Shown in pieces: positions 1-57,784 of a stretch of 57,784 nt of DNA (position 1 is the stretch's first letter; every line of letters starts with the position of its first letter). Source of the DNA: Candidatus Micrarchaeota archaeon (GTDB taxonomy: Archaea > Micrarchaeota > Micrarchaeia > Anstonellales > Anstonellaceae). The notes below the pieces were generated by a model, which was not told the DNA's origin, made no database searches, and worked only from the letters and a program-made list of their open reading frames with translations. The stretch lies in NCBI GenBank assembly GCA_018304295.1, contig JAGVWK010000046.1, forward strand, positions 1 to 57,784. Direction: 5' to 3'. Position numbers and translations under genes: made by a program.

Positions 1-320
1 CTGCAGCTTATTCCCGGATATATAATGCTCAAAATAGGCTGGGAAACAGACGTTATAAGTATCCCAAAGAGCGCGCCTGTGAGGGATGCGGTTGCCCACA
101 CATTCGCCCTTGCCCTTGTTTCAGCACCCATAAGCTGCCCTGCCGCGTATATTACCGCGCCAAGGACTATCATGAGCATTGCTGCTACTGGAAGCAGGTT
201 TTGCATTGAGGCGCAAAGGTCGCTTACCGCGTCTGTTACCTCTTCCCCTATCGCCGCAAAAATAAGGGCGGTGCACACTAAAGAGAGGAAAAAGAAAACC
301 TTTTTCTCAAGGGAGCGCAT
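1..320 (-). CDS. Small membrane protein with VirB2/TrbC (T4SS-pilin)-like topology; 3' end runs off the window
   Basis: Hand translation of the minus strand from ATG 320..318 gives MRSLEKKVFFFLSLVCTALIFAAIGEEV...LLPVAAMLMIVLGAVIYAAGQLMGAETRARANVWATASLTGALFGILI. It has a signal-like N-terminus and two hydrophobic helices joined by a short charged loop. It is a paralogue of 55746..55991. The ORF is open to the window edge, so it is absent from the ORF track. Confidence 0.5.
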   Translation of the reverse strand, partial: MRSLEKKVFFFLSLVCTALIFAAIGEEVTDAVSDLCASMQNLLPVAAMLMIVLGAVIYAAGQLMGAETRARANVWATASLTGALFGILITSVSQPILSIIYPGISC

Positions 321-341
321 GGAAGGAAAAGGCGGATAAAC

Positions 342-349
342 AATATAAA
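342..349 (-). promoter_or_regulatory. TATA-like box (tttatatt on the minus strand) 22-29 nt upstream of ATG 320
   Basis: Forward sequence is aatataaa. The spacing matches the other leaderless genes in this window. Confidence 0.4.
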
Positions 350-360
350 CAATCGCACTT

Positions 361-394
361 CTTCATATGCCTGTGCTCTTCATATGCTCGTGCT
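361..394. repeat. Tandem 17-nt direct repeat, each unit containing CATATG
   Basis: The units are cttcatatgcctgtgct and cttcatatgctcgtgct, with 2 mismatches. They lie just upstream of the TATA box of the pilin-like gene and overlap the stop of 380..1492. Confidence 0.6.
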
Positions 395-1492
395 CCCCTT
401 TTTTATGAGCAGCCCAAGCATTCCGCGCACCATGCCTGAGCTTCCACACGCCCTTTTGCACACGTAAAACCTTTTCCCCTTCTCCTTTTGCACAGCCATG
501 CTGCGCATGCATATCGCCTCATCCATTTTTCTTTTTTTCTTAAGCTGCAAAAGCATCCTGTATGCGAATGCAATTGACCCGACCCTTGCCATCTCATAGG
601 AAATCCTTTGCAAAAGCCCGGCATCCCCCTCGTGCGGCACCATCCCAAGAAGGCTTATCGCAATCTCGCGGAATTCCTTTGGGTTCTTCTCAAAATAGTG
701 CCTTAACATCTCCCTTACCGCAATTAGCCTTATCTCGGCAGCATCCGCGTTTTTCGCATGCACAAGCTGCGCAATTTGCGGGCTTTCAAGCGCAAGCTCC
801 TCTATGCTTTTTTGCATTTGCAGCTGCTGCATCCTGCTTGCGCCCTCGCCCGGTGTTGCCTTGTCATACCCCCAAGTTTGCGCATCCCCACTCTCCTCCT
901 GCGCAACCATTAGCATTTGCGCCCCCGCCGCCCCGCCGCCCTCTTGCAGTGCTCCCTGCTGCGCAAAATGCCTATCCTCAAGCACCAAAAGCAAAGGTGA
1001 CATCAAATCATGGGTTTTCCATCCGTCTTTTTCAAGCTGCGCAATGTATTGCCCAAGCACTTGTGCCTGCATTTTTGCGTTCCCGCGGCAGGACTGCCTT
1101 ATTTCCTGCGCAACCGCATCCGCCGCAAACGCAATCCTGTCGTACATGGGCGCAGGCACCACGATTGGGGCATCTGACATGCGCTGCATTATCTGCCTGC
1201 GCAGCAGCCCATACCTGTCTTTTTCCCTCTCCTGCGAAGCCTGCCTTAAATGGCCGCCGCGGCGCAGCGGGTTCATCCCCTTTGCAACCGCATCAGTAAG
1301 CATGAGATTCTGCCTCACCATTATTCCCTGCAAAACAAGCCTTTCAAAAAGCGCCTTTTCCTGCCCCCCTGCCTCTGCAAGGGGGTTTCCAACAAAAACA
1401 GCCAACAACTCAAGGAATTTCTGCAGGAACCTGCCCAAAAACCCCCGCTCCTCTTGCGCACCTTCCTCCTGCTCCAAAATTTGCCCCTGCAT
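380..1492 (-). CDS. Hypothetical protein (370 aa)
   Basis: Long ORF co-directional with and immediately downstream of ftsY. I recognise no motif. Confidence 0.5.
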   Translation of the reverse strand: MQGQILEQEEGAQEERGFLGRFLQKFLELLAVFVGNPLAEAGGQEKALFERLVLQGIMVRQNLMLTDAVAKGMNPLRRGGHLRQASQEREKDRYGLLRRQIMQRMSDAPIVVPAPMYDRIAFAADAVAQEIRQSCRGNAKMQAQVLGQYIAQLEKDGWKTHDLMSPLLLVLEDRHFAQQGALQEGGGAAGAQMLMVAQEESGDAQTWGYDKATPGEGASRMQQLQMQKSIEELALESPQIAQLVHAKNADAAEIRLIAVREMLRHYFEKNPKEFREIAISLLGMVPHEGDAGLLQRISYEMARVGSIAFAYRMLLQLKKKRKMDEAICMRSMAVQKEKGKRFYVCKRACGSSGMVRGMLGLLIKKGSTSI

Positions 1493-1508
1493 GGCAATGT
1501 TTCCTGTC

Positions 1509-3305
1509 CTATGTTAATATTTCTTGCGCAAGGGAGCCCGGGCTGTATGCAATCAAATCCCCATATTCCTGCCCAACCCCGAAAAACACAATCGGTATCC
1601 CGGTAGTGTACGTGATGGAAAGTGCGGTGCCGCCTTTTGCATCGCAGTCCAGCTTTGTGAGTATCACCCCATCCACCCCCACTGCCGCATCAAACGCCTT
1701 AATCTGGTCCATTATCGCATTTCCAGCAATGCTCTCTCCTATGTAAATCTTAAGCGCGGGCTTTGCAACCCTGTTCATTTTCTTCAGCTCGTCAAGAAGG
1801 TTCACGTTTGTATCCTGCCTGCCCGCGCTATCCACAAGCACAACATCCACCGCATGCGCGCGCGCATAAGCGACCGCATCAAACGCAACTGCCGCCGGGT
1901 CGGCACCATAATTGCTTTTTATAACGTGAACCCCGAGCCTATTTGCATGCACCTGTGTCTGCTCAATTGCGGCTGCGCGGAAGGTGTCGCTTGCGGAAAA
2001 CACCACGCTCATCTTGTTTTGCAGCAGCATTTTCGCAAGCTTTGCCATTGTGGTTGTTTTGCCCGCGCCGTTTGGCCCTACAAAAAGCACCACTGCGGGC
2101 TTTGGAAGCCCCCTTATCCTTTCCACAAAATCAAATGCGCGCTCGCTTGAAAGAACGGATTGCAGCGAGGCTACCATCGCACTTTTGGCAGCCTTGTCAG
2201 CCTCGCCCCTTTTTATTTTCATCCCCACAAGCTGGCTTTTGAGGTTATCGCACACCGCAAAAGAAACCTCATACGCAACGTCCGCCTCCAAAAGCGCCAT
2301 CTGCAATTCCTCAAGCAGCTCCCTCACATCTCCTTCCCGTATCTGCACTTCACCAGTAAAAATGGATTTTATCTGCTCCCCAAGCCCTATTTTCACTTCC
2401 ATTTTCCTTTCCTGCTGCTTTTGCTCCTGCCCTTCCCGCGCGCTTTGCTGCGGAGTTTGCACGGACGCGCCTGCTCTTTGCAGCTCGTTCTTTTGCGCTT
2501 CTTCCAGCGCCCCTGCCTGCAACTCTTCTGTTGGCTGCTGCTCTTTTGCATCCCTGCCTTTTTCCTGTTCTTGTGCTTTTTGCCATTCCTGCCCCTTTTC
2601 TTTAGGCAATTCCCTCCTTCTCCCAAAAAACGGGATTTCAAACCCAAGAATTTTTTTTGCTTCAGGCTTCTGCTGCTTTTGAGCCCAGCCGGCTCTTTCT
2701 TCGGGCATTTTTTCTTCCTGCGCAACTTCCTGCCGCGCAGCCGAACTTTTTTCAGGTACAGACGGCATTGCCTGCCGCGGCTTTTCCTGCAGCGCCATTG
2801 TTATTTCAGGCGGCTTCTCTTCCTGCGCGGGCTTTGCTTCTTGCACCGCCTGCCGCGTTTGCGTTTTTTCAGCCCGCATCGCATCGGGGGCATTTATTTT
2901 TTCATCAGTCGCAGTTTTTGCCTTTCGCATCCCTGCTTTTTCATCAGCCGCCCTTTTTGCTCCCTGCGCTTTTCCATTTTCATCCTGCTTTGCCGCACGT
3001 GCAGACTCCTGCGCCTTTTCATCCTGCCTTGCACTGCGCGCCGGCTCTTCACTTTTTTCATCCTGCACAGCGCGCGCAATATTCTGAATTTTTATTTCAC
3101 CGCTTGCGCCCTTTGAGGAAGGCATTTGCGTTTCCTGCTTCCCTTCCGCAGTCCTTTTTTCCGCCTTCGGCTCTTCCATTTTTTTCCCGCGCGCCTCTTC
3201 TTTTTGCACACCCTTCTCTTTTTGCGCGGCTTGGGCTAGCTCTTCCTCCTTTTTGGCGAGCTTGCCAATAAAATTAGATAGCTTTTCCTTCAACAGGCCG
3301 AACAT
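1509..3305 (-). CDS. ftsY: Signal recognition particle receptor FtsY with a ~300-aa K/E/A/Q-rich N-terminal extension
   Basis: The C-terminal NG domain carries GPNGAGKTTT, DTFRAAAIEQ, DSAGRQ and TKLDCDAKGG. Confidence 0.95.
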   Translation of the reverse strand: MFGLLKEKLSNFIGKLAKKEEELAQAAQKEKGVQKEEARGKKMEEPKAEKRTAEGKQETQMPSSKGASGEIKIQNIARAVQDEKSEEPARSARQDEKAQESARAAKQDENGKAQGAKRAADEKAGMRKAKTATDEKINAPDAMRAEKTQTRQAVQEAKPAQEEKPPEITMALQEKPRQAMPSVPEKSSAARQEVAQEEKMPEERAGWAQKQQKPEAKKILGFEIPFFGRRRELPKEKGQEWQKAQEQEKGRDAKEQQPTEELQAGALEEAQKNELQRAGASVQTPQQSAREGQEQKQQERKMEVKIGLGEQIKSIFTGEVQIREGDVRELLEELQMALLEADVAYEVSFAVCDNLKSQLVGMKIKRGEADKAAKSAMVASLQSVLSSERAFDFVERIRGLPKPAVVLFVGPNGAGKTTTMAKLAKMLLQNKMSVVFSASDTFRAAAIEQTQVHANRLGVHVIKSNYGADPAAVAFDAVAYARAHAVDVVLVDSAGRQDTNVNLLDELKKMNRVAKPALKIYIGESIAGNAIMDQIKAFDAAVGVDGVILTKLDCDAKGGTALSITYTTGIPIVFFGVGQEYGDLIAYSPGSLAQEILT

Positions 3306-3723
3306 TTTCGTTCATCTCTCCCATCATTTTGCGCGCTTCCCTGTCCAGTCCCTCCATCTCCTCATTCATCTTTGCAAGCGCTTCCTGCCCCTTGTTTACT
3401 GCGGAAAGCACCACCTTGAGCCTTTTCTCAAGCAGCTCCTGCGCCTCAGCGCAGCTTCTTTCATCCACAATTCCTGCGCCGATGTTTACCATCACCTTTT
3501 GGGTGTCAACCGCCTTTGCGGACGCATACACCCCTGCCCCAATCGGAAGCAGCACTTTGCTTTTGGCCTCCTTAAGGTTCTTGAGCGTCTCAATTGCTGC
3601 ATACATCTCATCCGCGCTCTGTTGCATGGAAGTGAGCTGCCCTGCTATTGCCTGCGCCTGCTGCTGCATTCCCTGCATTTGCGCAGCCATCCGGTTGAGT
3701 TGTTCCGACATCATGGCACACAC
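3274..3723 (-). CDS. pfdA: Prefoldin alpha subunit
   Basis: Coiled-coil / beta-hairpin / coiled-coil layout (LLPIGAGVYASAKAVDTQKVMVNIGAGI). It sits in the conserved archaeal L39e-L31e-aIF6-LX-pfdA-ftsY order. GTG start in the track; an internal ATG start is possible. Confidence 0.85.
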   Translation of the reverse strand: MCAMMSEQLNRMAAQMQGMQQQAQAIAGQLTSMQQSADEMYAAIETLKNLKEAKSKVLLPIGAGVYASAKAVDTQKVMVNIGAGIVDERSCAEAQELLEKRLKVVLSAVNKGQEALAKMNEEMEGLDREARKMMGEMNENVRPVEGKAI

Positions 3724-3726
3724 CCC

Positions 3727-3900
3727 CTAAAGTTTAGCCACTTTCCCTATGTGAACGTGATTTCTTGCGGCTCCCTGATTCGCCCCAAAGAAAGTATATG
3801 TGCGCTCTTTTGCAAGCTTCTCGCTTGGCGCCTCTATCTCTTTTGTAAAGACCCTTCTCTGCCCCTTTGACACCACGTGCCCTTCTACCACAAATTTCAT
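3727..3900 (-). CDS. rplX: 50S ribosomal protein LX (L18Ae/L20A family), 57 aa
   Basis: Hand translation gives MKFVVEGHVVSKGQRRVFTKEIEAPSEKLAKERTYTFFGANQGAARNHVHIGKVAKL. It is below the ORF-track size cutoff, resembles archaeal LX and lies in the expected slot between aIF6 and prefoldin. Confidence 0.8.
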   Translation of the reverse strand: MKFVVEGHVVSKGQRRVFTKEIEAPSEKLAKERTYTFFGANQGAARNHVHIGKVAKL

Positions 3901-3972
3901 GCAATCACCTATGTTGCGAACTTTATAAATATTCCATGCTCCCGGTGCATGCTCTTTTCTTATTTTCCCGCC

Positions 3973-4635
3973 TCATTCCATCCCGAGCGCATTCATTATG
4001 CGCGAGCTTTCAAAGCCGCTTGTCGCTTCTCCCATCATGCACCCCTTGCTGTTTGCAACAACCCCAAGGCCGATAAAGGGCGAGCCCATATTTACGGTCG
4101 CATTTGCGCCCTGCACTCCGAATACCGACCTTAACATTTCCATTTCCTCGTCATTTGCGCGGTTGTGCGCCGCAAACCCCTTGTTTGTTGCAATGCATGC
4201 GCTTCCGACTGTTTTGTACCCCGCAATGCTTGCAGGCACTGCTTCCACATGCAGGCATTCCCCTATTTTTTTTCTCCAATGCGCAGGTATGTCCGGGTTC
4301 ACAATTGCCCCCTTGTCGTTCGCGCATATATTATTGCCAACTGCCGCGAACATTGAAGGCAGCACGCACACATTGAGCCCAAGCCCCTTGAAAAACCCTT
4401 TTTCTTCCTCTTCCGCAAAGGAAGGGACCACTATTCCGTGCGAATTAAGCGCGCAGAATATCCCAATCAAATTGCTTGATGCGACCGTTGCCGCAATCCG
4501 CCTTGCCCCAAGCGCATCTGCAGCGCGCACAAATTTGGGATGCGCGCCCAGCGGCAGCAGCACCAAAGCCTCATTTGCCCTTGCGAACATGCCTATGTGC
4601 GGGTTGCCGTCGTATGCGCTCGTTTGCATTGCCAT
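3973..4635 (-). CDS. eif6: Translation initiation factor 6 (aIF6)
   Basis: Pentein-repeat sequence with NPHIGMFARANEALVLLP and SNLIGIFCALNSHGIVVP. The start was chosen at an internal Met; the ORF extends to 4662. Confidence 0.9.
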   Translation of the reverse strand: MAMQTSAYDGNPHIGMFARANEALVLLPLGAHPKFVRAADALGARRIAATVASSNLIGIFCALNSHGIVVPSFAEEEEKGFFKGLGLNVCVLPSMFAAVGNNICANDKGAIVNPDIPAHWRKKIGECLHVEAVPASIAGYKTVGSACIATNKGFAAHNRANDEEMEMLRSVFGVQGANATVNMGSPFIGLGVVANSKGCMMGEATSGFESSRIMNALGME

Positions 4636-4690
4636 TTTTCCACTCAATATCGCAGCTCCCAATTATTCCCGCTGCGTGCTTTGCCGTTTC

Positions 4691-5167
4691 CTATTGGGGC
4701 TTTGCAGCCTGCATTGGCTTTTGCGCCATATTCCCCTCAGCCGGCTTTGCCTGCTGCACTGGCTGCGCCTTTGCCTCTTGCGCTTTTGGCTTTTCAGCCT
4801 GCTTTGAAGCCGCGGGCTTTGCCGCTTGCGCCTTTTTCTTCTTTTCTTCCATTGCCTTCTTTTTTTCTTCAAGCTTTTTTATCACAGCCGCGTTTTTCTC
4901 CTGCTCGTCCATGAGCCACGCGGTCGCAATCCCGCTATCCCCCTTAACTATCTTTACCTTGAGCCGCCGCGGCGGTTTTGCCGCCCCGTGCTCGCTGAGC
5001 GCATGGTTCACGCCAGCGGAGATGCGCACGTCTTCAATGCCCATCTTCATGTGGCGCGCCACGTATTCGCGCACGAGCTTTGCGGACTTTGCCATCCTTT
5101 TTGTGCGCTTTGCCTCGTACGCTTTCCTAAACGGTATTATGCAAATTTTCTCCACCATGATATTCAC
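4691..5167 (-). CDS. rpl31e: 50S ribosomal protein L31e with a K/A/Q-rich C-terminal extension
   Basis: IPFRKAYEAKRTKRMAKSAKLVREYVARHMK...PPRRLKVKI. Confidence 0.9.
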   Translation of the reverse strand: MNIMVEKICIIPFRKAYEAKRTKRMAKSAKLVREYVARHMKMGIEDVRISAGVNHALSEHGAAKPPRRLKVKIVKGDSGIATAWLMDEQEKNAAVIKKLEEKKKAMEEKKKKAQAAKPAASKQAEKPKAQEAKAQPVQQAKPAEGNMAQKPMQAAKPQ

Positions 5168-5346
5168 CCTTTCCTGCCCAAATTCTTCTGGCTGTGAAGC
5201 TTAAGCTTCTGCGAACGCCAGTGCCTTCTTTTGGCAGCCGTAACTTTCCTTTTGCTCTTTGCAATCACAAAAAGCGGCAAGCGCCTGTTTTTCTTGAGCG
5301 CGCTTGAAAGCCTTGCTTTTTTCTCTGCCGATTTTACCCTGCTCAT
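5164..5346 (-). CDS. rpl39e: 50S ribosomal protein L39e
   Basis: KKARLSSALKKNRRLPLFVIAKSKRKV...RRHWRSQKLKL. Confidence 0.9.
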   Translation of the reverse strand: MSRVKSAEKKARLSSALKKNRRLPLFVIAKSKRKVTAAKRRHWRSQKLKLHSQKNLGRKG

Positions 5347-5355
5347 AATAGCACC

Positions 5356-5739
5356 TCACCCTATGTAACTTTGCCCCCGTTGCGCGGCTGATGCCGCAGC
5401 CTGCTTCTGCCGCTCGCGCACATGCTGGTATTCCTTCCAGAGCACATCGGCGGTTTTGCCGCGCACTATCTTTGTTACCAGCTGCCTTGGCATTGGCGGC
5501 GAAGTTCCTGCCGCGGGGCGATAATCCACTATTACCACGTCCCCTTCCCTTATTTTCCCTGCAATTTTCGCATCCACCAAGAGTGTTAGCACATTCTCAT
5601 CCCACATGAGAAGCATTGCCTGTGTTGTTGCATCCGCAGCAACCACGCTCTTGTCGGACTTTGAGAATACCTTGAGCACTTTTCCCGGGTGGTACATATT
5701 ATCGTCTCCAATTTTCGCTTTTTCAACCCACTGGCTCAT
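5356..5739 (-). CDS. Hypothetical protein (127 aa)
   Basis: ORF packed within the r-protein operon; no motif recognised. Confidence 0.5.
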   Translation of the reverse strand: MSQWVEKAKIGDDNMYHPGKVLKVFSKSDKSVVAADATTQAMLLMWDENVLTLLVDAKIAGKIREGDVVIVDYRPAAGTSPPMPRQLVTKIVRGKTADVLWKEYQHVRERQKQAAASAAQRGQSYIG

Positions 5740-6056
5740 TTTTTCCTTATGCTTATGCTGCCTTCCCTTCTTGCGGTCATTTTTGCAAGCACCGCCTTCA
5801 GCTGCTCTTCATTGAGTTCGCCTTTGAGCTGCCCGCTTTGGTACAGCTGCGCAAGCACGGACACAAGCCTCTCATAAGTGTCCGGGGAGGAAATCCTCAC
5901 CATCATAGCGCGCTCATACGCCCCGGTATCAAGCACCCGCTGCAGCAGGGATTTTTTCTGCGATTCTATCTGCGCATGTGCCTGCTGGCGCGCAAACATC
6001 TGCCTTAGCTTTTTCTGCTTTGCCTCCTGCAGGCTTTCTTCCCCCTCTTCCTCCAT
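5736..6056 (-). CDS. PDCD5/TFAR19-like dsDNA-binding protein
   Basis: LLQRVLDTGAYERAMMVRISSPDTYERLVSVLAQLYQSGQL. The usual archaeal neighbour of S19e. The start was taken at internal Met 6056 to avoid overlap with rps19e. Confidence 0.75.
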   Translation of the reverse strand: MEEEGEESLQEAKQKKLRQMFARQQAHAQIESQKKSLLQRVLDTGAYERAMMVRISSPDTYERLVSVLAQLYQSGQLKGELNEEQLKAVLAKMTARREGSISIRKK

Positions 6057-6069
6057 GCCATCCACCTGC

Positions 6070-6507
6070 TTATTGCGCCTGCGGCTTCTTTGAGACTGCG
6101 TGCGCGGCAGCATCCATCAATTTCATGCCCTTGGCGGTTATCACCCTGCCGGGTTTGTCCTTTTTCTTGTTTTTCATGAGCAGTTCCGATTTTTCAAGAA
6201 TCTGCATTGTTTTGCGTATGAGCGCTCCGCCCGCCCTTTTCATTTTGTCAGGCCTCACTCCCCTCTTTTTTCTTCCTCCATAATGCGTCCTCAGGCGCGA
6301 AACTCCAATTGGCCCGTGGGAATATGCCTGCCTAAGTATTGACGCTGCGCGTATGTAAAAGAAATTCTTCTGCTGTGGAAGCCTCTCGTTGTGCGGCCCG
6401 CTTTTCACGGTGCCCACCCATGCCGGCCCCTCAATGCCCATCTCTTGCAGCTTTGCAGCCGCCTCTTCTATGAGCCTGCGTGGCTCCACGTCAAATATCG
6501 TTACCAA
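6070..6507 (-). CDS. rps19e: 30S ribosomal protein S19e (apparent TTG start preceded by GAGGTG)
   Basis: VKSGPHNERLPQQKNFFYIRAASILRQAY...GVSRLRTHYGGRKKRGVRP. Confidence 0.9.
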   Translation of the reverse strand: MVTIFDVEPRRLIEEAAAKLQEMGIEGPAWVGTVKSGPHNERLPQQKNFFYIRAASILRQAYSHGPIGVSRLRTHYGGRKKRGVRPDKMKRAGGALIRKTMQILEKSELLMKNKKKDKPGRVITAKGMKLMDAAAHAVSKKPQAQ

Positions 6508-6669
6508 TCAAACACCTCTTGCTAGTGCGGGAGTATCCCCGCAAACGCTAGTCCCATGTCCCCCCTTTCGGGGTTCATCCTGACAAATAGGAGAATTTAT
6601 ATGAGAATGAACCTATTTAAAGGTTTGGCAGGCTGCGGCTGCAAGCATGTGGCGCCCACCTGCACTCTT

Positions 6670-7452
6670 TCAGATTTTCCTCACGCAAAAAGGCTCTTTT
6701 GAGAACGCATTGAAGAATATGAAGTGCGGTGCCCTCACGCGCGGCTTTCCCAGCAGCACCGCAATCGCCTGCATCGCATTTATGTTTCCTATCATGGCCG
6801 GAACTACTCCAAGGATTGGCATTCCTTTGGGGTAATTTTTGAGCATTTCGCGCGTCTGCCGCACGCTTTTTCCCCTTGTGGGAAGCGCAAGCACGCTTTC
6901 AAAATCCATCCCCTCAAAAACGCTGCACATGCCGCACGTCCTTGCGGCAGAGCCAAATACAAACGGGATTTTGCGCCTTTTGCACTCCCTGCTCAAAATA
7001 ATGCGCGAAATGGGATTGTCAAGGCAGTCCACGACAACATCCGCATTTTTTACAAAATTTGCAACGTTCCCCTCATATATGAACCTCTCAATTTTGCGCA
7101 TTTTTGCGCCTTTGTTTATTCCCCTTGCAAATTCCGCCGCAACTTTTGCCTTCTTTTTCCCAAGCGTTTTGTAATTCGCAAGCACCTGCCTGTTGAAATT
7201 TGAAATTTCAAACCGGTCCCCGTCTGCAATAGTGAAATTTCCAACCCCTGCCCTCAGCAGCATCTGCAGCGTTATGCCGCCCAGCCCCCCAAGCCCGCAT
7301 ATTGCAACGTGGCTTTTGCGCAGCTTCCTCTGCTCTGTCGCAGTGAGCACCCCGATGTTGCGCTTAAATGCCTTTTCATACGCCCCCATGGGCGGTATTT
7401 GGGCACGCATTAATTTATTCTTTTGTTGCAAATCCACCCCCATGATGCACAT
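6670..7452 (-). CDS. ThiF/MoeB/HesA-family E1-like adenylyltransferase
   Basis: VAICGLGGLGGITLQMLLRAGVGNFTIADGDRFEISNFNRQ. The start is uncertain, with candidate Mets at 7452, 7443 and 7410. The upstream part of the track ORF looks non-coding. Confidence 0.8.
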   Translation of the reverse strand: MCIMGVDLQQKNKLMRAQIPPMGAYEKAFKRNIGVLTATEQRKLRKSHVAICGLGGLGGITLQMLLRAGVGNFTIADGDRFEISNFNRQVLANYKTLGKKKAKVAAEFARGINKGAKMRKIERFIYEGNVANFVKNADVVVDCLDNPISRIILSRECKRRKIPFVFGSAARTCGMCSVFEGMDFESVLALPTRGKSVRQTREMLKNYPKGMPILGVVPAMIGNINAMQAIAVLLGKPRVRAPHFIFFNAFSKEPFCVRKI

Positions 7453-8219
7453 AATATTCTCAAAGGACAACGTTGCAAGCGCCAATATTGCAGACAAGCT
7501 TCTCAAGCGCCATTCCTTCTCAAAAATAAAGGAAGGCACTTGGCAGGGGCAAGCAGGAGAAAAAGGCGTGCAGCTTGTGCAGTTTTCAGGCTCCATTGTT
7601 GAGATTTCCCCGCAATTTCCCTCGGACCTTCTCATATACGCCTCCACGCACCCGCCCATGCTTCACAGTGCACGTGCCGGGAAACTGGGGCAATGCGGAT
7701 TTGGGCGGCCTCCCCAGCACGCTTAACACTTGCGCCCCCTCCACGATGAAAAACATCCTGTGCGAAATGAACAAGCTTTCGCAAAAAAGGGAGCTTAACT
7801 GGCCCGCTTCCCTTGAGGTTGACCACCACGGCCCCACGCTTTCCTCGCCCATCCTATTTGCCGAAATAGGGAGCAGTGAAGAGGAATGGAACAACGAGCT
7901 TGCAGGCGAAATTGCAGCGAATGCGATAATGCAAGGGCTTGCCTCTGATAAGGAATTTCCCGCATACCTTGGGTTTGGCGGAATGCACTATGCCTCAAAA
8001 TTCAACGGCTATGAAACAGGGGGCGACATAAGCCTTTCGCACATTCTCCCCAAATACCATGTCTCCTCCTTTGACAAAGAGATGCTTGCGCAGGCTCTCT
8101 CAAAATGCACGCAAAAGGCAGAGGGCGCGCTTATAGACTGGAAGGGATTGGGAGGGGAAGAGCGCCAAAAAGTGATTTCCCTGCTTGAGGAAGAAGGCAT
8201 GAACTGGAAGAAGGCATAA
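7442..8219 (+). pseudogene. dtdA: Archaeal-type D-aminoacyl-tRNA deacylase (DtdA/DTD2) split by a 1-nt frame disruption near 7651-7653
   Basis: The N-terminal part (MMHIIFSKDNVASANIADKLL...DLLIYASTH) is in the frame of ORF 7193..7726. The remainder (RPCFTVHVPGNWG...EVDHHGPT...FAEIGSSEEEW) is in the frame of ORF 7575..8219. The span is 778 nt, which is 3n+1. Confidence 0.75.
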
Positions 8220-8226
8220 CTGAAAA

Positions 8227-9105
8227 CTAGCCTATCCTTTTGAGCGCGGCAATCCTCTCCTCAATTGGCGGATGCGTTGAAAACAGCGACATGAGCTTGT
8301 TTGGAATCGGGTTCGCAATGTAAAGGGACGCGGTCGCATCAGTCGCGTTTTTCACGCGCATTTTGCTTTTCCCTATTTTCTCAAGCGCGGAGGAAAGCCC
8401 TAAGGGGTTGCGCGTGAGCTGCACTGCGCTTGCATCCGCCAAAAATTCCCTTTTGCGCGAAATTGCAAGATGCACAAGCTGCGCAAATATGGGAGCGAGT
8501 ATTATGAGCGCAATCCCAACTACCATAAGTATTGCATTCCCGCCTTTCCCATCCCTTCTTCCCCCTCCAAAAAACATCATCCTTATTGCAATGTCGCCCA
8601 TAATCGCAACCGCGCCCACAAGCACGACCGCAATAGTTGCAAAGCGCACATCATAATTTTTAACGTGCGAAAGCTCGTGAGCAAGCACCCCCTCAAGCTC
8701 ATAGCGGTCCATTGTTTTAAGCAACCCTGTGGTAACCGCAACCGCCGCGTGCTGCGGGTCCCTTCCGGTTGCAAACGCGTTTGGGGCATCATCCTCTATC
8801 ACATACGCAGCCGGAGATGGAATTCCTGCCGCAATCGCAAGCCCTTCCACGGTATTCACATAATGCGCATGCACTCGCCTGTCTGCAGGCTTTGCGCCGC
8901 TCATGGAAAGCACTATCTTATCCGAATAATAATAGCCGCCAATCGCATACGCAAACGCAATAACAAGCGCAAGAATAGCCCCAAAAGCGCCCATATTAAC
9001 GAGGTAGCTTATTGCCCATGCGGTTGCAAACACAACCGCAAGCATGAGCAGCATTAACAGTAGGGAGTTGCGCTTGTTCCTATTTACGGATTCGTAAAGT
9101 TCCAT
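8227..9105 (-). CDS. htpX: Zinc metalloprotease HtpX (M48 family)
   Basis: HELSHVKNYD motif and four hydrophobic segments. Confidence 0.9.
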   Translation of the reverse strand: MELYESVNRNKRNSLLLMLLMLAVVFATAWAISYLVNMGAFGAILALVIAFAYAIGGYYYSDKIVLSMSGAKPADRRVHAHYVNTVEGLAIAAGIPSPAAYVIEDDAPNAFATGRDPQHAAVAVTTGLLKTMDRYELEGVLAHELSHVKNYDVRFATIAVVLVGAVAIMGDIAIRMMFFGGGRRDGKGGNAILMVVGIALIILAPIFAQLVHLAISRKREFLADASAVQLTRNPLGLSSALEKIGKSKMRVKNATDATASLYIANPIPNKLMSLFSTHPPIEERIAALKRIG

Positions 9106-9122
9106 CCAAAACCCCTATGGTG

Positions 9123-9692
9123 CTAGAACTTCACTTCAACGTTTTTTCTTTCTTCCCCTCCGGTTTTGAAATATTCCTTTGCCACAAAGCCGAACATCCC
9201 CGCAATTATGTTGCTTGGGACGCTCTGTATGCTTGTATTGTAGGAGAGCACCGCATCATTGTAGAATTGCCTTGCATACGCGATTTTGCTTTCCGTTCCT
9301 GCAATCTCCTCCTGCAGCAGCTTGAAGTTCTCGTTTGCGCGAAGCTGCGGGTAGTTTTCAGCAACAGCAAAAAGGGATTTGAGCGTTGAGGTGAGCATGT
9401 TGTCAGCCTTTGCCTTCTCACCGACAGTTTGCGCGCCCATAAGGGCTGCGCGCGCCTTTGTAACATTCTCAAAAACAGCCTTTTCATGCTTTGCATATCC
9501 CTTTACCGTTTCCACAAGGTTGGGTATCATGTCATACCTTCTCTTAAGCTGCACGTCAATTTGCGACCACGCATTCTCAATGCGGTTGCGCGCGGTAACA
9601 AGCCCGTTGTAAATAAGCACAAGCCCCACTGCCAAAAGCACAAGCACTGCCCCACCTGCAAGCACAATAATCTCAAGAGCCATCAAAACCAC
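9123..9692 (-). CDS. lemA: LemA family membrane protein
   Basis: An N-terminal TM segment followed by [39 protein letters not shown]. LemA-HtpX pairing is common. Confidence 0.9.
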
Positions 9693-9716
9693 CGCTAAAA
9701 ATATGGATTGCTTTAT

Positions 9717-10409
9717 TTAAAGACTTATCTTTATCTCAAACATGTACCCCATGCCTCTAACGTATTCCACAATCGCGCATTTGTCAATGTCAATTTCCAC
9801 CAATGCGTTCTGAATTTTCTTAAGATCTGCGATCGCATCCATTACTTTATCCATGTTTCCTTTCCAACCAGGTGCCTCATTTTGGGCTGTCGGGACTGCC
9901 AACTCCGCCAAGCCCATCATGATGCAAAGCTTCTGATTGACGTAATGGTTTATTGTGATGGAATAAATGTCCCTCATCCTAACACCATCCGCTGCATCTT
10001 TTCCAAATCCTTCCATCTTGCATATTGTTTTTATCTGCGCACAATAATCATTTATCCGCTGTTTCGATCTCTTCATATGCATCTTAGCGTTTTCCAGCTC
10101 ATTTTCTTCCAACGCCTTTTTCATCCCATTCAAACTCTCTTGCAACTCCAAAACCAATTTGGATGCTGCCAGCTTTTCAATTTTTTTCTTAAACCACACA
10201 GCAACTTCCCTGTCTTTATCCGTCCAATTCCGCTTTAAAGCCGCTGGCTCCGCGCCATTTGCAACGCTTTCCACAAGCGGCGCTCCAAAATTTGCCCCTG
10301 TTCCATTGCGCCCGCAATCCGTGCTCTTGCCCATTTCTACTTGCGCTCTCGCTCCTCCCACCTGCTTCGCTGCGCCAGCGCCTCCTCTAGTTTTTTGTTC
10401 CTGAGCCAT
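9717..10409 (-). CDS. Hypothetical protein (230 aa)
   Basis: Long ORF divergent from the pilin-like cluster; no motif recognised. Confidence 0.45.
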   Translation of the reverse strand: MAQEQKTRGGAGAAKQVGGARAQVEMGKSTDCGRNGTGANFGAPLVESVANGAEPAALKRNWTDKDREVAVWFKKKIEKLAASKLVLELQESLNGMKKALEENELENAKMHMKRSKQRINDYCAQIKTICKMEGFGKDAADGVRMRDIYSITINHYVNQKLCIMMGLAELAVPTAQNEAPGWKGNMDKVMDAIADLKKIQNALVEIDIDKCAIVEYVRGMGYMFEIKISL

Positions 10410-10495
10410 CCTGCTACCCCTCTTACAACAATTTATAACATATTATGCGCCCCAACCTTTATTAGCCTTACAACCCTATTCCCCACGGGAGTGGC

Positions 10496-11308
10496 ATGTG
10501 GAAAGCCTTTGTGTTCTCAATGGATGCTTTTGTTGCCCTAATGCTCATCCTGCTTGCAATAAACTCCGCAATCACGCTCTCTTCAGTTCCAAAGGGCTAT
10601 TATGCATCCTTGGAGCAGGCGCATGACTTGGCAAAAGACACGCTTCTTTCCATGCGCGCAACGGCTTTTAGCTGGGAGCTCTCATACCTTGATGCCCTTG
10701 TAGGTGGGGGCGCAAACGCGCGCCTTGCAATCGCAAGCTCGGCTGAAAAGGCAATACCAATGCAATTTGGCTACCGCTTTGACCGCTTTAACGCAAATAC
10801 GCTGCAATGGGAGGAGATTTACGATTCCAGCACAGATTCCCCGCGCTCCTCCCCCCGATATGGAAGGGAGCAAAAAAAACTTTCTGCCTCTTACCGGCTT
10901 TTTGTTTCCTCTTATGACGTTCCGCTTAACAGGGGCGTTTCTCCCTACTGCTACATCTCCTGCTCGGGCGCGGACTTTCCAATTTCCAGCCCGCCGGAAG
11001 ATGAAATTGGGGAAGAAGAGCAAGGCGGCTTGTTCCCAAGTGCCAATTCCCCCACAGCAGGGCAATCGCTTTCTTTTGCAGCCCCATCTGCGCAGGCGGG
11101 CAAAAGCGCCCCAACTGCTTCGCGCGCCGCGCATCCCCTTTTGCTTGCGGACGACCTGCCTTCCAATGAACTGATAAACATAAGCGAGCCAAGCATAGGC
11201 GAGCCCGCCACTTCCAACAGGTGCATGTCCCCATGCGATGTGCCACGCTCGCTTTATTCGGACGGACTGCCCTTTGTGGGGCAGATAAGGCTCACAGTAT
11301 ATTCCTAA
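10496..11308 (+). CDS. Type IV pilin-like protein (class III signal-like N-terminus)
   Basis: The N-terminus MWKAFVFSMDAFVALMLILLAINSAI is a short charged leader followed by a hydrophobic helix. The FxFSxDAxxAL motif is shared with 13917..14474. Confidence 0.6.
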   Translation: MWKAFVFSMDAFVALMLILLAINSAITLSSVPKGYYASLEQAHDLAKDTLLSMRATAFSWELSYLDALVGGGANARLAIASSAEKAIPMQFGYRFDRFNANTLQWEEIYDSSTDSPRSSPRYGREQKKLSASYRLFVSSYDVPLNRGVSPYCYISCSGADFPISSPPEDEIGEEEQGGLFPSANSPTAGQSLSFAAPSAQAGKSAPTASRAAHPLLLADDLPSNELINISEPSIGEPATSNRCMSPCDVPRSLYSDGLPFVGQIRLTVYS

Positions 11309-11332
11309 AAAGAAAATTCCCAACGTGATAAT

Positions 11333-12973
11333 ATGAAAATACGCGCCCCAAAAACAAGCGCAACAAAAAGCGGCTTTCTCTTCACTGCGCTTGCGCTTGT
11401 GCTGCTGACTTTCATGCTGGCTTCGCTTTCCGCAAGTGCAGCCGCAAGCGCGGCAGCAGAGAAAACTTACGCATACCGCTTCAAGGTGGAATCCCTTAAC
11501 TCCCTGCTTGAAAGCACAAGCGACGAGCAGCTAAGCAATTTTGCTCAAATGTCCCTGCAGCATTCGCTTTCGCAGCTTGCAGCCTACACCGCAACAACGC
11601 AGCCGCTTTCCCTTGAGCCAACAACGCACGCAGATAACTCATGGACTGCCAACGTAAACACTTCCCTTTACGAGCTCATGCTTAACGGCACAACAAGGGG
11701 CGGCACATCCGGCTTTTTAACCCCGCTTTCACTCCCGCGGCAGGAGTATTCCCTTTCAAGCTGGAAAAAAACCCTGAATGCAAGCGCCTCCGCAGCAGGC
11801 TTTTCATTGATATTCGGCGAAATTTCCTCATTTGACGCGTTCCAAAGCGACCAATGGACAGTTACCGCAAGCTTTTCCATCCCCATAAGCATACAGGATG
11901 CAGAAGGCACTTTTCTTGTGCAAAAAACCCTGCATGCAAACGTCGCTGTCCCAATAGACGGCATATACGACCCGTTTGTGGCGCGCGAGGATGCAAGAAG
12001 GAGGCTTAACGCCTTCCCTGCCGCAGGCTCCATGTTTGCGCAAAAGCAGATTTTCCACAGCTCCACCTACGCTGTCCCTTCTGACGTTGCCCCGCGCATC
12101 ATTGATGATGAGGAGGGCAATATTGCAGGCGGGCTGGGCTGGTTCTACGGCTCTGCCCTTGAGCTTTCGCAGGACGACATCCCAATGGTAAACGCCTCGG
12201 ATGCACGCCAGTCCATACTTGTGAGCGATTACTACTCCGGGATTGAGGCGCATGGGCATGTTTTTGGCGCAGTTGCAATAACAAGCCTGCCCACAGAGGA
12301 CATAATAACAGAAGAGAATGGCGGCTGCACGACAACAATAACGCAGGAAGAAGAATGCGTGAACTGCCGCAGGCGTGAAGTGGAGGTATGCAACGGCAAC
12401 ACCGTGCGCGACGACCTTGAAATAACAAACCACGTGAATTTCTCCTACATCGTAACGGACGGCCGCGGCTGGCTTGTAGGCGCAACCGCAGTGCCAACGG
12501 ACAGCCTCCCGCACGTGCTTTTTGACAACGAGCACGGCACAAATTCCTTTGCGCAGGCATACGACGGATACCATCGCGTATTTGACATTGAAAAGCTGCG
12601 CGATATGGCAATATGCGGCTTGTACGTGCAAAACCCGCAATCCCTATCCTTTTTCCAGCGCATGCTTGATTTCCCAACACACTCGCTTCCCTCAAGCCCC
12701 CTTGGCATAGAGTCCTTTGTGGTTGGAAGGTGGGCGGGCGGCGCGGACGATACCCTGCACGACGAATACTCAAGGCTTGACCGCCAATTCTATGCTGGCG
12801 AGCAGGGAACGCGCATAAAGGGAATGAGCGGCTGCAAAAGCAGGGAAATGTGCTCATCCGAGGACGCAATAACGTATGGCGTAGGGCATTTCAGGCTTGA
12901 CGCGGAAAGCATGGACGATTATATGGCAGGCCCAATAAGCTGCAACGGAACCTCGGGAGGGGGGTGCGGATGA
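11333..12973 (+). CDS. Large type IV pilin-like protein (546 aa)
   Basis: N-terminus ...TSATKSGFLFTALALVLLTFMLASL. Overlaps the next gene by ATGA. Confidence 0.6.
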   Translation: MKIRAPKTSATKSGFLFTALALVLLTFMLASLSASAAASAAAEKTYAYRFKVESLNSLLESTSDEQLSNFAQMSLQHSLSQLAAYTATTQPLSLEPTTHADNSWTANVNTSLYELMLNGTTRGGTSGFLTPLSLPRQEYSLSSWKKTLNASASAAGFSLIFGEISSFDAFQSDQWTVTASFSIPISIQDAEGTFLVQKTLHANVAVPIDGIYDPFVAREDARRRLNAFPAAGSMFAQKQIFHSSTYAVPSDVAPRIIDDEEGNIAGGLGWFYGSALELSQDDIPMVNASDARQSILVSDYYSGIEAHGHVFGAVAITSLPTEDIITEENGGCTTTITQEEECVNCRRREVEVCNGNTVRDDLEITNHVNFSYIVTDGRGWLVGATAVPTDSLPHVLFDNEHGTNSFAQAYDGYHRVFDIEKLRDMAICGLYVQNPQSLSFFQRMLDFPTHSLPSSPLGIESFVVGRWAGGADDTLHDEYSRLDRQFYAGEQGTRIKGMSGCKSREMCSSEDAITYGVGHFRLDAESMDDYMAGPISCNGTSGGGCG

Positions 12974-13473
12974 TGGCAACCCCAACCCCCAATTTTCTCC
13001 CCTGCGCAAAAGCGCACACAAAAGCGCAGGCAAGCATGGAGCTTCTCACGCTCATGGGCTTTGCGCTGATTTTTTTCATACCATTGGCGCTGCTCTTTTT
13101 CGCAACCTCGCAAAACAGCACGGATGAGGCTGCAATTGCGCAGGCGCGCCTTGCAGGCAGGCAGCTTGCGGACAACGCAGGAGAAGTGTATTTGCAGGGA
13201 GCCCCGGCACGGCGGGAGATAATGGTGAATTTCCCCGCAAGCTTGCAGGACGTGCGCATAAACGGCTCGGAGATTGTTTTTTCCCTTTCAACCTCAAAGG
13301 GGCGGCTTGACATAGTTACCAGTTCATTTGCAAACCTTACTGACGGAACCCCCTCGCTTTCCTCAATGCAAAACCCAAACACATTGCGCATAAGCCAAGG
13401 AAGCCGGCTTATAATATTGCAGGCGCGCCTTCTTGCCTCAAAAAACACAGTGGTGGAGATTTTCCATGGATAG
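12970..13473 (+). CDS. Type IV pilin-like protein with a class III signal peptide
   Basis: KAQASMELLTLMGFALIFFIPLALLFF matches the K/R-[GA]-Q-x-S/A-x-E-L-L class III signal pattern. Confidence 0.7.
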   Translation: MMATPTPNFLPCAKAHTKAQASMELLTLMGFALIFFIPLALLFFATSQNSTDEAAIAQARLAGRQLADNAGEVYLQGAPARREIMVNFPASLQDVRINGSEIVFSLSTSKGRLDIVTSSFANLTDGTPSLSSMQNPNTLRISQGSRLIILQARLLASKNTVVEIFHG

Positions 13474-13912
13474 CGACTCTCTTTTCCCTCACATGCATTC
13501 CAAGGCGCAGGCGGCAGTTGAGCTGCTTGCATACTGGTCTTTCTTTTTCCTTGCATTCGTAACAATGCTTGCCTACCTTACTACTATTTCGCAGGCAGAG
13601 CTGCATCAAAAACAGTACGAGCAGGCGGCAGAATACGCGCACGAGATTGGCGGCTATTTTGATTTTGCAGTGCGCGCAGGGAGTGGCTTTGCAGGAACCT
13701 TTCCGCTTCGCAGCGACATAATGGGCAGGCCCTACTACGCCACTTTTAGCAGCAGCGGCAATCTGTATGTGGAGTGGGAGGCGCAAACAGCGCAAAAAGT
13801 GGACCTTGATACGCAGGCAGGCTTTGTGCGCTTCACAAACAAGAACGGCACAATCTCCATATCGCAGGCAGCAATGCCGCAGCAAAACCAGCAGTTAAAC
13901 CAAGCAGGCTGA
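13466..13912 (+). CDS. Type IV pilin-like protein with a class III signal peptide
   Basis: MDSDSLFPHMHSKAQAAVELLAYWSFFFLAFVTMLAY. The internal Met gives an 8-nt overlap with the upstream gene. Confidence 0.65.
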   Translation: MDSDSLFPHMHSKAQAAVELLAYWSFFFLAFVTMLAYLTTISQAELHQKQYEQAAEYAHEIGGYFDFAVRAGSGFAGTFPLRSDIMGRPYYATFSSSGNLYVEWEAQTAQKVDLDTQAGFVRFTNKNGTISISQAAMPQQNQQLNQAG

Positions 13913-13916
13913 TAAT

Positions 13917-14474
13917 ATGCAATTTTCCAAAAAACCCATCCAAAACGCCGCAACAACCAACGTGCGGCACACCACAAAGGGGCAATATTTCTCCTTTGAC
14001 GCGCTCATGTCCGCTCTCATACTTGTGCTTGCGGTTTCCCTTCTAAGCGCATACTGGTTTGGGGTGCAAAACAATTCCCTTCAGCAGGAAAGCAGGATGC
14101 TCTCGCGCGCACTTTCCATTTCAGACTCTCTTCTCACAAGCGGCTCGCCGCCGGACTGGGAGGATGCGGACTCGGTGCGCTCCTTCGGGCTTGCATACGA
14201 ACTCAACAGCTCCCTTTCAGAGGAGAAAATAAACGAATTAACATCCTATCTTTCCAACGACGCAAACTATGCGCTTTTCTCAAGCCAGCTCTCAGTTCCC
14301 AACGTTTTTGTGAACATAACATCGCTTGACAATTCCTTTAACTACCATTTTGGCAGGCAGCCGGCCGAAAACGCCCGCCAATCAATAGTTACGCGCGTTG
14401 CGCAAATGCACGGCACAATGGCATCCATGCGCATAAGCGTGTGGAGCAGTGCGACCGCAACACAGCCGTCATAA
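13917..14474 (+). CDS. Type IV pilin-like protein
   Basis: ...HTTKGQYFSFDALMSALILVLAVSLLSAYWF. Confidence 0.65.
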   Translation: MQFSKKPIQNAATTNVRHTTKGQYFSFDALMSALILVLAVSLLSAYWFGVQNNSLQQESRMLSRALSISDSLLTSGSPPDWEDADSVRSFGLAYELNSSLSEEKINELTSYLSNDANYALFSSQLSVPNVFVNITSLDNSFNYHFGRQPAENARQSIVTRVAQMHGTMASMRISVWSSATATQPS

Positions 14475-14505
14475 CTCTTCCAGTTCTGCGACTTTTATAA
14501 CAGCA

Positions 14506-14513
14506 TTTAAATA
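14506..14513 (+). promoter_or_regulatory. TATA box (tttaaata) 23-30 nt upstream of ATG 14536
   Basis: Matches the archaeal TTTAWATA consensus. The spacing implies a leaderless transcript. Confidence 0.5.
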
Positions 14514-14535
14514 CCCTTTCCATCACAATATTTCC

Positions 14536-17412
14536 ATGCCACTAACAGATGGACAAAGGTGCGAATTAATCTGCATATCCCGGGCGCTCCCAACCCTGCG
14601 CGCAGTTCCAACAATTGAAAACATACGCAATTGCCCGGGCGTTAATCGGGAAATTTTTGACTCCATGTGGGCAACGTCCGCCAACCGCTCCAAAATAGAA
14701 CACCTCATAAAAAACTGGATAAGCTGTGGCATGTCATTTGAGTTTTTCAAATCAGGGCTGCTTGGCACAGTGGGGCATCCTGTTTATATATCAGAGGCAA
14801 CGCATGCACGCATTCATTCCGAGGCGCTAAGGATAATCTCACACGCAGACCAAACAACGCTCCAACGGCTTTCCAATATGAAAATGGATGCGGATTTTGT
14901 TGCAGATTTGTTTGGCGGCACTGCAGGCGAGATGCCATTTTTGCGCATGTTCCTTCTTCGAGGCGTTGCATTTGAAGCCGCAGTGCACCATGCAATACAA
15001 GAACGGCTTCACCCATCCCAAGAGTCCATCGCAGGGTCGCCTGAGGCGCACACTGCAAATGTCCGGCCCGTGTCAGTACGTGGCAGCGCAACCACACTCC
15101 GCAGTAGCGCAACCACAGCGCTTAATGCAACTCCATTACCAACAGTTGCACCCGGCACTGCTCATGCATACTCTGTCTCACCCGCAGCCCATCCGCCTGC
15201 TGAAAAAGACGCACAATCCTTGCATGGTGCCGGTGCAATGGCGCCAACGAACCAAATCCATTGGAAACAAATCTCCCACAAAGATTTTCTTGCCATCGTG
15301 CTGGACGCAATTTCCAACTGCAACGGGTTTGGGCTGGACGCCGAACTATACCTGATGGGAATCTCACGGGCAAAACTCTCCTTATTCACCCACCAATTTC
15401 CCGAAATGGCTGCGCAAATAGAGCACGCACGGGCAGAAAAAGCCCGCACAATGCCATTTGAAAAATTCCAAGTGCATTTTGCGCACCTGACGCACTCCTC
15501 CGAAGAGCTAAAAATGGCAGCATACGGGCGCATATATGAAAAAATCGCGTCGGAACTCCCATCCCTGCATTTTGTCCCAACAGACAATGCGCTTAAGGAG
15601 CATTTCCATTTTTCCGCGCTTACAATAAGATCGGCGCGCGAATATTTCCCCGAGCTTAATGCTCAAATACGCACCCATATACTTTCATTACCGCCTAGGG
15701 CTTTATTTGCTGTGGACCAAATCCAGCAGAATAGCCATGTAAAATCCGCAATGGACGAGCGCATAGGGCTTTTGATTCTTGGCGCAATAAAAAACGCCAA
15801 AAAACCCCCTTCAGACCTTGAGATTGCAAGAATGTTGGGAGCCGGCGATGCAACAATACGCGGCATCAAAACCCGCCTTGCGCGCTCCAACCCAAAATTG
15901 CTTGCCAGAATGGGCACGGAAACTGAAAAATGGATAAATCGCCTTCCGCATGAAGAGTTCTGTTCGCTGCTGCAGAAAATGCCCTCAGCCTCGGACGAAT
16001 TGCGCAGCGCAATAGACAAGCGCATCACGCGGGAGGTTTTAACAAATGCAGTGGAGGCGCTTGAGGAAGGAAAGCATCCAACCATCTCGCTTGCAGCCCT
16101 TTCCAATATTTCCGGCTTTAGCGTTGATGTCCTCACAGGCTTCTTTAAACGGAATCCAGTTACGCGCACTGTCGTATGCCTCCTCAAGCCCCTTTCCGAA
16201 GGCAACACGGACGAAGCACTTGCAGGCATTTTGCGCACAACAAAACCGGAAATCGTGAAAGCAAGAACTCTGCTTGGGCTTCTACGCGGCAACGAAACCC
16301 CATCCAAAACAAGCACCCCATTGCTTTCAACAGAGCCGGCACAAAGATTTCTTGCGCTTTCACCCCCACTGGGGCTGCATTACCGCGCGCAAGAAAAAGG
16401 CATTGCCGGCACATCGTTCCATCCTCCCAAAAAAAGAATTCCGCATTCGCCCACGCAGCGCACGCCTTCCACGCGCCCCAACGCGGCTGTTAAACCTGCG
16501 CATGCGCACCACTCATCCGCCGCGCTGCCGGCTGTCACGCGCCCCAACGAAGCCGTTAAGCCCAACGCAGCCGCATCTTCAAAAACCGTGCCAGAAGCCG
16601 CATCTTCAAATGTGCAGCCAAACCCTTCTGCCCGCCCGGCATTACCCACCAGCCCACCTCCCATTCTTCATGCGCCCCCAGTAGAGCCCTCGCAGCCCAC
16701 GCGCAACCCAGTGCGGCAAATCCCGCCTTCAGCAGTCAGTTCTGCTTCTTGCGCACCCCCTCACGCAGGTTATTCCCCTTTGGAGCTATCCCTGCTCTCT
16801 GACTATCTTAAGGGAAGGGTTCTTGATTTCAGCGGCAAATTAATCCCGCAGACGCCTTCGCGCACCAAAAACAAAAGTCCAACTGAAAATGTGCCGGCAG
16901 AAATAATTGAAGAATTGGCGCATGATGGCATTCCACTTGGCGCCTTAATGCCTGCTGGCGAAGGCGATTTGTTTTTAGGGCTCACGGGCAACGGCTCCAA
17001 TCCTTTTTCCAACATGGCAGTTCTTACGGACCCCCACTCAAATTTTGACACAATATTTGTTGATTTGCGCACCTTGCCCGACACCTGCGCGCTGATTGGC
17101 GCCATAAACAATCTTCCTGACTCCAAAAAACTGGTAATCCTTGAATCTTCCGAAGCAATATGTTCCAGTTCTGCAATTTCCAAACTGGAACACGCGAATT
17201 TCACGTATTCCCGCCTTACGTGCTCCCGCAAGGAAACCTGCCTCTCTTTGGCAGTTTTTACAAAAAAATCCAACGCACTGCCTCTTAGCACCCTGCCAAG
17301 CCTAAGCGCAATCAGGGGCGCAATGCCCGCTCCAAAAATAAGCCCGCCACCTTCAAAGCCTCCACTCAGCAGCACCACGCTTCCCAGCCCTGCCTCTTTG
17401 CGCACCGCATAA
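14536..17412 (+). CDS. Large hypothetical protein with repeated HTH-like units and a Pro/Ala/Ser-rich linker
   Basis: The long ORF is trimmed to the Met that has a correctly spaced TATA box. It contains recurring QFPEMAAQIEHAR / YFPELNAQIRTHI and SDLEIARMLGAGDATIRGIKTRLARSNP / TDEALAGILRTTKPEIVKARTLLG units. Confidence 0.6.
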   Translation: MPLTDGQRCELICISRALPTLRAVPTIENIRNCPGVNREIFDSMWATSANRSKIEHLIKNWISCGMSFEFFKSGLLGTVGHPVYISEATHARIHSEALRIISHADQTTLQRLSNMKMDADFVADLFGGTAGEMPFLRMFLLRGVAFEAAVHHAIQERLHPSQESIAGSPEAHTANVRPVSVRGSATTLRSSATTALNATPLPTVAPGTAHAYSVSPAAHPPAEKDAQSLHGAGAMAPTNQIHWKQISHKDFLAIVLDAISNCNGFGLDAELYLMGISRAKLSLFTHQFPEMAAQIEHARAEKARTMPFEKFQVHFAHLTHSSEELKMAAYGRIYEKIASELPSLHFVPTDNALKEHFHFSALTIRSAREYFPELNAQIRTHILSLPPRALFAVDQIQQNSHVKSAMDERIGLLILGAIKNAKKPPSDLEIARMLGAGDATIRGIKTRLARSNPKLLARMGTETEKWINRLPHEEFCSLLQKMPSASDELRSAIDKRITREVLTNAVEALEEGKHPTISLAALSNISGFSVDVLTGFFKRNPVTRTVVCLLKPLSEGNTDEALAGILRTTKPEIVKARTLLGLLRGNETPSKTSTPLLSTEPAQRFLALSPPLGLHYRAQEKGIAGTSFHPPKKRIPHSPTQRTPSTRPNAAVKPAHAHHSSAALPAVTRPNEAVKPNAAASSKTVPEAASSNVQPNPSARPALPTSPPPILHAPPVEPSQPTRNPVRQIPPSAVSSASCAPPHAGYSPLELSLLSDYLKGRVLDFSGKLIPQTPSRTKNKSPTENVPAEIIEELAHDGIPLGALMPAGEGDLFLGLTGNGSNPFSNMAVLTDPHSNFDTIFVDLRTLPDTCALIGAINNLPDSKKLVILESSEAICSSSAISKLEHANFTYSRLTCSRKETCLSLAVFTKKSNALPLSTLPSLSAIRGAMPAPKISPPPSKPPLSSTTLPSPASLRTA

Positions 17413-17490
17413 GATGCTTGCAGCCCGCCCGAGCTTTGGCTTTTTAAAGAGTAGCCTCCAATACAGGATGTTTTTTACGAGGTGCTTTGA

Positions 17491-17715
17491 ATGGCTGAGA
17501 AAAGACCGTTTGACATACTGAACAATGCGCTCAACAACAACGTCGTTGTGGGGATAAAGGGCGGGCTTGAAGTGCGTGGCATGATGGTTTCCTACGACGT
17601 GCACATGAATATCGTGCTTGAAAAGGCTGAGCAGCTAAAGGACGGCGAGGTAAAGCGCGGCCTTGGAACAGTGCTTTTGCGCGGCGACTCGGTAGTGTAC
17701 ATTTCGCCCTCATAA
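17491..17715 (+). CDS. Sm-like archaeal protein (LSm/SmAP)
   Basis: Sm1/Sm2 motifs: VVVGIKGGLEVRGMMVSYDVHMNIVLEKAE...LGTVLLRGDSVVYIS. Confidence 0.9.
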   Translation: MAEKRPFDILNNALNNNVVVGIKGGLEVRGMMVSYDVHMNIVLEKAEQLKDGEVKRGLGTVLLRGDSVVYISPS

Positions 17716-17812
17716 AAGTCGCATTTGGGCAAAACACATTGCGTGCGGCTCGCCCCTTGCAAAAACGTGCATCTTTAAATTAATTCCCAAACCACCCAAA
17801 ACAGGTGGTTTT

Positions 17813-19609
17813 GTGGAAAACAGGTTCCTTGCATTTTTTATAATGGCTATTTTTGCAGCCTCTGCTTTTGCGCAGGCAACGACAAACATAGGCACATCAG
17901 TGCAAACAGCAATTGAAGTGCAAACAGCAATTGAAGCGCAGGCAGAAATTGAAATTGATGCAGAAGCCGAAACAGTGCAGGTGGCAGTTCCCTCCACTAC
18001 ATCGGCACCGACAGAATGCACAATAAGCGCCCCTCTCTCAAAGGAGCTCACCTCCCTTATGCAAATGCTTTCGGACGCGCAAAAGAAAGGGGAGCCAACA
18101 GAGCAGATAATGCAGAAAATATCCTCACTAAAGGAGGAAATATCAGCGCAGAGGGAAACGTGCTATGCAGGCGAAACGCAGCCGCAAGTGAAAGCCCCAC
18201 GAGGGCAGGAGACAGTTGGAAGGCAGCAAGGCTCGGCGCGCATTGGGCGCGTTGCAACTGCCAATGCCCCTGACGCTGCTGAAAGAACAGACTACTGTGC
18301 GCAGCTAAGGCAATGGACTGAGAAATACGAATATTACGCGCAGGCATACGCCTCACCCGAACGCATGAAAGAGATAGGCGTAACTTCCGAGAGGCTTGAT
18401 TCCATAACAACAGAGCTAAAATCCGGCATGCTGCGCCTTGAGGCTCTTTGCAGCGGAACAGTTCCAAGCACGGCATCCGCGAACACGGATGCGTCCATAG
18501 GCGTAAACACCGATGCACAAATGAAAACCGACCTCACTGTGCTCGGATACGTGGCTTTCTGGCCGGGCAAGGTGAACCAGCACCGCACCCTTGGTGGCAA
18601 ATGGGAAACAGACCCAGACGGCGTTTCAGGCTCGAAATCAGACCAGCTGGAATACTGCCAAAAATGGTTTGAGGGTTCCAACGGCTTAAACTACGCGGGC
18701 TCTCAGTATATAGAAGGCTGGAAAGCCGCGGGCAACAGGAACAATTACGACCGCCATATAATAGCGTACGAATGCGTCAAAGAAAATTATATGCGCCTTA
18801 CACCCGAATGGGAGCAGGAAGGCTCACCAACCCCTGTTGCACCAGCGCAAACAAGCGAGATAACAACATACTACGAGGACAAGCTCACAAAAATTATGGG
18901 CAGCTCAGGAGCACTTGAGGAGCAGATAGCCTCCCTTAAGGACTTGCGCACGCAAATAGACCTTCTCATTGAGGAGCTTTTGCAAAAGCAGCAGACAATA
19001 GAGGCTAGCGAATTCGGGCAGCTTGTGGAGGAAATGGAAATAACCCCCTCCTCAATAAACGCGGGCGAAGCCAAGGTTCCCTCAATAGGCAAGAAAATAA
19101 ACGCAAAAATATCCGAAAAAACGCAGGTTCAAATTGAGGCAGTAAACGACAAGGTAGTGCTGCGGGACTCAGGGGCCGAAGCAACCACAACAGACATAAC
19201 CGTCAGCAGCGAAGGCGTGAGCACAGGGGGCGCACAAATAAAAGTGTCCCCATCCGAAGCAGCACAAAAAGTAAAGGCAACCAAGAAGAAAATCAGCATT
19301 GCAGCAAACAATCAAAAGCGCGCAGTATACAATGTTAAGGGGCAGACAAACGCCAAGATTCTTGGAATACTGCCCGTAACAATGCAACGCAGCATTGAAA
19401 TAGACGCGCAAAACGGCAATGTTCTTTCTGACGAGAAGCCATGGTGGGCTGCAGTTGCAGTGGATGACACTGCTGCAACCGAAGAGGCAGTTGTTGCAGA
19501 AGCGGCTGTTGCAGCGGAAGAGAAGGTTGCCGCAGAAGCGGCTGTTGCAGTAGAAGAGAAGATTGCAGCCGAAAACAAAGTTGCAGCAGAAGCCACCGCA
19601 TCAAACTAA
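17813..19609 (+). CDS. Secreted protein with a signal peptide and tandem-repeat termini
   Basis: GTG start; signal peptide FLAFFIMAIFAASAFAQA. Repeats: VQTAIE x2 and AEAAVA(A/V)EEK(V/I)A x2. Confidence 0.7.
   Translation: MENRFLAFFIMAIFAASAFAQATTNIGTSVQTAIEVQTAIEAQAEIEIDAEAETVQVAVPSTTSAPTECTISAPLSKELTSLMQMLSDAQKKGEPTEQIMQKISSLKEEISAQRETCYAGETQPQVKAPRGQETVGRQQGSARIGRVATANAPDAAERTDYCAQLRQWTEKYEYYAQAYASPERMKEIGVTSERLDSITTELKSGMLRLEALCSGTVPSTASANTDASIGVNTDAQMKTDLTVLGYVAFWPGKVNQHRTLGGKWETDPDGVSGSKSDQLEYCQKWFEGSNGLNYAGSQYIEGWKAAGNRNNYDRHIIAYECVKENYMRLTPEWEQEGSPTPVAPAQTSEITTYYEDKLTKIMGSSGALEEQIASLKDLRTQIDLLIEELLQKQQTIEASEFGQLVEEMEITPSSINAGEAKVPSIGKKINAKISEKTQVQIEAVNDKVVLRDSGAEATTTDITVSSEGVSTGGAQIKVSPSEAAQKVKATKKKISIAANNQKRAVYNVKGQTNAKILGILPVTMQRSIEIDAQNGNVLSDEKPWWAAVAVDDTAATEEAVVAEAAVAAEEKVAAEAAVAVEEKIAAENKVAAEATASN
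17900..17935 (+). repeat. Perfect 18-nt tandem duplication (gtgcaaacagcaattgaa x2) inside a CDS
   Basis: Read directly from the sequence; encodes VQTAIE twice. Confidence 0.9.
19496..19567 (+). repeat. 36-nt tandem repeat x2 inside the 3' end of a CDS
   Basis: The units gcagaagcggctgttgcagcggaagagaaggttgcc and gcagaagcggctgttgcagtagaagagaagattgca differ at a few positions. Confidence 0.85.
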
Positions 19610-19628
19610 AATTCGCTGTGCTTTTGCA

Positions 19629-19700
19629 TGGACACAGGGGGATTCGAACCCCCAGCCTCCTGCATGCCATGCAGGCGCGCTACCGTTGCGCCATGTGCCC
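19629..19700 (-). tRNA. tRNA-Ala (anticodon GGC), no encoded CCA
   Basis: The reverse complement is GGGCACATGGCGCAACGGTAGCGCGCCTGCATGGCATGCAGGAGGCTGGGGGTTCGAATCCCCCTGTGTCCA and folds as a cloverleaf. It has a 7-bp acceptor stem with the G3:U70 alanine identity pair. The anticodon loop is AT-GGC-AT and the T-loop is TTCGAAT. Confidence 0.9.
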
Positions 19701-20172
19701 TAAAGAAGTCGGGCATATTTGGTAAAAAGGGAATAAAAAGCCTCGCTGCACCTGCAAAGCGCACAAAATAAAAAATAAAGGGATTTACAAAGGCTTCCGC
19801 CGCCTGAAAATTGCCGCGCCTTGCGGAGGCACATGCGCCCACGCGCCCAAAGATGTTTTGGAATTCGCCAGCCCAAAGCAGCCTGAGGGCACAATTCCCC
19901 TGCCATTTGGTCTATTCCATCGCACTGTGGTCCCATCTCTCAATTCCAGCGTCCCGTCCGCCCTAACAGGATTTTCTTTAATTTGTGCCTGAGCCATTTT
20001 TGCCACCCCTCTCCAAATATTGTTTTCTGATTGCGCCTCTCCCTCTTTATAATATTTTTTGGCAGAAATATTCTTTAAAGAATATAAGCGCCCCCTGCAC
20101 CGCAACAGTTTTAATGCTTAAATCCGATAGGTGCATAAGAGAGATGGCAAGAGGCAGGCAAGGGGTGCATAT

Positions 20173-21171
20173 ATGAAACTCGCAATAAACGGCTTTGGCA
20201 GGATTGGCAGGATGGTTCTTCGCGCAGCCCTCAAAAACGGCTCTTTTGGAAATGCGTTTGACTTGGTTGCAATAAATTCCACAGACGACCCCAAGCTCTC
20301 GCTGCACCTTCTCAAGTACGACACAGTGCATGGAAGGCTTAGCGAAGACGCAAAGCTGGAGGGAAATTACCTTGTGCTAAAAGGGAAAAAGATAGCGCTC
20401 CTTAACGAGCGCGACCCTGCACGGCTCCCATGGAAGTCCCTTGGCGTTGAGCTTGTGCTTGAATGCACCGGCGCATTCACCGAGAAAGACAAGGCAGCCG
20501 CGCACATAAGCGCAGGCGCAAAAAAGGTGCTCATCTCAGCCCCCGGAAAGGGGGTGGAGGCAACCCTTGTGCTCGGGGTGAACGATTTTGCATACGACCC
20601 AAAAAAACACTCCATAATCTCAATGGCAAGCTGCACCACAAACTGCCTTGCCCCTGTTGCAATGGTTCTTGATGAAAAGTTCGGGATAGAAAGCGGCTTC
20701 ATGACGACCGTGCACGCATACACAAACGACCAGCGCACGCTTGATGTGGGCCACAAGGACTATAGGCGCGCCCGCGCCGCAGCCGTGAACATAATACCCA
20801 CTACGACGGGCGCCGCAAAGGCAATAGGGGAAGTGCTGCCAAAGCTAAAAGGCAAGCTTGACGGCCTTGCGCTTCGCGTCCCGGTGCCTGACGGCTCAAT
20901 GAACGACCTTACAGTGGAACTCTCAAAAGACGTTACAAAAGAGCAGGTTAATGCAGCCCTTAGAGATGCTGCGCAGGGAAAGCTCAAGGGCATACTTGAA
21001 TACACCGAAGAGCCAATAGTAAGCTCAGATATAATAGGCAACCCGCACTCCGCAATAGTGGACGGCTTGTGCACAAGCGTAGTTGGAAAACGCCACGTAA
21101 AAGTGCTCTCCTGGTACGACAACGAGTGGGGCTATTCCAACAGGCTTGCAGAGCTGGCTGCAAGGATGTAA
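20173..21171 (+). CDS. gap: Glyceraldehyde-3-phosphate dehydrogenase, class I (bacterial/eukaryotic type)
   Basis: MKLAINGFGRIGRMVLRA, active site SCTTNCLAP and WYDNEWGYS. GGGGTG lies 7 nt upstream of ATG 20173. Confidence 0.95.
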   Translation: MKLAINGFGRIGRMVLRAALKNGSFGNAFDLVAINSTDDPKLSLHLLKYDTVHGRLSEDAKLEGNYLVLKGKKIALLNERDPARLPWKSLGVELVLECTGAFTEKDKAAAHISAGAKKVLISAPGKGVEATLVLGVNDFAYDPKKHSIISMASCTTNCLAPVAMVLDEKFGIESGFMTTVHAYTNDQRTLDVGHKDYRRARAAAVNIIPTTTGAAKAIGEVLPKLKGKLDGLALRVPVPDGSMNDLTVELSKDVTKEQVNAALRDAAQGKLKGILEYTEEPIVSSDIIGNPHSAIVDGLCTSVVGKRHVKVLSWYDNEWGYSNRLAELAARM

Positions 21172-21203
21172 CTCTTTTTAAACGCCGCCCATGAAATCTT
21201 CCC

Positions 21204-22205
21204 ATGAAAACCGTTCTGGTAACCGGAGCTTCAGGCAGGATAGGAAGGCTTCTGTGCGCGCAGCTTTGCAAAAAAGGCTACACGGTGCACGCGCTCGTAC
21301 GGAAGAAAAGCTCCCTTGGCGTGCAGCGCTCTTCTGCCGCGCGCAATATGCGGGCAAGGGGGAGCATAAAGGAGTTTGTAGGGGATGTGCTGGACTTTCC
21401 AAGCATTGCGCGCGCAGCAAAAGGAGTGGACGCGGTGGTGCATCTGGCAGCCCTGATAGACTCCGATGCGCCGCCCCAAAGGCTCTTTGAAGTAAATGTC
21501 CTTGGGACAAAGAATGCGCTCGCAGCAGCGCCAACAGGATGCAAGTTCATTTACGCAAGCTCAATTGCAGTATACGGGAGGAACCTCCCCCCACTTGCGG
21601 ATGAAAACTCCCCGGCGCTTCCCTCCACAAACTACGGCAAAAGCAAATTCCTTGCAGAGGCATGCGTTCTTTGCGAGCAGGGAAGGCTGGACGTTGTTTC
21701 CCTGCAGTTTGGGGTGGTGTATGGCAAGGGGTTTGACGACGGCTACCACTCCGTATTCAAAATGCTCCAAAAAGGCAAAATGAAAATAATAGGGGATGGG
21801 GGAAATTCCCTTTCTTTTGTGCATGTGCAGGATGTGCTTTCCGCGCTGCTTCTTGCGCTTGAAAAGCCCTCCCCCTCCTGCATTTACCTCATAGTGGGGG
21901 AGCAAAAAACGCAGAAGGAGCTTCTCTCAATGGCTGCAAAAGAGCTAAAGGCCAAACCCCCAACACAGCACATAAGCAAGCACATGGCGCTTGCGCTTGC
22001 AAAACTAAGCGCCCTTTTCTCAAAACTTAAGGGCAAAAAACCCTCCCTTAATTACGACGCAGTTGAGATGATTTCCTCACACCGCTCATTTGACACGCAT
22101 AAGGCGCAGGATGAGCTAAGCTGGAAGGCAAAGGTTAAATTAAAAGACGGCGTAAGGGAAATGGCGTGCGAATACCTCAAAAAAGCGGGCAAAGCCCAAA
22201 AGTAA
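21204..22205 (+). CDS. NAD-dependent epimerase/dehydratase family protein
   Basis: MKTVLVTGASGRIGRLL (GxxGxxG motif) and YGKSK (YxxxK motif). Confidence 0.85.
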   Translation: MKTVLVTGASGRIGRLLCAQLCKKGYTVHALVRKKSSLGVQRSSAARNMRARGSIKEFVGDVLDFPSIARAAKGVDAVVHLAALIDSDAPPQRLFEVNVLGTKNALAAAPTGCKFIYASSIAVYGRNLPPLADENSPALPSTNYGKSKFLAEACVLCEQGRLDVVSLQFGVVYGKGFDDGYHSVFKMLQKGKMKIIGDGGNSLSFVHVQDVLSALLLALEKPSPSCIYLIVGEQKTQKELLSMAAKELKAKPPTQHISKHMALALAKLSALFSKLKGKKPSLNYDAVEMISSHRSFDTHKAQDELSWKAKVKLKDGVREMACEYLKKAGKAQK

Positions 22206-22216
22206 AAAGCCGCAAA

Positions 22217-22979
22217 ATGAAAACCCACAAACGGGCAAAAAGTTGCAATAATAACCGGCTCGGACTGCGGAATAGGCGAAGGGATAGCAACGGCATTTGC
22301 CAACGCAGGCGCAAGCGTTACAATATGCTCCCCGCACATTGAAAAGTGCGAGGCAGCGTGCGCAAAGCTGCGCAAATTCGGGGCAAAAGCCCTTGCGCTC
22401 CAATGCGACGTTTCAAAGGAGGAGCAGGTGCAAAGCCTTATCTCAAAGACAGTAAAGGAATTCGGCAGGCTTGACATAATGGTGAATAACGCAGGCGTCC
22501 TCCTTCAAAAGCCCCTTGACGAGGTGGAGAAAAAAGACATTGACTGGCAGCTCGGCATCAACATAAACGGCGTGCTTTTCGGCACAAAATACGCGGCAAA
22601 GCAGATGAAAAAGCAAAAAGACGGCGGCTGCATAATAAATATCGCATCAATCGCAGCCTTGGTGGGCTACCCAATGCTAAGCACATACTGCGCCTCAAAG
22701 GGCGCAATCGCAGCCTTTACGCGCGCAGCGTCCGCAGAGCTTGCTCCCCATAAAATACGCGTAAATGCAATTTGCCCCGGGCTAATAGAGTCTGAGATGA
22801 CAAAGCCCATGCTGCAAGACGCAAAAATGCGCGATGAATTCTTAAAATCAATACCGCTTCGCATTGTAGGGCAGCCGTCAGACATCGGATACGGCGCGCT
22901 TTACCTTGCGTCTGAAGAGGCGCGCTATGTTAGCGGCATTTCCCTTGTAATAGACGGCGGAGAAATAGCAACGACCTAA
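22217..22979 (+). CDS. Short-chain dehydrogenase/reductase (SDR); the start codon is out of frame by 1 nt
   Basis: In-frame sequence from 22221 reads KPTNGQKVAIITGSDCGIGEGIA...NNAGV...YCASKGA. The only nearby ATG (22217) is +1 relative to this frame. Removing one A from the AAAA run at 22220-22223 gives MKPTNGQKVAIITG. The track ORF (22428, GTG) lacks the Rossmann N-terminus. Confidence 0.8.
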
Positions 22980-22989
22980 GGTGAATTTT

Positions 22990-23763
22990 ATGAAAATCGG
23001 AAAAACAGAGCAATACATAAACGAGCAAATAGAAAAGAAGGGCGGGCTGCTTTTTGCGCTCATAGACCCTGTGGACTACAAAACCCCCCAAGATGCAATA
23101 CGCGCAGGAAAGGAATCCGCAGAGGGCGGCGCGGACATAATGCTCATTGGAGGCAGCATGGGCGCACAGGGCGAGCTTCTTGACACTGTTACAAGGGAGA
23201 TAAAGAGCGCCTCAAGCGTCCCAGTAGTGCTTTTTCCGGGCAACATAAGCACCCTCTCAAAATATGCGGATGCGGTCTATTTCATGTCCCTTCTTAACAG
23301 CCGCAACCCATACTGGATTTCAGGCGCGCAAATGCTTGCCGCAAATGCGGTGAGAATTTCAAAAGTTGAGCCCCTTCCGGTGGGATACATTGTGGTTGAG
23401 CCCGGCGGAACAGTCGGATACGTTGGCGACGTAAACCTTGTGAAGCGCGACAAGCCCCAAATAGCAGCAGCGCACGCGCTCGCGGCGCAGTATTCAGGCT
23501 CAAGGCTTGTGCTTACTGACGCAGGCAGCAACCCGCGTGAGGGGCACATCCCCCTTGAAATGGTAAAAGCGGTTTCCTCAGTGTGCGAAGTCCCTTACAT
23601 AGTTGGCGGCGGGGTGCGCACAGCAGCAGAGGCCACAAGCGTGATAAAAGCCGGCGCGGATGCCGTGCAGGTGGGAACCGCCCTTGAGAGCGGGGGCAAC
23701 CTAAAGAAACGCGTGGAAGAAATGGCAAAGGCAATACACGAGGCAGGAAAAGGCAAGAAATAA
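22990..23763 (+). CDS. Geranylgeranylglyceryl phosphate synthase (PcrB/GGGPS family)
   Basis: GADIMLIGGS...VVLFPGN...YIVVEPGGTVGYVG...YIVGGGVRT. Confidence 0.9.
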   Translation: MKIGKTEQYINEQIEKKGGLLFALIDPVDYKTPQDAIRAGKESAEGGADIMLIGGSMGAQGELLDTVTREIKSASSVPVVLFPGNISTLSKYADAVYFMSLLNSRNPYWISGAQMLAANAVRISKVEPLPVGYIVVEPGGTVGYVGDVNLVKRDKPQIAAAHALAAQYSGSRLVLTDAGSNPREGHIPLEMVKAVSSVCEVPYIVGGGVRTAAEATSVIKAGADAVQVGTALESGGNLKKRVEEMAKAIHEAGKGKK

Positions 23764-23776
23764 ACGCGGTGGGCAA

Positions 23777-25351
23777 ATGGATGCGCAGCTTTATGCAACT
23801 CTAAACAAAGGCTGGAAATCCACGTGCAGGGTTCTTTTTGGCAAAGAGATAGGGGAGCTGGAAAAATACGAGGAGTGGCTGGGGGAATATCTCCCTCCTG
23901 TTGCAAAGCGAAGGTCGCACCTGAGCGGCAAGAAAGTGATAGTCGCCAAGGACTCATACCCTAAAAACGCGCGCTTCATCTCCGAGGACGAGCTCACAAC
24001 GAACAGAAGCTACACTCTTTCCATAAACGACATAAAAGACGTGGATTCCATAATGCGCGCACTTTGCGAAAAATGCGAATACACAGGCAACCGCTTCCTT
24101 GGCAATTCCGCTCACATGAGCGAGTCCGACATAGTGCTTGACTCTCAATACGTGCACAATAGCACGAACATTGAGCAGTCCACCTACATATACTCTTCCT
24201 ACATGATGCGCAGGGGCAGCAAATACTCATACGGAAGCGGCTGGACAGCAGCAGGGGAATTCACTGTGCGCTGCGTTGCAGGCATAAACCTGCGCCGCTG
24301 CCTAGAGTCCCATGCAGTGGCAGACTGCTCGGACACCTACTTCTCTTTTGACTGCCACGGCTGCACCGACATTCTATTCTCATTCGGGCAGCGCAGCAAA
24401 AACCACATGATAGGCAACCTGCCTCTTGCAAAGGAAAAATACGCGCAAATAAAAGCAAAGCTCCTTGGGGAAATTGCAGCAGAGCTTGAAAGTAAAAAAT
24501 GCTTCCCCCCACTTTTCGCCCTTGTCCCGAAAATGCCGCCAAAAAACCTCCCAAAAATAACCCCCTCCCTCCCAAAAGACGAAAAAAGCATGGCTGCAAT
24601 AGAAAAGGGCTTTTCCTCAACCTACGGCGTAATACTGAAAAGCAAGCCCTTCAGCATATGCGACTACGAGGAATGGCTTGAGAAAAACACAGTGCGGGTT
24701 GTGCCTGTGCAGTCCGCTTTTGGAAATACAACTTACCTTCCGCAGAATTTTCCTGTTTTCAGCCTGCTGCCAAAGCACCGCCTCATAAGCGTATTTGAGT
24801 CCATTGAGGCTGGCAAATCTCTCCATGTGCGCGAGCAGTCCCTTTCCAGCCTCCCTTCCCTCCTAAAGGAGCTTGGCAATATAGCTTTCTTTACCGCGGA
24901 ATTCTACAATGGCGAAAACCGCAACATAATAAGCGCGCCCCATGTGCTGCACAGCGCAAACGTGTACAAAGGCTATGAGGCAACGTATTCTGAGCATTCA
25001 GGCTGCACCTCGCTTTCGTTGCACTCCAAATACGTATATGGCTGCCACCGCATAATAGACTCCCAGTTTTCCCTCAAATGCTACAATTCCCTCTACCTTA
25101 ACCGCTGCCTTGAGCTTGACGGCTGCACAAAATGTGCGGACTCATATTTTTGCCACAACTGCGAAGGCATGTCCGATTCCATGTTCTGCTTCAATGCAAA
25201 GGGAAAGCGCTTCTCAATAGGCAACACGGATTTGCAGCGGGAGAAATATGCGCAGGTGAAAGAAATGCTGCTTTCGCAGATGGCGGGCGAGCTTGACAAA
25301 AACAAATCCCTCAAATGGGACATTTACAATATAGGTGCTAAAAATAGTTAA
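23777..25351 (+). CDS. Cys-rich two-module repeat protein, paralogue 1 (unknown family)
   Basis: 524 aa, with no signal peptide or TM segment. Shares WKSTCRVLFGKEIGEL, LSINDIKDVDS, CxxC...F(S)F...IGN...EKYAQ and the C-terminal CHNCEGMSDSMFCFNAKG...LKWDIYNIG with the four ORFs below. Confidence 0.85.
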   Translation: MDAQLYATLNKGWKSTCRVLFGKEIGELEKYEEWLGEYLPPVAKRRSHLSGKKVIVAKDSYPKNARFISEDELTTNRSYTLSINDIKDVDSIMRALCEKCEYTGNRFLGNSAHMSESDIVLDSQYVHNSTNIEQSTYIYSSYMMRRGSKYSYGSGWTAAGEFTVRCVAGINLRRCLESHAVADCSDTYFSFDCHGCTDILFSFGQRSKNHMIGNLPLAKEKYAQIKAKLLGEIAAELESKKCFPPLFALVPKMPPKNLPKITPSLPKDEKSMAAIEKGFSSTYGVILKSKPFSICDYEEWLEKNTVRVVPVQSAFGNTTYLPQNFPVFSLLPKHRLISVFESIEAGKSLHVREQSLSSLPSLLKELGNIAFFTAEFYNGENRNIISAPHVLHSANVYKGYEATYSEHSGCTSLSLHSKYVYGCHRIIDSQFSLKCYNSLYLNRCLELDGCTKCADSYFCHNCEGMSDSMFCFNAKGKRFSIGNTDLQREKYAQVKEMLLSQMAGELDKNKSLKWDIYNIGAKNS

Positions 25352-25352
25352 C

Positions 25353-25359
25353 TTTATAT
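25353..25359 (+). promoter_or_regulatory. TATA-like element in an AT-rich patch 25-31 nt upstream of ATG 25384
   Basis: tttatat lies within aactttatatgctttatttaactaatttttaact, which is unusually AT-rich for this window. Confidence 0.45.
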
Positions 25360-25383
25360 GCTTTATTTAACTAATTTTTAACT

Positions 25384-26259
25384 ATGTGGTTAAATTTTAG
25401 TAAAATTGAACTTGAAGTGCTGCACATGCTTTGCGAAGGGAGCGCAAGCGCCGGAGAGCTGGCGAAGAAGCTGCGAAAGAAGAACAGCTTTATTTCGCGC
25501 ACTTTGGGAAAGCTTAGGCAAAAAGGGATGGCAGTTAAGGGCAGGCAAGAAATCTCACTTTCCCAAGCGGCGCAAGCGCAGAGCTTTAAGCGGCTTTATG
25601 ATTCAAGGCCGGATGCAAAAATAGAAGCATGGTTTTGCAGCAGCGCAATGGATGTGCTTATAGTGCTTGCGGGTTTCAACGAAGGCTGCGAGCTTGGGGC
25701 GCTTGTTGCTGAAATAGGGTGCTCAAAACCTACCATGTTCAAAGTGCTAAAGCGATTCTATGCAGCAGGCGTTGCAACCAAAAGAGGCAGCAAGGCAATG
25801 ATAAGCGACAGATTGGTGAGAGAGTTTGCAGAAAATTACGCAAACGGGCTCCATCTTCTTTTGCTTTCGCAGGCGAAGGGGCATAACGGTTCAATACGAG
25901 TAAGGAAAAACGTAGTAGCGAGGACAGACGCAAAAGGGGTTCCGCACTATTTCTCACAGACGGGGCTTTCTGCACTCGCAAATATGGGATTGGAAGCAGT
26001 GCTGACTTCGTATAATGACTTTTATTTCAATCTCGATATGAGGGAAAGAAATGTGGGCGCAGAAGAGGCATTTGTGCATGCGCTTCTTCTGACAACGATG
26101 CAGCAACATCAGGACAAGACAGTGCTTGCAATTTTCCTTAATAAGAACATGAGGAAATTGAATATCGGGAAGATGCGGGAGCTTGCAAAGGAATACAATA
26201 TCCTAGGGGAGCTTGACACCATGCGCCAAGCTCTTGATTATGCACAGAAGGCAAGATGA
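25384..26259 (+). CDS. Double winged-helix (MarR/ArsR-like) DNA-binding protein
   Basis: Two wHTH-like segments: LEVLHMLCEGSASAGELAKKLRKKNSFISRTLGKLRQKGM and MDVLIVLAGFNEGCELGALVAEIGCSKPTMFKVLKRFYAAGV. Confidence 0.6.
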   Translation: MWLNFSKIELEVLHMLCEGSASAGELAKKLRKKNSFISRTLGKLRQKGMAVKGRQEISLSQAAQAQSFKRLYDSRPDAKIEAWFCSSAMDVLIVLAGFNEGCELGALVAEIGCSKPTMFKVLKRFYAAGVATKRGSKAMISDRLVREFAENYANGLHLLLLSQAKGHNGSIRVRKNVVARTDAKGVPHYFSQTGLSALANMGLEAVLTSYNDFYFNLDMRERNVGAEEAFVHALLLTTMQQHQDKTVLAIFLNKNMRKLNIGKMRELAKEYNILGELDTMRQALDYAQKAR

Positions 26260-26260
26260 T

Positions 26261-27016
26261 ATGGCAAAATTATTTGGCAAAGAGGATTTGCTGGATGTCT
26301 TTAGGAGAGTTGGGGCTGCGCTCGGAAAGGAAGCTTCCGTTTTCTTGCTGGGCGGCGGAGCGATGTGCTTTCGCAACCAGAAGCCCGGCACAAAGGACCT
26401 TGATTTGGTATTTTTGGATGGAAAGGATGCGGATGAGTTTTCCAAGTGCGCAGTTAAGATTGGGTTTTCAAGGCCAAAGAGCCTTGAGTTGGAATACAAG
26501 CTGATGGGCGCATGCAACATATTGGAGAATGCAAATGAATTTCGGCTTGATATTTTCTGCGAGACCGTATGCGGAGCGCTGAATTTAAGCAAAAGCATGG
26601 CAAAAAGAGCGGAACAATTTGGAAAATTTGGCAAGCTCACAGTGCTGCTTGTTTCAAATGAGGATGTAGTTCTCTTCAAAGCAATAACGCAGCGCCCAAG
26701 GGACGTGGAAGATATTGTCGCCGTTGTGCGCGGTGCGAACGTAAATTGGAACATAGTGCTCTCGGAATGCAAGGCACAGAGTTTGGAGCACAAATGGTAT
26801 GGGCTTGTTTACAACAAGCTTGTGGAAATTGAGGAGAAGCACGGGGTAAGCGCTCCAATAATGGACGCACTACTGAAGCTTGACAGGAAAACAATACTTG
26901 AAGAGGCTTATTCAAGCATGCGCGGCAAAGGCATGGGGAGCGGAAAGGCGCTTGCGGAACTTAAAAAAATGGGATTTACGGAAAAAGAATTGGGGCACTT
27001 GGAAAGAAAGAGCTAA
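26261..27016 (+). CDS. Minimal nucleotidyltransferase-fold protein (MNT/DUF6036-like)
   Basis: FLLGGGAMCFRNQKPGTKDLDLVF fits the G[GS]x(n)DxD polymerase-beta NTase motif. ATG 26261 follows the upstream stop by 1 nt. Confidence 0.6.
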   Translation: MAKLFGKEDLLDVFRRVGAALGKEASVFLLGGGAMCFRNQKPGTKDLDLVFLDGKDADEFSKCAVKIGFSRPKSLELEYKLMGACNILENANEFRLDIFCETVCGALNLSKSMAKRAEQFGKFGKLTVLLVSNEDVVLFKAITQRPRDVEDIVAVVRGANVNWNIVLSECKAQSLEHKWYGLVYNKLVEIEEKHGVSAPIMDALLKLDRKTILEEAYSSMRGKGMGSGKALAELKKMGFTEKELGHLERKS

Positions 27017-27036
27017 AGCAATATGGGTGTAACGGA

Positions 27037-28647
27037 ATGAAATCCAAAACTTACGACGCAGTGAACAAGGCTTGGAAGAGCACGTGCAAGGTGCTTTTTG
27101 GCACCGAGGTGGGAGAGCTTGAGGATTTTGAAAAATGGCTGAACTCCCACATGCCAACGCCCCAGCTTGAAACCTCCTCTTTCTCAGGCAAATCCGTGGC
27201 ACTCCCGTGCAGCGATTATGGCAGGCACGATTATGCCAAAGGCGCGCACTTTACAAGCTTTGACGAAATCAAGTTTGGCACTAAATTTAAGCCGCTTAAC
27301 ATAAACGAGGTAAAAGACATAGACATGATAATAGCCGCCCTTGGCGAGCGCCTTGCCTACTGCGGCAACATAGTGCTTGGCAATTCAGCATACGTAGAGA
27401 AAAGCGCGGACGTGATAAACTCCAGCTTTGTCCTGTCCTCCTCCCTTGTAGGGGACTCAAGGTACATATCCCACAGCATCTGGGTATATGAGAGCCAGTA
27501 CTGCTTTGGGAACTTTGGCGCATGGAAGAACATGCACTCCATAATGCTCAGTGGCGGGGAATATGTGCGCTGCTTTGAGTGCCATTCCGGGGAGGTAAAC
27601 TCGGATTGCTACTATTGCGGCAGCCCGAAAAACTGCTCCAATTGCATGTTCTCCTTTGGGATACAAAACAAGCGCAACATGATAGGCAACCTTGAGCTTC
27701 CAAAGGAAAAATACGCGCAAATAAAAGCCTCCCTTACCTCGCATATGGCAGATACGCTGCGCAAGGAAAAAAGGATTTTCTCGCTCTTTGACATATTGGA
27801 TGGCTGCCGGAAATACCCCCATGAAAAGCTGCAAATGCCTCAGGAAGAAAAACAAAAGCCATTTGACATAACGCCCATTGAAAAATCCTTTGGTGCAACC
27901 ACGGGAATACTTCTTGGAAAGCCGCTTTGCGGCATTGACTCCTATTCAAGGTTCCTGCAACGGCACGTGCCTTCAAACAAGCACATCGCATCCCCTTTCA
28001 GCGGCCAAAAAGTCGTGCTCGCAGGCTACCGTGCTTTTCTTTCAAGCCTTTACAACCTTGAGGGCAGGATGGTTACAGAAAGCGAGGTAAGGCAAATAGG
28101 GAAGCTTCCCTCCAAAATGGAAAAAATAAGCAAGATGCAGGCAACTATGGGCTCAGTGTGCGAAACGCTCCATGAAATAGCATACAGCGACCTTGACAAG
28201 CAGTATGGGAACAACACAAACAACTTTGACTGCTCCGTGGTGGTGAACGCGCACGACTGCTACAAGGGCTCTGCATATTCGCATTGCAAAAAATGCGCCT
28301 ACTCTTTTTGGCCATTTGGCTGCGAACAGGTGTTCGGCTCCTACAACTCTTGGAACTGCCAGTTTTGCATCAACTGCTACAACTCAAAGAAGCTTTCAAG
28401 GTGCTTTGAAACCGACTGCTCCTACGAATGCTCGGACGGATACTTCCTGCACAACTGCGAGAACGTGCGCGATTCCATGTTCTGCTTTAACACAAAGAAC
28501 CTGCACAACGCAATCGGGAACGCGCAGCTTGAGAAGGGAAAATATTCCGGCATCAAAGATGCGCTCGTATCCCAAATGCATGCGGAGCTTGAGAAGAAGA
28601 AAGGCTTAAAATGGGACATTTACAATATAGGTGCCGGTAAGGCCTAA
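27037..28647 (+). CDS. Cys-rich two-module repeat protein, paralogue 2
   Basis: 536 aa; same motif order as paralogue 1. Its stop overlaps the start of paralogue 3 (TAATG). Confidence 0.85.
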   Translation: MKSKTYDAVNKAWKSTCKVLFGTEVGELEDFEKWLNSHMPTPQLETSSFSGKSVALPCSDYGRHDYAKGAHFTSFDEIKFGTKFKPLNINEVKDIDMIIAALGERLAYCGNIVLGNSAYVEKSADVINSSFVLSSSLVGDSRYISHSIWVYESQYCFGNFGAWKNMHSIMLSGGEYVRCFECHSGEVNSDCYYCGSPKNCSNCMFSFGIQNKRNMIGNLELPKEKYAQIKASLTSHMADTLRKEKRIFSLFDILDGCRKYPHEKLQMPQEEKQKPFDITPIEKSFGATTGILLGKPLCGIDSYSRFLQRHVPSNKHIASPFSGQKVVLAGYRAFLSSLYNLEGRMVTESEVRQIGKLPSKMEKISKMQATMGSVCETLHEIAYSDLDKQYGNNTNNFDCSVVVNAHDCYKGSAYSHCKKCAYSFWPFGCEQVFGSYNSWNCQFCINCYNSKKLSRCFETDCSYECSDGYFLHNCENVRDSMFCFNTKNLHNAIGNAQLEKGKYSGIKDALVSQMHAELEKKKGLKWDIYNIGAGKA

Positions 28648-30215
28648 TGGATTTGCAGCAGTCTTTTGACACAACGGCAAAGGTCCTTTTCGGCCAGCCC
28701 ATAGGGAAACTTTCGGATTTCAGGGATTACCTTGGGGAAATGGTGCTTCCCTACCAGACAAAAAAATCCTTTCTTTCAGGCAAGCAAGTGATGGTTTCGC
28801 ACCGGTTTTACCCCAAGGATGCGAAATTCATTTCACAGGAGGAGATAGCGCAGCTAAAATTCCAGCCGCTCTCCATAAACGAGATAAAGGACATAGATTC
28901 GCTCCTTTGTGCAGTGTCAGAGCGCGCAATATACTGCGGCAACAAGCTGCTTGGGGAAAACACCCTTGTGCAGGGCGTTGACAATTGCGTGGATTGCAAT
29001 CATGTTGAGCATTCGCACAACGTTTTCAGCATAAAATACGGCGCATACCTTTCCTGCCTGCGCGAATGCGAGCACGTTTTCGGGGTTTTCGGCTTCCCCC
29101 GCTCCTCATTTTCCATGCGCTGTTTTGATGGGATAGGGACAACCCGCTGTTTTGAGTCCTATTACTCGCGGGAGCTTGCGGATACCTACTATGCATTCAA
29201 CTGCGTGGGCTGCTCGGATTGCATTTTCGCGTTCAATTTGCGCGGCAAACGGCACACAATAGGCAACCTTGAGCTTCCAAAAGACAGCTATCTTGAACTC
29301 AAGAAAAAGCTTGTTTTTGAAATGGGCGCACAGCTGAAGAAAAACAAGAGGCTATTTTCAGTAGTGGACATCGCATACGCAGGCCGCGACCGCAAAACAA
29401 TAAAGGAAGACGAGGTTCTTTTTGATTCGCCAGTGCCGCAAAAAGTTGAGGAGGCATTCAGGAAAACAACAAAGCTCGTGCTTGGGAAGGAGCTGCAGGG
29501 AATAAAGCAGTTTGAAGGCTGGCTGCAAAAATGCGCCCTCACGGTAAAGAAAATAAAAGGAGCGCTTGGCACTCCCACTTACAAGGTGGACGGCCTTCCA
29601 TTCGCATCGGATATCCCTGCTGACCGGCTGCTCACCCTTGGCGAAGCCCTTTCATTTTCCGAAAAAAACAAAATAAGCCTAAAAGCCGGAGAATCCCTGT
29701 CTTTGCATGAAACGCTTTTGCGCGTTGCAAAAATAGCGCGCTTCAGCCTTGAGTTCATTGACGGGTGCAGCGAGAACTGCGTGGACGTCCCAACAATATT
29801 CACGGGCTTTGACTCGTACAAAACATACGACATTACCCATTCCAAATATTCCGCATATGCCAGCGTCGCAGTGCACTCCGAATACATCTTCGGCGGGCAC
29901 CTGCGCATGCTTTACTCCCAGTTCTGCATAAACTGCTTTGATTCCACAAAGCTTAATTCCTGCTTTGAGGTTGATTGCTCATATTCGTGCAGAAATTGCC
30001 TATTCTGCCACAACTGCGAGAACCTCTCCGACTGCATGTTCTGCTTCAATGCAAAGAATTTGCGCTACGCGATAGGCAATGTGGAAGTTGGCAGGGAAGG
30101 GTACATGCGCATAAAAGGCATTCTCCTCGCGCACATCCAAAAGGAGCTTGAGGAAAAGAAAAGGCTGGGCTTGAACATCTTTAACTCTGGCGCAAAAAGC
30201 GCAGGAAGTGCCTGA
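28647..30215 (+). CDS. Cys-rich two-module repeat protein, paralogue 3
   Basis: 522 aa; same motif order as paralogue 1. Confidence 0.85.
   Translation: MDLQQSFDTTAKVLFGQPIGKLSDFRDYLGEMVLPYQTKKSFLSGKQVMVSHRFYPKDAKFISQEEIAQLKFQPLSINEIKDIDSLLCAVSERAIYCGNKLLGENTLVQGVDNCVDCNHVEHSHNVFSIKYGAYLSCLRECEHVFGVFGFPRSSFSMRCFDGIGTTRCFESYYSRELADTYYAFNCVGCSDCIFAFNLRGKRHTIGNLELPKDSYLELKKKLVFEMGAQLKKNKRLFSVVDIAYAGRDRKTIKEDEVLFDSPVPQKVEEAFRKTTKLVLGKELQGIKQFEGWLQKCALTVKKIKGALGTPTYKVDGLPFASDIPADRLLTLGEALSFSEKNKISLKAGESLSLHETLLRVAKIARFSLEFIDGCSENCVDVPTIFTGFDSYKTYDITHSKYSAYASVAVHSEYIFGGHLRMLYSQFCINCFDSTKLNSCFEVDCSYSCRNCLFCHNCENLSDCMFCFNAKNLRYAIGNVEVGREGYMRIKGILLAHIQKELEEKKRLGLNIFNSGAKSAGSA
30005..30154 (+). repeat. 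Near-identical nucleotide tracts shared with 32854..33003 (paralogue 3 vs paralogue 4, 3' ends)
   Basis: Hand alignment at a constant offset of 2849 nt. 30005-30088 differs from 32854-32937 at 3 positions, all synonymous. 30112-30154 is identical to 32961-33003. Confidence 0.85.
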
Positions 30216-30243
30216 ATGTTAAGAATAAGCGAAACTTATAGTA

Positions 30244-30251
30244 TTTTATAA
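30244..30251 (+). promoter_or_regulatory. TATA-like box (ttttataa) 21-28 nt upstream of ATG 30272
   Basis: It lies in the AT-rich 56-nt spacer between paralogue 3 and the AbiEii-like gene. Confidence 0.45.
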
Positions 30252-30271
30252 TTAACGTTCATTATATACCC

Positions 30272-30916
30272 ATGGACCTCCCGCTGCAAAACCGCCTCAA
30301 GAAACGGGCTCATGCCGAGCTTGCGAGCCTGCAGGACGAGGTAGTGGACATCCTCTACAATGTTGCCCCAAAAGCGGTTTTCCACGGCGGAACGTGCATC
30401 TGGCGTTGTTATGGGGGAAGCCGTTTTTCGGAGGATTTGGATTTCTACCTCGCGCTAGGCGCGTTTGATGCACAGAGCTTAAAGGCAGCGCTTCTTGCGC
30501 GCGGGCTTGCGCTTGACAAGTTCAAGCAGACGCAGAACTTAATGTACGCGAAAATCTCCTCGGGTGACGTGCAGGTTCGCCTTGAAATAAACCTTGCAGC
30601 AATGAAAAGCCCTGTTTCAAGGGCGTATGAAAAAACAGATGGGGCATTTATGGAAGTCCTTGCGCTAAGCGCAGAGGGACTTTTGGCTGAAAAATTCGCG
30701 GCATACGCAAACAGGAAGCTCGTGCGGGACATTTATGACGTGTTTTATCTCAGCAGGATTGCGCAGGCGGACAAGGAAACCGCCACACGCATAAGTGGCT
30801 TTTTGAAAAACCCCTTTGCGCCGGCTGACTACAAGAACCTGCGCGCAATCGTGTATGCCGGCACAGTTCCAACCTATGCACAGATGCTTGAAGCCTTGCG
30901 GGGGCGTTTCCCATGA
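30272..30916 (+). CDS. AbiEii/AbiGii-family nucleotidyltransferase (type IV TA toxin-like)
   Basis: FHGGTCIWRCYGGSRFSEDLDFY matches the family signature GGTAL...Y...R.S.D(I/L)DF. Confidence 0.75.
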   Translation: MDLPLQNRLKKRAHAELASLQDEVVDILYNVAPKAVFHGGTCIWRCYGGSRFSEDLDFYLALGAFDAQSLKAALLARGLALDKFKQTQNLMYAKISSGDVQVRLEINLAAMKSPVSRAYEKTDGAFMEVLALSAEGLLAEKFAAYANRKLVRDIYDVFYLSRIAQADKETATRISGFLKNPFAPADYKNLRAIVYAGTVPTYAQMLEALRGRFP

Positions 30917-31491
30917 AATATGCAAAGGAGTTCCGCGATAAATTTGCCAAGAGGCGCAGCTTCAGCGCGCGCGACGTCGCGCTTTATTTCAGGCAGAAAG
31001 GGCTTTCAGCGCAGTACAGGCGCGTGCTTTTGCACAACCTAGTGAAGAAAGGCGGGCTTAAGCGGATAAAACGGGGGGTTTACACGTTCTCCAATGATAT
31101 AAGCTGCGTGGGGTTTGCATATTCCCCATTTTACTACGGGCTGCAGGATGCGCTTTCAATGCACAACTTATGGGAGCAGGAGGCAAACCCCATAGTGATA
31201 ACGCCGCAAAAGGCAAGGCAGGGCATGCGCTCCTTTTTGGGGAACAACTACCTTGTGAGAAGGATAAGCCGCCGCATGTTCTTTGGCTTCTCGCACGTGC
31301 GCCACGGAGGGCAATTCGTGCCTGTTTCGGACGTTGAAAAAACGCTCATAGACTTCTTCTATTTCCGCGAGCCGCTTTCAAAAGATGCACTGGCGGAAAT
31401 AAAAGGGAAACTGGACAAAAAAGTGCTTGAGAAATACCTTAAAAAATGCCCAAAACGGCTGCGGGGAACAATAAGAAACGCGCTCAAGTGA
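30913..31491 (+). CDS. AbiEi-like antitoxin / transcriptional regulator (wHTH)
   Basis: FSARDVALYFRQKGLSAQYRRVLLHNLVKKGGLKRIKRGVYTF carries the typical N-terminal wHTH ending in RGVY. ATGA overlap with the NTase gene. Confidence 0.7.
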   Translation: MKYAKEFRDKFAKRRSFSARDVALYFRQKGLSAQYRRVLLHNLVKKGGLKRIKRGVYTFSNDISCVGFAYSPFYYGLQDALSMHNLWEQEANPIVITPQKARQGMRSFLGNNYLVRRISRRMFFGFSHVRHGGQFVPVSDVEKTLIDFFYFREPLSKDALAEIKGKLDKKVLEKYLKKCPKRLRGTIRNALK

Positions 31492-31495
31492 GCTT

Positions 31496-33052
31496 ATGGA
31501 CATAAATTCCGCATGGAAAAGCGCATGCAAGGTCCTGTTGGGAGAAGAAATAGGGGAAATTCAGCAATACGCAGGATATTTGCAGAAATACGTTGAGCCG
31601 CTTTCAGAAAAAACATCCGCGCTCTCAGGCAAAAAAGTGCTTGTTTCCTCTTCTGATTTTTGCAAAGGGGCGAAATTCATATGCAATGAGGAGCGAGAAG
31701 CGTATGCGAAAATGCTTGCACAGCACAAAATCGGAATAAACGACATGAAGGACATTGATTCCATGCTTGGCGCGCTTTCCGAGAGCCTGTATTACTGCGG
31801 CAACATTGTGCTTGGCAATTCCGCTTTTGTGCAAGAGTCTAACAGGTGCGTGAACGCATACTACTGCTTTCGCTGCGACGACGTATACGATAGCAAGTAC
31901 GTTGCATATTCGCGCGAAGCGCGCTACTGCGAATACGTGTTCGGTTCCAACCAGCCCGGCGAATCTAAGTTCAACATAAAGGGAATGGGTGTATGGAGGG
32001 CAGTGCGGTGCATGGAAGTGATGCGCGCAATGGCATGCTCGGACTGTTACTATAGCGCCAACATAGAGGACTGCTCGGACTGCATGTTTTCCTTTAACCT
32101 GAGAAGCAAGAGGCGCATGATAGGCAACAACTCTCTTTCAAAGGAGGAATACGAAAAACTAAAGGCAAAGCTCATTTGGGACATGTGCGAAACGCTCTCG
32201 CGCAAAAAAGTGCTTCCCTGCATAGCCGACATAATCGCAGGAGGGCAGTTGGCAGGCACGGAGAAGTCCCAGCAGCTCCCACCCTCAGAGCCAAGCGAAG
32301 AAATAGAAAAGGCATTCGGGCAAACCTCAAGGGTGCTTTTTGGAAAGCCGCTTTCCAACATGCGCGCTTACGGGAAATGGCTGCAGCAGCACGTCCCAAA
32401 ATACGAGAAAGTGCGTTCCGCAATAAGCGCCCAGCCAGTGTGCATACCAGCGTGGGTTTTCTACAAGCCCGCACGCGCAAAATGCGTAACAATAGAGGAA
32501 TCCCTCGAGCTTGGGAAGAAATGCGTCCTTGCAAGCAGGCTTGAAAAGCTTGGTGTTTCCAGCGCCGCAGCACTCCTCAAGGAAATAAGCTTCATTGCCC
32601 CTGACATACGCGTGAGCAACAACTTCAACATAACCGACGTTGCAACATGCGGCTACACTTCGGATTGTGCCTACTGCTCAGTATGCGCGTTCAGCAAACA
32701 CTGCGCATACTCCTACTGGCCGCGCCAGTCTGAGCACATATTCGGCTCCTCGCTTGCGTTTTCCTCCCAGTTCTGCCTAAAATGCTATCACTCCTCCAGC
32801 CTGAGCCGCTGCTTTGAGGTATCTGATTCCTACTCCTGCTCCGATTGCTATTTCTGCCACAACTGCGAGAACCTCTCTGACTGCATGTTCTGCTTCAACG
32901 CGAAGAATTTGCGCTACGCGATAGGCAATGTGGAAGTGGGAAGAGAGGAGTTCCTGCGCGTAAAAGGCATTCTCCTCGCGCACATCCAAAAGGAGCTTGA
33001 GGAGAAGAAAAAACTAGAACTGGGCATATTCAACATTGGTGAAAAAAAATGA
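31496..33052 (+). CDS. Cys-rich two-module repeat protein, paralogue 4
   Basis: 518 aa; same motif order. ATGA overlap with paralogue 5. Confidence 0.85.
   Translation: MDINSAWKSACKVLLGEEIGEIQQYAGYLQKYVEPLSEKTSALSGKKVLVSSSDFCKGAKFICNEEREAYAKMLAQHKIGINDMKDIDSMLGALSESLYYCGNIVLGNSAFVQESNRCVNAYYCFRCDDVYDSKYVAYSREARYCEYVFGSNQPGESKFNIKGMGVWRAVRCMEVMRAMACSDCYYSANIEDCSDCMFSFNLRSKRRMIGNNSLSKEEYEKLKAKLIWDMCETLSRKKVLPCIADIIAGGQLAGTEKSQQLPPSEPSEEIEKAFGQTSRVLFGKPLSNMRAYGKWLQQHVPKYEKVRSAISAQPVCIPAWVFYKPARAKCVTIEESLELGKKCVLASRLEKLGVSSAAALLKEISFIAPDIRVSNNFNITDVATCGYTSDCAYCSVCAFSKHCAYSYWPRQSEHIFGSSLAFSSQFCLKCYHSSSLSRCFEVSDSYSCSDCYFCHNCENLSDCMFCFNAKNLRYAIGNVEVGREEFLRVKGILLAHIQKELEEKKKLELGIFNIGEKK
32854..33003 (+). 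repeat. Partner of the 30005..30154 near-identical tracts
   Basis: See 30005..30154. Confidence 0.85.
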
Positions 33053-34626
33053 AAGGCGAAATTTACGAAATGCTCAACAAGCAATGGAAAAGCGCGTGCA
33101 AAGTGATCCTTATGCAGGAAATCGGGGAGCTTAAAGAATACGAAGGCTGGCTGCGCGAAAGCCTTGAGCCGCTTTCAATTGAAAAATCAGGCATTTCGGG
33201 AAAGAAAATTCTTGCTGTAGGGAATTATCCAAAAGGCATAAAATTCATAAGTTTTGACGAGGTTGACCAAGGAAAGAAATTCCAGCCATTAAGCATAAAC
33301 GACATCAAGGATATTGACGGCATCGCGGATGCGGTGCGCGAGCGGGCTTCTTATTGCGGCAACATCGTGCTTGGCAATTCCTCACAAATAGAGCATAGCA
33401 CAGGAATAGAAGACAGCCATTTTATGCTTGGCTCGCACACATTCCACAAATCCGAGTATATCGCACATTGCACGCTTGGAAGGGAAACGAGCCATGCGTT
33501 TGGCTCTTCCTTCATCGGAGAGTCAAGCTTTCTGATAAAATCCGACAACATATGGCGGACAGCCCGCTGCTTCTGCTCTTCGTGGGTATACGAATCTTCG
33601 GATGCGCATTACTCACACGGGCTAAACGGCTGTTTTGACTGCATGTTTTGCTTTGGGTTAAGGGGGGCTAAAAATTGCGTAGGAAATGTGCAGCTTGAAA
33701 AGGGCAAGTATGCCGAGCTTAAAACAAAGCTTCTTGTGGAAATAACAGCAGAGCTAAAGAAGAGGAAAAGATTGGCATTTGTTACTGAAATTGTGCCAAA
33801 GAAAAAAACCACTCTGCAGTTTCGCCCTACACCCGAAAAAGCCAAAGAAAGCGATTTTGGCGCAATTGAAGCCGCATTCTCAAAAGCCTGCGAACTCATC
33901 TTTGGCAGGAGCATAGGAAGCATCCTGCCACTTGAAAAATACCTTTTAAGGAACGTGCGCGGCTCAAGCGCGCATTCCTCCGCACTTAGCGGAACGCCTG
34001 TTTTTGCAGGAAGCATGCAGCTTGATTTGGAGCGCGTGAAAACAGGCAGGCTTGCAACATTTTACGAGCTTTTGGGAATGTCAAAAATAAGGGAATCCCC
34101 AGAAGGCGTTAAGATGGAAAATATCCGGCTTTCAAACATCCAGAATCTCATTGAGCCCATAGCATATTTTTCAACAGAGGAGGAAACGCAAAGCAAAAAC
34201 ATAATAGAATGCCCGACTGCCAACTGCGCATCCGATTGCTTCAGGTGCAACCGCACATACTATGTAAAATATTGCGCGCTTTCTTTCTGGCCACGCAATT
34301 CGGAACACATGTTTGGATGCGATTCAACAAGGAATTCCTCCTTTTGCATAAAATGCCATAACTCATACAAACTGGGCAGGTGCTTTGAGGCGGACACTTC
34401 CCAAAATTGCACGGGCTGCTATTTCATACACAACTGCGAGAACGTGCACGATTCCATGTTCTGCTTCAACGTGAAGAACCTCAGGTATGCGATTGGAAAC
34501 GCGGAAGTTGGGCGGGAGAAATTCATGCAGGCAAAAGAAGCGCTGCAAAAATATATCATTGAAAGGCTTGAGCGCAGCAATGCGCTTGAGCTTGACATCT
34601 TCAACATTGGGCACTGCAAAAACTAG
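33049..34626 (+). CDS. Cys-rich two-module repeat protein, paralogue 5
   Basis: 525 aa; same motif order. Confidence 0.85.
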   Translation: MKGEIYEMLNKQWKSACKVILMQEIGELKEYEGWLRESLEPLSIEKSGISGKKILAVGNYPKGIKFISFDEVDQGKKFQPLSINDIKDIDGIADAVRERASYCGNIVLGNSSQIEHSTGIEDSHFMLGSHTFHKSEYIAHCTLGRETSHAFGSSFIGESSFLIKSDNIWRTARCFCSSWVYESSDAHYSHGLNGCFDCMFCFGLRGAKNCVGNVQLEKGKYAELKTKLLVEITAELKKRKRLAFVTEIVPKKKTTLQFRPTPEKAKESDFGAIEAAFSKACELIFGRSIGSILPLEKYLLRNVRGSSAHSSALSGTPVFAGSMQLDLERVKTGRLATFYELLGMSKIRESPEGVKMENIRLSNIQNLIEPIAYFSTEEETQSKNIIECPTANCASDCFRCNRTYYVKYCALSFWPRNSEHMFGCDSTRNSSFCIKCHNSYKLGRCFEADTSQNCTGCYFIHNCENVHDSMFCFNVKNLRYAIGNAEVGREKFMQAKEALQKYIIERLERSNALELDIFNIGHCKN

Positions 34627-37106
34627 GCTTTCTTTCCCTTCTTGGAGCTTGGCAGCTTTTTCTTTGCCGCTCTTTTCGCCTTTGCAGCCGCAGGCTCTTT
34701 TGCGCGCGAAGATGAGGCAGGCTTTTTCTTTATGCGCTCTATCTGCTCAAGCAGGGAGCCCTGCTCTGGTTTTTCCTCTCCTTCAGCCTCTTCATCCTCA
34801 GCCGCCGCCCCGTCCTCCTTATCATCGCTTGACATGAGCTCGCTTTCCCCCGGCAACTTTTCTTGCTGCTCTTCGCTCTCATTCTCAAAGGGCTTTTCCT
34901 CCTCTTGCTGCTTTTTATTTTCCCCAGTGTCCTTTTTCCATTCCCATGCAAATCCCGCAGCCTTTTGTTTTTCTTCTCCTTCCTCCCCCTCAGCCTTTTC
35001 CCGCGCACCATCCTCATTTTCTTCCTGCGCATCAGAGGAAGCATTTTCCACCCCATCGCCTGCCCCTTCCTCCACGTGCGCTTTTTTAGCGCGCCTTTTC
35101 CCCTTTGCAGGCTCCTCTTCCTCCCCCTCAAGCTTTCTTAAGTCCTCTTCAATTTTGAAGTCCATCCAGCTGGGTTTTTCCTTTTCTTCCTCCAAATGCC
35201 GCCCTTGCGCCCCTGCGCCCTTTTCCTGCATTTGGGAATGCCCTTCCTCCTCTTGCATCACGGCATTTGTCTCTTCCAAGCTTTCCCCGCGCCCGCTTGA
35301 ATTTTCTTCCTGAGCAGCTTCCGTGAAAGGCTTTTCCCCATGCCCCTTTACCCTGTCCCTCTCAGCCGCAATTTTGGCGTATTTCTCAGCCATCTGCTGC
35401 GACGTTACGCTGCTTTCGGAATAGCCCCAGCGCGCAACGTCCACGACCTTGAGCTTCATGGGCAAAATGTATTTTTTCCCATCATAAAGGCGCACCATGC
35501 ATTCGCGCTGGTGCAATCTCACGAACATTTCCTTCTTTGACTCTTCTATCTCGGTCTGGCTTCTTGCCTTCTTGAAATACTCCTCCACCTTTATCTCCAT
35601 TATGGAGCTTATCATCGTCGCATCCTGCCTATTGAGCTTGAACGCAATTATGTTGCGTATGTTGGATATTATGCTGTCGTGCACCTCTTTTGTGAGTTGC
35701 CCCAAATACTGCATTGAAATGTACGCATAGAGGTTGAACTTGCGCGTTTCCGCAAGTATGTCCTTTACAACGCGCGTTTCCACCCTCTGGAACTCGTCCA
35801 TCACAAGTATTGTGGGCTTTCCAAGCTTCTCCGTAATCGCAAGTATGTACATCTGGTTTATTATCGCGCCGGCCAAAAAGTTTATCATCCGTTTCCCAAA
35901 GAAATTCGGGTTAAAGGATATTACCGTAACGCGGTTTTTCTGTATTAAATCGTACAAATTCTCCCGCTTTTTGTCCCCTCCCAAATAAAGCTCGTATTCC
36001 CCGACAAAATTCAGTATGGGCAGCACCGCATCATTGAAATGGTGTATGTAAATGTCATTGAACTCCTCGTCAAAGAAGCGCTTTACCTCGTCGTTGTTTG
36101 TTTCCGACACAAATTCCGCCCTTTTGGATGAGTCCGTAAGAAGCAAGCTCACGTTGCGCAAATCCATCTTGTCTATTGCGGAAAGAAGGTGCACCGCATA
36201 AAAGAGCACCCTTTCGGAATATTTGTTCTCCTGCCCTATTGTGGAAGAGAGAAGCTGCGCTATAAGCTGCGTCATAAGCGGGGTTTTCACCCCTCCCACG
36301 TCCAATGGCTCAATGTAGTTGTCTATCAGATTCACTACTTTTTCATTCGGAAATACCTTGAGGAACTCCCCGTGCGGGTCAACTATCACAAAGCGCACAT
36401 CATCTTTCTGCTTTGCCTCTATTGCGCGTATGAGCGCAAAAAGCGCCTTGCTCTTGCCGGTTCCCGAGGCTCCCACTATGAGCGTGTGCTGGAAAAAGTC
36501 AAAGTTGTCCACACCCAAGGTCATTCCCGTCTCTTCAAACACCGGGAATTGCGAGGAAAGCGACATCCTCTTGGGTATGGGCTCAAGAACCTCAACATAC
36601 ACGGAAGGGTTTTTTTCCATGTCCACTATCATGAAGCGCTCCGGGGTCGTGCTTATTATTATGCATTTGCGCCCTGCCTCATCCACGGCAGTTCCAAATC
36701 CCCAGTATTTTCCCAGCACCTTTATCACGCGCAAATTAACGTCTTCCATGCTTTCCTTGAGCGCAAAGGACAAAAAATCCTGGCTGCCCATGAGCATGTA
36801 AAATTTTGGCGGGAAAATGGAGCCTTTTTTGCGCACCACTTCCAATGGCTCGGAAAGCTTGTAAGGGAAAACAAGCATGGAAATGCCGTCCATGCCCCTC
36901 CGGTCGCGTATGAAAAAGTGCACTGTATTTAGCTTGCGCTGTATGAATATGTTAAGGGGGTTGATGGAGAAAATATCGGAAAAATCAATAAAGCCAAACA
37001 ACGGAAGGCGCGTTTTTGTGAGCTGGTTGAAGAAATTCAGCACATCCTCGGCCTTTATGTTCACCGTGTAAAGGAGAACCTCCCGCACGCTATTTTTGCC
37101 TCCCAT
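34623..37106 (-). CDS. FtsK/HerA/VirD4-VirB4-superfamily P-loop ATPase with a ~270-aa acidic/lysine-rich C-terminal tail
   Basis: Walker A is HTLIVGASGTGKSKAL and Walker B is TILVMDEFQRV. It is followed by RKFNLYAYISMQYLGQL, reminiscent of the xQSxxQL motif of T4SS coupling proteins. No TM segment. Confidence 0.8.
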   Translation of the reverse strand: MGGKNSVREVLLYTVNIKAEDVLNFFNQLTKTRLPLFGFIDFSDIFSINPLNIFIQRKLNTVHFFIRDRRGMDGISMLVFPYKLSEPLEVVRKKGSIFPPKFYMLMGSQDFLSFALKESMEDVNLRVIKVLGKYWGFGTAVDEAGRKCIIISTTPERFMIVDMEKNPSVYVEVLEPIPKRMSLSSQFPVFEETGMTLGVDNFDFFQHTLIVGASGTGKSKALFALIRAIEAKQKDDVRFVIVDPHGEFLKVFPNEKVVNLIDNYIEPLDVGGVKTPLMTQLIAQLLSSTIGQENKYSERVLFYAVHLLSAIDKMDLRNVSLLLTDSSKRAEFVSETNNDEVKRFFDEEFNDIYIHHFNDAVLPILNFVGEYELYLGGDKKRENLYDLIQKNRVTVISFNPNFFGKRMINFLAGAIINQMYILAITEKLGKPTILVMDEFQRVETRVVKDILAETRKFNLYAYISMQYLGQLTKEVHDSIISNIRNIIAFKLNRQDATMISSIMEIKVEEYFKKARSQTEIEESKKEMFVRLHQRECMVRLYDGKKYILPMKLKVVDVARWGYSESSVTSQQMAEKYAKIAAERDRVKGHGEKPFTEAAQEENSSGRGESLEETNAVMQEEEGHSQMQEKGAGAQGRHLEEEKEKPSWMDFKIEEDLRKLEGEEEEPAKGKRRAKKAHVEEGAGDGVENASSDAQEENEDGAREKAEGEEGEEKQKAAGFAWEWKKDTGENKKQQEEEKPFENESEEQQEKLPGESELMSSDDKEDGAAAEDEEAEGEEKPEQGSLLEQIERIKKKPASSSRAKEPAAAKAKRAAKKKLPSSKKGKKA

Positions 37107-37129
37107 ATCACCCTTTTTAGCCTCAATAG

Positions 37130-37137
37130 TTTAAAAA
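37130..37137. promoter_or_regulatory. Single shared TATA-like box (tttaaaaa) between divergent start codons 37106 (-) and 37159 (+)
   Basis: The 52-nt intergenic region has the box centre about 27 nt from one ATG and about 26 nt from the other. Confidence 0.45.
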
Positions 37138-37158
37138 TCAAAGCTCCGTATTCACCCC

Positions 37159-38763
37159 ATGAAAACCCAAAACAACGTGGACGGGGAAATTTACGTGTGC
37201 GACACCTCCGTGATAGTGGACGGGCGCATACTTGAGCTTGTGCAATCCGGCACCATACACGGCTCAATACTCATTTCAAAGGCAACCCTTGGGGAGCTTG
37301 AGCATCAGGCAAATTCCGGCAGGGAAACGGGCTTTGCTGGCCTTACAGTGCTGCAAAAGCTGCGCACTCTTGAAAAAGAGGGCAAAATAACGCTGGAGTT
37401 CCCAGGCAGCCGCCCCACGCAGTTTCAGATAGACAAGGCAAAAAGCGGGGAAATAGACGCGGCAATAAGGGATTTGGCGCGCCAGATGAACGCAACGCTC
37501 ATCAGCGGGGACAAGGTGCAGCACGAGGTTGCGCTTGCAGAGGGCACGAAAGTGATGTACCTCCGCTCCCACGAGGTCGCCTCAGAAGTGGGATTTGAAA
37601 AATATTTCACGCCCGACACAATGAGCGTGCACATGAAAGAGGGCTGCAAGGTATACGCGAAAAAAGGCAAGCCCGGGGAAGTAAAGTTTGAGGAAATAGC
37701 GCCCGCGCTTTCCGTGAACGAGATACGGGATTTGGCAAAGAGCATAGTGGAGGCTACCGAGAGAAACCGCGCATACTACATTGAAATAGAGCGCAAGGGC
37801 GCAACAGTGATACAGATGGCGCGCTACCGCATTGTGATAACAAAGCCCCCATTCTCAGACGGCTTTGAGATTACAATTGTGCGCCCGATACGCTCAATGG
37901 AATTTGAGGACTATGAGATGTCCCAAAAATTGCGCGGGCGGCTCACTTCCCACGCAGAGGGCATCATAATATGCGGCCCGCCCGGAAGCGGCAAGAGCAC
38001 TTTTGCGGCAGCGCTTGCAAACCATTACTCAAGATGGGGCAAGGTAGTAAAGACAATGGAGTCCCCCCGCGATTTGCAGGTGGATGACAACATCACCCAA
38101 TACGCTCCCCTTGAGGGCCGCTTTGAGCTTACAAACGACATAATGCTCCTTGTGCGCCCCGACTACTCAATATACGACGAAATGCGCAAAACAGAGGATT
38201 TTGAGATATACGCAGATATGCGCATGGCAGGCATCGGGCTTGTTGGAGTGCTGCACGCAAACAAGGCAATAGACGCTGTGCAGCGCTTCATAAACCGCGT
38301 GGAGCTTGGGCTCATATCCCAAATAGTGGACACAATAGTGCTCATAAAGGGCGGCTCAATAGGCAAGGTGCTCACACTTGAATACAAGGTGAAAGTGCCT
38401 TCGGGAATGACGGAGGAGGACCTTGCGCGCCCGGTAATAGAAGTGCACGACTTTGAAACCAACAAGCTTGAGTACGAAATATACACCTTCGGGGAGGAAA
38501 CAGTGGTGCTTCCCATTTCCGCTGAAATGGAGGAAAAAAGCCGCCGCGCAAGCGAGCCCATTGACGAGGAAAAAGTCCTTCCGGTGCTTGAGAGGCTTGT
38601 TGCAAAAATAACGCGCGGCAACTTTGACATAGAGTTTGAGGGCCGCAAGGCAATCGTGTATGTCGGCTCAAAGGATGTGCCTGCGCTCATCGGAAAGGGC
38701 GGAAAAAACATAATGCGCCTTGAAAAAGAATCCGGCGTTAAAATAGACGTGCGCGAGCGTTAG
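37159..38763 (+). CDS. PIN-domain / PilT-like ATPase / KH-domain protein (conserved archaeal COG1855-type)
   Basis: N-terminal PIN-like segment (YVCDTSVIVDGRI), Walker A ICGPPGSGKSTFA and a C-terminal KH GxxG motif (IGKGGKNIMRLE). Confidence 0.85.
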   Translation: MKTQNNVDGEIYVCDTSVIVDGRILELVQSGTIHGSILISKATLGELEHQANSGRETGFAGLTVLQKLRTLEKEGKITLEFPGSRPTQFQIDKAKSGEIDAAIRDLARQMNATLISGDKVQHEVALAEGTKVMYLRSHEVASEVGFEKYFTPDTMSVHMKEGCKVYAKKGKPGEVKFEEIAPALSVNEIRDLAKSIVEATERNRAYYIEIERKGATVIQMARYRIVITKPPFSDGFEITIVRPIRSMEFEDYEMSQKLRGRLTSHAEGIIICGPPGSGKSTFAAALANHYSRWGKVVKTMESPRDLQVDDNITQYAPLEGRFELTNDIMLLVRPDYSIYDEMRKTEDFEIYADMRMAGIGLVGVLHANKAIDAVQRFINRVELGLISQIVDTIVLIKGGSIGKVLTLEYKVKVPSGMTEEDLARPVIEVHDFETNKLEYEIYTFGEETVVLPISAEMEEKSRRASEPIDEEKVLPVLERLVAKITRGNFDIEFEGRKAIVYVGSKDVPALIGKGGKNIMRLEKESGVKIDVRER

Positions 38764-38771
38764 GTGGCTAC

Positions 38772-39413
38772 GTGAAGACCGCCAAAGCAAAACACCCCAA
38801 GGCAAAAAGCGCCCCCCTTGATTTTACGCTTTCTTTTTGCCCAACTGTCTATCCCCCTTCTGAAGATTCGTTCCTTCTTGCGCAGGCAGCCCTAAAGTTG
38901 CGCGGCAAAGTGCTTGAAATAGGCAGCGGTTGCGGCATCTGCTCAATAGCAGCCGCAAAGGCAAGCAAGAAAAACACAGTAACAGGGGTGGACATAAACC
39001 CCTCTGCAGTTGCGTGCTCAAAAGAGAATGCAGCCGCAAACAACGCAAAAAACTGCACTTTTTTTGTTTCAAACCTTTTTTCAAAAGTCCCAAAAGGGGA
39101 AAAGTTTGACACCATCCTCTTCAATCCCCCCTACCTTCCAACAGCAGAGGACGAAAAGCTCAAAAATTCGCAGGAAAACGCCGCATATGACGGCGGGAAA
39201 AGCGGGATGCGCACAATTTCAAGGTTCCTAAAGGACGCGCACGCATTTTTATCCCCAAAAGGCTCAATTTTAATTGTTGCAACCTCGCTTGGTGGCGTTG
39301 ATAAGAAAATAGCCTCAATCTCCCAAAAAATGGGCATGCCTTCAAAAGAAATCTCGTGCGAAAAGTTCTTTTTTGAGAAAATAAGCGTGCTGGAATTAAG
39401 GGGGCGCAAATAA
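38772..39413 (+). CDS. HemK/PrmC-like N5-glutamine (NPPY) methyltransferase
   Basis: VLEIGSGCGICSIAAA (motif I) and ILFNPPYLPT (motif IV). GTG start. Confidence 0.8.
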   Translation: MKTAKAKHPKAKSAPLDFTLSFCPTVYPPSEDSFLLAQAALKLRGKVLEIGSGCGICSIAAAKASKKNTVTGVDINPSAVACSKENAAANNAKNCTFFVSNLFSKVPKGEKFDTILFNPPYLPTAEDEKLKNSQENAAYDGGKSGMRTISRFLKDAHAFLSPKGSILIVATSLGGVDKKIASISQKMGMPSKEISCEKFFFEKISVLELRGRK

Positions 39414-39441
39414 GCAAAGAATGCCTGTTGGCAGAAAAGAC

Positions 39442-39789
39442 TTATCTTGCAAGCAACGAATCCAATTTCTTTATTATCTCAGAAACTTTTGATTCCTTCA
39501 TTGTTCCAAGCTTCTTTTCAAAAATTCTTGCAGGATAGCGTGCCACTGCATCGTAGCGCACGGCAGAGCGGTCAACAAGACGATTGATTTCCATGTCGCG
39601 CCCATAATCAATCCCAATGCAGTATTCATGATGAATATCAGTAGTGAGATGCAGGCAAATCACTTCTTCGTTGTTTTCATTGTATTTGTCATTTGAGATT
39701 ATAAGAACCGGGCGCTTGTGTTCTTCCCCAACAGAAGACCATTTCGCGCTTTTGGCAAGCCATACCCCGCAACGCTTGTAATCTGTCAT
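39442..39789 (-). CDS. PemK/MazF-like toxin
   Basis: GVWLAKSAKWSSVGEEHKRPVLIISND...VICLHLTT fits the MazF pattern G.I....G.E....RP.L..S...V.P.T. Confidence 0.6.
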   Translation of the reverse strand: MTDYKRCGVWLAKSAKWSSVGEEHKRPVLIISNDKYNENNEEVICLHLTTDIHHEYCIGIDYGRDMEINRLVDRSAVRYDAVARYPARIFEKKLGTMKESKVSEIIKKLDSLLAR

Positions 39790-39798
39790 TGAAACACC

Positions 39799-40014
39799 TT
39801 AGTATTTGTCCCAAATCGCATCTTCCTTTTTGTTCTCCCATATGTCCCGATTGGCATTTTTTGCTATAAACCCCCCTAACCTTTCCCTATCTTCTCCAAG
39901 CTTTATCAGCCCCATGCGCAGCACCTCGGTTTTTGAGGTTGCAAATCCGTTTTTTATATACCAGTCAACAACGCCCTCAAGCCAGCCTTCAATTTTTAGG
40001 TTTACAATAGCCAC
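39799..40014 (-). CDS. Putative cognate antitoxin (71 aa)
   Basis: Small ORF 9 nt upstream of the MazF-like gene, with a GTG start. TATA-like ctataaac lies about 30 nt upstream. Confidence 0.45.
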   Translation of the reverse strand: MAIVNLKIEGWLEGVVDWYIKNGFATSKTEVLRMGLIKLGEDRERLGGFIAKNANRDIWENKKEDAIWDKY

Positions 40015-40245
40015 TCTACCACCACTACACAGTTATCATATGTTTATAGTGTGTTTAACTATATAAGCTTGCCTTTTTAGCGCTGCCGTTTCAGTTGTTT
40101 TTCTCCTCCGCATGCCAAACGTCCAGCCGATTTTTTCATAAACAAACTGCAGATTACTGATTTATAAAAAGGCGGAAACCGACTTTCCACTGGCTGTCTT
40201 CAAGCCCGGGGGGAATTTATTAAGCTGCGGAACAAAATATCTTCC

Positions 40246-40959
40246 ATGGCTTCAAAGTTCCGCATTGTTCTCGTTGAACCCGAATATGAGATAAATCTGG
40301 GCTCGGTGTGCCGCGTTATGAAGAATTTCGGGCAAAAGTCCCTCTATTTGGTGAACCCCAAGTGCGACAAAGCAGGCTTTGACGCAACAATGTTCTCAAA
40401 GCACGCAAAGGACGTGCTGCAAAAGGCAACAGTTTGCAATAGCGTGCAGGATGCAATAGAGGGTTGCGAGCTTGTGATAGGCACAAGCGGAATACTCAGC
40501 AGGCACAAACATTCCCTTAGAAACCCCCTTACCCTACCTGTGCTTGCAGAAAAGCTAAAAGAACGCAAAAAGACCGGTGAAATAGCGCTTCTTTTTGGAA
40601 GGGAGGGGATAGGGCTTTCTCAGGATGAAACCGACGCGTGCGGCCTGCTTGTTACAATACCCACTTCCCGCTCTTATCCCGTAATGAACCTCTCCCACTC
40701 GGTGGCGGTCGTGCTCTATGCGCTCTGCCAGATAAGGCTGCATACAATTACAAGCGCGGGCGCAAACGAGAAAAAGCACCTTAAGCTTGTGTTCAATTCC
40801 ATTGTGGACAGGTACGCATCCTCTTTGCGCAACCCGCACAAAATAAAAATCGCCTTTGAGCGCGTCCTTGGGCGTTCCCTTGTATCCGACAAGGAGTGCG
40901 CGGCTCTTTTAAGCGCGCTTTCGCACGCAAAAAAGGAATTGGAAGCAAGCCGCCCTTGA
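40246..40959 (+). CDS. SpoU/TrmH-family RNA 2'-O-methyltransferase (aTrmJ-like)
   Basis: FRIVLVEPEYEINLGSVCRVMKNFG...LLFGREGIGLS...IPTSRSYPVMNLSHSVAVVLY. Confidence 0.8.
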   Translation: MASKFRIVLVEPEYEINLGSVCRVMKNFGQKSLYLVNPKCDKAGFDATMFSKHAKDVLQKATVCNSVQDAIEGCELVIGTSGILSRHKHSLRNPLTLPVLAEKLKERKKTGEIALLFGREGIGLSQDETDACGLLVTIPTSRSYPVMNLSHSVAVVLYALCQIRLHTITSAGANEKKHLKLVFNSIVDRYASSLRNPHKIKIAFERVLGRSLVSDKECAALLSALSHAKKELEASRP

Positions 40960-41033
40960 GCGCACGTGAAAAAAGGAATTTGGAAGCAACCCGCCAAAAA
41001 TGAGCATGCCAAAAGGGAATTTGGAAGGGAGAT

Positions 41034-41702
41034 CTAACCCACAAGGAGCATTTTCATCTGCGCATACAGCCTTTTCTCCCGAAAATCCGATATTATCGCA
41101 TGCACTCCTTTTTGCTTTTTTATTTCTCCTACAGGAAGTGTTGTTGCAAGTGCAATGCACTTTATTTTCGCCCGCCTTGCAGCCTCAAGGCCTGCGAGCG
41201 AATCCTCAAATACAACACATTCCGAAGGCTTTGCTCCCATCTTTTTCGCAGCCTTCAAAAATACTTCCGGATGCGGCTTTTGCACCTTTACGTCCTCCAT
41301 CCCAACGTACTTTAGCTTTCCTGCAAGCCCAAGCCCTGCAATGGCGGCTTTCAAGTGCTTGCGGTGCCCGCCCGACGCAACAATCGCCTTGAGCCCGCTC
41401 TTTTTCAAAAACTTCCAAAAGCGCATAAAGCCCGCGGTTGGGCGCAGCTTTCCTTCCAATATGCCCTGCTGAAAAAGCGCAGCCCTTTTTTTCATTATTC
41501 CATTTGCATCCGCTTTCAACCCGTGCCTGCGCAGCATGTCCTTTACAATGAAAATAGAGCCTCTTCCGGTGTAGTTTCGCGCCCAGTATTCCTTTAAAAT
41601 GCGCACCCGATAAGGCGCGAAAGCCGCATTAAAAGTAAGAAGGTGCAATGGCTCGCTGTTTGTAACAACCCCGTCCATGTCAAGAATTACTGCTTTTAGC
41701 AT
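41034..41702 (-). CDS. HAD-superfamily hydrolase (beta-phosphoglucomutase-like)
   Basis: MLKAVILDMDGVVTNSE (DxD motif I) and VVFEDSLAGLEAA (motif IV). The start was trimmed to Met 41702. Confidence 0.8.
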   Translation of the reverse strand: MLKAVILDMDGVVTNSEPLHLLTFNAAFAPYRVRILKEYWARNYTGRGSIFIVKDMLRRHGLKADANGIMKKRAALFQQGILEGKLRPTAGFMRFWKFLKKSGLKAIVASGGHRKHLKAAIAGLGLAGKLKYVGMEDVKVQKPHPEVFLKAAKKMGAKPSECVVFEDSLAGLEAARRAKIKCIALATTLPVGEIKKQKGVHAIISDFREKRLYAQMKMLLVG

Positions 41703-41749
41703 TTTCCCCCTCGCTTGCGCTGCCCAAAAATAAAATAAAGAAGAAAAGC

Positions 41750-42118
41750 TCACTTGCGGCCCTTGCTCTTCACAATCTTCACTTTCGTCGGGGTAAGGAG
41801 TATCTTGTCGTTGTCTATGCGCGCAATGTCGCCGTTTATTTTAGTTATGTGCGCCTTTATGTTGTCAATTATCTGCTTGAGCTTGTTTGTCTGCCTCTGC
41901 ATTGGCGACACATTGAGCAAAATGATGTTTTTCGCCTTTAGCTCGTCAAAAATGACGTGCACGTCAGCCTCGCTTTCAAGGGCTACTGGCTTAATGTAAA
42001 AGTCAGCAGCCTGATGCAGCACATCCACATTCTCCATTTCAACGGAGTTCATGTATTCCTCAATGTTCATTTCCTTTCCAAGCCCGAGTCCCTTGGTAAC
42101 TTTTTCAAAGATGCCCAT
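41750..42118 (-). CDS. sepF: Cell division protein SepF (DUF552)
   Basis: Size and the pattern FYIKPVALESEADVHVIFDELKAKNIILLNVSPM...INGDIARIDNDKILLTP. Confidence 0.75.
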   Translation of the reverse strand: MGIFEKVTKGLGLGKEMNIEEYMNSVEMENVDVLHQAADFYIKPVALESEADVHVIFDELKAKNIILLNVSPMQRQTNKLKQIIDNIKAHITKINGDIARIDNDKILLTPTKVKIVKSKGRK

Positions 42119-42232
42119 TCTCTCACCTCAAATGGAGAAGTGTTTAACCTGATTTCTCATATACTACGTATGTATTAATAAGGCTTTTCTCGCATCTCTT
42201 TTCCTCTGCCAAATTTACGCGAGGCTGCTTTT

Positions 42233-43483
42233 ATGCCGACATTTTCACAAATACTTTCCAAGCCCTCCATTTTCAAGGACCGCAACGTCCTCTCGCCGCA
42301 TTACGTGCCAGACATCCTCCCTTTTCGCGAGGAGCAGATAGAGAAAATAATGAACTGGGTCGCCCCGGCGCTCAAAAACGAGCGTGCCCGCAACATTTTT
42401 GTGTACGGGAAGACGGGCACGGGAAAAACCGCATCAGTGCGCCACGTGATGAAGAAGTTTGAGGAGGAAAAGCAGCCCGCCTGCACCTGCTACATGAACT
42501 GCCGCATATACAATTCCCGCTACCGCGTGCTGCAGAAAATAACAAAGGACTTCATCCCTGAAATGGACAAGGCGGGCTTTGGCGTCGCCACTCTTTACGA
42601 GAAAATACTCGCTTGGATAAGCGGCGGCTCAAGGCGCCTCATAATAGTGCTTGACGAGGTTGACATGGTGGGGGATTTGGACGAGCTCATGTACACTCTC
42701 ACTCGCGCAAACGACGACCTCAAACATGGCAGCCTCTCCATAATAGGCATTTCCAACAAGCTTGACTTCAAAAATGTGCTTGACCCCCGCTCGCGCAGCT
42801 CGCTTTGCGAAACCGAAATGGTATTCGCGCCCTACACTCCCTCCCAATTGCAGGCAATACTTTTGCAGCGCTCACAAATGGGCTTTGGGCAAGACGCGGT
42901 GGATGAGAGCGCAATAAACCTTGCAGCCGCAATAGCGGCGCAGGAAACAGGGGACGCCCGCTATGCGCTGCGGCTTCTTCTAAAGGCAGGCGAAATAGCG
43001 GACGAGCATTCCCTTATGCACATAAGCGACAAGGAGGTGGAGGATGCGCGCAAGAACGTTGATTCCGACATTGCAGCCGAGATAATCGCAACCCTGCCCG
43101 ACCAGCAGCAGCTTGTGCTTTACGCAGCCTCCGCGCTTTCGCTTTCAGGCAGCAAATACGCAAAGCTCTTTGCGGCAAGCGATGACGAGGACGGCAGGTT
43201 CCTTGCAAGCGGGGAAGTTTATGAGGAATACACGCGCGCGTGCAAGGCATTCAAGCGCAAAAAGCGCTCCTCGCGCTGGTATAGGGAATACCTAAACGAC
43301 CTTGAGATGCTCGGGCTTATCACAATGGTGGAAAGCGGCCCGGGCATGCGCGGGCACACGCGCCTTATAAAAGTGGGCTATCCACCCCTGCAGATAAAGG
43401 CGCTCATAGAAAAGAACTTCGTGCACGGGAAAGTCATGGCTGCGGAAGACGAGGATGCAGGCGGCACGCAGGAAAAGCTTTAA
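42233..43483 (+). CDS. cdc6: Orc1/Cdc6 replication initiator
   Basis: VLSPHYVPDILPFREEQ, Walker A YGKTGTGKTA, Walker B IIVLDEVD and a C-terminal winged helix. Confidence 0.95.
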   Translation: MPTFSQILSKPSIFKDRNVLSPHYVPDILPFREEQIEKIMNWVAPALKNERARNIFVYGKTGTGKTASVRHVMKKFEEEKQPACTCYMNCRIYNSRYRVLQKITKDFIPEMDKAGFGVATLYEKILAWISGGSRRLIIVLDEVDMVGDLDELMYTLTRANDDLKHGSLSIIGISNKLDFKNVLDPRSRSSLCETEMVFAPYTPSQLQAILLQRSQMGFGQDAVDESAINLAAAIAAQETGDARYALRLLLKAGEIADEHSLMHISDKEVEDARKNVDSDIAAEIIATLPDQQQLVLYAASALSLSGSKYAKLFAASDDEDGRFLASGEVYEEYTRACKAFKRKKRSSRWYREYLNDLEMLGLITMVESGPGMRGHTRLIKVGYPPLQIKALIEKNFVHGKVMAAEDEDAGGTQEKL

Positions 43484-43557
43484 TGGGCATGCAGTAAAAA
43501 GGCGTGCAGGAAAAAAACACGCAAGAAAAACAAGCCCCAGCAAAAACCGTGATTCTT

Positions 43558-44136
43558 ATGAAAAGCAAAAAACTCGTCCAATTCCTCCATGAGGCAGGCA
43601 TTCTAAGGCGCACCCCCCGCTCAGGCTGGCAGACAATAGGCGCGCCTTTTGAAAGCGTCGCAGAGCACTCTTTTCGCACCGCAGTAATAGGGTATGCGCT
43701 TGCAAAAATGGAGAAGCTTGGAAAGGAGGATGAGCGCAAAGTTGTGCTTGCGTGCCTTTTCCATGATGTTGCAGAGGCAAGATGCGGCGACTTGAACCTG
43801 ATGAACAAAAAATACGTGCACGCGCACCACCGGCTTGCGCTTGAGGACGCACTAAAAGGAAGCGGGCTTGAGGAAATACTCTCCCTGCCAATAGACAAGC
43901 AAGGAAGCGGGAAAGTTGCGCCCATCCTTAATGACGCGGATTTGCTTGACGTGATGTTTTCCGCCAAAGAATACCTTGATGAAGGGAACAAATACGCGCA
44001 AAAATGGCTTTCAGATTCCCTTCCAATGCTAAAAACAAGAAGCGGAAAGGAGATTGCAAAAAAAATGCTGGCAGCAGATTCAAAGGACTGGCTTTTCAAC
44101 ACTGACTTATTCAAAAAAGAGAACAGGAAAAAGTAA
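43558..44136 (+). CDS. HD-domain phosphohydrolase (YfbR-like 5'-deoxynucleotidase family)
   Basis: RTPRSGW...ESVAEHSFR...LFHDVAEARCGDL. Confidence 0.8.
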   Translation: MKSKKLVQFLHEAGILRRTPRSGWQTIGAPFESVAEHSFRTAVIGYALAKMEKLGKEDERKVVLACLFHDVAEARCGDLNLMNKKYVHAHHRLALEDALKGSGLEEILSLPIDKQGSGKVAPILNDADLLDVMFSAKEYLDEGNKYAQKWLSDSLPMLKTRSGKEIAKKMLAADSKDWLFNTDLFKKENRKK

Positions 44137-44138
44137 AA

Positions 44139-45041
44139 TTAGGCGCCGGCAATCAAATACGCCCCTATGAGCGCAAGCACCGCTCCTGCAATTTTCTGCA
44201 CCCAACCCTCTTTTTCGCCTAGGAGAATGCCCCCTGCAATCGCAGTGAGCACAACCGCAGTAGCCATTATGGGAATCACAATGGATGCAGGCAGCATTGT
44301 GTATGCAACAAAAGAGGCAGCATAAAATACTGCCCCAGCGACCCCGTTCACAGCCAAATCAAGCGTCTTTCGTTTCCAAATTCCAGCGCAGCGGGAAACC
44401 ACACCCCTTCCCAGCATGGCGCAAAGCCCAATGACAAGGAATGCAGAGGCAAAAAAGGCAAAAACAAGAGGTGGCATGTAGGCGACGCCGAATTTGCCTG
44501 CAATGCCCGTTGCAGCGCTGAATGCAGACGCGATTACAATGAGCTGCAGCCCATCCATTTTCCATTTTGTCATGCCCTTGCGGTAAACGCTCAATCCAGA
44601 TGCAATAAAAATAATCGCAACCGCAACAATTTTCTGCATGCTTATGCTCTCTCCAAGGAAAAGCGCAGCAAAAAGAAGCGCCCAAAATATGTTAAGTCTG
44701 CTTACAACCGCGCGCTCACCTGCTTCCACCACTTTGGATGCCTTAAAGGAGAAATAAGTGAAAACAACGGACAATGCCGCAGCAGCAATACACGCAGCCC
44801 ACCCATCCAAGGGTATCCCTGCCATGCCCACGTAACCTTCAAATGAAAAACCTGCGCCCAAAAATAAAATGAACGGCAAAATCGCAAAAGTCGCGGCGGC
44901 ATTTGAAACAACGCTTGCAGCCGCCCCATCCTCCTCACCTTTCATAATGCGCCGCAAGGAGAGGTTCCATGCAGTGGAGGAAAGCACCCCTACAATAAGC
45001 CAAAGCGCAGGAATGAGCATTTCGCTTGCACTGAGTTGCAC
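44139..45041 (-). CDS. EamA/DMT-family transporter
   Basis: About 10 hydrophobic helices arranged in two repeats. Confidence 0.75.
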   Translation of the reverse strand: MQLSASEMLIPALWLIVGVLSSTAWNLSLRRIMKGEEDGAAASVVSNAAATFAILPFILFLGAGFSFEGYVGMAGIPLDGWAACIAAAALSVVFTYFSFKASKVVEAGERAVVSRLNIFWALLFAALFLGESISMQKIVAVAIIFIASGLSVYRKGMTKWKMDGLQLIVIASAFSAATGIAGKFGVAYMPPLVFAFFASAFLVIGLCAMLGRGVVSRCAGIWKRKTLDLAVNGVAGAVFYAASFVAYTMLPASIVIPIMATAVVLTAIAGGILLGEKEGWVQKIAGAVLALIGAYLIAGA

Positions 45042-45104
45042 AGCGGGCTTACTCCCCTAAGCAATAAAAATGTAAGCAAAGAAACAGGAAAAAGTAGAAC
45101 TTAC

Positions 45105-45401
45105 CTACTGCTTCTCATCATCCATTATTTCAAGCGCCTTTTTCACGCTCATGCCTTCGCGTATTCCAATATCCTCCGCCCACATGGTGGCGGTTTTTAT
45201 TTTCGCCCTGAAAACGTCCTCAAAGCATTTTACCCCGGATACAAACGCCGCAACGTCCCCGAGCTTTTCCGCGGAGCCTTTCTCAATGTAGCTGCACGCA
45301 ACATACCCTTTTTTCGCCTTTACAATAATCAACGGAACGTTTCCCAAACTATAGATTATGCCCTGATATTTTTTCCCAGCAAAATCTATCGTTTGTTCCA
45401 T
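45105..45401 (-). CDS. DUF1805 (YunC-like) protein
   Basis: PLIIVKAKKGYVACSYI...AFVSGVKCFEDVFRAKIK. Confidence 0.6.
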   Translation of the reverse strand: MEQTIDFAGKKYQGIIYSLGNVPLIIVKAKKGYVACSYIEKGSAEKLGDVAAFVSGVKCFEDVFRAKIKTATMWAEDIGIREGMSVKKALEIMDDEKQ

Positions 45402-45411
45402 CAGGTCACCT

Positions 45412-45693
45412 CTAGTAACCGCCCCAGTTGGGTCGTTGCTGCTGAGTCTGCGCTGCGCGCTGGCTCCTTCTTATCGCCTGCTCTTTCTTTTTCTCGTAAA
45501 TTCCGCGCGATTTTGCGCACGAGGGGCAATAGTGCATCTCGTTGCGCGTCATGAGCCTTACGTCATCCGCGGTTTTCATGTCAGTGCTGAAAACAGAAGT
45601 CCTTTCGTATGAAACCGCCTTGTCGCGGGGCACGCGCCTTCCGCATGAATCACAATTAACAAGACGCTGCCTTCCACGGATTTTGCTGCCCAT
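45412..45693 (-). CDS. rps26e: 30S ribosomal protein S26e
   Basis: RGRQRLVNCDSCGRRVPRDKAV...HYCPSCA aligns with the eS26 pattern C.NC.RCVPKDKA...HYCVSCA. GGAGGT lies upstream of the ATG. Confidence 0.75.
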   Translation of the reverse strand: MGSKIRGRQRLVNCDSCGRRVPRDKAVSYERTSVFSTDMKTADDVRLMTRNEMHYCPSCAKSRGIYEKKKEQAIRRSQRAAQTQQQRPNWGGY

Positions 45694-45854
45694 TTTATTA
45701 CCTCCGAATTAGAACTGGATTTCTCGCCGCTATTATATCGCACGACGAGTTTATATAGCTTATAGAGTGGTATGGGCGCTTGTCAAATATTGTGTAAATG
45801 ACTTTCTACGGGGTAAAAAATATGAAAAGGAGAAAAAGAAAAGCCGAACGATTG

Positions 45855-46040
45855 CTATTTTCCAATCCTTACCGCATACTTGCCCGGCGCTTTTACGCCC
45901 ATTTTATCCCCTATCTTGCTTTTTGCGGGGTCAAAAATAAACACCGTGCTGTTGAACTTGTCAGTAAGCTCCTCCCCGCTGCATTGGGGGCACTTGGGCG
46001 CATCCTCAAAAATGAGCCTGCAATTTTTGCATGCTTTCAT
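45855..46040 (-). CDS. spt4: Transcription elongation factor Spt4 / RpoE''
   Basis: MKACKNCRLIFEDAPKCPQCSGEELTDKF is a 4-Cys zinc ribbon. It lies directly downstream of rpoE'. The start was trimmed to Met 46040. Confidence 0.8.
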   Translation of the reverse strand: MKACKNCRLIFEDAPKCPQCSGEELTDKFNSTVFIFDPAKSKIGDKMGVKAPGKYAVRIGK

Positions 46041-46074
46041 AAAAATCTCCTCCTGTTTGCTTGCATCTTTTTCT

Positions 46075-46674
46075 TCACGCGGCTTTCTCTTTCTTTTTGC
46101 CTTTTTCCGCAGCCTCTCCCCTTGACGCGCGCGCCTTTTCCGCCTCATCTATCCATTCTCCTTTGCCAAGGCCGTCCGGCCTCATCGTAAGCCCTATTTT
46201 CGCGTCCGCAATCGTGTTCTTCATGCTCACCGTTGAAATTTTCGCAAGCACTATGTCGTCTTTCTTGAGCACTTTTTTGCTTTCCCTTCCGCTAAAGGTG
46301 CCGGTTTTCTTGTTGTACGTGAGAAAATCGTTTGCAATCTGGGACAGGTGCACGAGCCCCTCTATTGGCCCAAGCCCGACAAACGCCCCGAACTCCACAA
46401 GCTCGCTCACCTGCGCCTCCACTATCTCATTTACGGACGGCTGGTAGGAAAGCGCGTCAAAATTCACGGTATAATACGCCGCGCCGTCGCCGGGTATCAC
46501 CACCCCGTCCCCCTCGGGTTTTACGTTCCACACTGAAAGCACAATGCCTGTTTCCTTGTCAAGCCTGCGCTCGTACTTTTCGCGCAAAATCTGCGCAAGC
46601 GCGTCCTCCAGCTTCATTGAGAAAAACTGCGGGGGCAGCCTGATGCGGTCGTTTATTGTCATTACGTTGTACAT
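46075..46674 (-). CDS. rpoE1: DNA-directed RNA polymerase subunit E' (Rpb7 homologue) with a K/E-rich tail
   Basis: Rpb7 N-domain plus an S1 domain (VEAQVSELVEFGAFVGLGPIEGLVHLSQI). Confidence 0.9.
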   Translation of the reverse strand: MYNVMTINDRIRLPPQFFSMKLEDALAQILREKYERRLDKETGIVLSVWNVKPEGDGVVIPGDGAAYYTVNFDALSYQPSVNEIVEAQVSELVEFGAFVGLGPIEGLVHLSQIANDFLTYNKKTGTFSGRESKKVLKKDDIVLAKISTVSMKNTIADAKIGLTMRPDGLGKGEWIDEAEKARASRGEAAEKGKKKEKAA

Positions 46675-46749
46675 AATTCCACCTTGTTAGAATAAGCTGT
46701 GAATACTTAGGCGTGCCAAACAATATAAACCTAATTCCAGCCGGCTGCC

Positions 46750-47586
46750 TCAAGGTTTTGCAGCCTTAAGCCAGATTTTCTGCAATTTAAGCGCATCCAC
46801 CTCAAGCATGGGGGTTTCGCATATCACCCTGCCGCCCCATCCCAGTTGTGCGAACGCCTCTGCAAGGGGCGCAAAAGGCGGCTCATCATGCCCAAGCTCA
46901 AGGTGCGAGAGCTCCCCGGCATCGCTGTATGATATCTCGGAAAAATGGCAGTGGAAGTTTTTTCCTACCCCTCCCCCAAGCTCTCTTTCCATTGCATCCA
47001 GTATCTTTTCAAAGTCCTTCTTTCCCCTCAGCCTTCCAATGCGCGCATGGTAGTGCCCATAATCCACTACCGGCTGGCATCTTTCCAGCCCGAATTCCTG
47101 CGCCAATCCCATTATCTCCTCCAAATTCCCATATGCAGAGTGCTTTCCGGTAAGCTCAGCCCCTAGCGCAACCCCCTTTATGCCCTCTTCTTGCATTTTC
47201 CCAAGCACCCTCTGCAACGTCTGCACAACAAGCGGCCTGCATTGCGCGCCGCTTCTTCCCATGTAAAAGCCGGGATGGAAAACAATGGGGCTTGCCCCAA
47301 GCGCCTGCGCTGCGCGGGCGGTTTCCATTAGGTTGCGCACGCTCGCATCCAGCTTCTGCGGCTCTTTTGCGCAGCAATTTATCCAATATGGGCAGTGGCA
47401 GGAAAGCGCAATGCCAAGCTCCTTTGCCTTTTTGCCGACCGCAAGCGCAGTTTCCCTGCCCATTTTAACGCCGCGCACGAATTCCACTTCCATTGCGCCA
47501 AGCCCTATTTTTTTGCAGTATTCAACACCCTTAAGGGTGCCGCCTTCGCACCCAAGGGGTATTCCTGCAGGCCCAAACCGTATCAT
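46750..47586 (-). CDS. AP endonuclease family 2 / endonuclease IV-like TIM-barrel protein
   Basis: MIRFGPAGIP...GLGAMEVEFV...IVFHPGFY...DYGHYHARIG. Confidence 0.7.
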   Translation of the reverse strand: MIRFGPAGIPLGCEGGTLKGVEYCKKIGLGAMEVEFVRGVKMGRETALAVGKKAKELGIALSCHCPYWINCCAKEPQKLDASVRNLMETARAAQALGASPIVFHPGFYMGRSGAQCRPLVVQTLQRVLGKMQEEGIKGVALGAELTGKHSAYGNLEEIMGLAQEFGLERCQPVVDYGHYHARIGRLRGKKDFEKILDAMERELGGGVGKNFHCHFSEISYSDAGELSHLELGHDEPPFAPLAEAFAQLGWGGRVICETPMLEVDALKLQKIWLKAAKP

Positions 47587-47637
47587 GCATGCGCATTCCG
47601 CTCCATGTATTAAAAGCATTGATGCAGCCGCAAATGC

Positions 47638-48621
47638 ATGAAATATGCCCCCCAGATTGCACAGCTGCTCCTCTCCATCCTTGCGCTTTTCGCAATATCC
47701 TATTTTGTTGATTTTGGGCAGGTGCTTTCAGTTTTGCAAGGCGCAAACCTCCAATACGTGCTTGGCGGCGGCGCATGTTACATGGGAATAAACCTTCTCA
47801 TGTCATTGCGCATGAAAGTGCTACTTGAGGACATGGGCGCGCGCGTGGGATACTGGAAAATAACGCTTGCGCATTTTGCAGGAATGCTCGCCTCTGATTT
47901 CACGCCTGCGCGAAGCGGGTATTTTACAACAGCCGCAGTGCTTGCATCAAGCGGCGTTCCGGCTTCAAAAGCGGTTGCCTCCATCCTCTCCCCACAACTC
48001 TTTGATTTCTTCCTCAAGGTGATTGTGGGCTCAATCGCAATCGCATACATGCTCTCCTTCTTTGCCCTTGGGGGGGATTTTGCGCTTGGCACAATCGCAG
48101 GCATACTTGGCGTGCTCCTGATGCTCATTTTTGCTGTCTTTCTTGTATTCTCAAGGAAATTCCTGCTTTTTTTGCAGCCGTTTTTTTCCATCCACTTCCT
48201 TGGGGAAAAAGCATGGGAAATGCTTGCAGGAATGCAGGAGCATTCCAAGGCAATAAAGCGCAAGCTCCCATTTGTATTGGGGCTGCTTTTTTGCACGTGG
48301 ATGCTAAAGGGCGCGGAATGGATGCTCCTTGGGAGCGCGCTTTCGCTTTCCCCCAATTTCCCATACGGCGCGTTTGTTTTTTACCTTCTGCTGCAGCCGC
48401 TGATAACTATCTTGCAGTTCCTCCCCTTTCCAACGCTTGCGGGCGCGGGCCTCTCCGAGGCAGGCGCAATAGGCGCGCTTTTCTTTTTTGGCATTGACGC
48501 GCCCTCCGCAGCCGCATTCGCACTGCTTACGCGCGGCATTATGATATCAATAGACCTGATAGGGCTTGCGCGGATAACAAAAATAGATTTCGGCAAAATC
48601 CTTGCAAAGGCCCCCATTTAA
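47638..48621 (+). CDS. Flippase-like (UPF0104 / lysyl-PG synthase TM region) membrane protein
   Basis: About 8 TM helices and the pattern LASDFTPARSGYF. Confidence 0.6.
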   Translation: MKYAPQIAQLLLSILALFAISYFVDFGQVLSVLQGANLQYVLGGGACYMGINLLMSLRMKVLLEDMGARVGYWKITLAHFAGMLASDFTPARSGYFTTAAVLASSGVPASKAVASILSPQLFDFFLKVIVGSIAIAYMLSFFALGGDFALGTIAGILGVLLMLIFAVFLVFSRKFLLFLQPFFSIHFLGEKAWEMLAGMQEHSKAIKRKLPFVLGLLFCTWMLKGAEWMLLGSALSLSPNFPYGAFVFYLLLQPLITILQFLPFPTLAGAGLSEAGAIGALFFFGIDAPSAAAFALLTRGIMISIDLIGLARITKIDFGKILAKAPI

Positions 48622-48999
48622 GTGGATTTTATGCAAAAAAACCCTATGCAAAAAAGAAACGTGAAAAATGCAAACGCGCTTTTCTCAAGGAAAATGCGCT
48701 CAAGCCCGACGCGCAGGCTCGCAGGCTCCCTTTCCTACTCCAACATCTGGCTGTGGGCGCTTGCGCTTATCAAAAACCAGAGGCTGCACGCATACACCCT
48801 GAATGAAAAAATAGAGCAAAAGTTCGGCTTTCTCCCCGGAAGGATAATGGCGTATGTGGTGCTTTACAAGCTGGAGCAGGAGGGGCTGCTTGCCTCAAAA
48901 GTATCAAAGAGGAGGAAATACTACGTGCTGAGCGCAAAAGGCAAAAAGGAGCTGCGCGCCGCAAAAGAATTAATGCAGGATGCGGCAAGAGAGCTATGA
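48622..48999 (+). CDS. PadR-family transcriptional regulator
   Basis: HAYTLNEKIEQKFGFLPGRIMAYVVLYKLEQEGLLASKVSKRRKYYVLSAKGKKEL. Confidence 0.75.
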   Translation: MDFMQKNPMQKRNVKNANALFSRKMRSSPTRRLAGSLSYSNIWLWALALIKNQRLHAYTLNEKIEQKFGFLPGRIMAYVVLYKLEQEGLLASKVSKRRKYYVLSAKGKKELRAAKELMQDAAREL

Positions 49000-49017
49000 A
49001 AAAATACCGGTGAACGC

Positions 49018-49662
49018 ATGGCAACAAGCATGGCAACAAAAAAGCGCACGCCAAAACCCCGCACCGCCGCAAAAACAGGCAGCAATAAGCCCATCGTGAT
49101 AACGGGCGTGCCCGGCAGCGGCAAAACAAGCCTTGCCGCAGAGCTTGCAAAGCTCACCGGCGCAAAAATAATAAGCATAAACGACCTTGTGGCCGCGCAA
49201 AGCCTCTTCAGCGAAACGGACGTAACGGACGGGGCAAAAATAGTGCTGCTTCCCAAGCTGCTCGCCGCAATAAAAAAGGAAGTTTCTTCCGCAGGCGCAA
49301 TGGCGGTAATAGAGGGGCACCTTGCCTGCGAGCTTCGCATAAGCGCGCGGCTTGTGATTGTGTGCCGCTGCAACCCAAAAGTGCTGCGCAAAAGGCTCGC
49401 GCTTCGCGATTATGGGCAGGAAAAGTCCAAGGCAAACGAGCTTTGCGAAATGCTGGACTATTGCACGCTTCAAAGCGAGCGCAATTTTCCCAAATCAATA
49501 ATCTTTGAAATTGACACAAGCGCATCAACCCCGGCACAAAGCGCGCAGCGCGCGCTTGAAATAATGCAAGATATCAAGGCGGCTGCAAAAAAAAGGGCTT
49601 GGGCGGACTGGTCAGGGATGCTTTTTTCACAGGAGATAGATTTTAGAAGCCTAAAGCAGTAA
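49018..49662 (+). CDS. Fap7/AK6-like putative adenylate kinase
   Basis: IVITGVPGSGKTSLAAELA...VIEGHLA...VIVCRCNPKVLRKRLALRDY. Confidence 0.8.
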   Translation: MATSMATKKRTPKPRTAAKTGSNKPIVITGVPGSGKTSLAAELAKLTGAKIISINDLVAAQSLFSETDVTDGAKIVLLPKLLAAIKKEVSSAGAMAVIEGHLACELRISARLVIVCRCNPKVLRKRLALRDYGQEKSKANELCEMLDYCTLQSERNFPKSIIFEIDTSASTPAQSAQRALEIMQDIKAAAKKRAWADWSGMLFSQEIDFRSLKQ

Positions 49663-49685
49663 TCACACGCGCACGGGGTGGGAAG

Positions 49686-50213
49686 ATGGGAAAACTTTTT
49701 TCAACGGGCTTTTTGGCAATGCTGCTTGTTGCAGCAGTGTTTTTTGCAGGCTGCATAAGCGCGCCGCAGGCTCCAAACGGGCAGGGCAACACAACGCAAA
49801 ACACCTCTCAGCAAAATAACGCTTCAACTCAAAACGAAAGCGGGCAGGGGCCGCAATTGCCGCTGCTGCAAAGCGAGCGCGCCACCTACCTTGATTTCAA
49901 CCCGCAGGAGTACATGGCGGCGCGCGCAGCTGGAAAAATAATATACATAGAGGTTTACTCAGCGCAGTGCATGCAATGCATATTTTTTGAAGACGAAATG
50001 GAGGAAGCATTCATACACATGGCAAGCGAGCGCAAATACGCAAACGTGTCGGGCTTCAAGCTGGACGCTGCAAACGGCGAATTCGCCTCAATGGTTGGCG
50101 CAAGCGTGCCCAACACCCACATGGTGATAAGCAGAAGCGGCACCGTGTTAACAAACTATACCGGCGACTGGGACAGGCAAACCCTGCTTGATGCGATTGC
50201 GCGCGCCACATAG
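49686..50213 (+). CDS. Thioredoxin-fold-like lipoprotein
   Basis: Lipobox FFAGC after a signal peptide. The mature domain is sized like a thioredoxin-like fold, but no CxxC was seen. Confidence 0.5.
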   Translation: MGKLFSTGFLAMLLVAAVFFAGCISAPQAPNGQGNTTQNTSQQNNASTQNESGQGPQLPLLQSERATYLDFNPQEYMAARAAGKIIYIEVYSAQCMQCIFFEDEMEEAFIHMASERKYANVSGFKLDAANGEFASMVGASVPNTHMVISRSGTVLTNYTGDWDRQTLLDAIARAT

Positions 50214-50326
50214 CACATGCGCCCGCAAAGCATGCGCCACAGAAATGGCGGTCGCCCGCGCCTGCATGGCGCATGCAATTTGCAGCATATTCCTGCGCCC
50301 CATTGCACTTGCGCGTCATGCCTGTG

Positions 50327-50590
50327 CTATTTCCCTGCAAAATCCGCAAGCATTTTTCCCTTTGGCACAAGTATGCCTGCTTGGCACTTAAGCGGCAATT
50401 GCGCAAGCTCGCACACAATGCGCAGCTGCGGCAAATCAACAATCCTATCCGGCACAATAAACGGCACATTCCCCTGCGCAATTTTCTCCCTCACTATGCC
50501 AAAGCGCAAAACCTGCCACACCCCGCTTCGCTGCACGCGAAAGTCAAAAAATCCGTCCTTGAGCGCCTTTTTCTGGTCTATTTTTTCCAT
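50327..50590 (-). CDS. Hypothetical protein (87 aa)
   Basis: ORF trimmed to Met 50590, 27 nt downstream of the small ORF 50618..50797. Confidence 0.35.
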   Translation of the reverse strand: MEKIDQKKALKDGFFDFRVQRSGVWQVLRFGIVREKIAQGNVPFIVPDRIVDLPQLRIVCELAQLPLKCQAGILVPKGKMLADFAGK

Positions 50591-50617
50591 TCCACCACTA
50601 TCACTACGTGAAAACAC

Positions 50618-50797
50618 TCAAAGCGCATATACCACGTACATGGGCCTTCCAGTATCGTCGTATTCCCTCTCTATCATGGTGAGGTTCCCGTGCTTCTCGT
50701 GCTTCAGCGCGATTTCCTTCGTAGCCTCATAATACGGCGTTACATACACAATCCTTTTCCCAGCCGCCTTTTTCCTGCGCGAGCGGTATTTTGCCAT
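50618..50797 (-). CDS. Small basic hypothetical protein (59 aa, below the ORF-track cutoff)
   Basis: Hand translation gives MAKYRSRRKKAAGKRIVYVTPYYEATKEIALKHEKHGNLTMIEREYDDTGRPMYVVYAL. Confidence 0.35.
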   Translation of the reverse strand: MAKYRSRRKKAAGKRIVYVTPYYEATKEIALKHEKHGNLTMIEREYDDTGRPMYVVYAL

Positions 50798-50884
50798 CCA
50801 CTAACCCCATTGCCTGCCAGCTTATCTGCACCAGCTTATCTCTTCATCCAAAGTATTTTATAGCTTTCAGGAGCTGAAAATCCC

Positions 50885-53800
50885 ATGAGAGGCTTCCGCC
50901 TCGCGCTCATTTTTTTCCTGCTTGTGCCTATGCTTTTTGCTCTCAGCCAGCCGCAGAATTCCAATGCAACACTCTCACAGGCGCGCCTTCCTGTTTCCTT
51001 CCAGCCCTTTTATGCAAACCCGCAATGGCTGGCACAAACCGGCGGCAGCGAACTTGGAACTCTGCGCATCCATTCAACAAATGCGCAGCATTCTCTTAAC
51101 GCGCTCAAGATTGGAGAAATGGACGAGCTTGCAGCAGAGGATTTTTTGCAGATGCTAAGCGCGCAGGAAGCAAAAGATTACGCGCAGGCTGCAACACATT
51201 TGCAGCTTGCAGCGCAGCACCGCAAAAATGCGCTTGCAAACGCAACAATAGCAGCATCGCTTTGGGAGCACGCAACCGACGCAGGGCTTGGAGTTGACAG
51301 CCTTGCAGCCGATGCCCTTCTTTACGCCCCATCAATTGTTGCAACGCAGGGCGCAATTGCGCAGCTCCATTTTGCATACCTTGCGCAAAGGGCATTGGAC
51401 TACATTGTTTTTGCGCTAAGCTATGGCCCTTACTTTGAATCCTCCTCATCCGAATACCTGCTTGCTTTTTCGCATGCGGATTCCGCAGTGAACGCAGCCG
51501 CGATGCAGGCTGAAAAAGCAGCAGGCGGGCTTGAATTTTCAGGCATGTGCGATTCCACCTTTCCCCCTCCCGCATGCGCAGGCTGGCGCAATTTTGTTTT
51601 TGAGGCAAGCCTGCAGCAGTGCCCGCAGCAGCAAGAAGCCACATCCGCAGGCGCTTATGCATGCGCGCGCATTGCAGCTCTTTCCTTAAACGACCCGCCA
51701 ACGTTCACTTCTCCGCAAGCGCTTGCAAGCCTGCGCATGCATGAAAAATACAATTCTCTGGTGGGAAAGCCACAGTGGGTGCAGCAGGGAACGCAGCAGC
51801 AAAGCCTGCTTGTGGGGCTGCTTATGCTTGCACGGGAAAGCACGGCAGCCCTTTCCCTTGCCCAAGACGGGCATGCGACCGCTTCCCAAACGCACAAGTC
51901 CGTTCTTGCGCAGGCGCAGGACGCGCTGGAGCGCGCGCAGGCGCAGCAATACTGGAAGCTTGGAATCGCAAGCGGCTTTGAGGACACAAATTCCAAACCC
52001 GAGCTTTCGGACGCGCTTTCCTTCTATGAACGATTTGAGCATTCAAAATCCCTTGTCCAGCAAAGCTCCACGCAGCTTTCCCTTGCCCAAAGCTCATATT
52101 CCTCCGCCTCGCGCGGCTACCTTCTCTTTTCCACTGATGCGCATGCAAGCGGCATTGCGCAGGCGCAAGCCGCGCTTGAAATCCTTGGAGAGCTTGAGGA
52201 GGATTCGCTTGCGCTTTTGCAAAAAGCCTCTTCATTATGCACAAAGCGGCTTCTTGATGCGCAGTTGAAGCTGCAGCTTTCCCCTCCAAGCGCGGCTTCT
52301 CGCGCGTCCCTTGCAGCAGCAAAAATAGAGAAAGCGCAGGAGCAGCTTTCCTTGGCGCCTTCCAAAAACAGCGGCAGCGCCTACGAGGCATATCTGCTTG
52401 CATGCGAAAATGCGCAAGCCGCAATCGCGCTCCTTGAGTCGCAGGTAACCGACGATGGCAGCCTCCAAGAGGCTGAAAAAATGCTTGCAGGGGCAAAAAA
52501 AGACGGGCTTGAAATTTCGTACGAGCAATATCTTTTCAGCAGCGCAAAAATCGCGCTCACCTCCGAATGGGCGGGCAAGGACGCACATATTGGCGCAGTG
52601 GGGCTTTTGCAAAGCATACGCGACTCTTTGCTTGAAAAGGAAAGCGCGGCGCTTGAGCAGTGGCAGCAGCGCTACGAGCGCCTGCTTGCTTTTGAGGATG
52701 ATGCGCAGCTCTCATCCGAAATTTCCTCATTCTCCTCGCAATACGTGCGCGATGGGAAAATAAGCAGCGCTCTTGCGCTTGGGGAGCTGGACAATATCTC
52801 CTTTGGGATTTTGCGCCTTGAGGAGGCTGCGCAGGGACGCACTCTTTCCATTGCTTCCCTGCAGCTATCCCAAAACGCGCAGCTTGAAATTTTGCGCAGC
52901 AGCTTCTGGCCCACAAAAGAAGGCACCGTTTTTGGCATTATACGCACAAGCAGCGGGCAGCTCAACGCAACGCACGTGCCATTTTCCATTCCTTGCGGCT
53001 TTGAGCTGCGCATGCAGGATTTGCAGGGCGTTCCCCAATGGCTTGAGTCAATAAGCTACAACCCTCAATCGCGCATCTTGCAGCTGCAAATTTCAAACGC
53101 AACCGCCGGAACGCAGTACGAGGCTTATTTTGAGAGGAGCCTGCCTGCTCCGCCCGCCCTTATTGTTTCATCGCTTGTGCGCAGCACGGAGGGGACGAGC
53201 GTGCGCACGCTGCGCACAATAAATTTCAATGCGCAATTGGATGCGCAAGGGATGCTTTTTTACCCGCTGCCCCAAGGCGCAGTGCTTCTTTCCTCCACGC
53301 TCAACTCAAATTCCCTTGAAGGCAGCATTGTTGCGCAAAACGGCACGCATTTTGCCGCCCCTGCCTCCGTCCCAAAGGGCGCAAACACCCTTGAAATATA
53401 CTACATGCTTGAAAACGCGTTTGAGGCATCCTCAACCTACAGCTCCGCTTCCATGGGCGCAAAAACTTCCATCGCCCACACGCTTTCCATATACAACGTC
53501 TCGGATTCGCTTAATGGCGCACAGCTTTTCTTTGGCTCGCCCGCAGGCATTTTTGGTTTTTCCACAACCGCCTCGCGCGCAGGCGCGCTCATGGGCGCAA
53601 GCTCGCTTGAAGGCGCATCCGGAGGGTATGTGCTTGAGATTGGCAACATAATGCAAGGGGACAGCGTGCAGTTTTTCATAACTTACTCCATTGAAAATTC
53701 CTCTTATGTGGAGGAGTTCATCTCCATGCGGGAAAAAACCGCGCAGGCGCTTAACGACTCAGCCGCCCAATCCTACCTTTTTGCAGCCCGCTCCAAGCTT

Positions 53801-54949
53801 GATGAGGGGGACGCAGCAACAGCCCTTGAGCTTGCAAGCAAGGTTTCCTTTGCCACTGCTTACGCGCAGGAGGAATACACATCGCAAATAGACTCACTTG
53901 GCACTTCCATCTCATCAATGGAGGAAAGCCTTGGGACGCTTTCAGAAACGCCTTTTTGGAAGGAAAACACTTTGGCGGAAAAAATAAGCGCCTCGCGCTC
54001 CCTTTTGCACGACCCGCAGCTTGCTCCCCAAACGCGCCTTGCAAAAGCAAAGGCAATGCTCCTTGATGCTGCCGGGGACGTTTCAGCGCTCCAACAAAGG
54101 CTTGAAAAGAACGCCACCCAATACTCTTCACTTGAAAGCGGCCCCCAAGCCCTGCAGCTGTTGCATTCCGCAAGGACAAGCATACTTTTTGGGGACAGCG
54201 CGCTCGCACTTTTACAATGCGTGCGCGCAGCGCTTCTTTTGCAGCAGGCGCAAAACGAGGCTGCGGCACTGCAACTGCAGCAAGCCGGCAACGTTACCCT
54301 GCTTCTTTTGCAGGCGCAGGAGCAGGATGCGCAACTGGACTCGCTACTTGAAAAATACTCCGCAGAATACGAGGACGCAAAGGCTGCAAGGCTTGGAAGC
54401 GTGTTTTCAAAAACCCCAACTGAAATAAAAGCCGGGCTTGCGCAAATTGCCAAGCAGATTGCCTACCTTCAAAAAGAAGACGCATCAGCATCGGAATTCC
54501 AGAAAGCGCTTGATTCCAAGGCTTCCCTCCTTCTCTTTATGCAGGATTCACTTTTGCGCCTGTCAGAGCAGTCCAACTCCTCCCTTCTGATAGCGCACTC
54601 AGGGGTTTTGGAGCTTGAAGAAAAAGCGCAAAGCGCGCAGCAAAAGCAGCGGGCAGCACAGCTTTCCTCCGCATTGCTTTCCGCCTCTTCGCTCCATGCG
54701 CAGGGCAAATACTCCCAGTCCATATATGCAAGCAGCCAGGTTGCAAAAAGCGCAAGCGCCGCGCTTGGCGAGCTTCCAGCAGGGGAAGACAACACTGGCA
54801 TCATTGTTGCAGCAGTCTCGTTCATCTTTGCAGCCTGTGCAATCGCATACCTTGTTTTCGCAGGGAAAAAAGGGGGCGGAATGCAAATGGGCCCAAAGAG
54901 CCCTTTGCAAAAAAACAGCGTGCCAGATGCAGCTGCTCCCGACTGCTAG
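50885..54949 (+). CDS. Giant (1354 aa) surface protein with an N-terminal signal peptide, long A/L/Q/S-rich helical regions, a central beta-rich region and a C-terminal TM anchor
   Basis: Signal peptide MRGFRLALIFFLLVPMLFALSQP and anchor IIVAAVSFIFAACAIAYLVFAGKKGG. There are many N-x-S/T sequons. Confidence 0.8.
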   Translation: MRGFRLALIFFLLVPMLFALSQPQNSNATLSQARLPVSFQPFYANPQWLAQTGGSELGTLRIHSTNAQHSLNALKIGEMDELAAEDFLQMLSAQEAKDYAQAATHLQLAAQHRKNALANATIAASLWEHATDAGLGVDSLAADALLYAPSIVATQGAIAQLHFAYLAQRALDYIVFALSYGPYFESSSSEYLLAFSHADSAVNAAAMQAEKAAGGLEFSGMCDSTFPPPACAGWRNFVFEASLQQCPQQQEATSAGAYACARIAALSLNDPPTFTSPQALASLRMHEKYNSLVGKPQWVQQGTQQQSLLVGLLMLARESTAALSLAQDGHATASQTHKSVLAQAQDALERAQAQQYWKLGIASGFEDTNSKPELSDALSFYERFEHSKSLVQQSSTQLSLAQSSYSSASRGYLLFSTDAHASGIAQAQAALEILGELEEDSLALLQKASSLCTKRLLDAQLKLQLSPPSAASRASLAAAKIEKAQEQLSLAPSKNSGSAYEAYLLACENAQAAIALLESQVTDDGSLQEAEKMLAGAKKDGLEISYEQYLFSSAKIALTSEWAGKDAHIGAVGLLQSIRDSLLEKESAALEQWQQRYERLLAFEDDAQLSSEISSFSSQYVRDGKISSALALGELDNISFGILRLEEAAQGRTLSIASLQLSQNAQLEILRSSFWPTKEGTVFGIIRTSSGQLNATHVPFSIPCGFELRMQDLQGVPQWLESISYNPQSRILQLQISNATAGTQYEAYFERSLPAPPALIVSSLVRSTEGTSVRTLRTINFNAQLDAQGMLFYPLPQGAVLLSSTLNSNSLEGSIVAQNGTHFAAPASVPKGANTLEIYYMLENAFEASSTYSSASMGAKTSIAHTLSIYNVSDSLNGAQLFFGSPAGIFGFSTTASRAGALMGASSLEGASGGYVLEIGNIMQGDSVQFFITYSIENSSYVEEFISMREKTAQALNDSAAQSYLFAARSKLDEGDAATALELASKVSFATAYAQEEYTSQIDSLGTSISSMEESLGTLSETPFWKENTLAEKISASRSLLHDPQLAPQTRLAKAKAMLLDAAGDVSALQQRLEKNATQYSSLESGPQALQLLHSARTSILFGDSALALLQCVRAALLLQQAQNEAAALQLQQAGNVTLLLLQAQEQDAQLDSLLEKYSAEYEDAKAARLGSVFSKTPTEIKAGLAQIAKQIAYLQKEDASASEFQKALDSKASLLLFMQDSLLRLSEQSNSSLLIAHSGVLELEEKAQSAQQKQRAAQLSSALLSASSLHAQGKYSQSIYASSQVAKSASAALGELPAGEDNTGIIVAAVSFIFAACAIAYLVFAGKKGGGMQMGPKSPLQKNSVPDAAAPDC

Positions 54950-55100
54950 GCTCGCACAAAACCGCCACATTTACCAACATGTGCTGTGGTGAACAAATGG
55001 GTGTTTTGACCCTGTAAGTTTCCAAGCAGCCACTCTTTCTGAAAAACGGTTACGACGAAAACGATTTTTGGGTGTGGCTAACATGCGCTTTAGGCGCACA

Positions 55101-55109
55101 TTTTTAAAA
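55101..55109 (+). promoter_or_regulatory. TATA-like box (tttttaaaa) 23-31 nt upstream of ATG 55132
   Basis: Spacing is the same as at other leaderless genes here. Confidence 0.4.
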
Positions 55110-55131
55110 TTTGGGCAGGTAATGCTCCCGT

Positions 55132-55668
55132 ATGGGAGCAGAAAAGCAAAAACAGAAAGAAAAGGCATCTGTTGGCGGGCCTTCGGACATTCTCAAAAAT
55201 CCCGCACTAAGGCATCTTTTGCTTGTTGGCGGCTGCTCGCTGCCCGGTGCGCTCATCATTGCTATTTTTCTGCTTGCGGCTTCGGTCCCAAACCTGCTGC
55301 TTTCAGACATAGAGTTCCTCTCGCTTGTGTTCCTTCCGACAGTATGTGTTTTCCCAATAATAGGCGGCTGCGCAAGCGCAGGGGCGCTTTTCCGCTTTTC
55401 AAAGGAAACGCCTGAAAAATCCGATGCGGCCGCTGTTGGCGCTCTTGCAGGGCTTGCAGGCTCGCTGCTGGCCGCATTTTTCATGGTGGCCGCATTTTTC
55501 CTTGGCATGCTGCCTTTTGGCGGGCTTGTAACGGGCGCGCTTTTCAACATAGTATCCGCCCTAATAGTTGTTTTTGTCTGTGTGCTGCTCTCGCTTGCAG
55601 GCGCGGTCGCATGCGCGGTTTTCCTTGAACAAAGGAAAAAGCATCAGGCGCAGACAAAGTTGCAATAA
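55132..55668 (+). CDS. Polytopic membrane protein (178 aa, about 4 TM helices)
   Basis: Hydrophobic segments LLLVGGCSLPGALIIAIFLLAA, VFLPTVCVFPIIGGCA, LAGLAGSLLAAFFMVAAFFLG and FNIVSALIVVFVCVLLSLAGAVA. Confidence 0.65.
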   Translation: MGAEKQKQKEKASVGGPSDILKNPALRHLLLVGGCSLPGALIIAIFLLAASVPNLLLSDIEFLSLVFLPTVCVFPIIGGCASAGALFRFSKETPEKSDAAAVGALAGLAGSLLAAFFMVAAFFLGMLPFGGLVTGALFNIVSALIVVFVCVLLSLAGAVACAVFLEQRKKHQAQTKLQ

Positions 55669-55745
55669 AACGCAAGTCGCAGTAAGGACGGAAATCACAG
55701 TAAGGCGGCCAAGCCCAACCGCAGCCGCCCATGCGGGGTGCACGA

Positions 55746-55991
55746 ATGGCTTATATTGAAACCCTTCTTTCTTCCTGGCAATCCATACTATCAGGAATCG
55801 CACCCATAATATCCGTCATACTCATTGTGCTGGGTGGCATCATATATGGCATTGCACAGACGCAGCCGGGCGAGCAGCGGGGCAAGTGGCAGGCAGCCGC
55901 GATGGCCATGCTTGCCGGCGGGATAATCGTTGCCGCCATTTCCGGAGCCGCAACGCTTATCCGCGACACCTCCATGAAAATACTCACATAG
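55746..55991 (+). CDS. Small two-TM membrane protein, VirB2/TrbC (T4SS-pilin)-like
   Basis: ILSGIAPIISVILIVLGGIIYGIAQTQPGEQRGKWQAAAMAMLAGGIIVAAISGAATLI aligns with the window-edge ORF (1..320) around IVLG(A/G)(V/I)IY. Confidence 0.55.
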   Translation: MAYIETLLSSWQSILSGIAPIISVILIVLGGIIYGIAQTQPGEQRGKWQAAAMAMLAGGIIVAAISGAATLIRDTSMKILT

Positions 55992-56494
55992 TGCGCCTGC
56001 GCGCCTTTGCTTTTTGCGCATTTTTGGGCGCACTTTTTTTGGGCATTTTCCACGGGTGCCTTGGCAATCCCATCCGGCTAGTCCACTTCAAACAGCCAGC
56101 GGCTGCCTTTTGCCTCCCGCCATTTTATTATGGATGAAAGAATGGATTCCACATCCTTTCCCTGCACTTTTCCCACCATCCCCTCGTTTTTTTCCCCTTT
56201 CATTTTTCCACCCCTTGCTCTTGCATATGAACTACTCCTCCCCCATATATACCAGTTCACCGCAGAGTTTTTTTCGCATGGGCAGAAAAACACATTTTTT
56301 TTGCCGATTATAAAAATACTGCCAAGCAGCCATGCATTGCATGCGACCGTGCCCTGCTCAACCGCCCGCGCCTTTTTTGCGCGTAGCAAAAACCGCGCAT
56401 TTTTTTGACGCTTGTCTCCCCGTTGGAACCAGCATTGGCAATTTTTTCTCAATTTTTCAGTAAACTATATTAATTTTAATGCCCAAAGTAAAAT

Positions 56495-57460
56495 ATGGCA
56501 GCAGAAGTTGACGCGCTTGACTATAAAATAATGCACGAGCTATACCTGAACTCAAGGGTACCCCTTAGCGCGCTTGCAAGGAAATTGCGCATGTCAAAGC
56601 AGCGCGTGAACTACAGGATACAGAAGCTGCTCAAGGAAGGCAGCATAAAGGCGTTCATAACAATGACAGACCGCGCCCGCATCGGCTACACGTACGACAT
56701 GTTCTGCTACGAGACAAGCCCTTTTTCAGAGAGGCAGGAGCAGGCGGTTTTCCGCAAGCTTCTTGCTCTCAACCCAACCATCCTCTTCAAGTGCGAGGGC
56801 AAATGGAACATAATGGCGGGCTTTGTTGAGAAGAGCATATATGATCTCGCGCAAAAGCAGCAGCAGATGCGCTTCATTCTTCGCGGGCACATAATAAAGG
56901 AATACCATCTGCTGCACATGCAATCCCTGCGCTACCGCATGCCTCAAAGCGACGAGGACGTGCATTCGCCCATCTTTTCCTCAGGAAAGAAAACCGACGT
57001 CATCAGCATAGACGAAAAGGACGTGAAGGTGCTGCGGGCGCTAAGCAACAATGCACGCGCCTCCTACCTTGAGCTATCAAAAATGCTGCGCATGCCGCCG
57101 GAAACAATACGCTACCGCATGAAGCAGCTGCAAAAGAACAAGGCAATACTCGGCTTTTCAATAAGCGTTGACCCGAACCTTCACGGGATGCACCACTACC
57201 GCGTGTATGTGAAGCTTAGCATACCAAACCGCCAGACTCTTGAAAAAATACTCTCGCACGTTTCCTCCATACCCCAAGTTACGCGCATAATAACCCTTGT
57301 GTCGGACTATGATTTCTGCTACGACGCGGTCGTGGATGGCGGGGTGGAGATTCGCAAAATAAAAGCCGCGCTTTCGCACAAGTTCTTCCGCAACATAGTT
57401 GAGCAGGAGGCAATACGCGTTTACGAGGAATACCGCTACAGCCACTTTCCCATCCTCTGA
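56495..57460 (+). CDS. Tandem Lrp/AsnC-family transcriptional regulator (two HTH_AsnC + RAM-like units)
   Basis: Two copies of the LDxxDxKIL..L..N.R.S...L-type N-terminal HTH: ALDYKIMHELYLNSRVPLSALARKLRMSKQRVNYRIQKL and IDEKDVKVLRALSNNARASYLELSKMLRMPPETIRYRMKQL. TATA-like actatattaa lies 22-31 nt upstream. Confidence 0.8.
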   Translation: MAAEVDALDYKIMHELYLNSRVPLSALARKLRMSKQRVNYRIQKLLKEGSIKAFITMTDRARIGYTYDMFCYETSPFSERQEQAVFRKLLALNPTILFKCEGKWNIMAGFVEKSIYDLAQKQQQMRFILRGHIIKEYHLLHMQSLRYRMPQSDEDVHSPIFSSGKKTDVISIDEKDVKVLRALSNNARASYLELSKMLRMPPETIRYRMKQLQKNKAILGFSISVDPNLHGMHHYRVYVKLSIPNRQTLEKILSHVSSIPQVTRIITLVSDYDFCYDAVVDGGVEIRKIKAALSHKFFRNIVEQEAIRVYEEYRYSHFPIL

Positions 57461-57479
57461 TTTTGCCGCCTTAGTTGCC

Positions 57480-57784
57480 TAGGCGCGGGAAACCCAACGG
57501 CTTGAGCCGTTGGATGAAAGCGCCCCATTTCTTCTTATTTTATCAATCAAAAATAGAGCCAGCGGCGGCGCGCGGCGCTACCGCGCCGCCATCAGTCAAT
57601 CACCGCCGTTGGAGTTGCCGTCATGGCTAGTGGAAACTTTGTATCTGGAAATCGCAGCATAGGCTTAAATCAATTCCATTTTGAGTGGTGCCCAAAATAC
57701 CGCCACGACGCAATGGAGAGCCAAAACGTGGTGAGGCTGCTGGAGCAGTCCATCCTCACCACGGCACAAAAATACAAAATCATA
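57480..57784 (+). mobile_element. Left end of an IS200/IS605-family element (subterminal hairpins + 5' part of tnpA); continues beyond the window
   Basis: Two perfect hairpins lie upstream of a Y1-transposase N-terminus: CCAACGGC-ttga-GCCGTTGG (57494-57513) and GGCGGCGCG-9nt-CGCGCCGCC (57564-57590). The exact boundary is unknown. Confidence 0.65.
57623..57784 (+). CDS. tnpA: IS200/IS605-family transposase TnpA (Y1/HUH), N-terminal 54 codons only
   Basis: MASGNFVSGNRSIGLNQFHFEWCPKYRHDAMESQNVVRLLEQSILTTAQKYKII. The H-hydrophobic-x-W-C-P-K-Y-R signature matches IS608-type YHIVWCPKYRR. Confidence 0.75.
   Translation, partial: MASGNFVSGNRSIGLNQFHFEWCPKYRHDAMESQNVVRLLEQSILTTAQKYKII

Follow-up and report, generated by a model that had tools for sequence, protein, structure and literature searches.

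The five-gene array and its neighborhood

The window, that is, the whole stretch of 57,784 nucleotides that was analyzed (contig JAGVWK010000046.1 of a Candidatus Micrarchaeota archaeon), contains five co-directional ORFs of 518–536 amino acids, named here W1 to W5. Two nucleotidyltransferase pairs lie between them, and an ATPase gene follows on the opposite strand:

23777..25351, + strand: W1 paralog, 524 aa (ORF); conserved class that most arrays contain, generally in first place
25384..27016, + strand: inserted pair between family genes, wHTH (25384–26259) and DUF6036 nucleotidyltransferase (26213–27016) (Pfam)
27037..28647, + strand: W2 paralog, 536 aa (ORF, alignment); faster-evolving class
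28647..30215, + strand: W3 paralog, 522 aa (ORF, alignment); coupled translationally to W2 via TAATG
30272..31491, + strand: inserted type IV toxin–antitoxin pair, AbiEii (30272–30916) and AbiEi (30913–31491) (Pfam, PADLOC)
31496..33052, + strand: W4 paralog, 518 aa (ORF, alignment); ortholog absent from the array of the closest genome
33049..34626, + strand: W5 paralog, 525 aa (ORF); overlaps W4 (ATGA)
34623..37106, − strand: soluble ATPase of the FtsK/HerA superfamily, 827 aa (Pfam DUF87/TrwB_AAD_bind)

All five ORFs of the original prediction are present on the + strand at the coordinates given there, and the motif order that it described is visible in the alignment of the five paralogs, in which W2–W5 align end to end with W1 at 35%–36% identity. 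The junctions (TAATG at 28645–28649, ATGA at 30913–30916 and 33049–33052) and the 13-nt gap between the PcrB stop and the W1 start are as described. The same holds for the neighbors (PcrB/GGGPS, a MarR-type wHTH with the DUF6036 nucleotidyltransferase, AbiEii with AbiEi) and the bordering genes (a DUF87/TrwB-type ATPase, a PIN-ATPase-KH protein, and a MazF toxin). The 3′ ends of W5 and of the ATPase gene overlap by 4 nt. The five proteins are predicted to be cytoplasmic, as proposed before, since TM helices are absent (top 19-residue Kyte–Doolittle mean ≤ 1.31). They are mildly basic (pI 8.2–8.5) and each contains 19–32 Cys, W1 being Cys-poor and W4 having 32.

The two nucleotidyltransferase/wHTH pairs had been read as part of the array pattern, but elsewhere they are rare: AbiEii/AbiEi was found at none of the 76 other loci, and the DUF6036 nucleotidyltransferase at three in total, locus L077 being the sole one that has it within an array. 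Both pairs are sporadic insertions, not conserved parts of the system. The AbiEii and AbiEi genes form a genuine AbiE type IV toxin–antitoxin pair inside the array, yet the absence of co-occurrence with the family elsewhere points to an insertion, not a component. In A. stagnisolia, the closest genome, the syntenic array lacks both pairs and has AsnC-type regulators in their place; this comes near to what the original prediction had named as its own refutation, an array conserved in synteny without the pairs. In other arrays the gaps are filled by HTH_10 or double-AsnC regulators. The HTH_10 gene stands beside family genes in 26 loci (co-directional, ∼55 nt upstream) and the double-AsnC HTH gene in 29 (mostly divergent, ∼100 nt upstream). 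The flanking genes, GAPDH, GGGPS, PINA (PRK13764, 3e-216), SepF, Orc1/Cdc6, and FtsY, are housekeeping genes and do not fit the "defense island" suggested earlier; a defense role becomes less likely. Across the loci, no membrane-protein neighbor recurs, and neither do pilus or channel genes.

Distribution and architecture of the family

The five proteins and the family profile gave zero matches in Pfam, NCBIfam, PADLOC, and the PDB sequences, and 72 members scanned singly against Pfam showed no recurrent match. With the confident AlphaFold model, Foldseek returned nothing better than E ∼ 1 from PDB and BFVD. These profile-library and fold searches, proposed together with the original prediction, agree with its view that the proteins cannot be assigned to a characterized family. 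Full-text literature searches did not find a description of the family either. Because it comprises 341 cluster representatives at E < 1e-30, the family is far beyond chance. The hmmsearch matches number 1,716. From the sequence data, it appears to be undescribed, large, and confined to Micrarchaeota, the restriction being judged by record titles, a few of which carry the label "Candidatus ainarchaeum," a name without NCBI taxonomy entry. Among GTDB species representatives, it occurs in 424 stretches, of which the best 80 were examined, and the system is found across several orders of the phylum. Micrarchaeota are tiny DPANN archaea with genomes of ∼1 Mb. Up to ∼15 kb of such a genome is given to the family, and the ATPase is kept at 52%–91% identity across orders, so that the family ranks with the most conspicuous phylum-specific unknowns of any DPANN lineage.

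Across the phylum, the number of genes per array varies between 1 and at least 9. The W1 class accounts for 78 of the 119 top homologs and comes first in the array in 25/37 cases; W1 orthologs are 45%–84% identical across Micrarchaeota. W2–W5 have their own orthologs each, 45%–61% identical (45%–50% for W2 elsewhere, 48% for the best outside match of W4). The classes are therefore old, and the "locally expanded paralogue set" of the original prediction does not hold. Rates differ between the copies. W1 is 83% identical to its A. stagnisolia ortholog, with housekeeping genes at 65%–90% and the ATPase at 88%, while the counterparts of W2 and W3 reach 55% and 65%, respectively, the latter with an in-frame TGA. 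By this comparison, W1 evolves at a housekeeping rate and the other copies faster, with turnover between close genomes.

Each paralog is built from a ∼255-aa module duplicated in tandem: the two modules per protein already noticed are borne out by the alignment of the N half with the C half (hhalign E = 2.4e-59). In the AlphaFold model of W1 (pLDDT 84.7, pTM 0.87), a module consists of a helical head, a short-period β-solenoid-like repeat, and a long C-terminal helix, with moderate confidence (pLDDT 58–76) in the Cys-rich part. The repeat region is periodic at lags 12, 6, 24, and 18, and a conserved DI(F/Y)NIG motif occupies the extreme C terminus. In other loci, the N and C modules are often separate adjacent genes, the N-only gene being directly followed by a C-only gene in 55/59 cases (median overlap 8 nt). 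The model and the gene structures suggest that family proteins are fused pseudo-dimers, or N + C heterodimers where the two halves are encoded separately. As a pseudo-dimer that occurs naturally both fused and split, the family offers a clean example of gene fusion/fission.

The strands of the repeat region are short and recur every 6 residues or a multiple of 6, as in left-handed β-helix proteins (γ-carbonic anhydrase, LpxA/LpxD), and proteins of this type are the only Foldseek matches of the family, all non-significant (E ∼ 1–10, TM ∼ 0.1). Periodicity at 6, 12, and 18 residues is present; none of the 72 members scanned has a Hexapep Pfam match, and the left-handed β-helix proteins have no counterpart of the Cys/Ser nonapeptide block, the helical head, or the terminal helix. 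The Cys-rich repeat of W2–W5 gives weak matches to phrog_15341 (of unknown function). Despite these, a viral origin was rejected, since neither tblastn against 50,697 phage genomes nor a scan of IMG/VR turned up any relatives. The analogy with a fused or split jelly-roll capsid and its packaging ATPase was also discarded, as the model lacks a jelly-roll fold and the arrays do not look viral.

The CxxC pairs had been taken to suggest Zn or Fe-S binding, but they are not conserved. A complete CxxC is missing from the C-module block in 41/246 homologs (17%) and from the N-module block in 66/246 (27%). The ladder Cys are wholly absent from 14 proteins, Cys being freely exchanged for Ser or Ala. 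Only C471 is a Cys in 88%–100% of sequences. With no invariant set of ligand Cys across the family, membership among the Cys4 zinc-ribbon or Fe-S proteins was rejected. There are about four well-conserved C-module Cys per class (435/444/453/471 in the W1 class, 432/453/462/471 in the others), and such class-specific sets are possible metal ligands. Polar residues are conserved at 87%–99%, above most Cys positions; H460, N461, E463, E446, R174, and D186 are conserved. The spacing of H460, N473, and N483 is compatible with an HNH-like nuclease; nevertheless, the profile of residues 425–524 retrieved no HNH chain from the PDB at E ≤ 10, none of the 72 members scanned singly has an HNH Pfam match, and this candidate was dropped. 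Neither a DNA-binding nor a nuclease domain could be detected in the family. DNA mimicry in the style of pentapeptide-repeat proteins was ruled out because the proteins are basic (pI above).

The linked HerA/FtsK-type ATPase

The ATPase contains a β-rich N-domain and a P-loop core, followed from around residue 610 by a tail of low complexity that is charged. The Walker A motif is GASGTGKSK, and the invariant D437–E438 lie in a hydrophobic strand, TILVMDEF (Walker B). In Pfam, DUF87, TrwB_AAD_bind, and FtsK_SpoIIIE match at residues 195–269. With Foldseek, the closest folds are DndH-C (9.7e-13), HerA 4d2i (1.5e-11), and TrwB (4e-11), with probability 1.00. Both the P-loop core and the overall modeled fold thus place the protein in the FtsK–HerA superfamily, as predicted. 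It has no TM helix. Its homologs are 52%–91% identical, and all named ones are from Micrarchaeota.

The original prediction was right about the HerA/VirD4-like type but treated the gene as a mere border gene, while it is the conserved partner of the family. The ATPase is present in 39/77 loci selected by the family; in the reciprocal test, a family gene adjoins the ATPase in 28 of the 30 ATPase-selected metagenome loci that are informative (with sequence on both sides of the ATPase). Adjacency is kept in four gene arrangements: convergent, with 3′ ends within ∼25 nt (the most frequent); family gene then ATPase; ATPase then family gene, overlapping; and operon. In Ca. Gugararchaeum, the N-module, C-module, and ATPase genes form a tight operon. 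One 1.37-Mb contig has two ATPase paralogs, each with its own family gene beside it (L115, L138). From these gene orders and identities, the ATPase appears to be a dedicated and vertically inherited linked gene of the family.

Three groups of known systems can be compared. HerA–NurA is the archaeal DNA end-resection complex. There, likewise, a HerA-fold ATPase stands beside a partner that is dimeric on the ring, as the pseudo-dimer or N + C heterodimer is predicted to be here, and both S. solfataricus HerA and T. kodakarensis HerA–NurA can be aligned with the ATPase model. The differences are that the family resembles NurA neither in sequence nor in fold, no neighbor has a NurA domain, the partner gene is multi-copy, and Mre11/Rad50 genes are not adjacent; the NCBIfam helicase_HerA model gives 21 bits against a cutoff of 970 (ATPase ortholog of locus L003). 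The HerA defense systems (SIR2-HerA/Nezha, DUF4297-HerA, DndFGH, MADS mad8) are similar in that a lineage-specific effector accompanies a HerA/FtsK-fold motor. Among the structural matches DndH-C ranks first, and the ATPase has a partial PADLOC mad8 match (5e-15, residues 206–508), other PADLOC HerA matches being limited to the P-loop. However, the five paralogs have 0 matches in PADLOC-DB v2, and the system here looks vertical and phylum-wide, amid core genes. TrwB/VirD4 and CedB/CedD belong to the same superfamily as the ATPase, with TrwB among its top structural matches and CedD its best NCBIfam label (30–40 bits, cutoff 600). TrwB and CedD are membrane-anchored, and Ced DNA import uses a TM-anchored HerA/VirB4-like ATPase with CedA-type membrane partners (PMC11868833). 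The ATPase studied here lacks such an anchor, and no pilus, channel, or membrane gene is recurrent beside it; a Ced DNA-import system was rejected on these grounds and on the low CedD score (30 bits vs. 600).

Possible roles of the family

In HerA–NurA and SIR2-HerA, the gene next to that of the ATPase encodes a partner that binds to the ring and works on the DNA being translocated. On this analogy, we favor, with moderate confidence, the reading that the family proteins are interchangeable partners of the ATPase motor, that is, pseudo-dimeric subunits serving as partners or effectors in a lineage-specific DNA-translocase machine. The putative hexameric ATPase ring would be capped or adapted by a family protein, or by an N + C heterodimer if the gene is split. 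The polar cluster of the C-module (R443, E446, D448, D455, H460, N461, E463, N473, N483) would be the functional site. The W1 class could act as the constitutive partner, and the extra copies, faster-evolving and individually regulated, could be alternative partners that alter the specificity or the conditions of use. What we infer in this scheme is that the proteins interact physically, that DNA is the substrate, and that the polar cluster has this role. In the commonest arrangement, which is convergent, the family gene and the ATPase are not co-transcribed, a point against partnership. Some copies may work on their own or in trans, as about 17 informative loci have family genes without a nearby ATPase.

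A more specific version is offered only tentatively. The whole would be a Micrarchaeota-specific machine, with no counterpart outside the phylum, in which a HerA-type DNA translocase owes its activity or target to interchangeable pseudo-dimeric caps, each under its own regulation and with a new β-solenoid fold, and which could serve as a new immune system or in DNA handling or acquisition for DPANN symbiosis. Such a result would add a HerA-partner machine (repair or defense) or reveal a new DNA-handling mechanism in reduced symbiotic archaea. The family has no sequence or structure relatives, yet its function is directly testable because it is anchored to a well-understood motor type.

A HerA-based defense against viruses or mobile elements, with the ATPase as motor or sensor and the diversifying paralogs as effectors or specificity modules, not acting through the Abi or toxin–antitoxin genes, seems unlikely to us, although several observations agree with it: DndH and SIR2-HerA are among the structural relatives of the ATPase, mad8 is matched, W2–W5 outpace housekeeping genes with turnover between close genomes, copy number varies, and toxin–antitoxin modules landed in this array and in L077. 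On the other side, no family member matches a PADLOC model, viral contigs and phage genomes lack the family, its spread over several orders is not patchy, and the ATPase and W1 keep a housekeeping rate and a conserved synteny among core genes, with housekeeping neighbors. Type VII secretion combines Esx/PE-PPE heterodimer pairs with EccC, a membrane-embedded FtsK/SpoIIIE ATPase, and channel components. By analogy, the paired N/C modules, presumed to lack signal peptides, could be cargo that the FtsK-like ATPase exports or hands over to the host cell, in the service of the symbiotic DPANN lifestyle. Heterodimer-type gene pairs in multi-copy arrays, proteins without TM helix, the C-terminal DI(F/Y)NIG, weak NCBIfam EccC matches at the P-loop, and the fast evolution of the non-W1 copies would suit cargo, but the ATPase is soluble, its closest folds are DNA translocases, and the cargo would be a folded ∼60-kDa pseudo-dimer. 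With conserved membrane neighbors also absent, a type VII-like secretion substrate was rejected, and delivery of this general kind is very improbable.

We hold it equally doubtful that the proteins are stand-alone Zn/Fe-S metalloproteins or enzymes and the ATPase adjacency merely inherited gene order. The Cys richness, the class-specific sets of about four C-module Cys, weak and non-significant similarity to zinc-ribbon and ZZ-finger proteins, and the label "zinc ribbon domain-containing protein" given to one member by one database source speak for it, and AsnC-type regulators would fit a metabolic role; the frequent loss of complete CxxC pairs and of the ladder Cys speaks against it, and inertia alone hardly explains an adjacency kept through four different rearrangements. 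Polymer-forming β-solenoid proteins, structural elements of a bactofilin-like scaffold or cytoskeleton that the ATPase remodels, would account for the periodic repeat and for the weak Foldseek matches, nearly all to β-helix proteins, and many paralogs with split subunits suit a hetero-oligomeric assembly. This is nonetheless hardly probable: bactofilin and other filament formers are not matched significantly, individually regulated copies are unusual for such a role, and the strong conservation of the polar residues is more suggestive of an active or binding site.

The array and its protein family

The five paralogous genes of the array (W1 to W5) are as follows.

Genes of the array
23777–25351, +, W1, ORF of 524 aa
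27037–28647, +, W2, ORF of 536 aa
28647–30215, +, W3, ORF of 522 aa
31496–33052, +, W4, ORF of 518 aa
33049–34626, +, W5, ORF of 525 aa

As read in the original prediction, the co-directional ORFs share one motif order, every motif of which is present in the W1–W5 alignment, and W2–W5 have 35–36% identity to W1 across the full-length alignment. The junctions are exact (TAATG at 28645–28649, ATGA at 30913–30916 and 33049–33052), the ATG of W1 lies 13 nt after the stop of PcrB (GGGP synthase), TM helices are absent, and the pI values are 8.2–8.5. The neighbors had been named correctly too: PcrB upstream, a MarR-type wHTH with a DUF6036 nucleotidyltransferase, an AbiEii/AbiEi pair, a DUF87/TrwB-type ATPase (34623–37106, −), a PIN-ATPase-KH protein, and a MazF toxin.

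The N half (residues 4–243) aligns to the C half (270–512) with an hhalign E-value of 2.4e-59; each protein is thus a tandem duplication of a module of ~255 aa, in agreement with the two-module claim. In many genomes, a paralogue is split into an N-module gene (~255 aa) followed by an adjacent C-module gene (~255 aa). The C-only gene comes directly after the N-only gene in 55 of 59 cases, the two overlapping by a median of 8 nt. This favors a heterodimer of the two modules, with the fused protein as a pseudo-dimer.

W1–W5, singly or as a profile, have no match in Pfam, NCBIfam, PADLOC, or PDB sequences, and 72 diverse members scanned individually against Pfam gave no recurrent match. In PHROGs, there is nothing beyond a weak match to a phage family of unknown function, phrog_15341 (E 7e-7 to 9e-3), on the Cys-rich repeat (W2 397–500, W4 115–206, W5 381–478, W3 427–469).

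The confident AlphaFold2 model of W1 (72 homologues as input; mean pLDDT 84.7, pTM 0.87) contains, per module, a helical head, a series of short β-strands, and a long terminal helix. The β regions are periodic (profile autocorrelation maxima at lags 12, 6, 24, and 18, with none in the heads), and a five-fold nonapeptide repeat, x-C-x-x-C-[FY]-[ND]-x-x, closes each of them. Foldseek found nothing significant for the model in PDB and BFVD; the weak matches (E 1–10) are nearly all to left-handed β-helix proteins. The module is therefore predicted to have a solenoid-like fold without recognizable relative.

In the 72-sequence alignment, C471 is the sole invariant Cys; other Cys positions are 30–90% Cys, with replacements chiefly by Ser or Ala. 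Among 246 full-length homologues, a complete CxxC pair is missing from the C-module block in 41 and from the N-module block in 66, and 14 lack Cys at all five ladder positions. The polar residues are much better conserved than Cys positions other than C471: R174 (99%), H460 (98%), E446 (97%), and D186, N461, and E463 (95%) in the same 246, with N473 invariant and N483 almost so in the 72. The Zn or Fe-S site suggested for the CxxC pairs is therefore not shared family-wide. Class-specific sets of ~4 conserved Cys do exist, and metal binding through them is possible in some paralogues. An HNH-like reading of H460...N473...N483 plus helix found no support: a profile of residues 425–524 finds no HNH protein.

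The adjoining ATPase

The ATPase gene (827 aa), which adjoins W5, had been described as bordering the array; it is instead the one constant neighbor of the family. It is present in 39 of 77 non-redundant loci selected by the family, tail-to-tail within ~25 nt in about 29 of them. Reciprocally, the ATPase was used to pick loci in an independent metagenome collection: a family gene lies within 2.5 kb in 42/58, and is adjacent in 28 of the 30 flanked on each side by 400 bp or more of sequence. The adjacency persists through four arrangements (F, family gene): convergent; F→ATPase; ATPase→F, the genes overlapping; and N-module→C-module→ATPase, a tight co-directional unit in Ca. Gugararchaeum, which belongs to another taxonomic order. 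The genome-sized contig Ga0209514_10000001 (1.37 Mb) carries two divergent ATPase paralogues ~80 kb apart (loci L115 and L138), each with its own family gene(s), one fused and one a split N+C pair.

The ATPase is soluble, with the Walker A motif GASGTGKSK, and is 52–91% identical across the phylum. It reaches no curated family cutoff, its sequence matches to known families being confined to the P-loop surroundings. Its AlphaFold model (pLDDT 78.8) matches DndH-C (1e-12), S. solfataricus HerA (1.5e-11), and TrwB (4e-11), and also SIR2-HerA and HerA-NurA. All of these matches belong to the FtsK-HerA superfamily, and those among them that are characterized are DNA translocases. Residues ~610–827 (window 35247–34623, −) are a long, highly charged stretch of low complexity in which E, K, G, and A abound; this tail differs widely in length among homologues (total length ~580 to ~990 aa). 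In one divergent locus (L083), the ATPase and a family array are separated by a protein of 1075 aa (12109–15336, +) that has a weak radical-SAM match and was seen in no other locus.

Distribution and evolution

An exhaustive profile search gave 1,716 cluster representatives at E≤1e-3, 341 of them at E≤1e-30, and 424 stretches of GTDB species representatives encode the family. The titles of the 75 loci returned for the best 80 of these 424 are Micrarchaeota or Micrarchaeia, except for a small number of generic "archaeon" records and of records labeled "Candidatus ainarchaeum." No relatives were found in IMG/VR viral contigs or phage genomes. The W1 class has orthologues at 45–84% identity, and W2–W5 each have their own at 45–61%; the classes are therefore old, and the local expansion first proposed is not a recent one. 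The 84% is reached in Ca. Anstonella stagnisolia (Micrarchaeota, DPANN), to which the source of the window is related.

Identity between the window and A. stagnisolia
Housekeeping genes (GAPDH, PcrB, SDR, epimerase): 65–90%
W1: 83%
ATPase: 88%
W2: 55%
W3: 65%, counterpart with in-frame TGA
W4, W5: no orthologue in the A. stagnisolia array

A W1-class gene heads the array in 25/37 cases and is the sole copy in minimal loci. Together with the contrast in rates, this position indicates that the system combines a single conserved copy with further copies that evolve faster and turn over. The TGA in the W3 orthologue (L001, the A. stagnisolia locus, 18934–18936) coincides exactly with a Cys/Ser ladder position (CFEVD*SYSS, corresponding to C450), and the frame stays intact for 75 codons beyond it. 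A nonsense mutation of TGC/TGT or a sequencing error could account for it; recoding is much less likely.

The syntenic order in A. stagnisolia is GAPDH, epimerase, SDR, PcrB, five family genes, ATPase, with AsnC-type regulators where the window has its nucleotidyltransferase pairs. These pairs had been taken as part of the array pattern, which does not hold: AbiEii/AbiEi recurs in no other locus, and the DUF6036 protein occurs in three loci in all, within an array only in L077. The recurrent neighbors are an HTH_10 protein (~240 aa; 26 loci, co-directional, ~55 nt upstream) and a double-AsnC HTH protein (~330 aa; 29 loci, mostly divergent, ~100 nt upstream of a family gene).

Possible roles and chromosomal context

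In HerA-NurA and SIR2-HerA, the gene of the partner lies next to that of the motor and its product docks on the ring, and the NurA dimer is paralleled by the pseudo-dimeric architecture of the family. On the best-supported reading, to which we lean slightly, the family proteins would serve the HerA-like translocase as its dedicated partners. By analogy, they would dock on the ATPase ring, with DNA as the presumed substrate and their function presumably residing in the conserved polar cluster of the C-module; W1 would serve constitutively, and the regulated extra copies as alternatives.

The locus had been interpreted as a defense island. Its flanks are housekeeping (FtsY, ThiF, GAPDH, GGGPS, PINA, SepF, Orc1/Cdc6), so that it is core chromosome with three TA-type insertions rather than such an island. 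A HerA-based defense system, the faster-evolving copies being diversifying effectors, is a minority option for us. Autonomous metalloproteins, for which the class-specific Cys sets could speak and the common loss of CxxC pairs speaks against, are improbable, as is exported cargo resembling type VII substrates; a structural polymer, which a solenoid-like fold might suggest, is the most remote of these.

A HerA/FtsK-type motor with a lineage-specific partner is a known type of system, and a truly new machine is doubtful. The novelty lies in the partner family and its fold, in the coexistence of fused with split forms, and in the multi-copy regulated arrays. No description of the family was found in Pfam (2025), NCBIfam (2026), PADLOC, or PDB, nor in full-text literature searches, Micrarchaeota genomics papers included.

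The "PIN-KH ATPase" (37159–38763, +) matches PRK13764 (3e-216) and PINA (2.4e-136; 455 bits, model cutoff 800 bits), PINA being a Holliday-junction branch-migration ATPase. It is an archaeal housekeeping protein and not a gene of a defense or nuclease island. SepF (−) and Orc1/Cdc6 (+) are divergently adjacent at 41750–43483, ~5 kb from the ATPase, which may place a replication origin nearby; the arrangement was not seen in more distant loci. A double-AsnC regulator of the same cluster as the recurrent one lies at 56495–57460 (+), near the window end and 22 kb away from the array; no family gene was detected next to it. The SDR gene (22221–22979, +) is longer than the ORF list suggests: its frame is open 5′ of the first canonical start (22428), encodes there the Rossmann motif TGSDCGIGEG, and aligns to residues 7–252 of the A. 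stagnisolia protein. Large ORFs at 10496–19609 (+) and 50885–54949 (+) (270, 546, 987, 598, and 1354 aa) have no Pfam match. At 12964–14474 (+) lie three small ORFs of 169, 159, and 185 aa, whose hydrophobic N-terminal segments (for example, ...KGQYFSFDALMSALILVLAV) resemble archaeal class III (prepilin-like) signal peptides; in 6–9 of the other loci analyzed, similar small ORFs occur at a distance of a few kb from the arrays.
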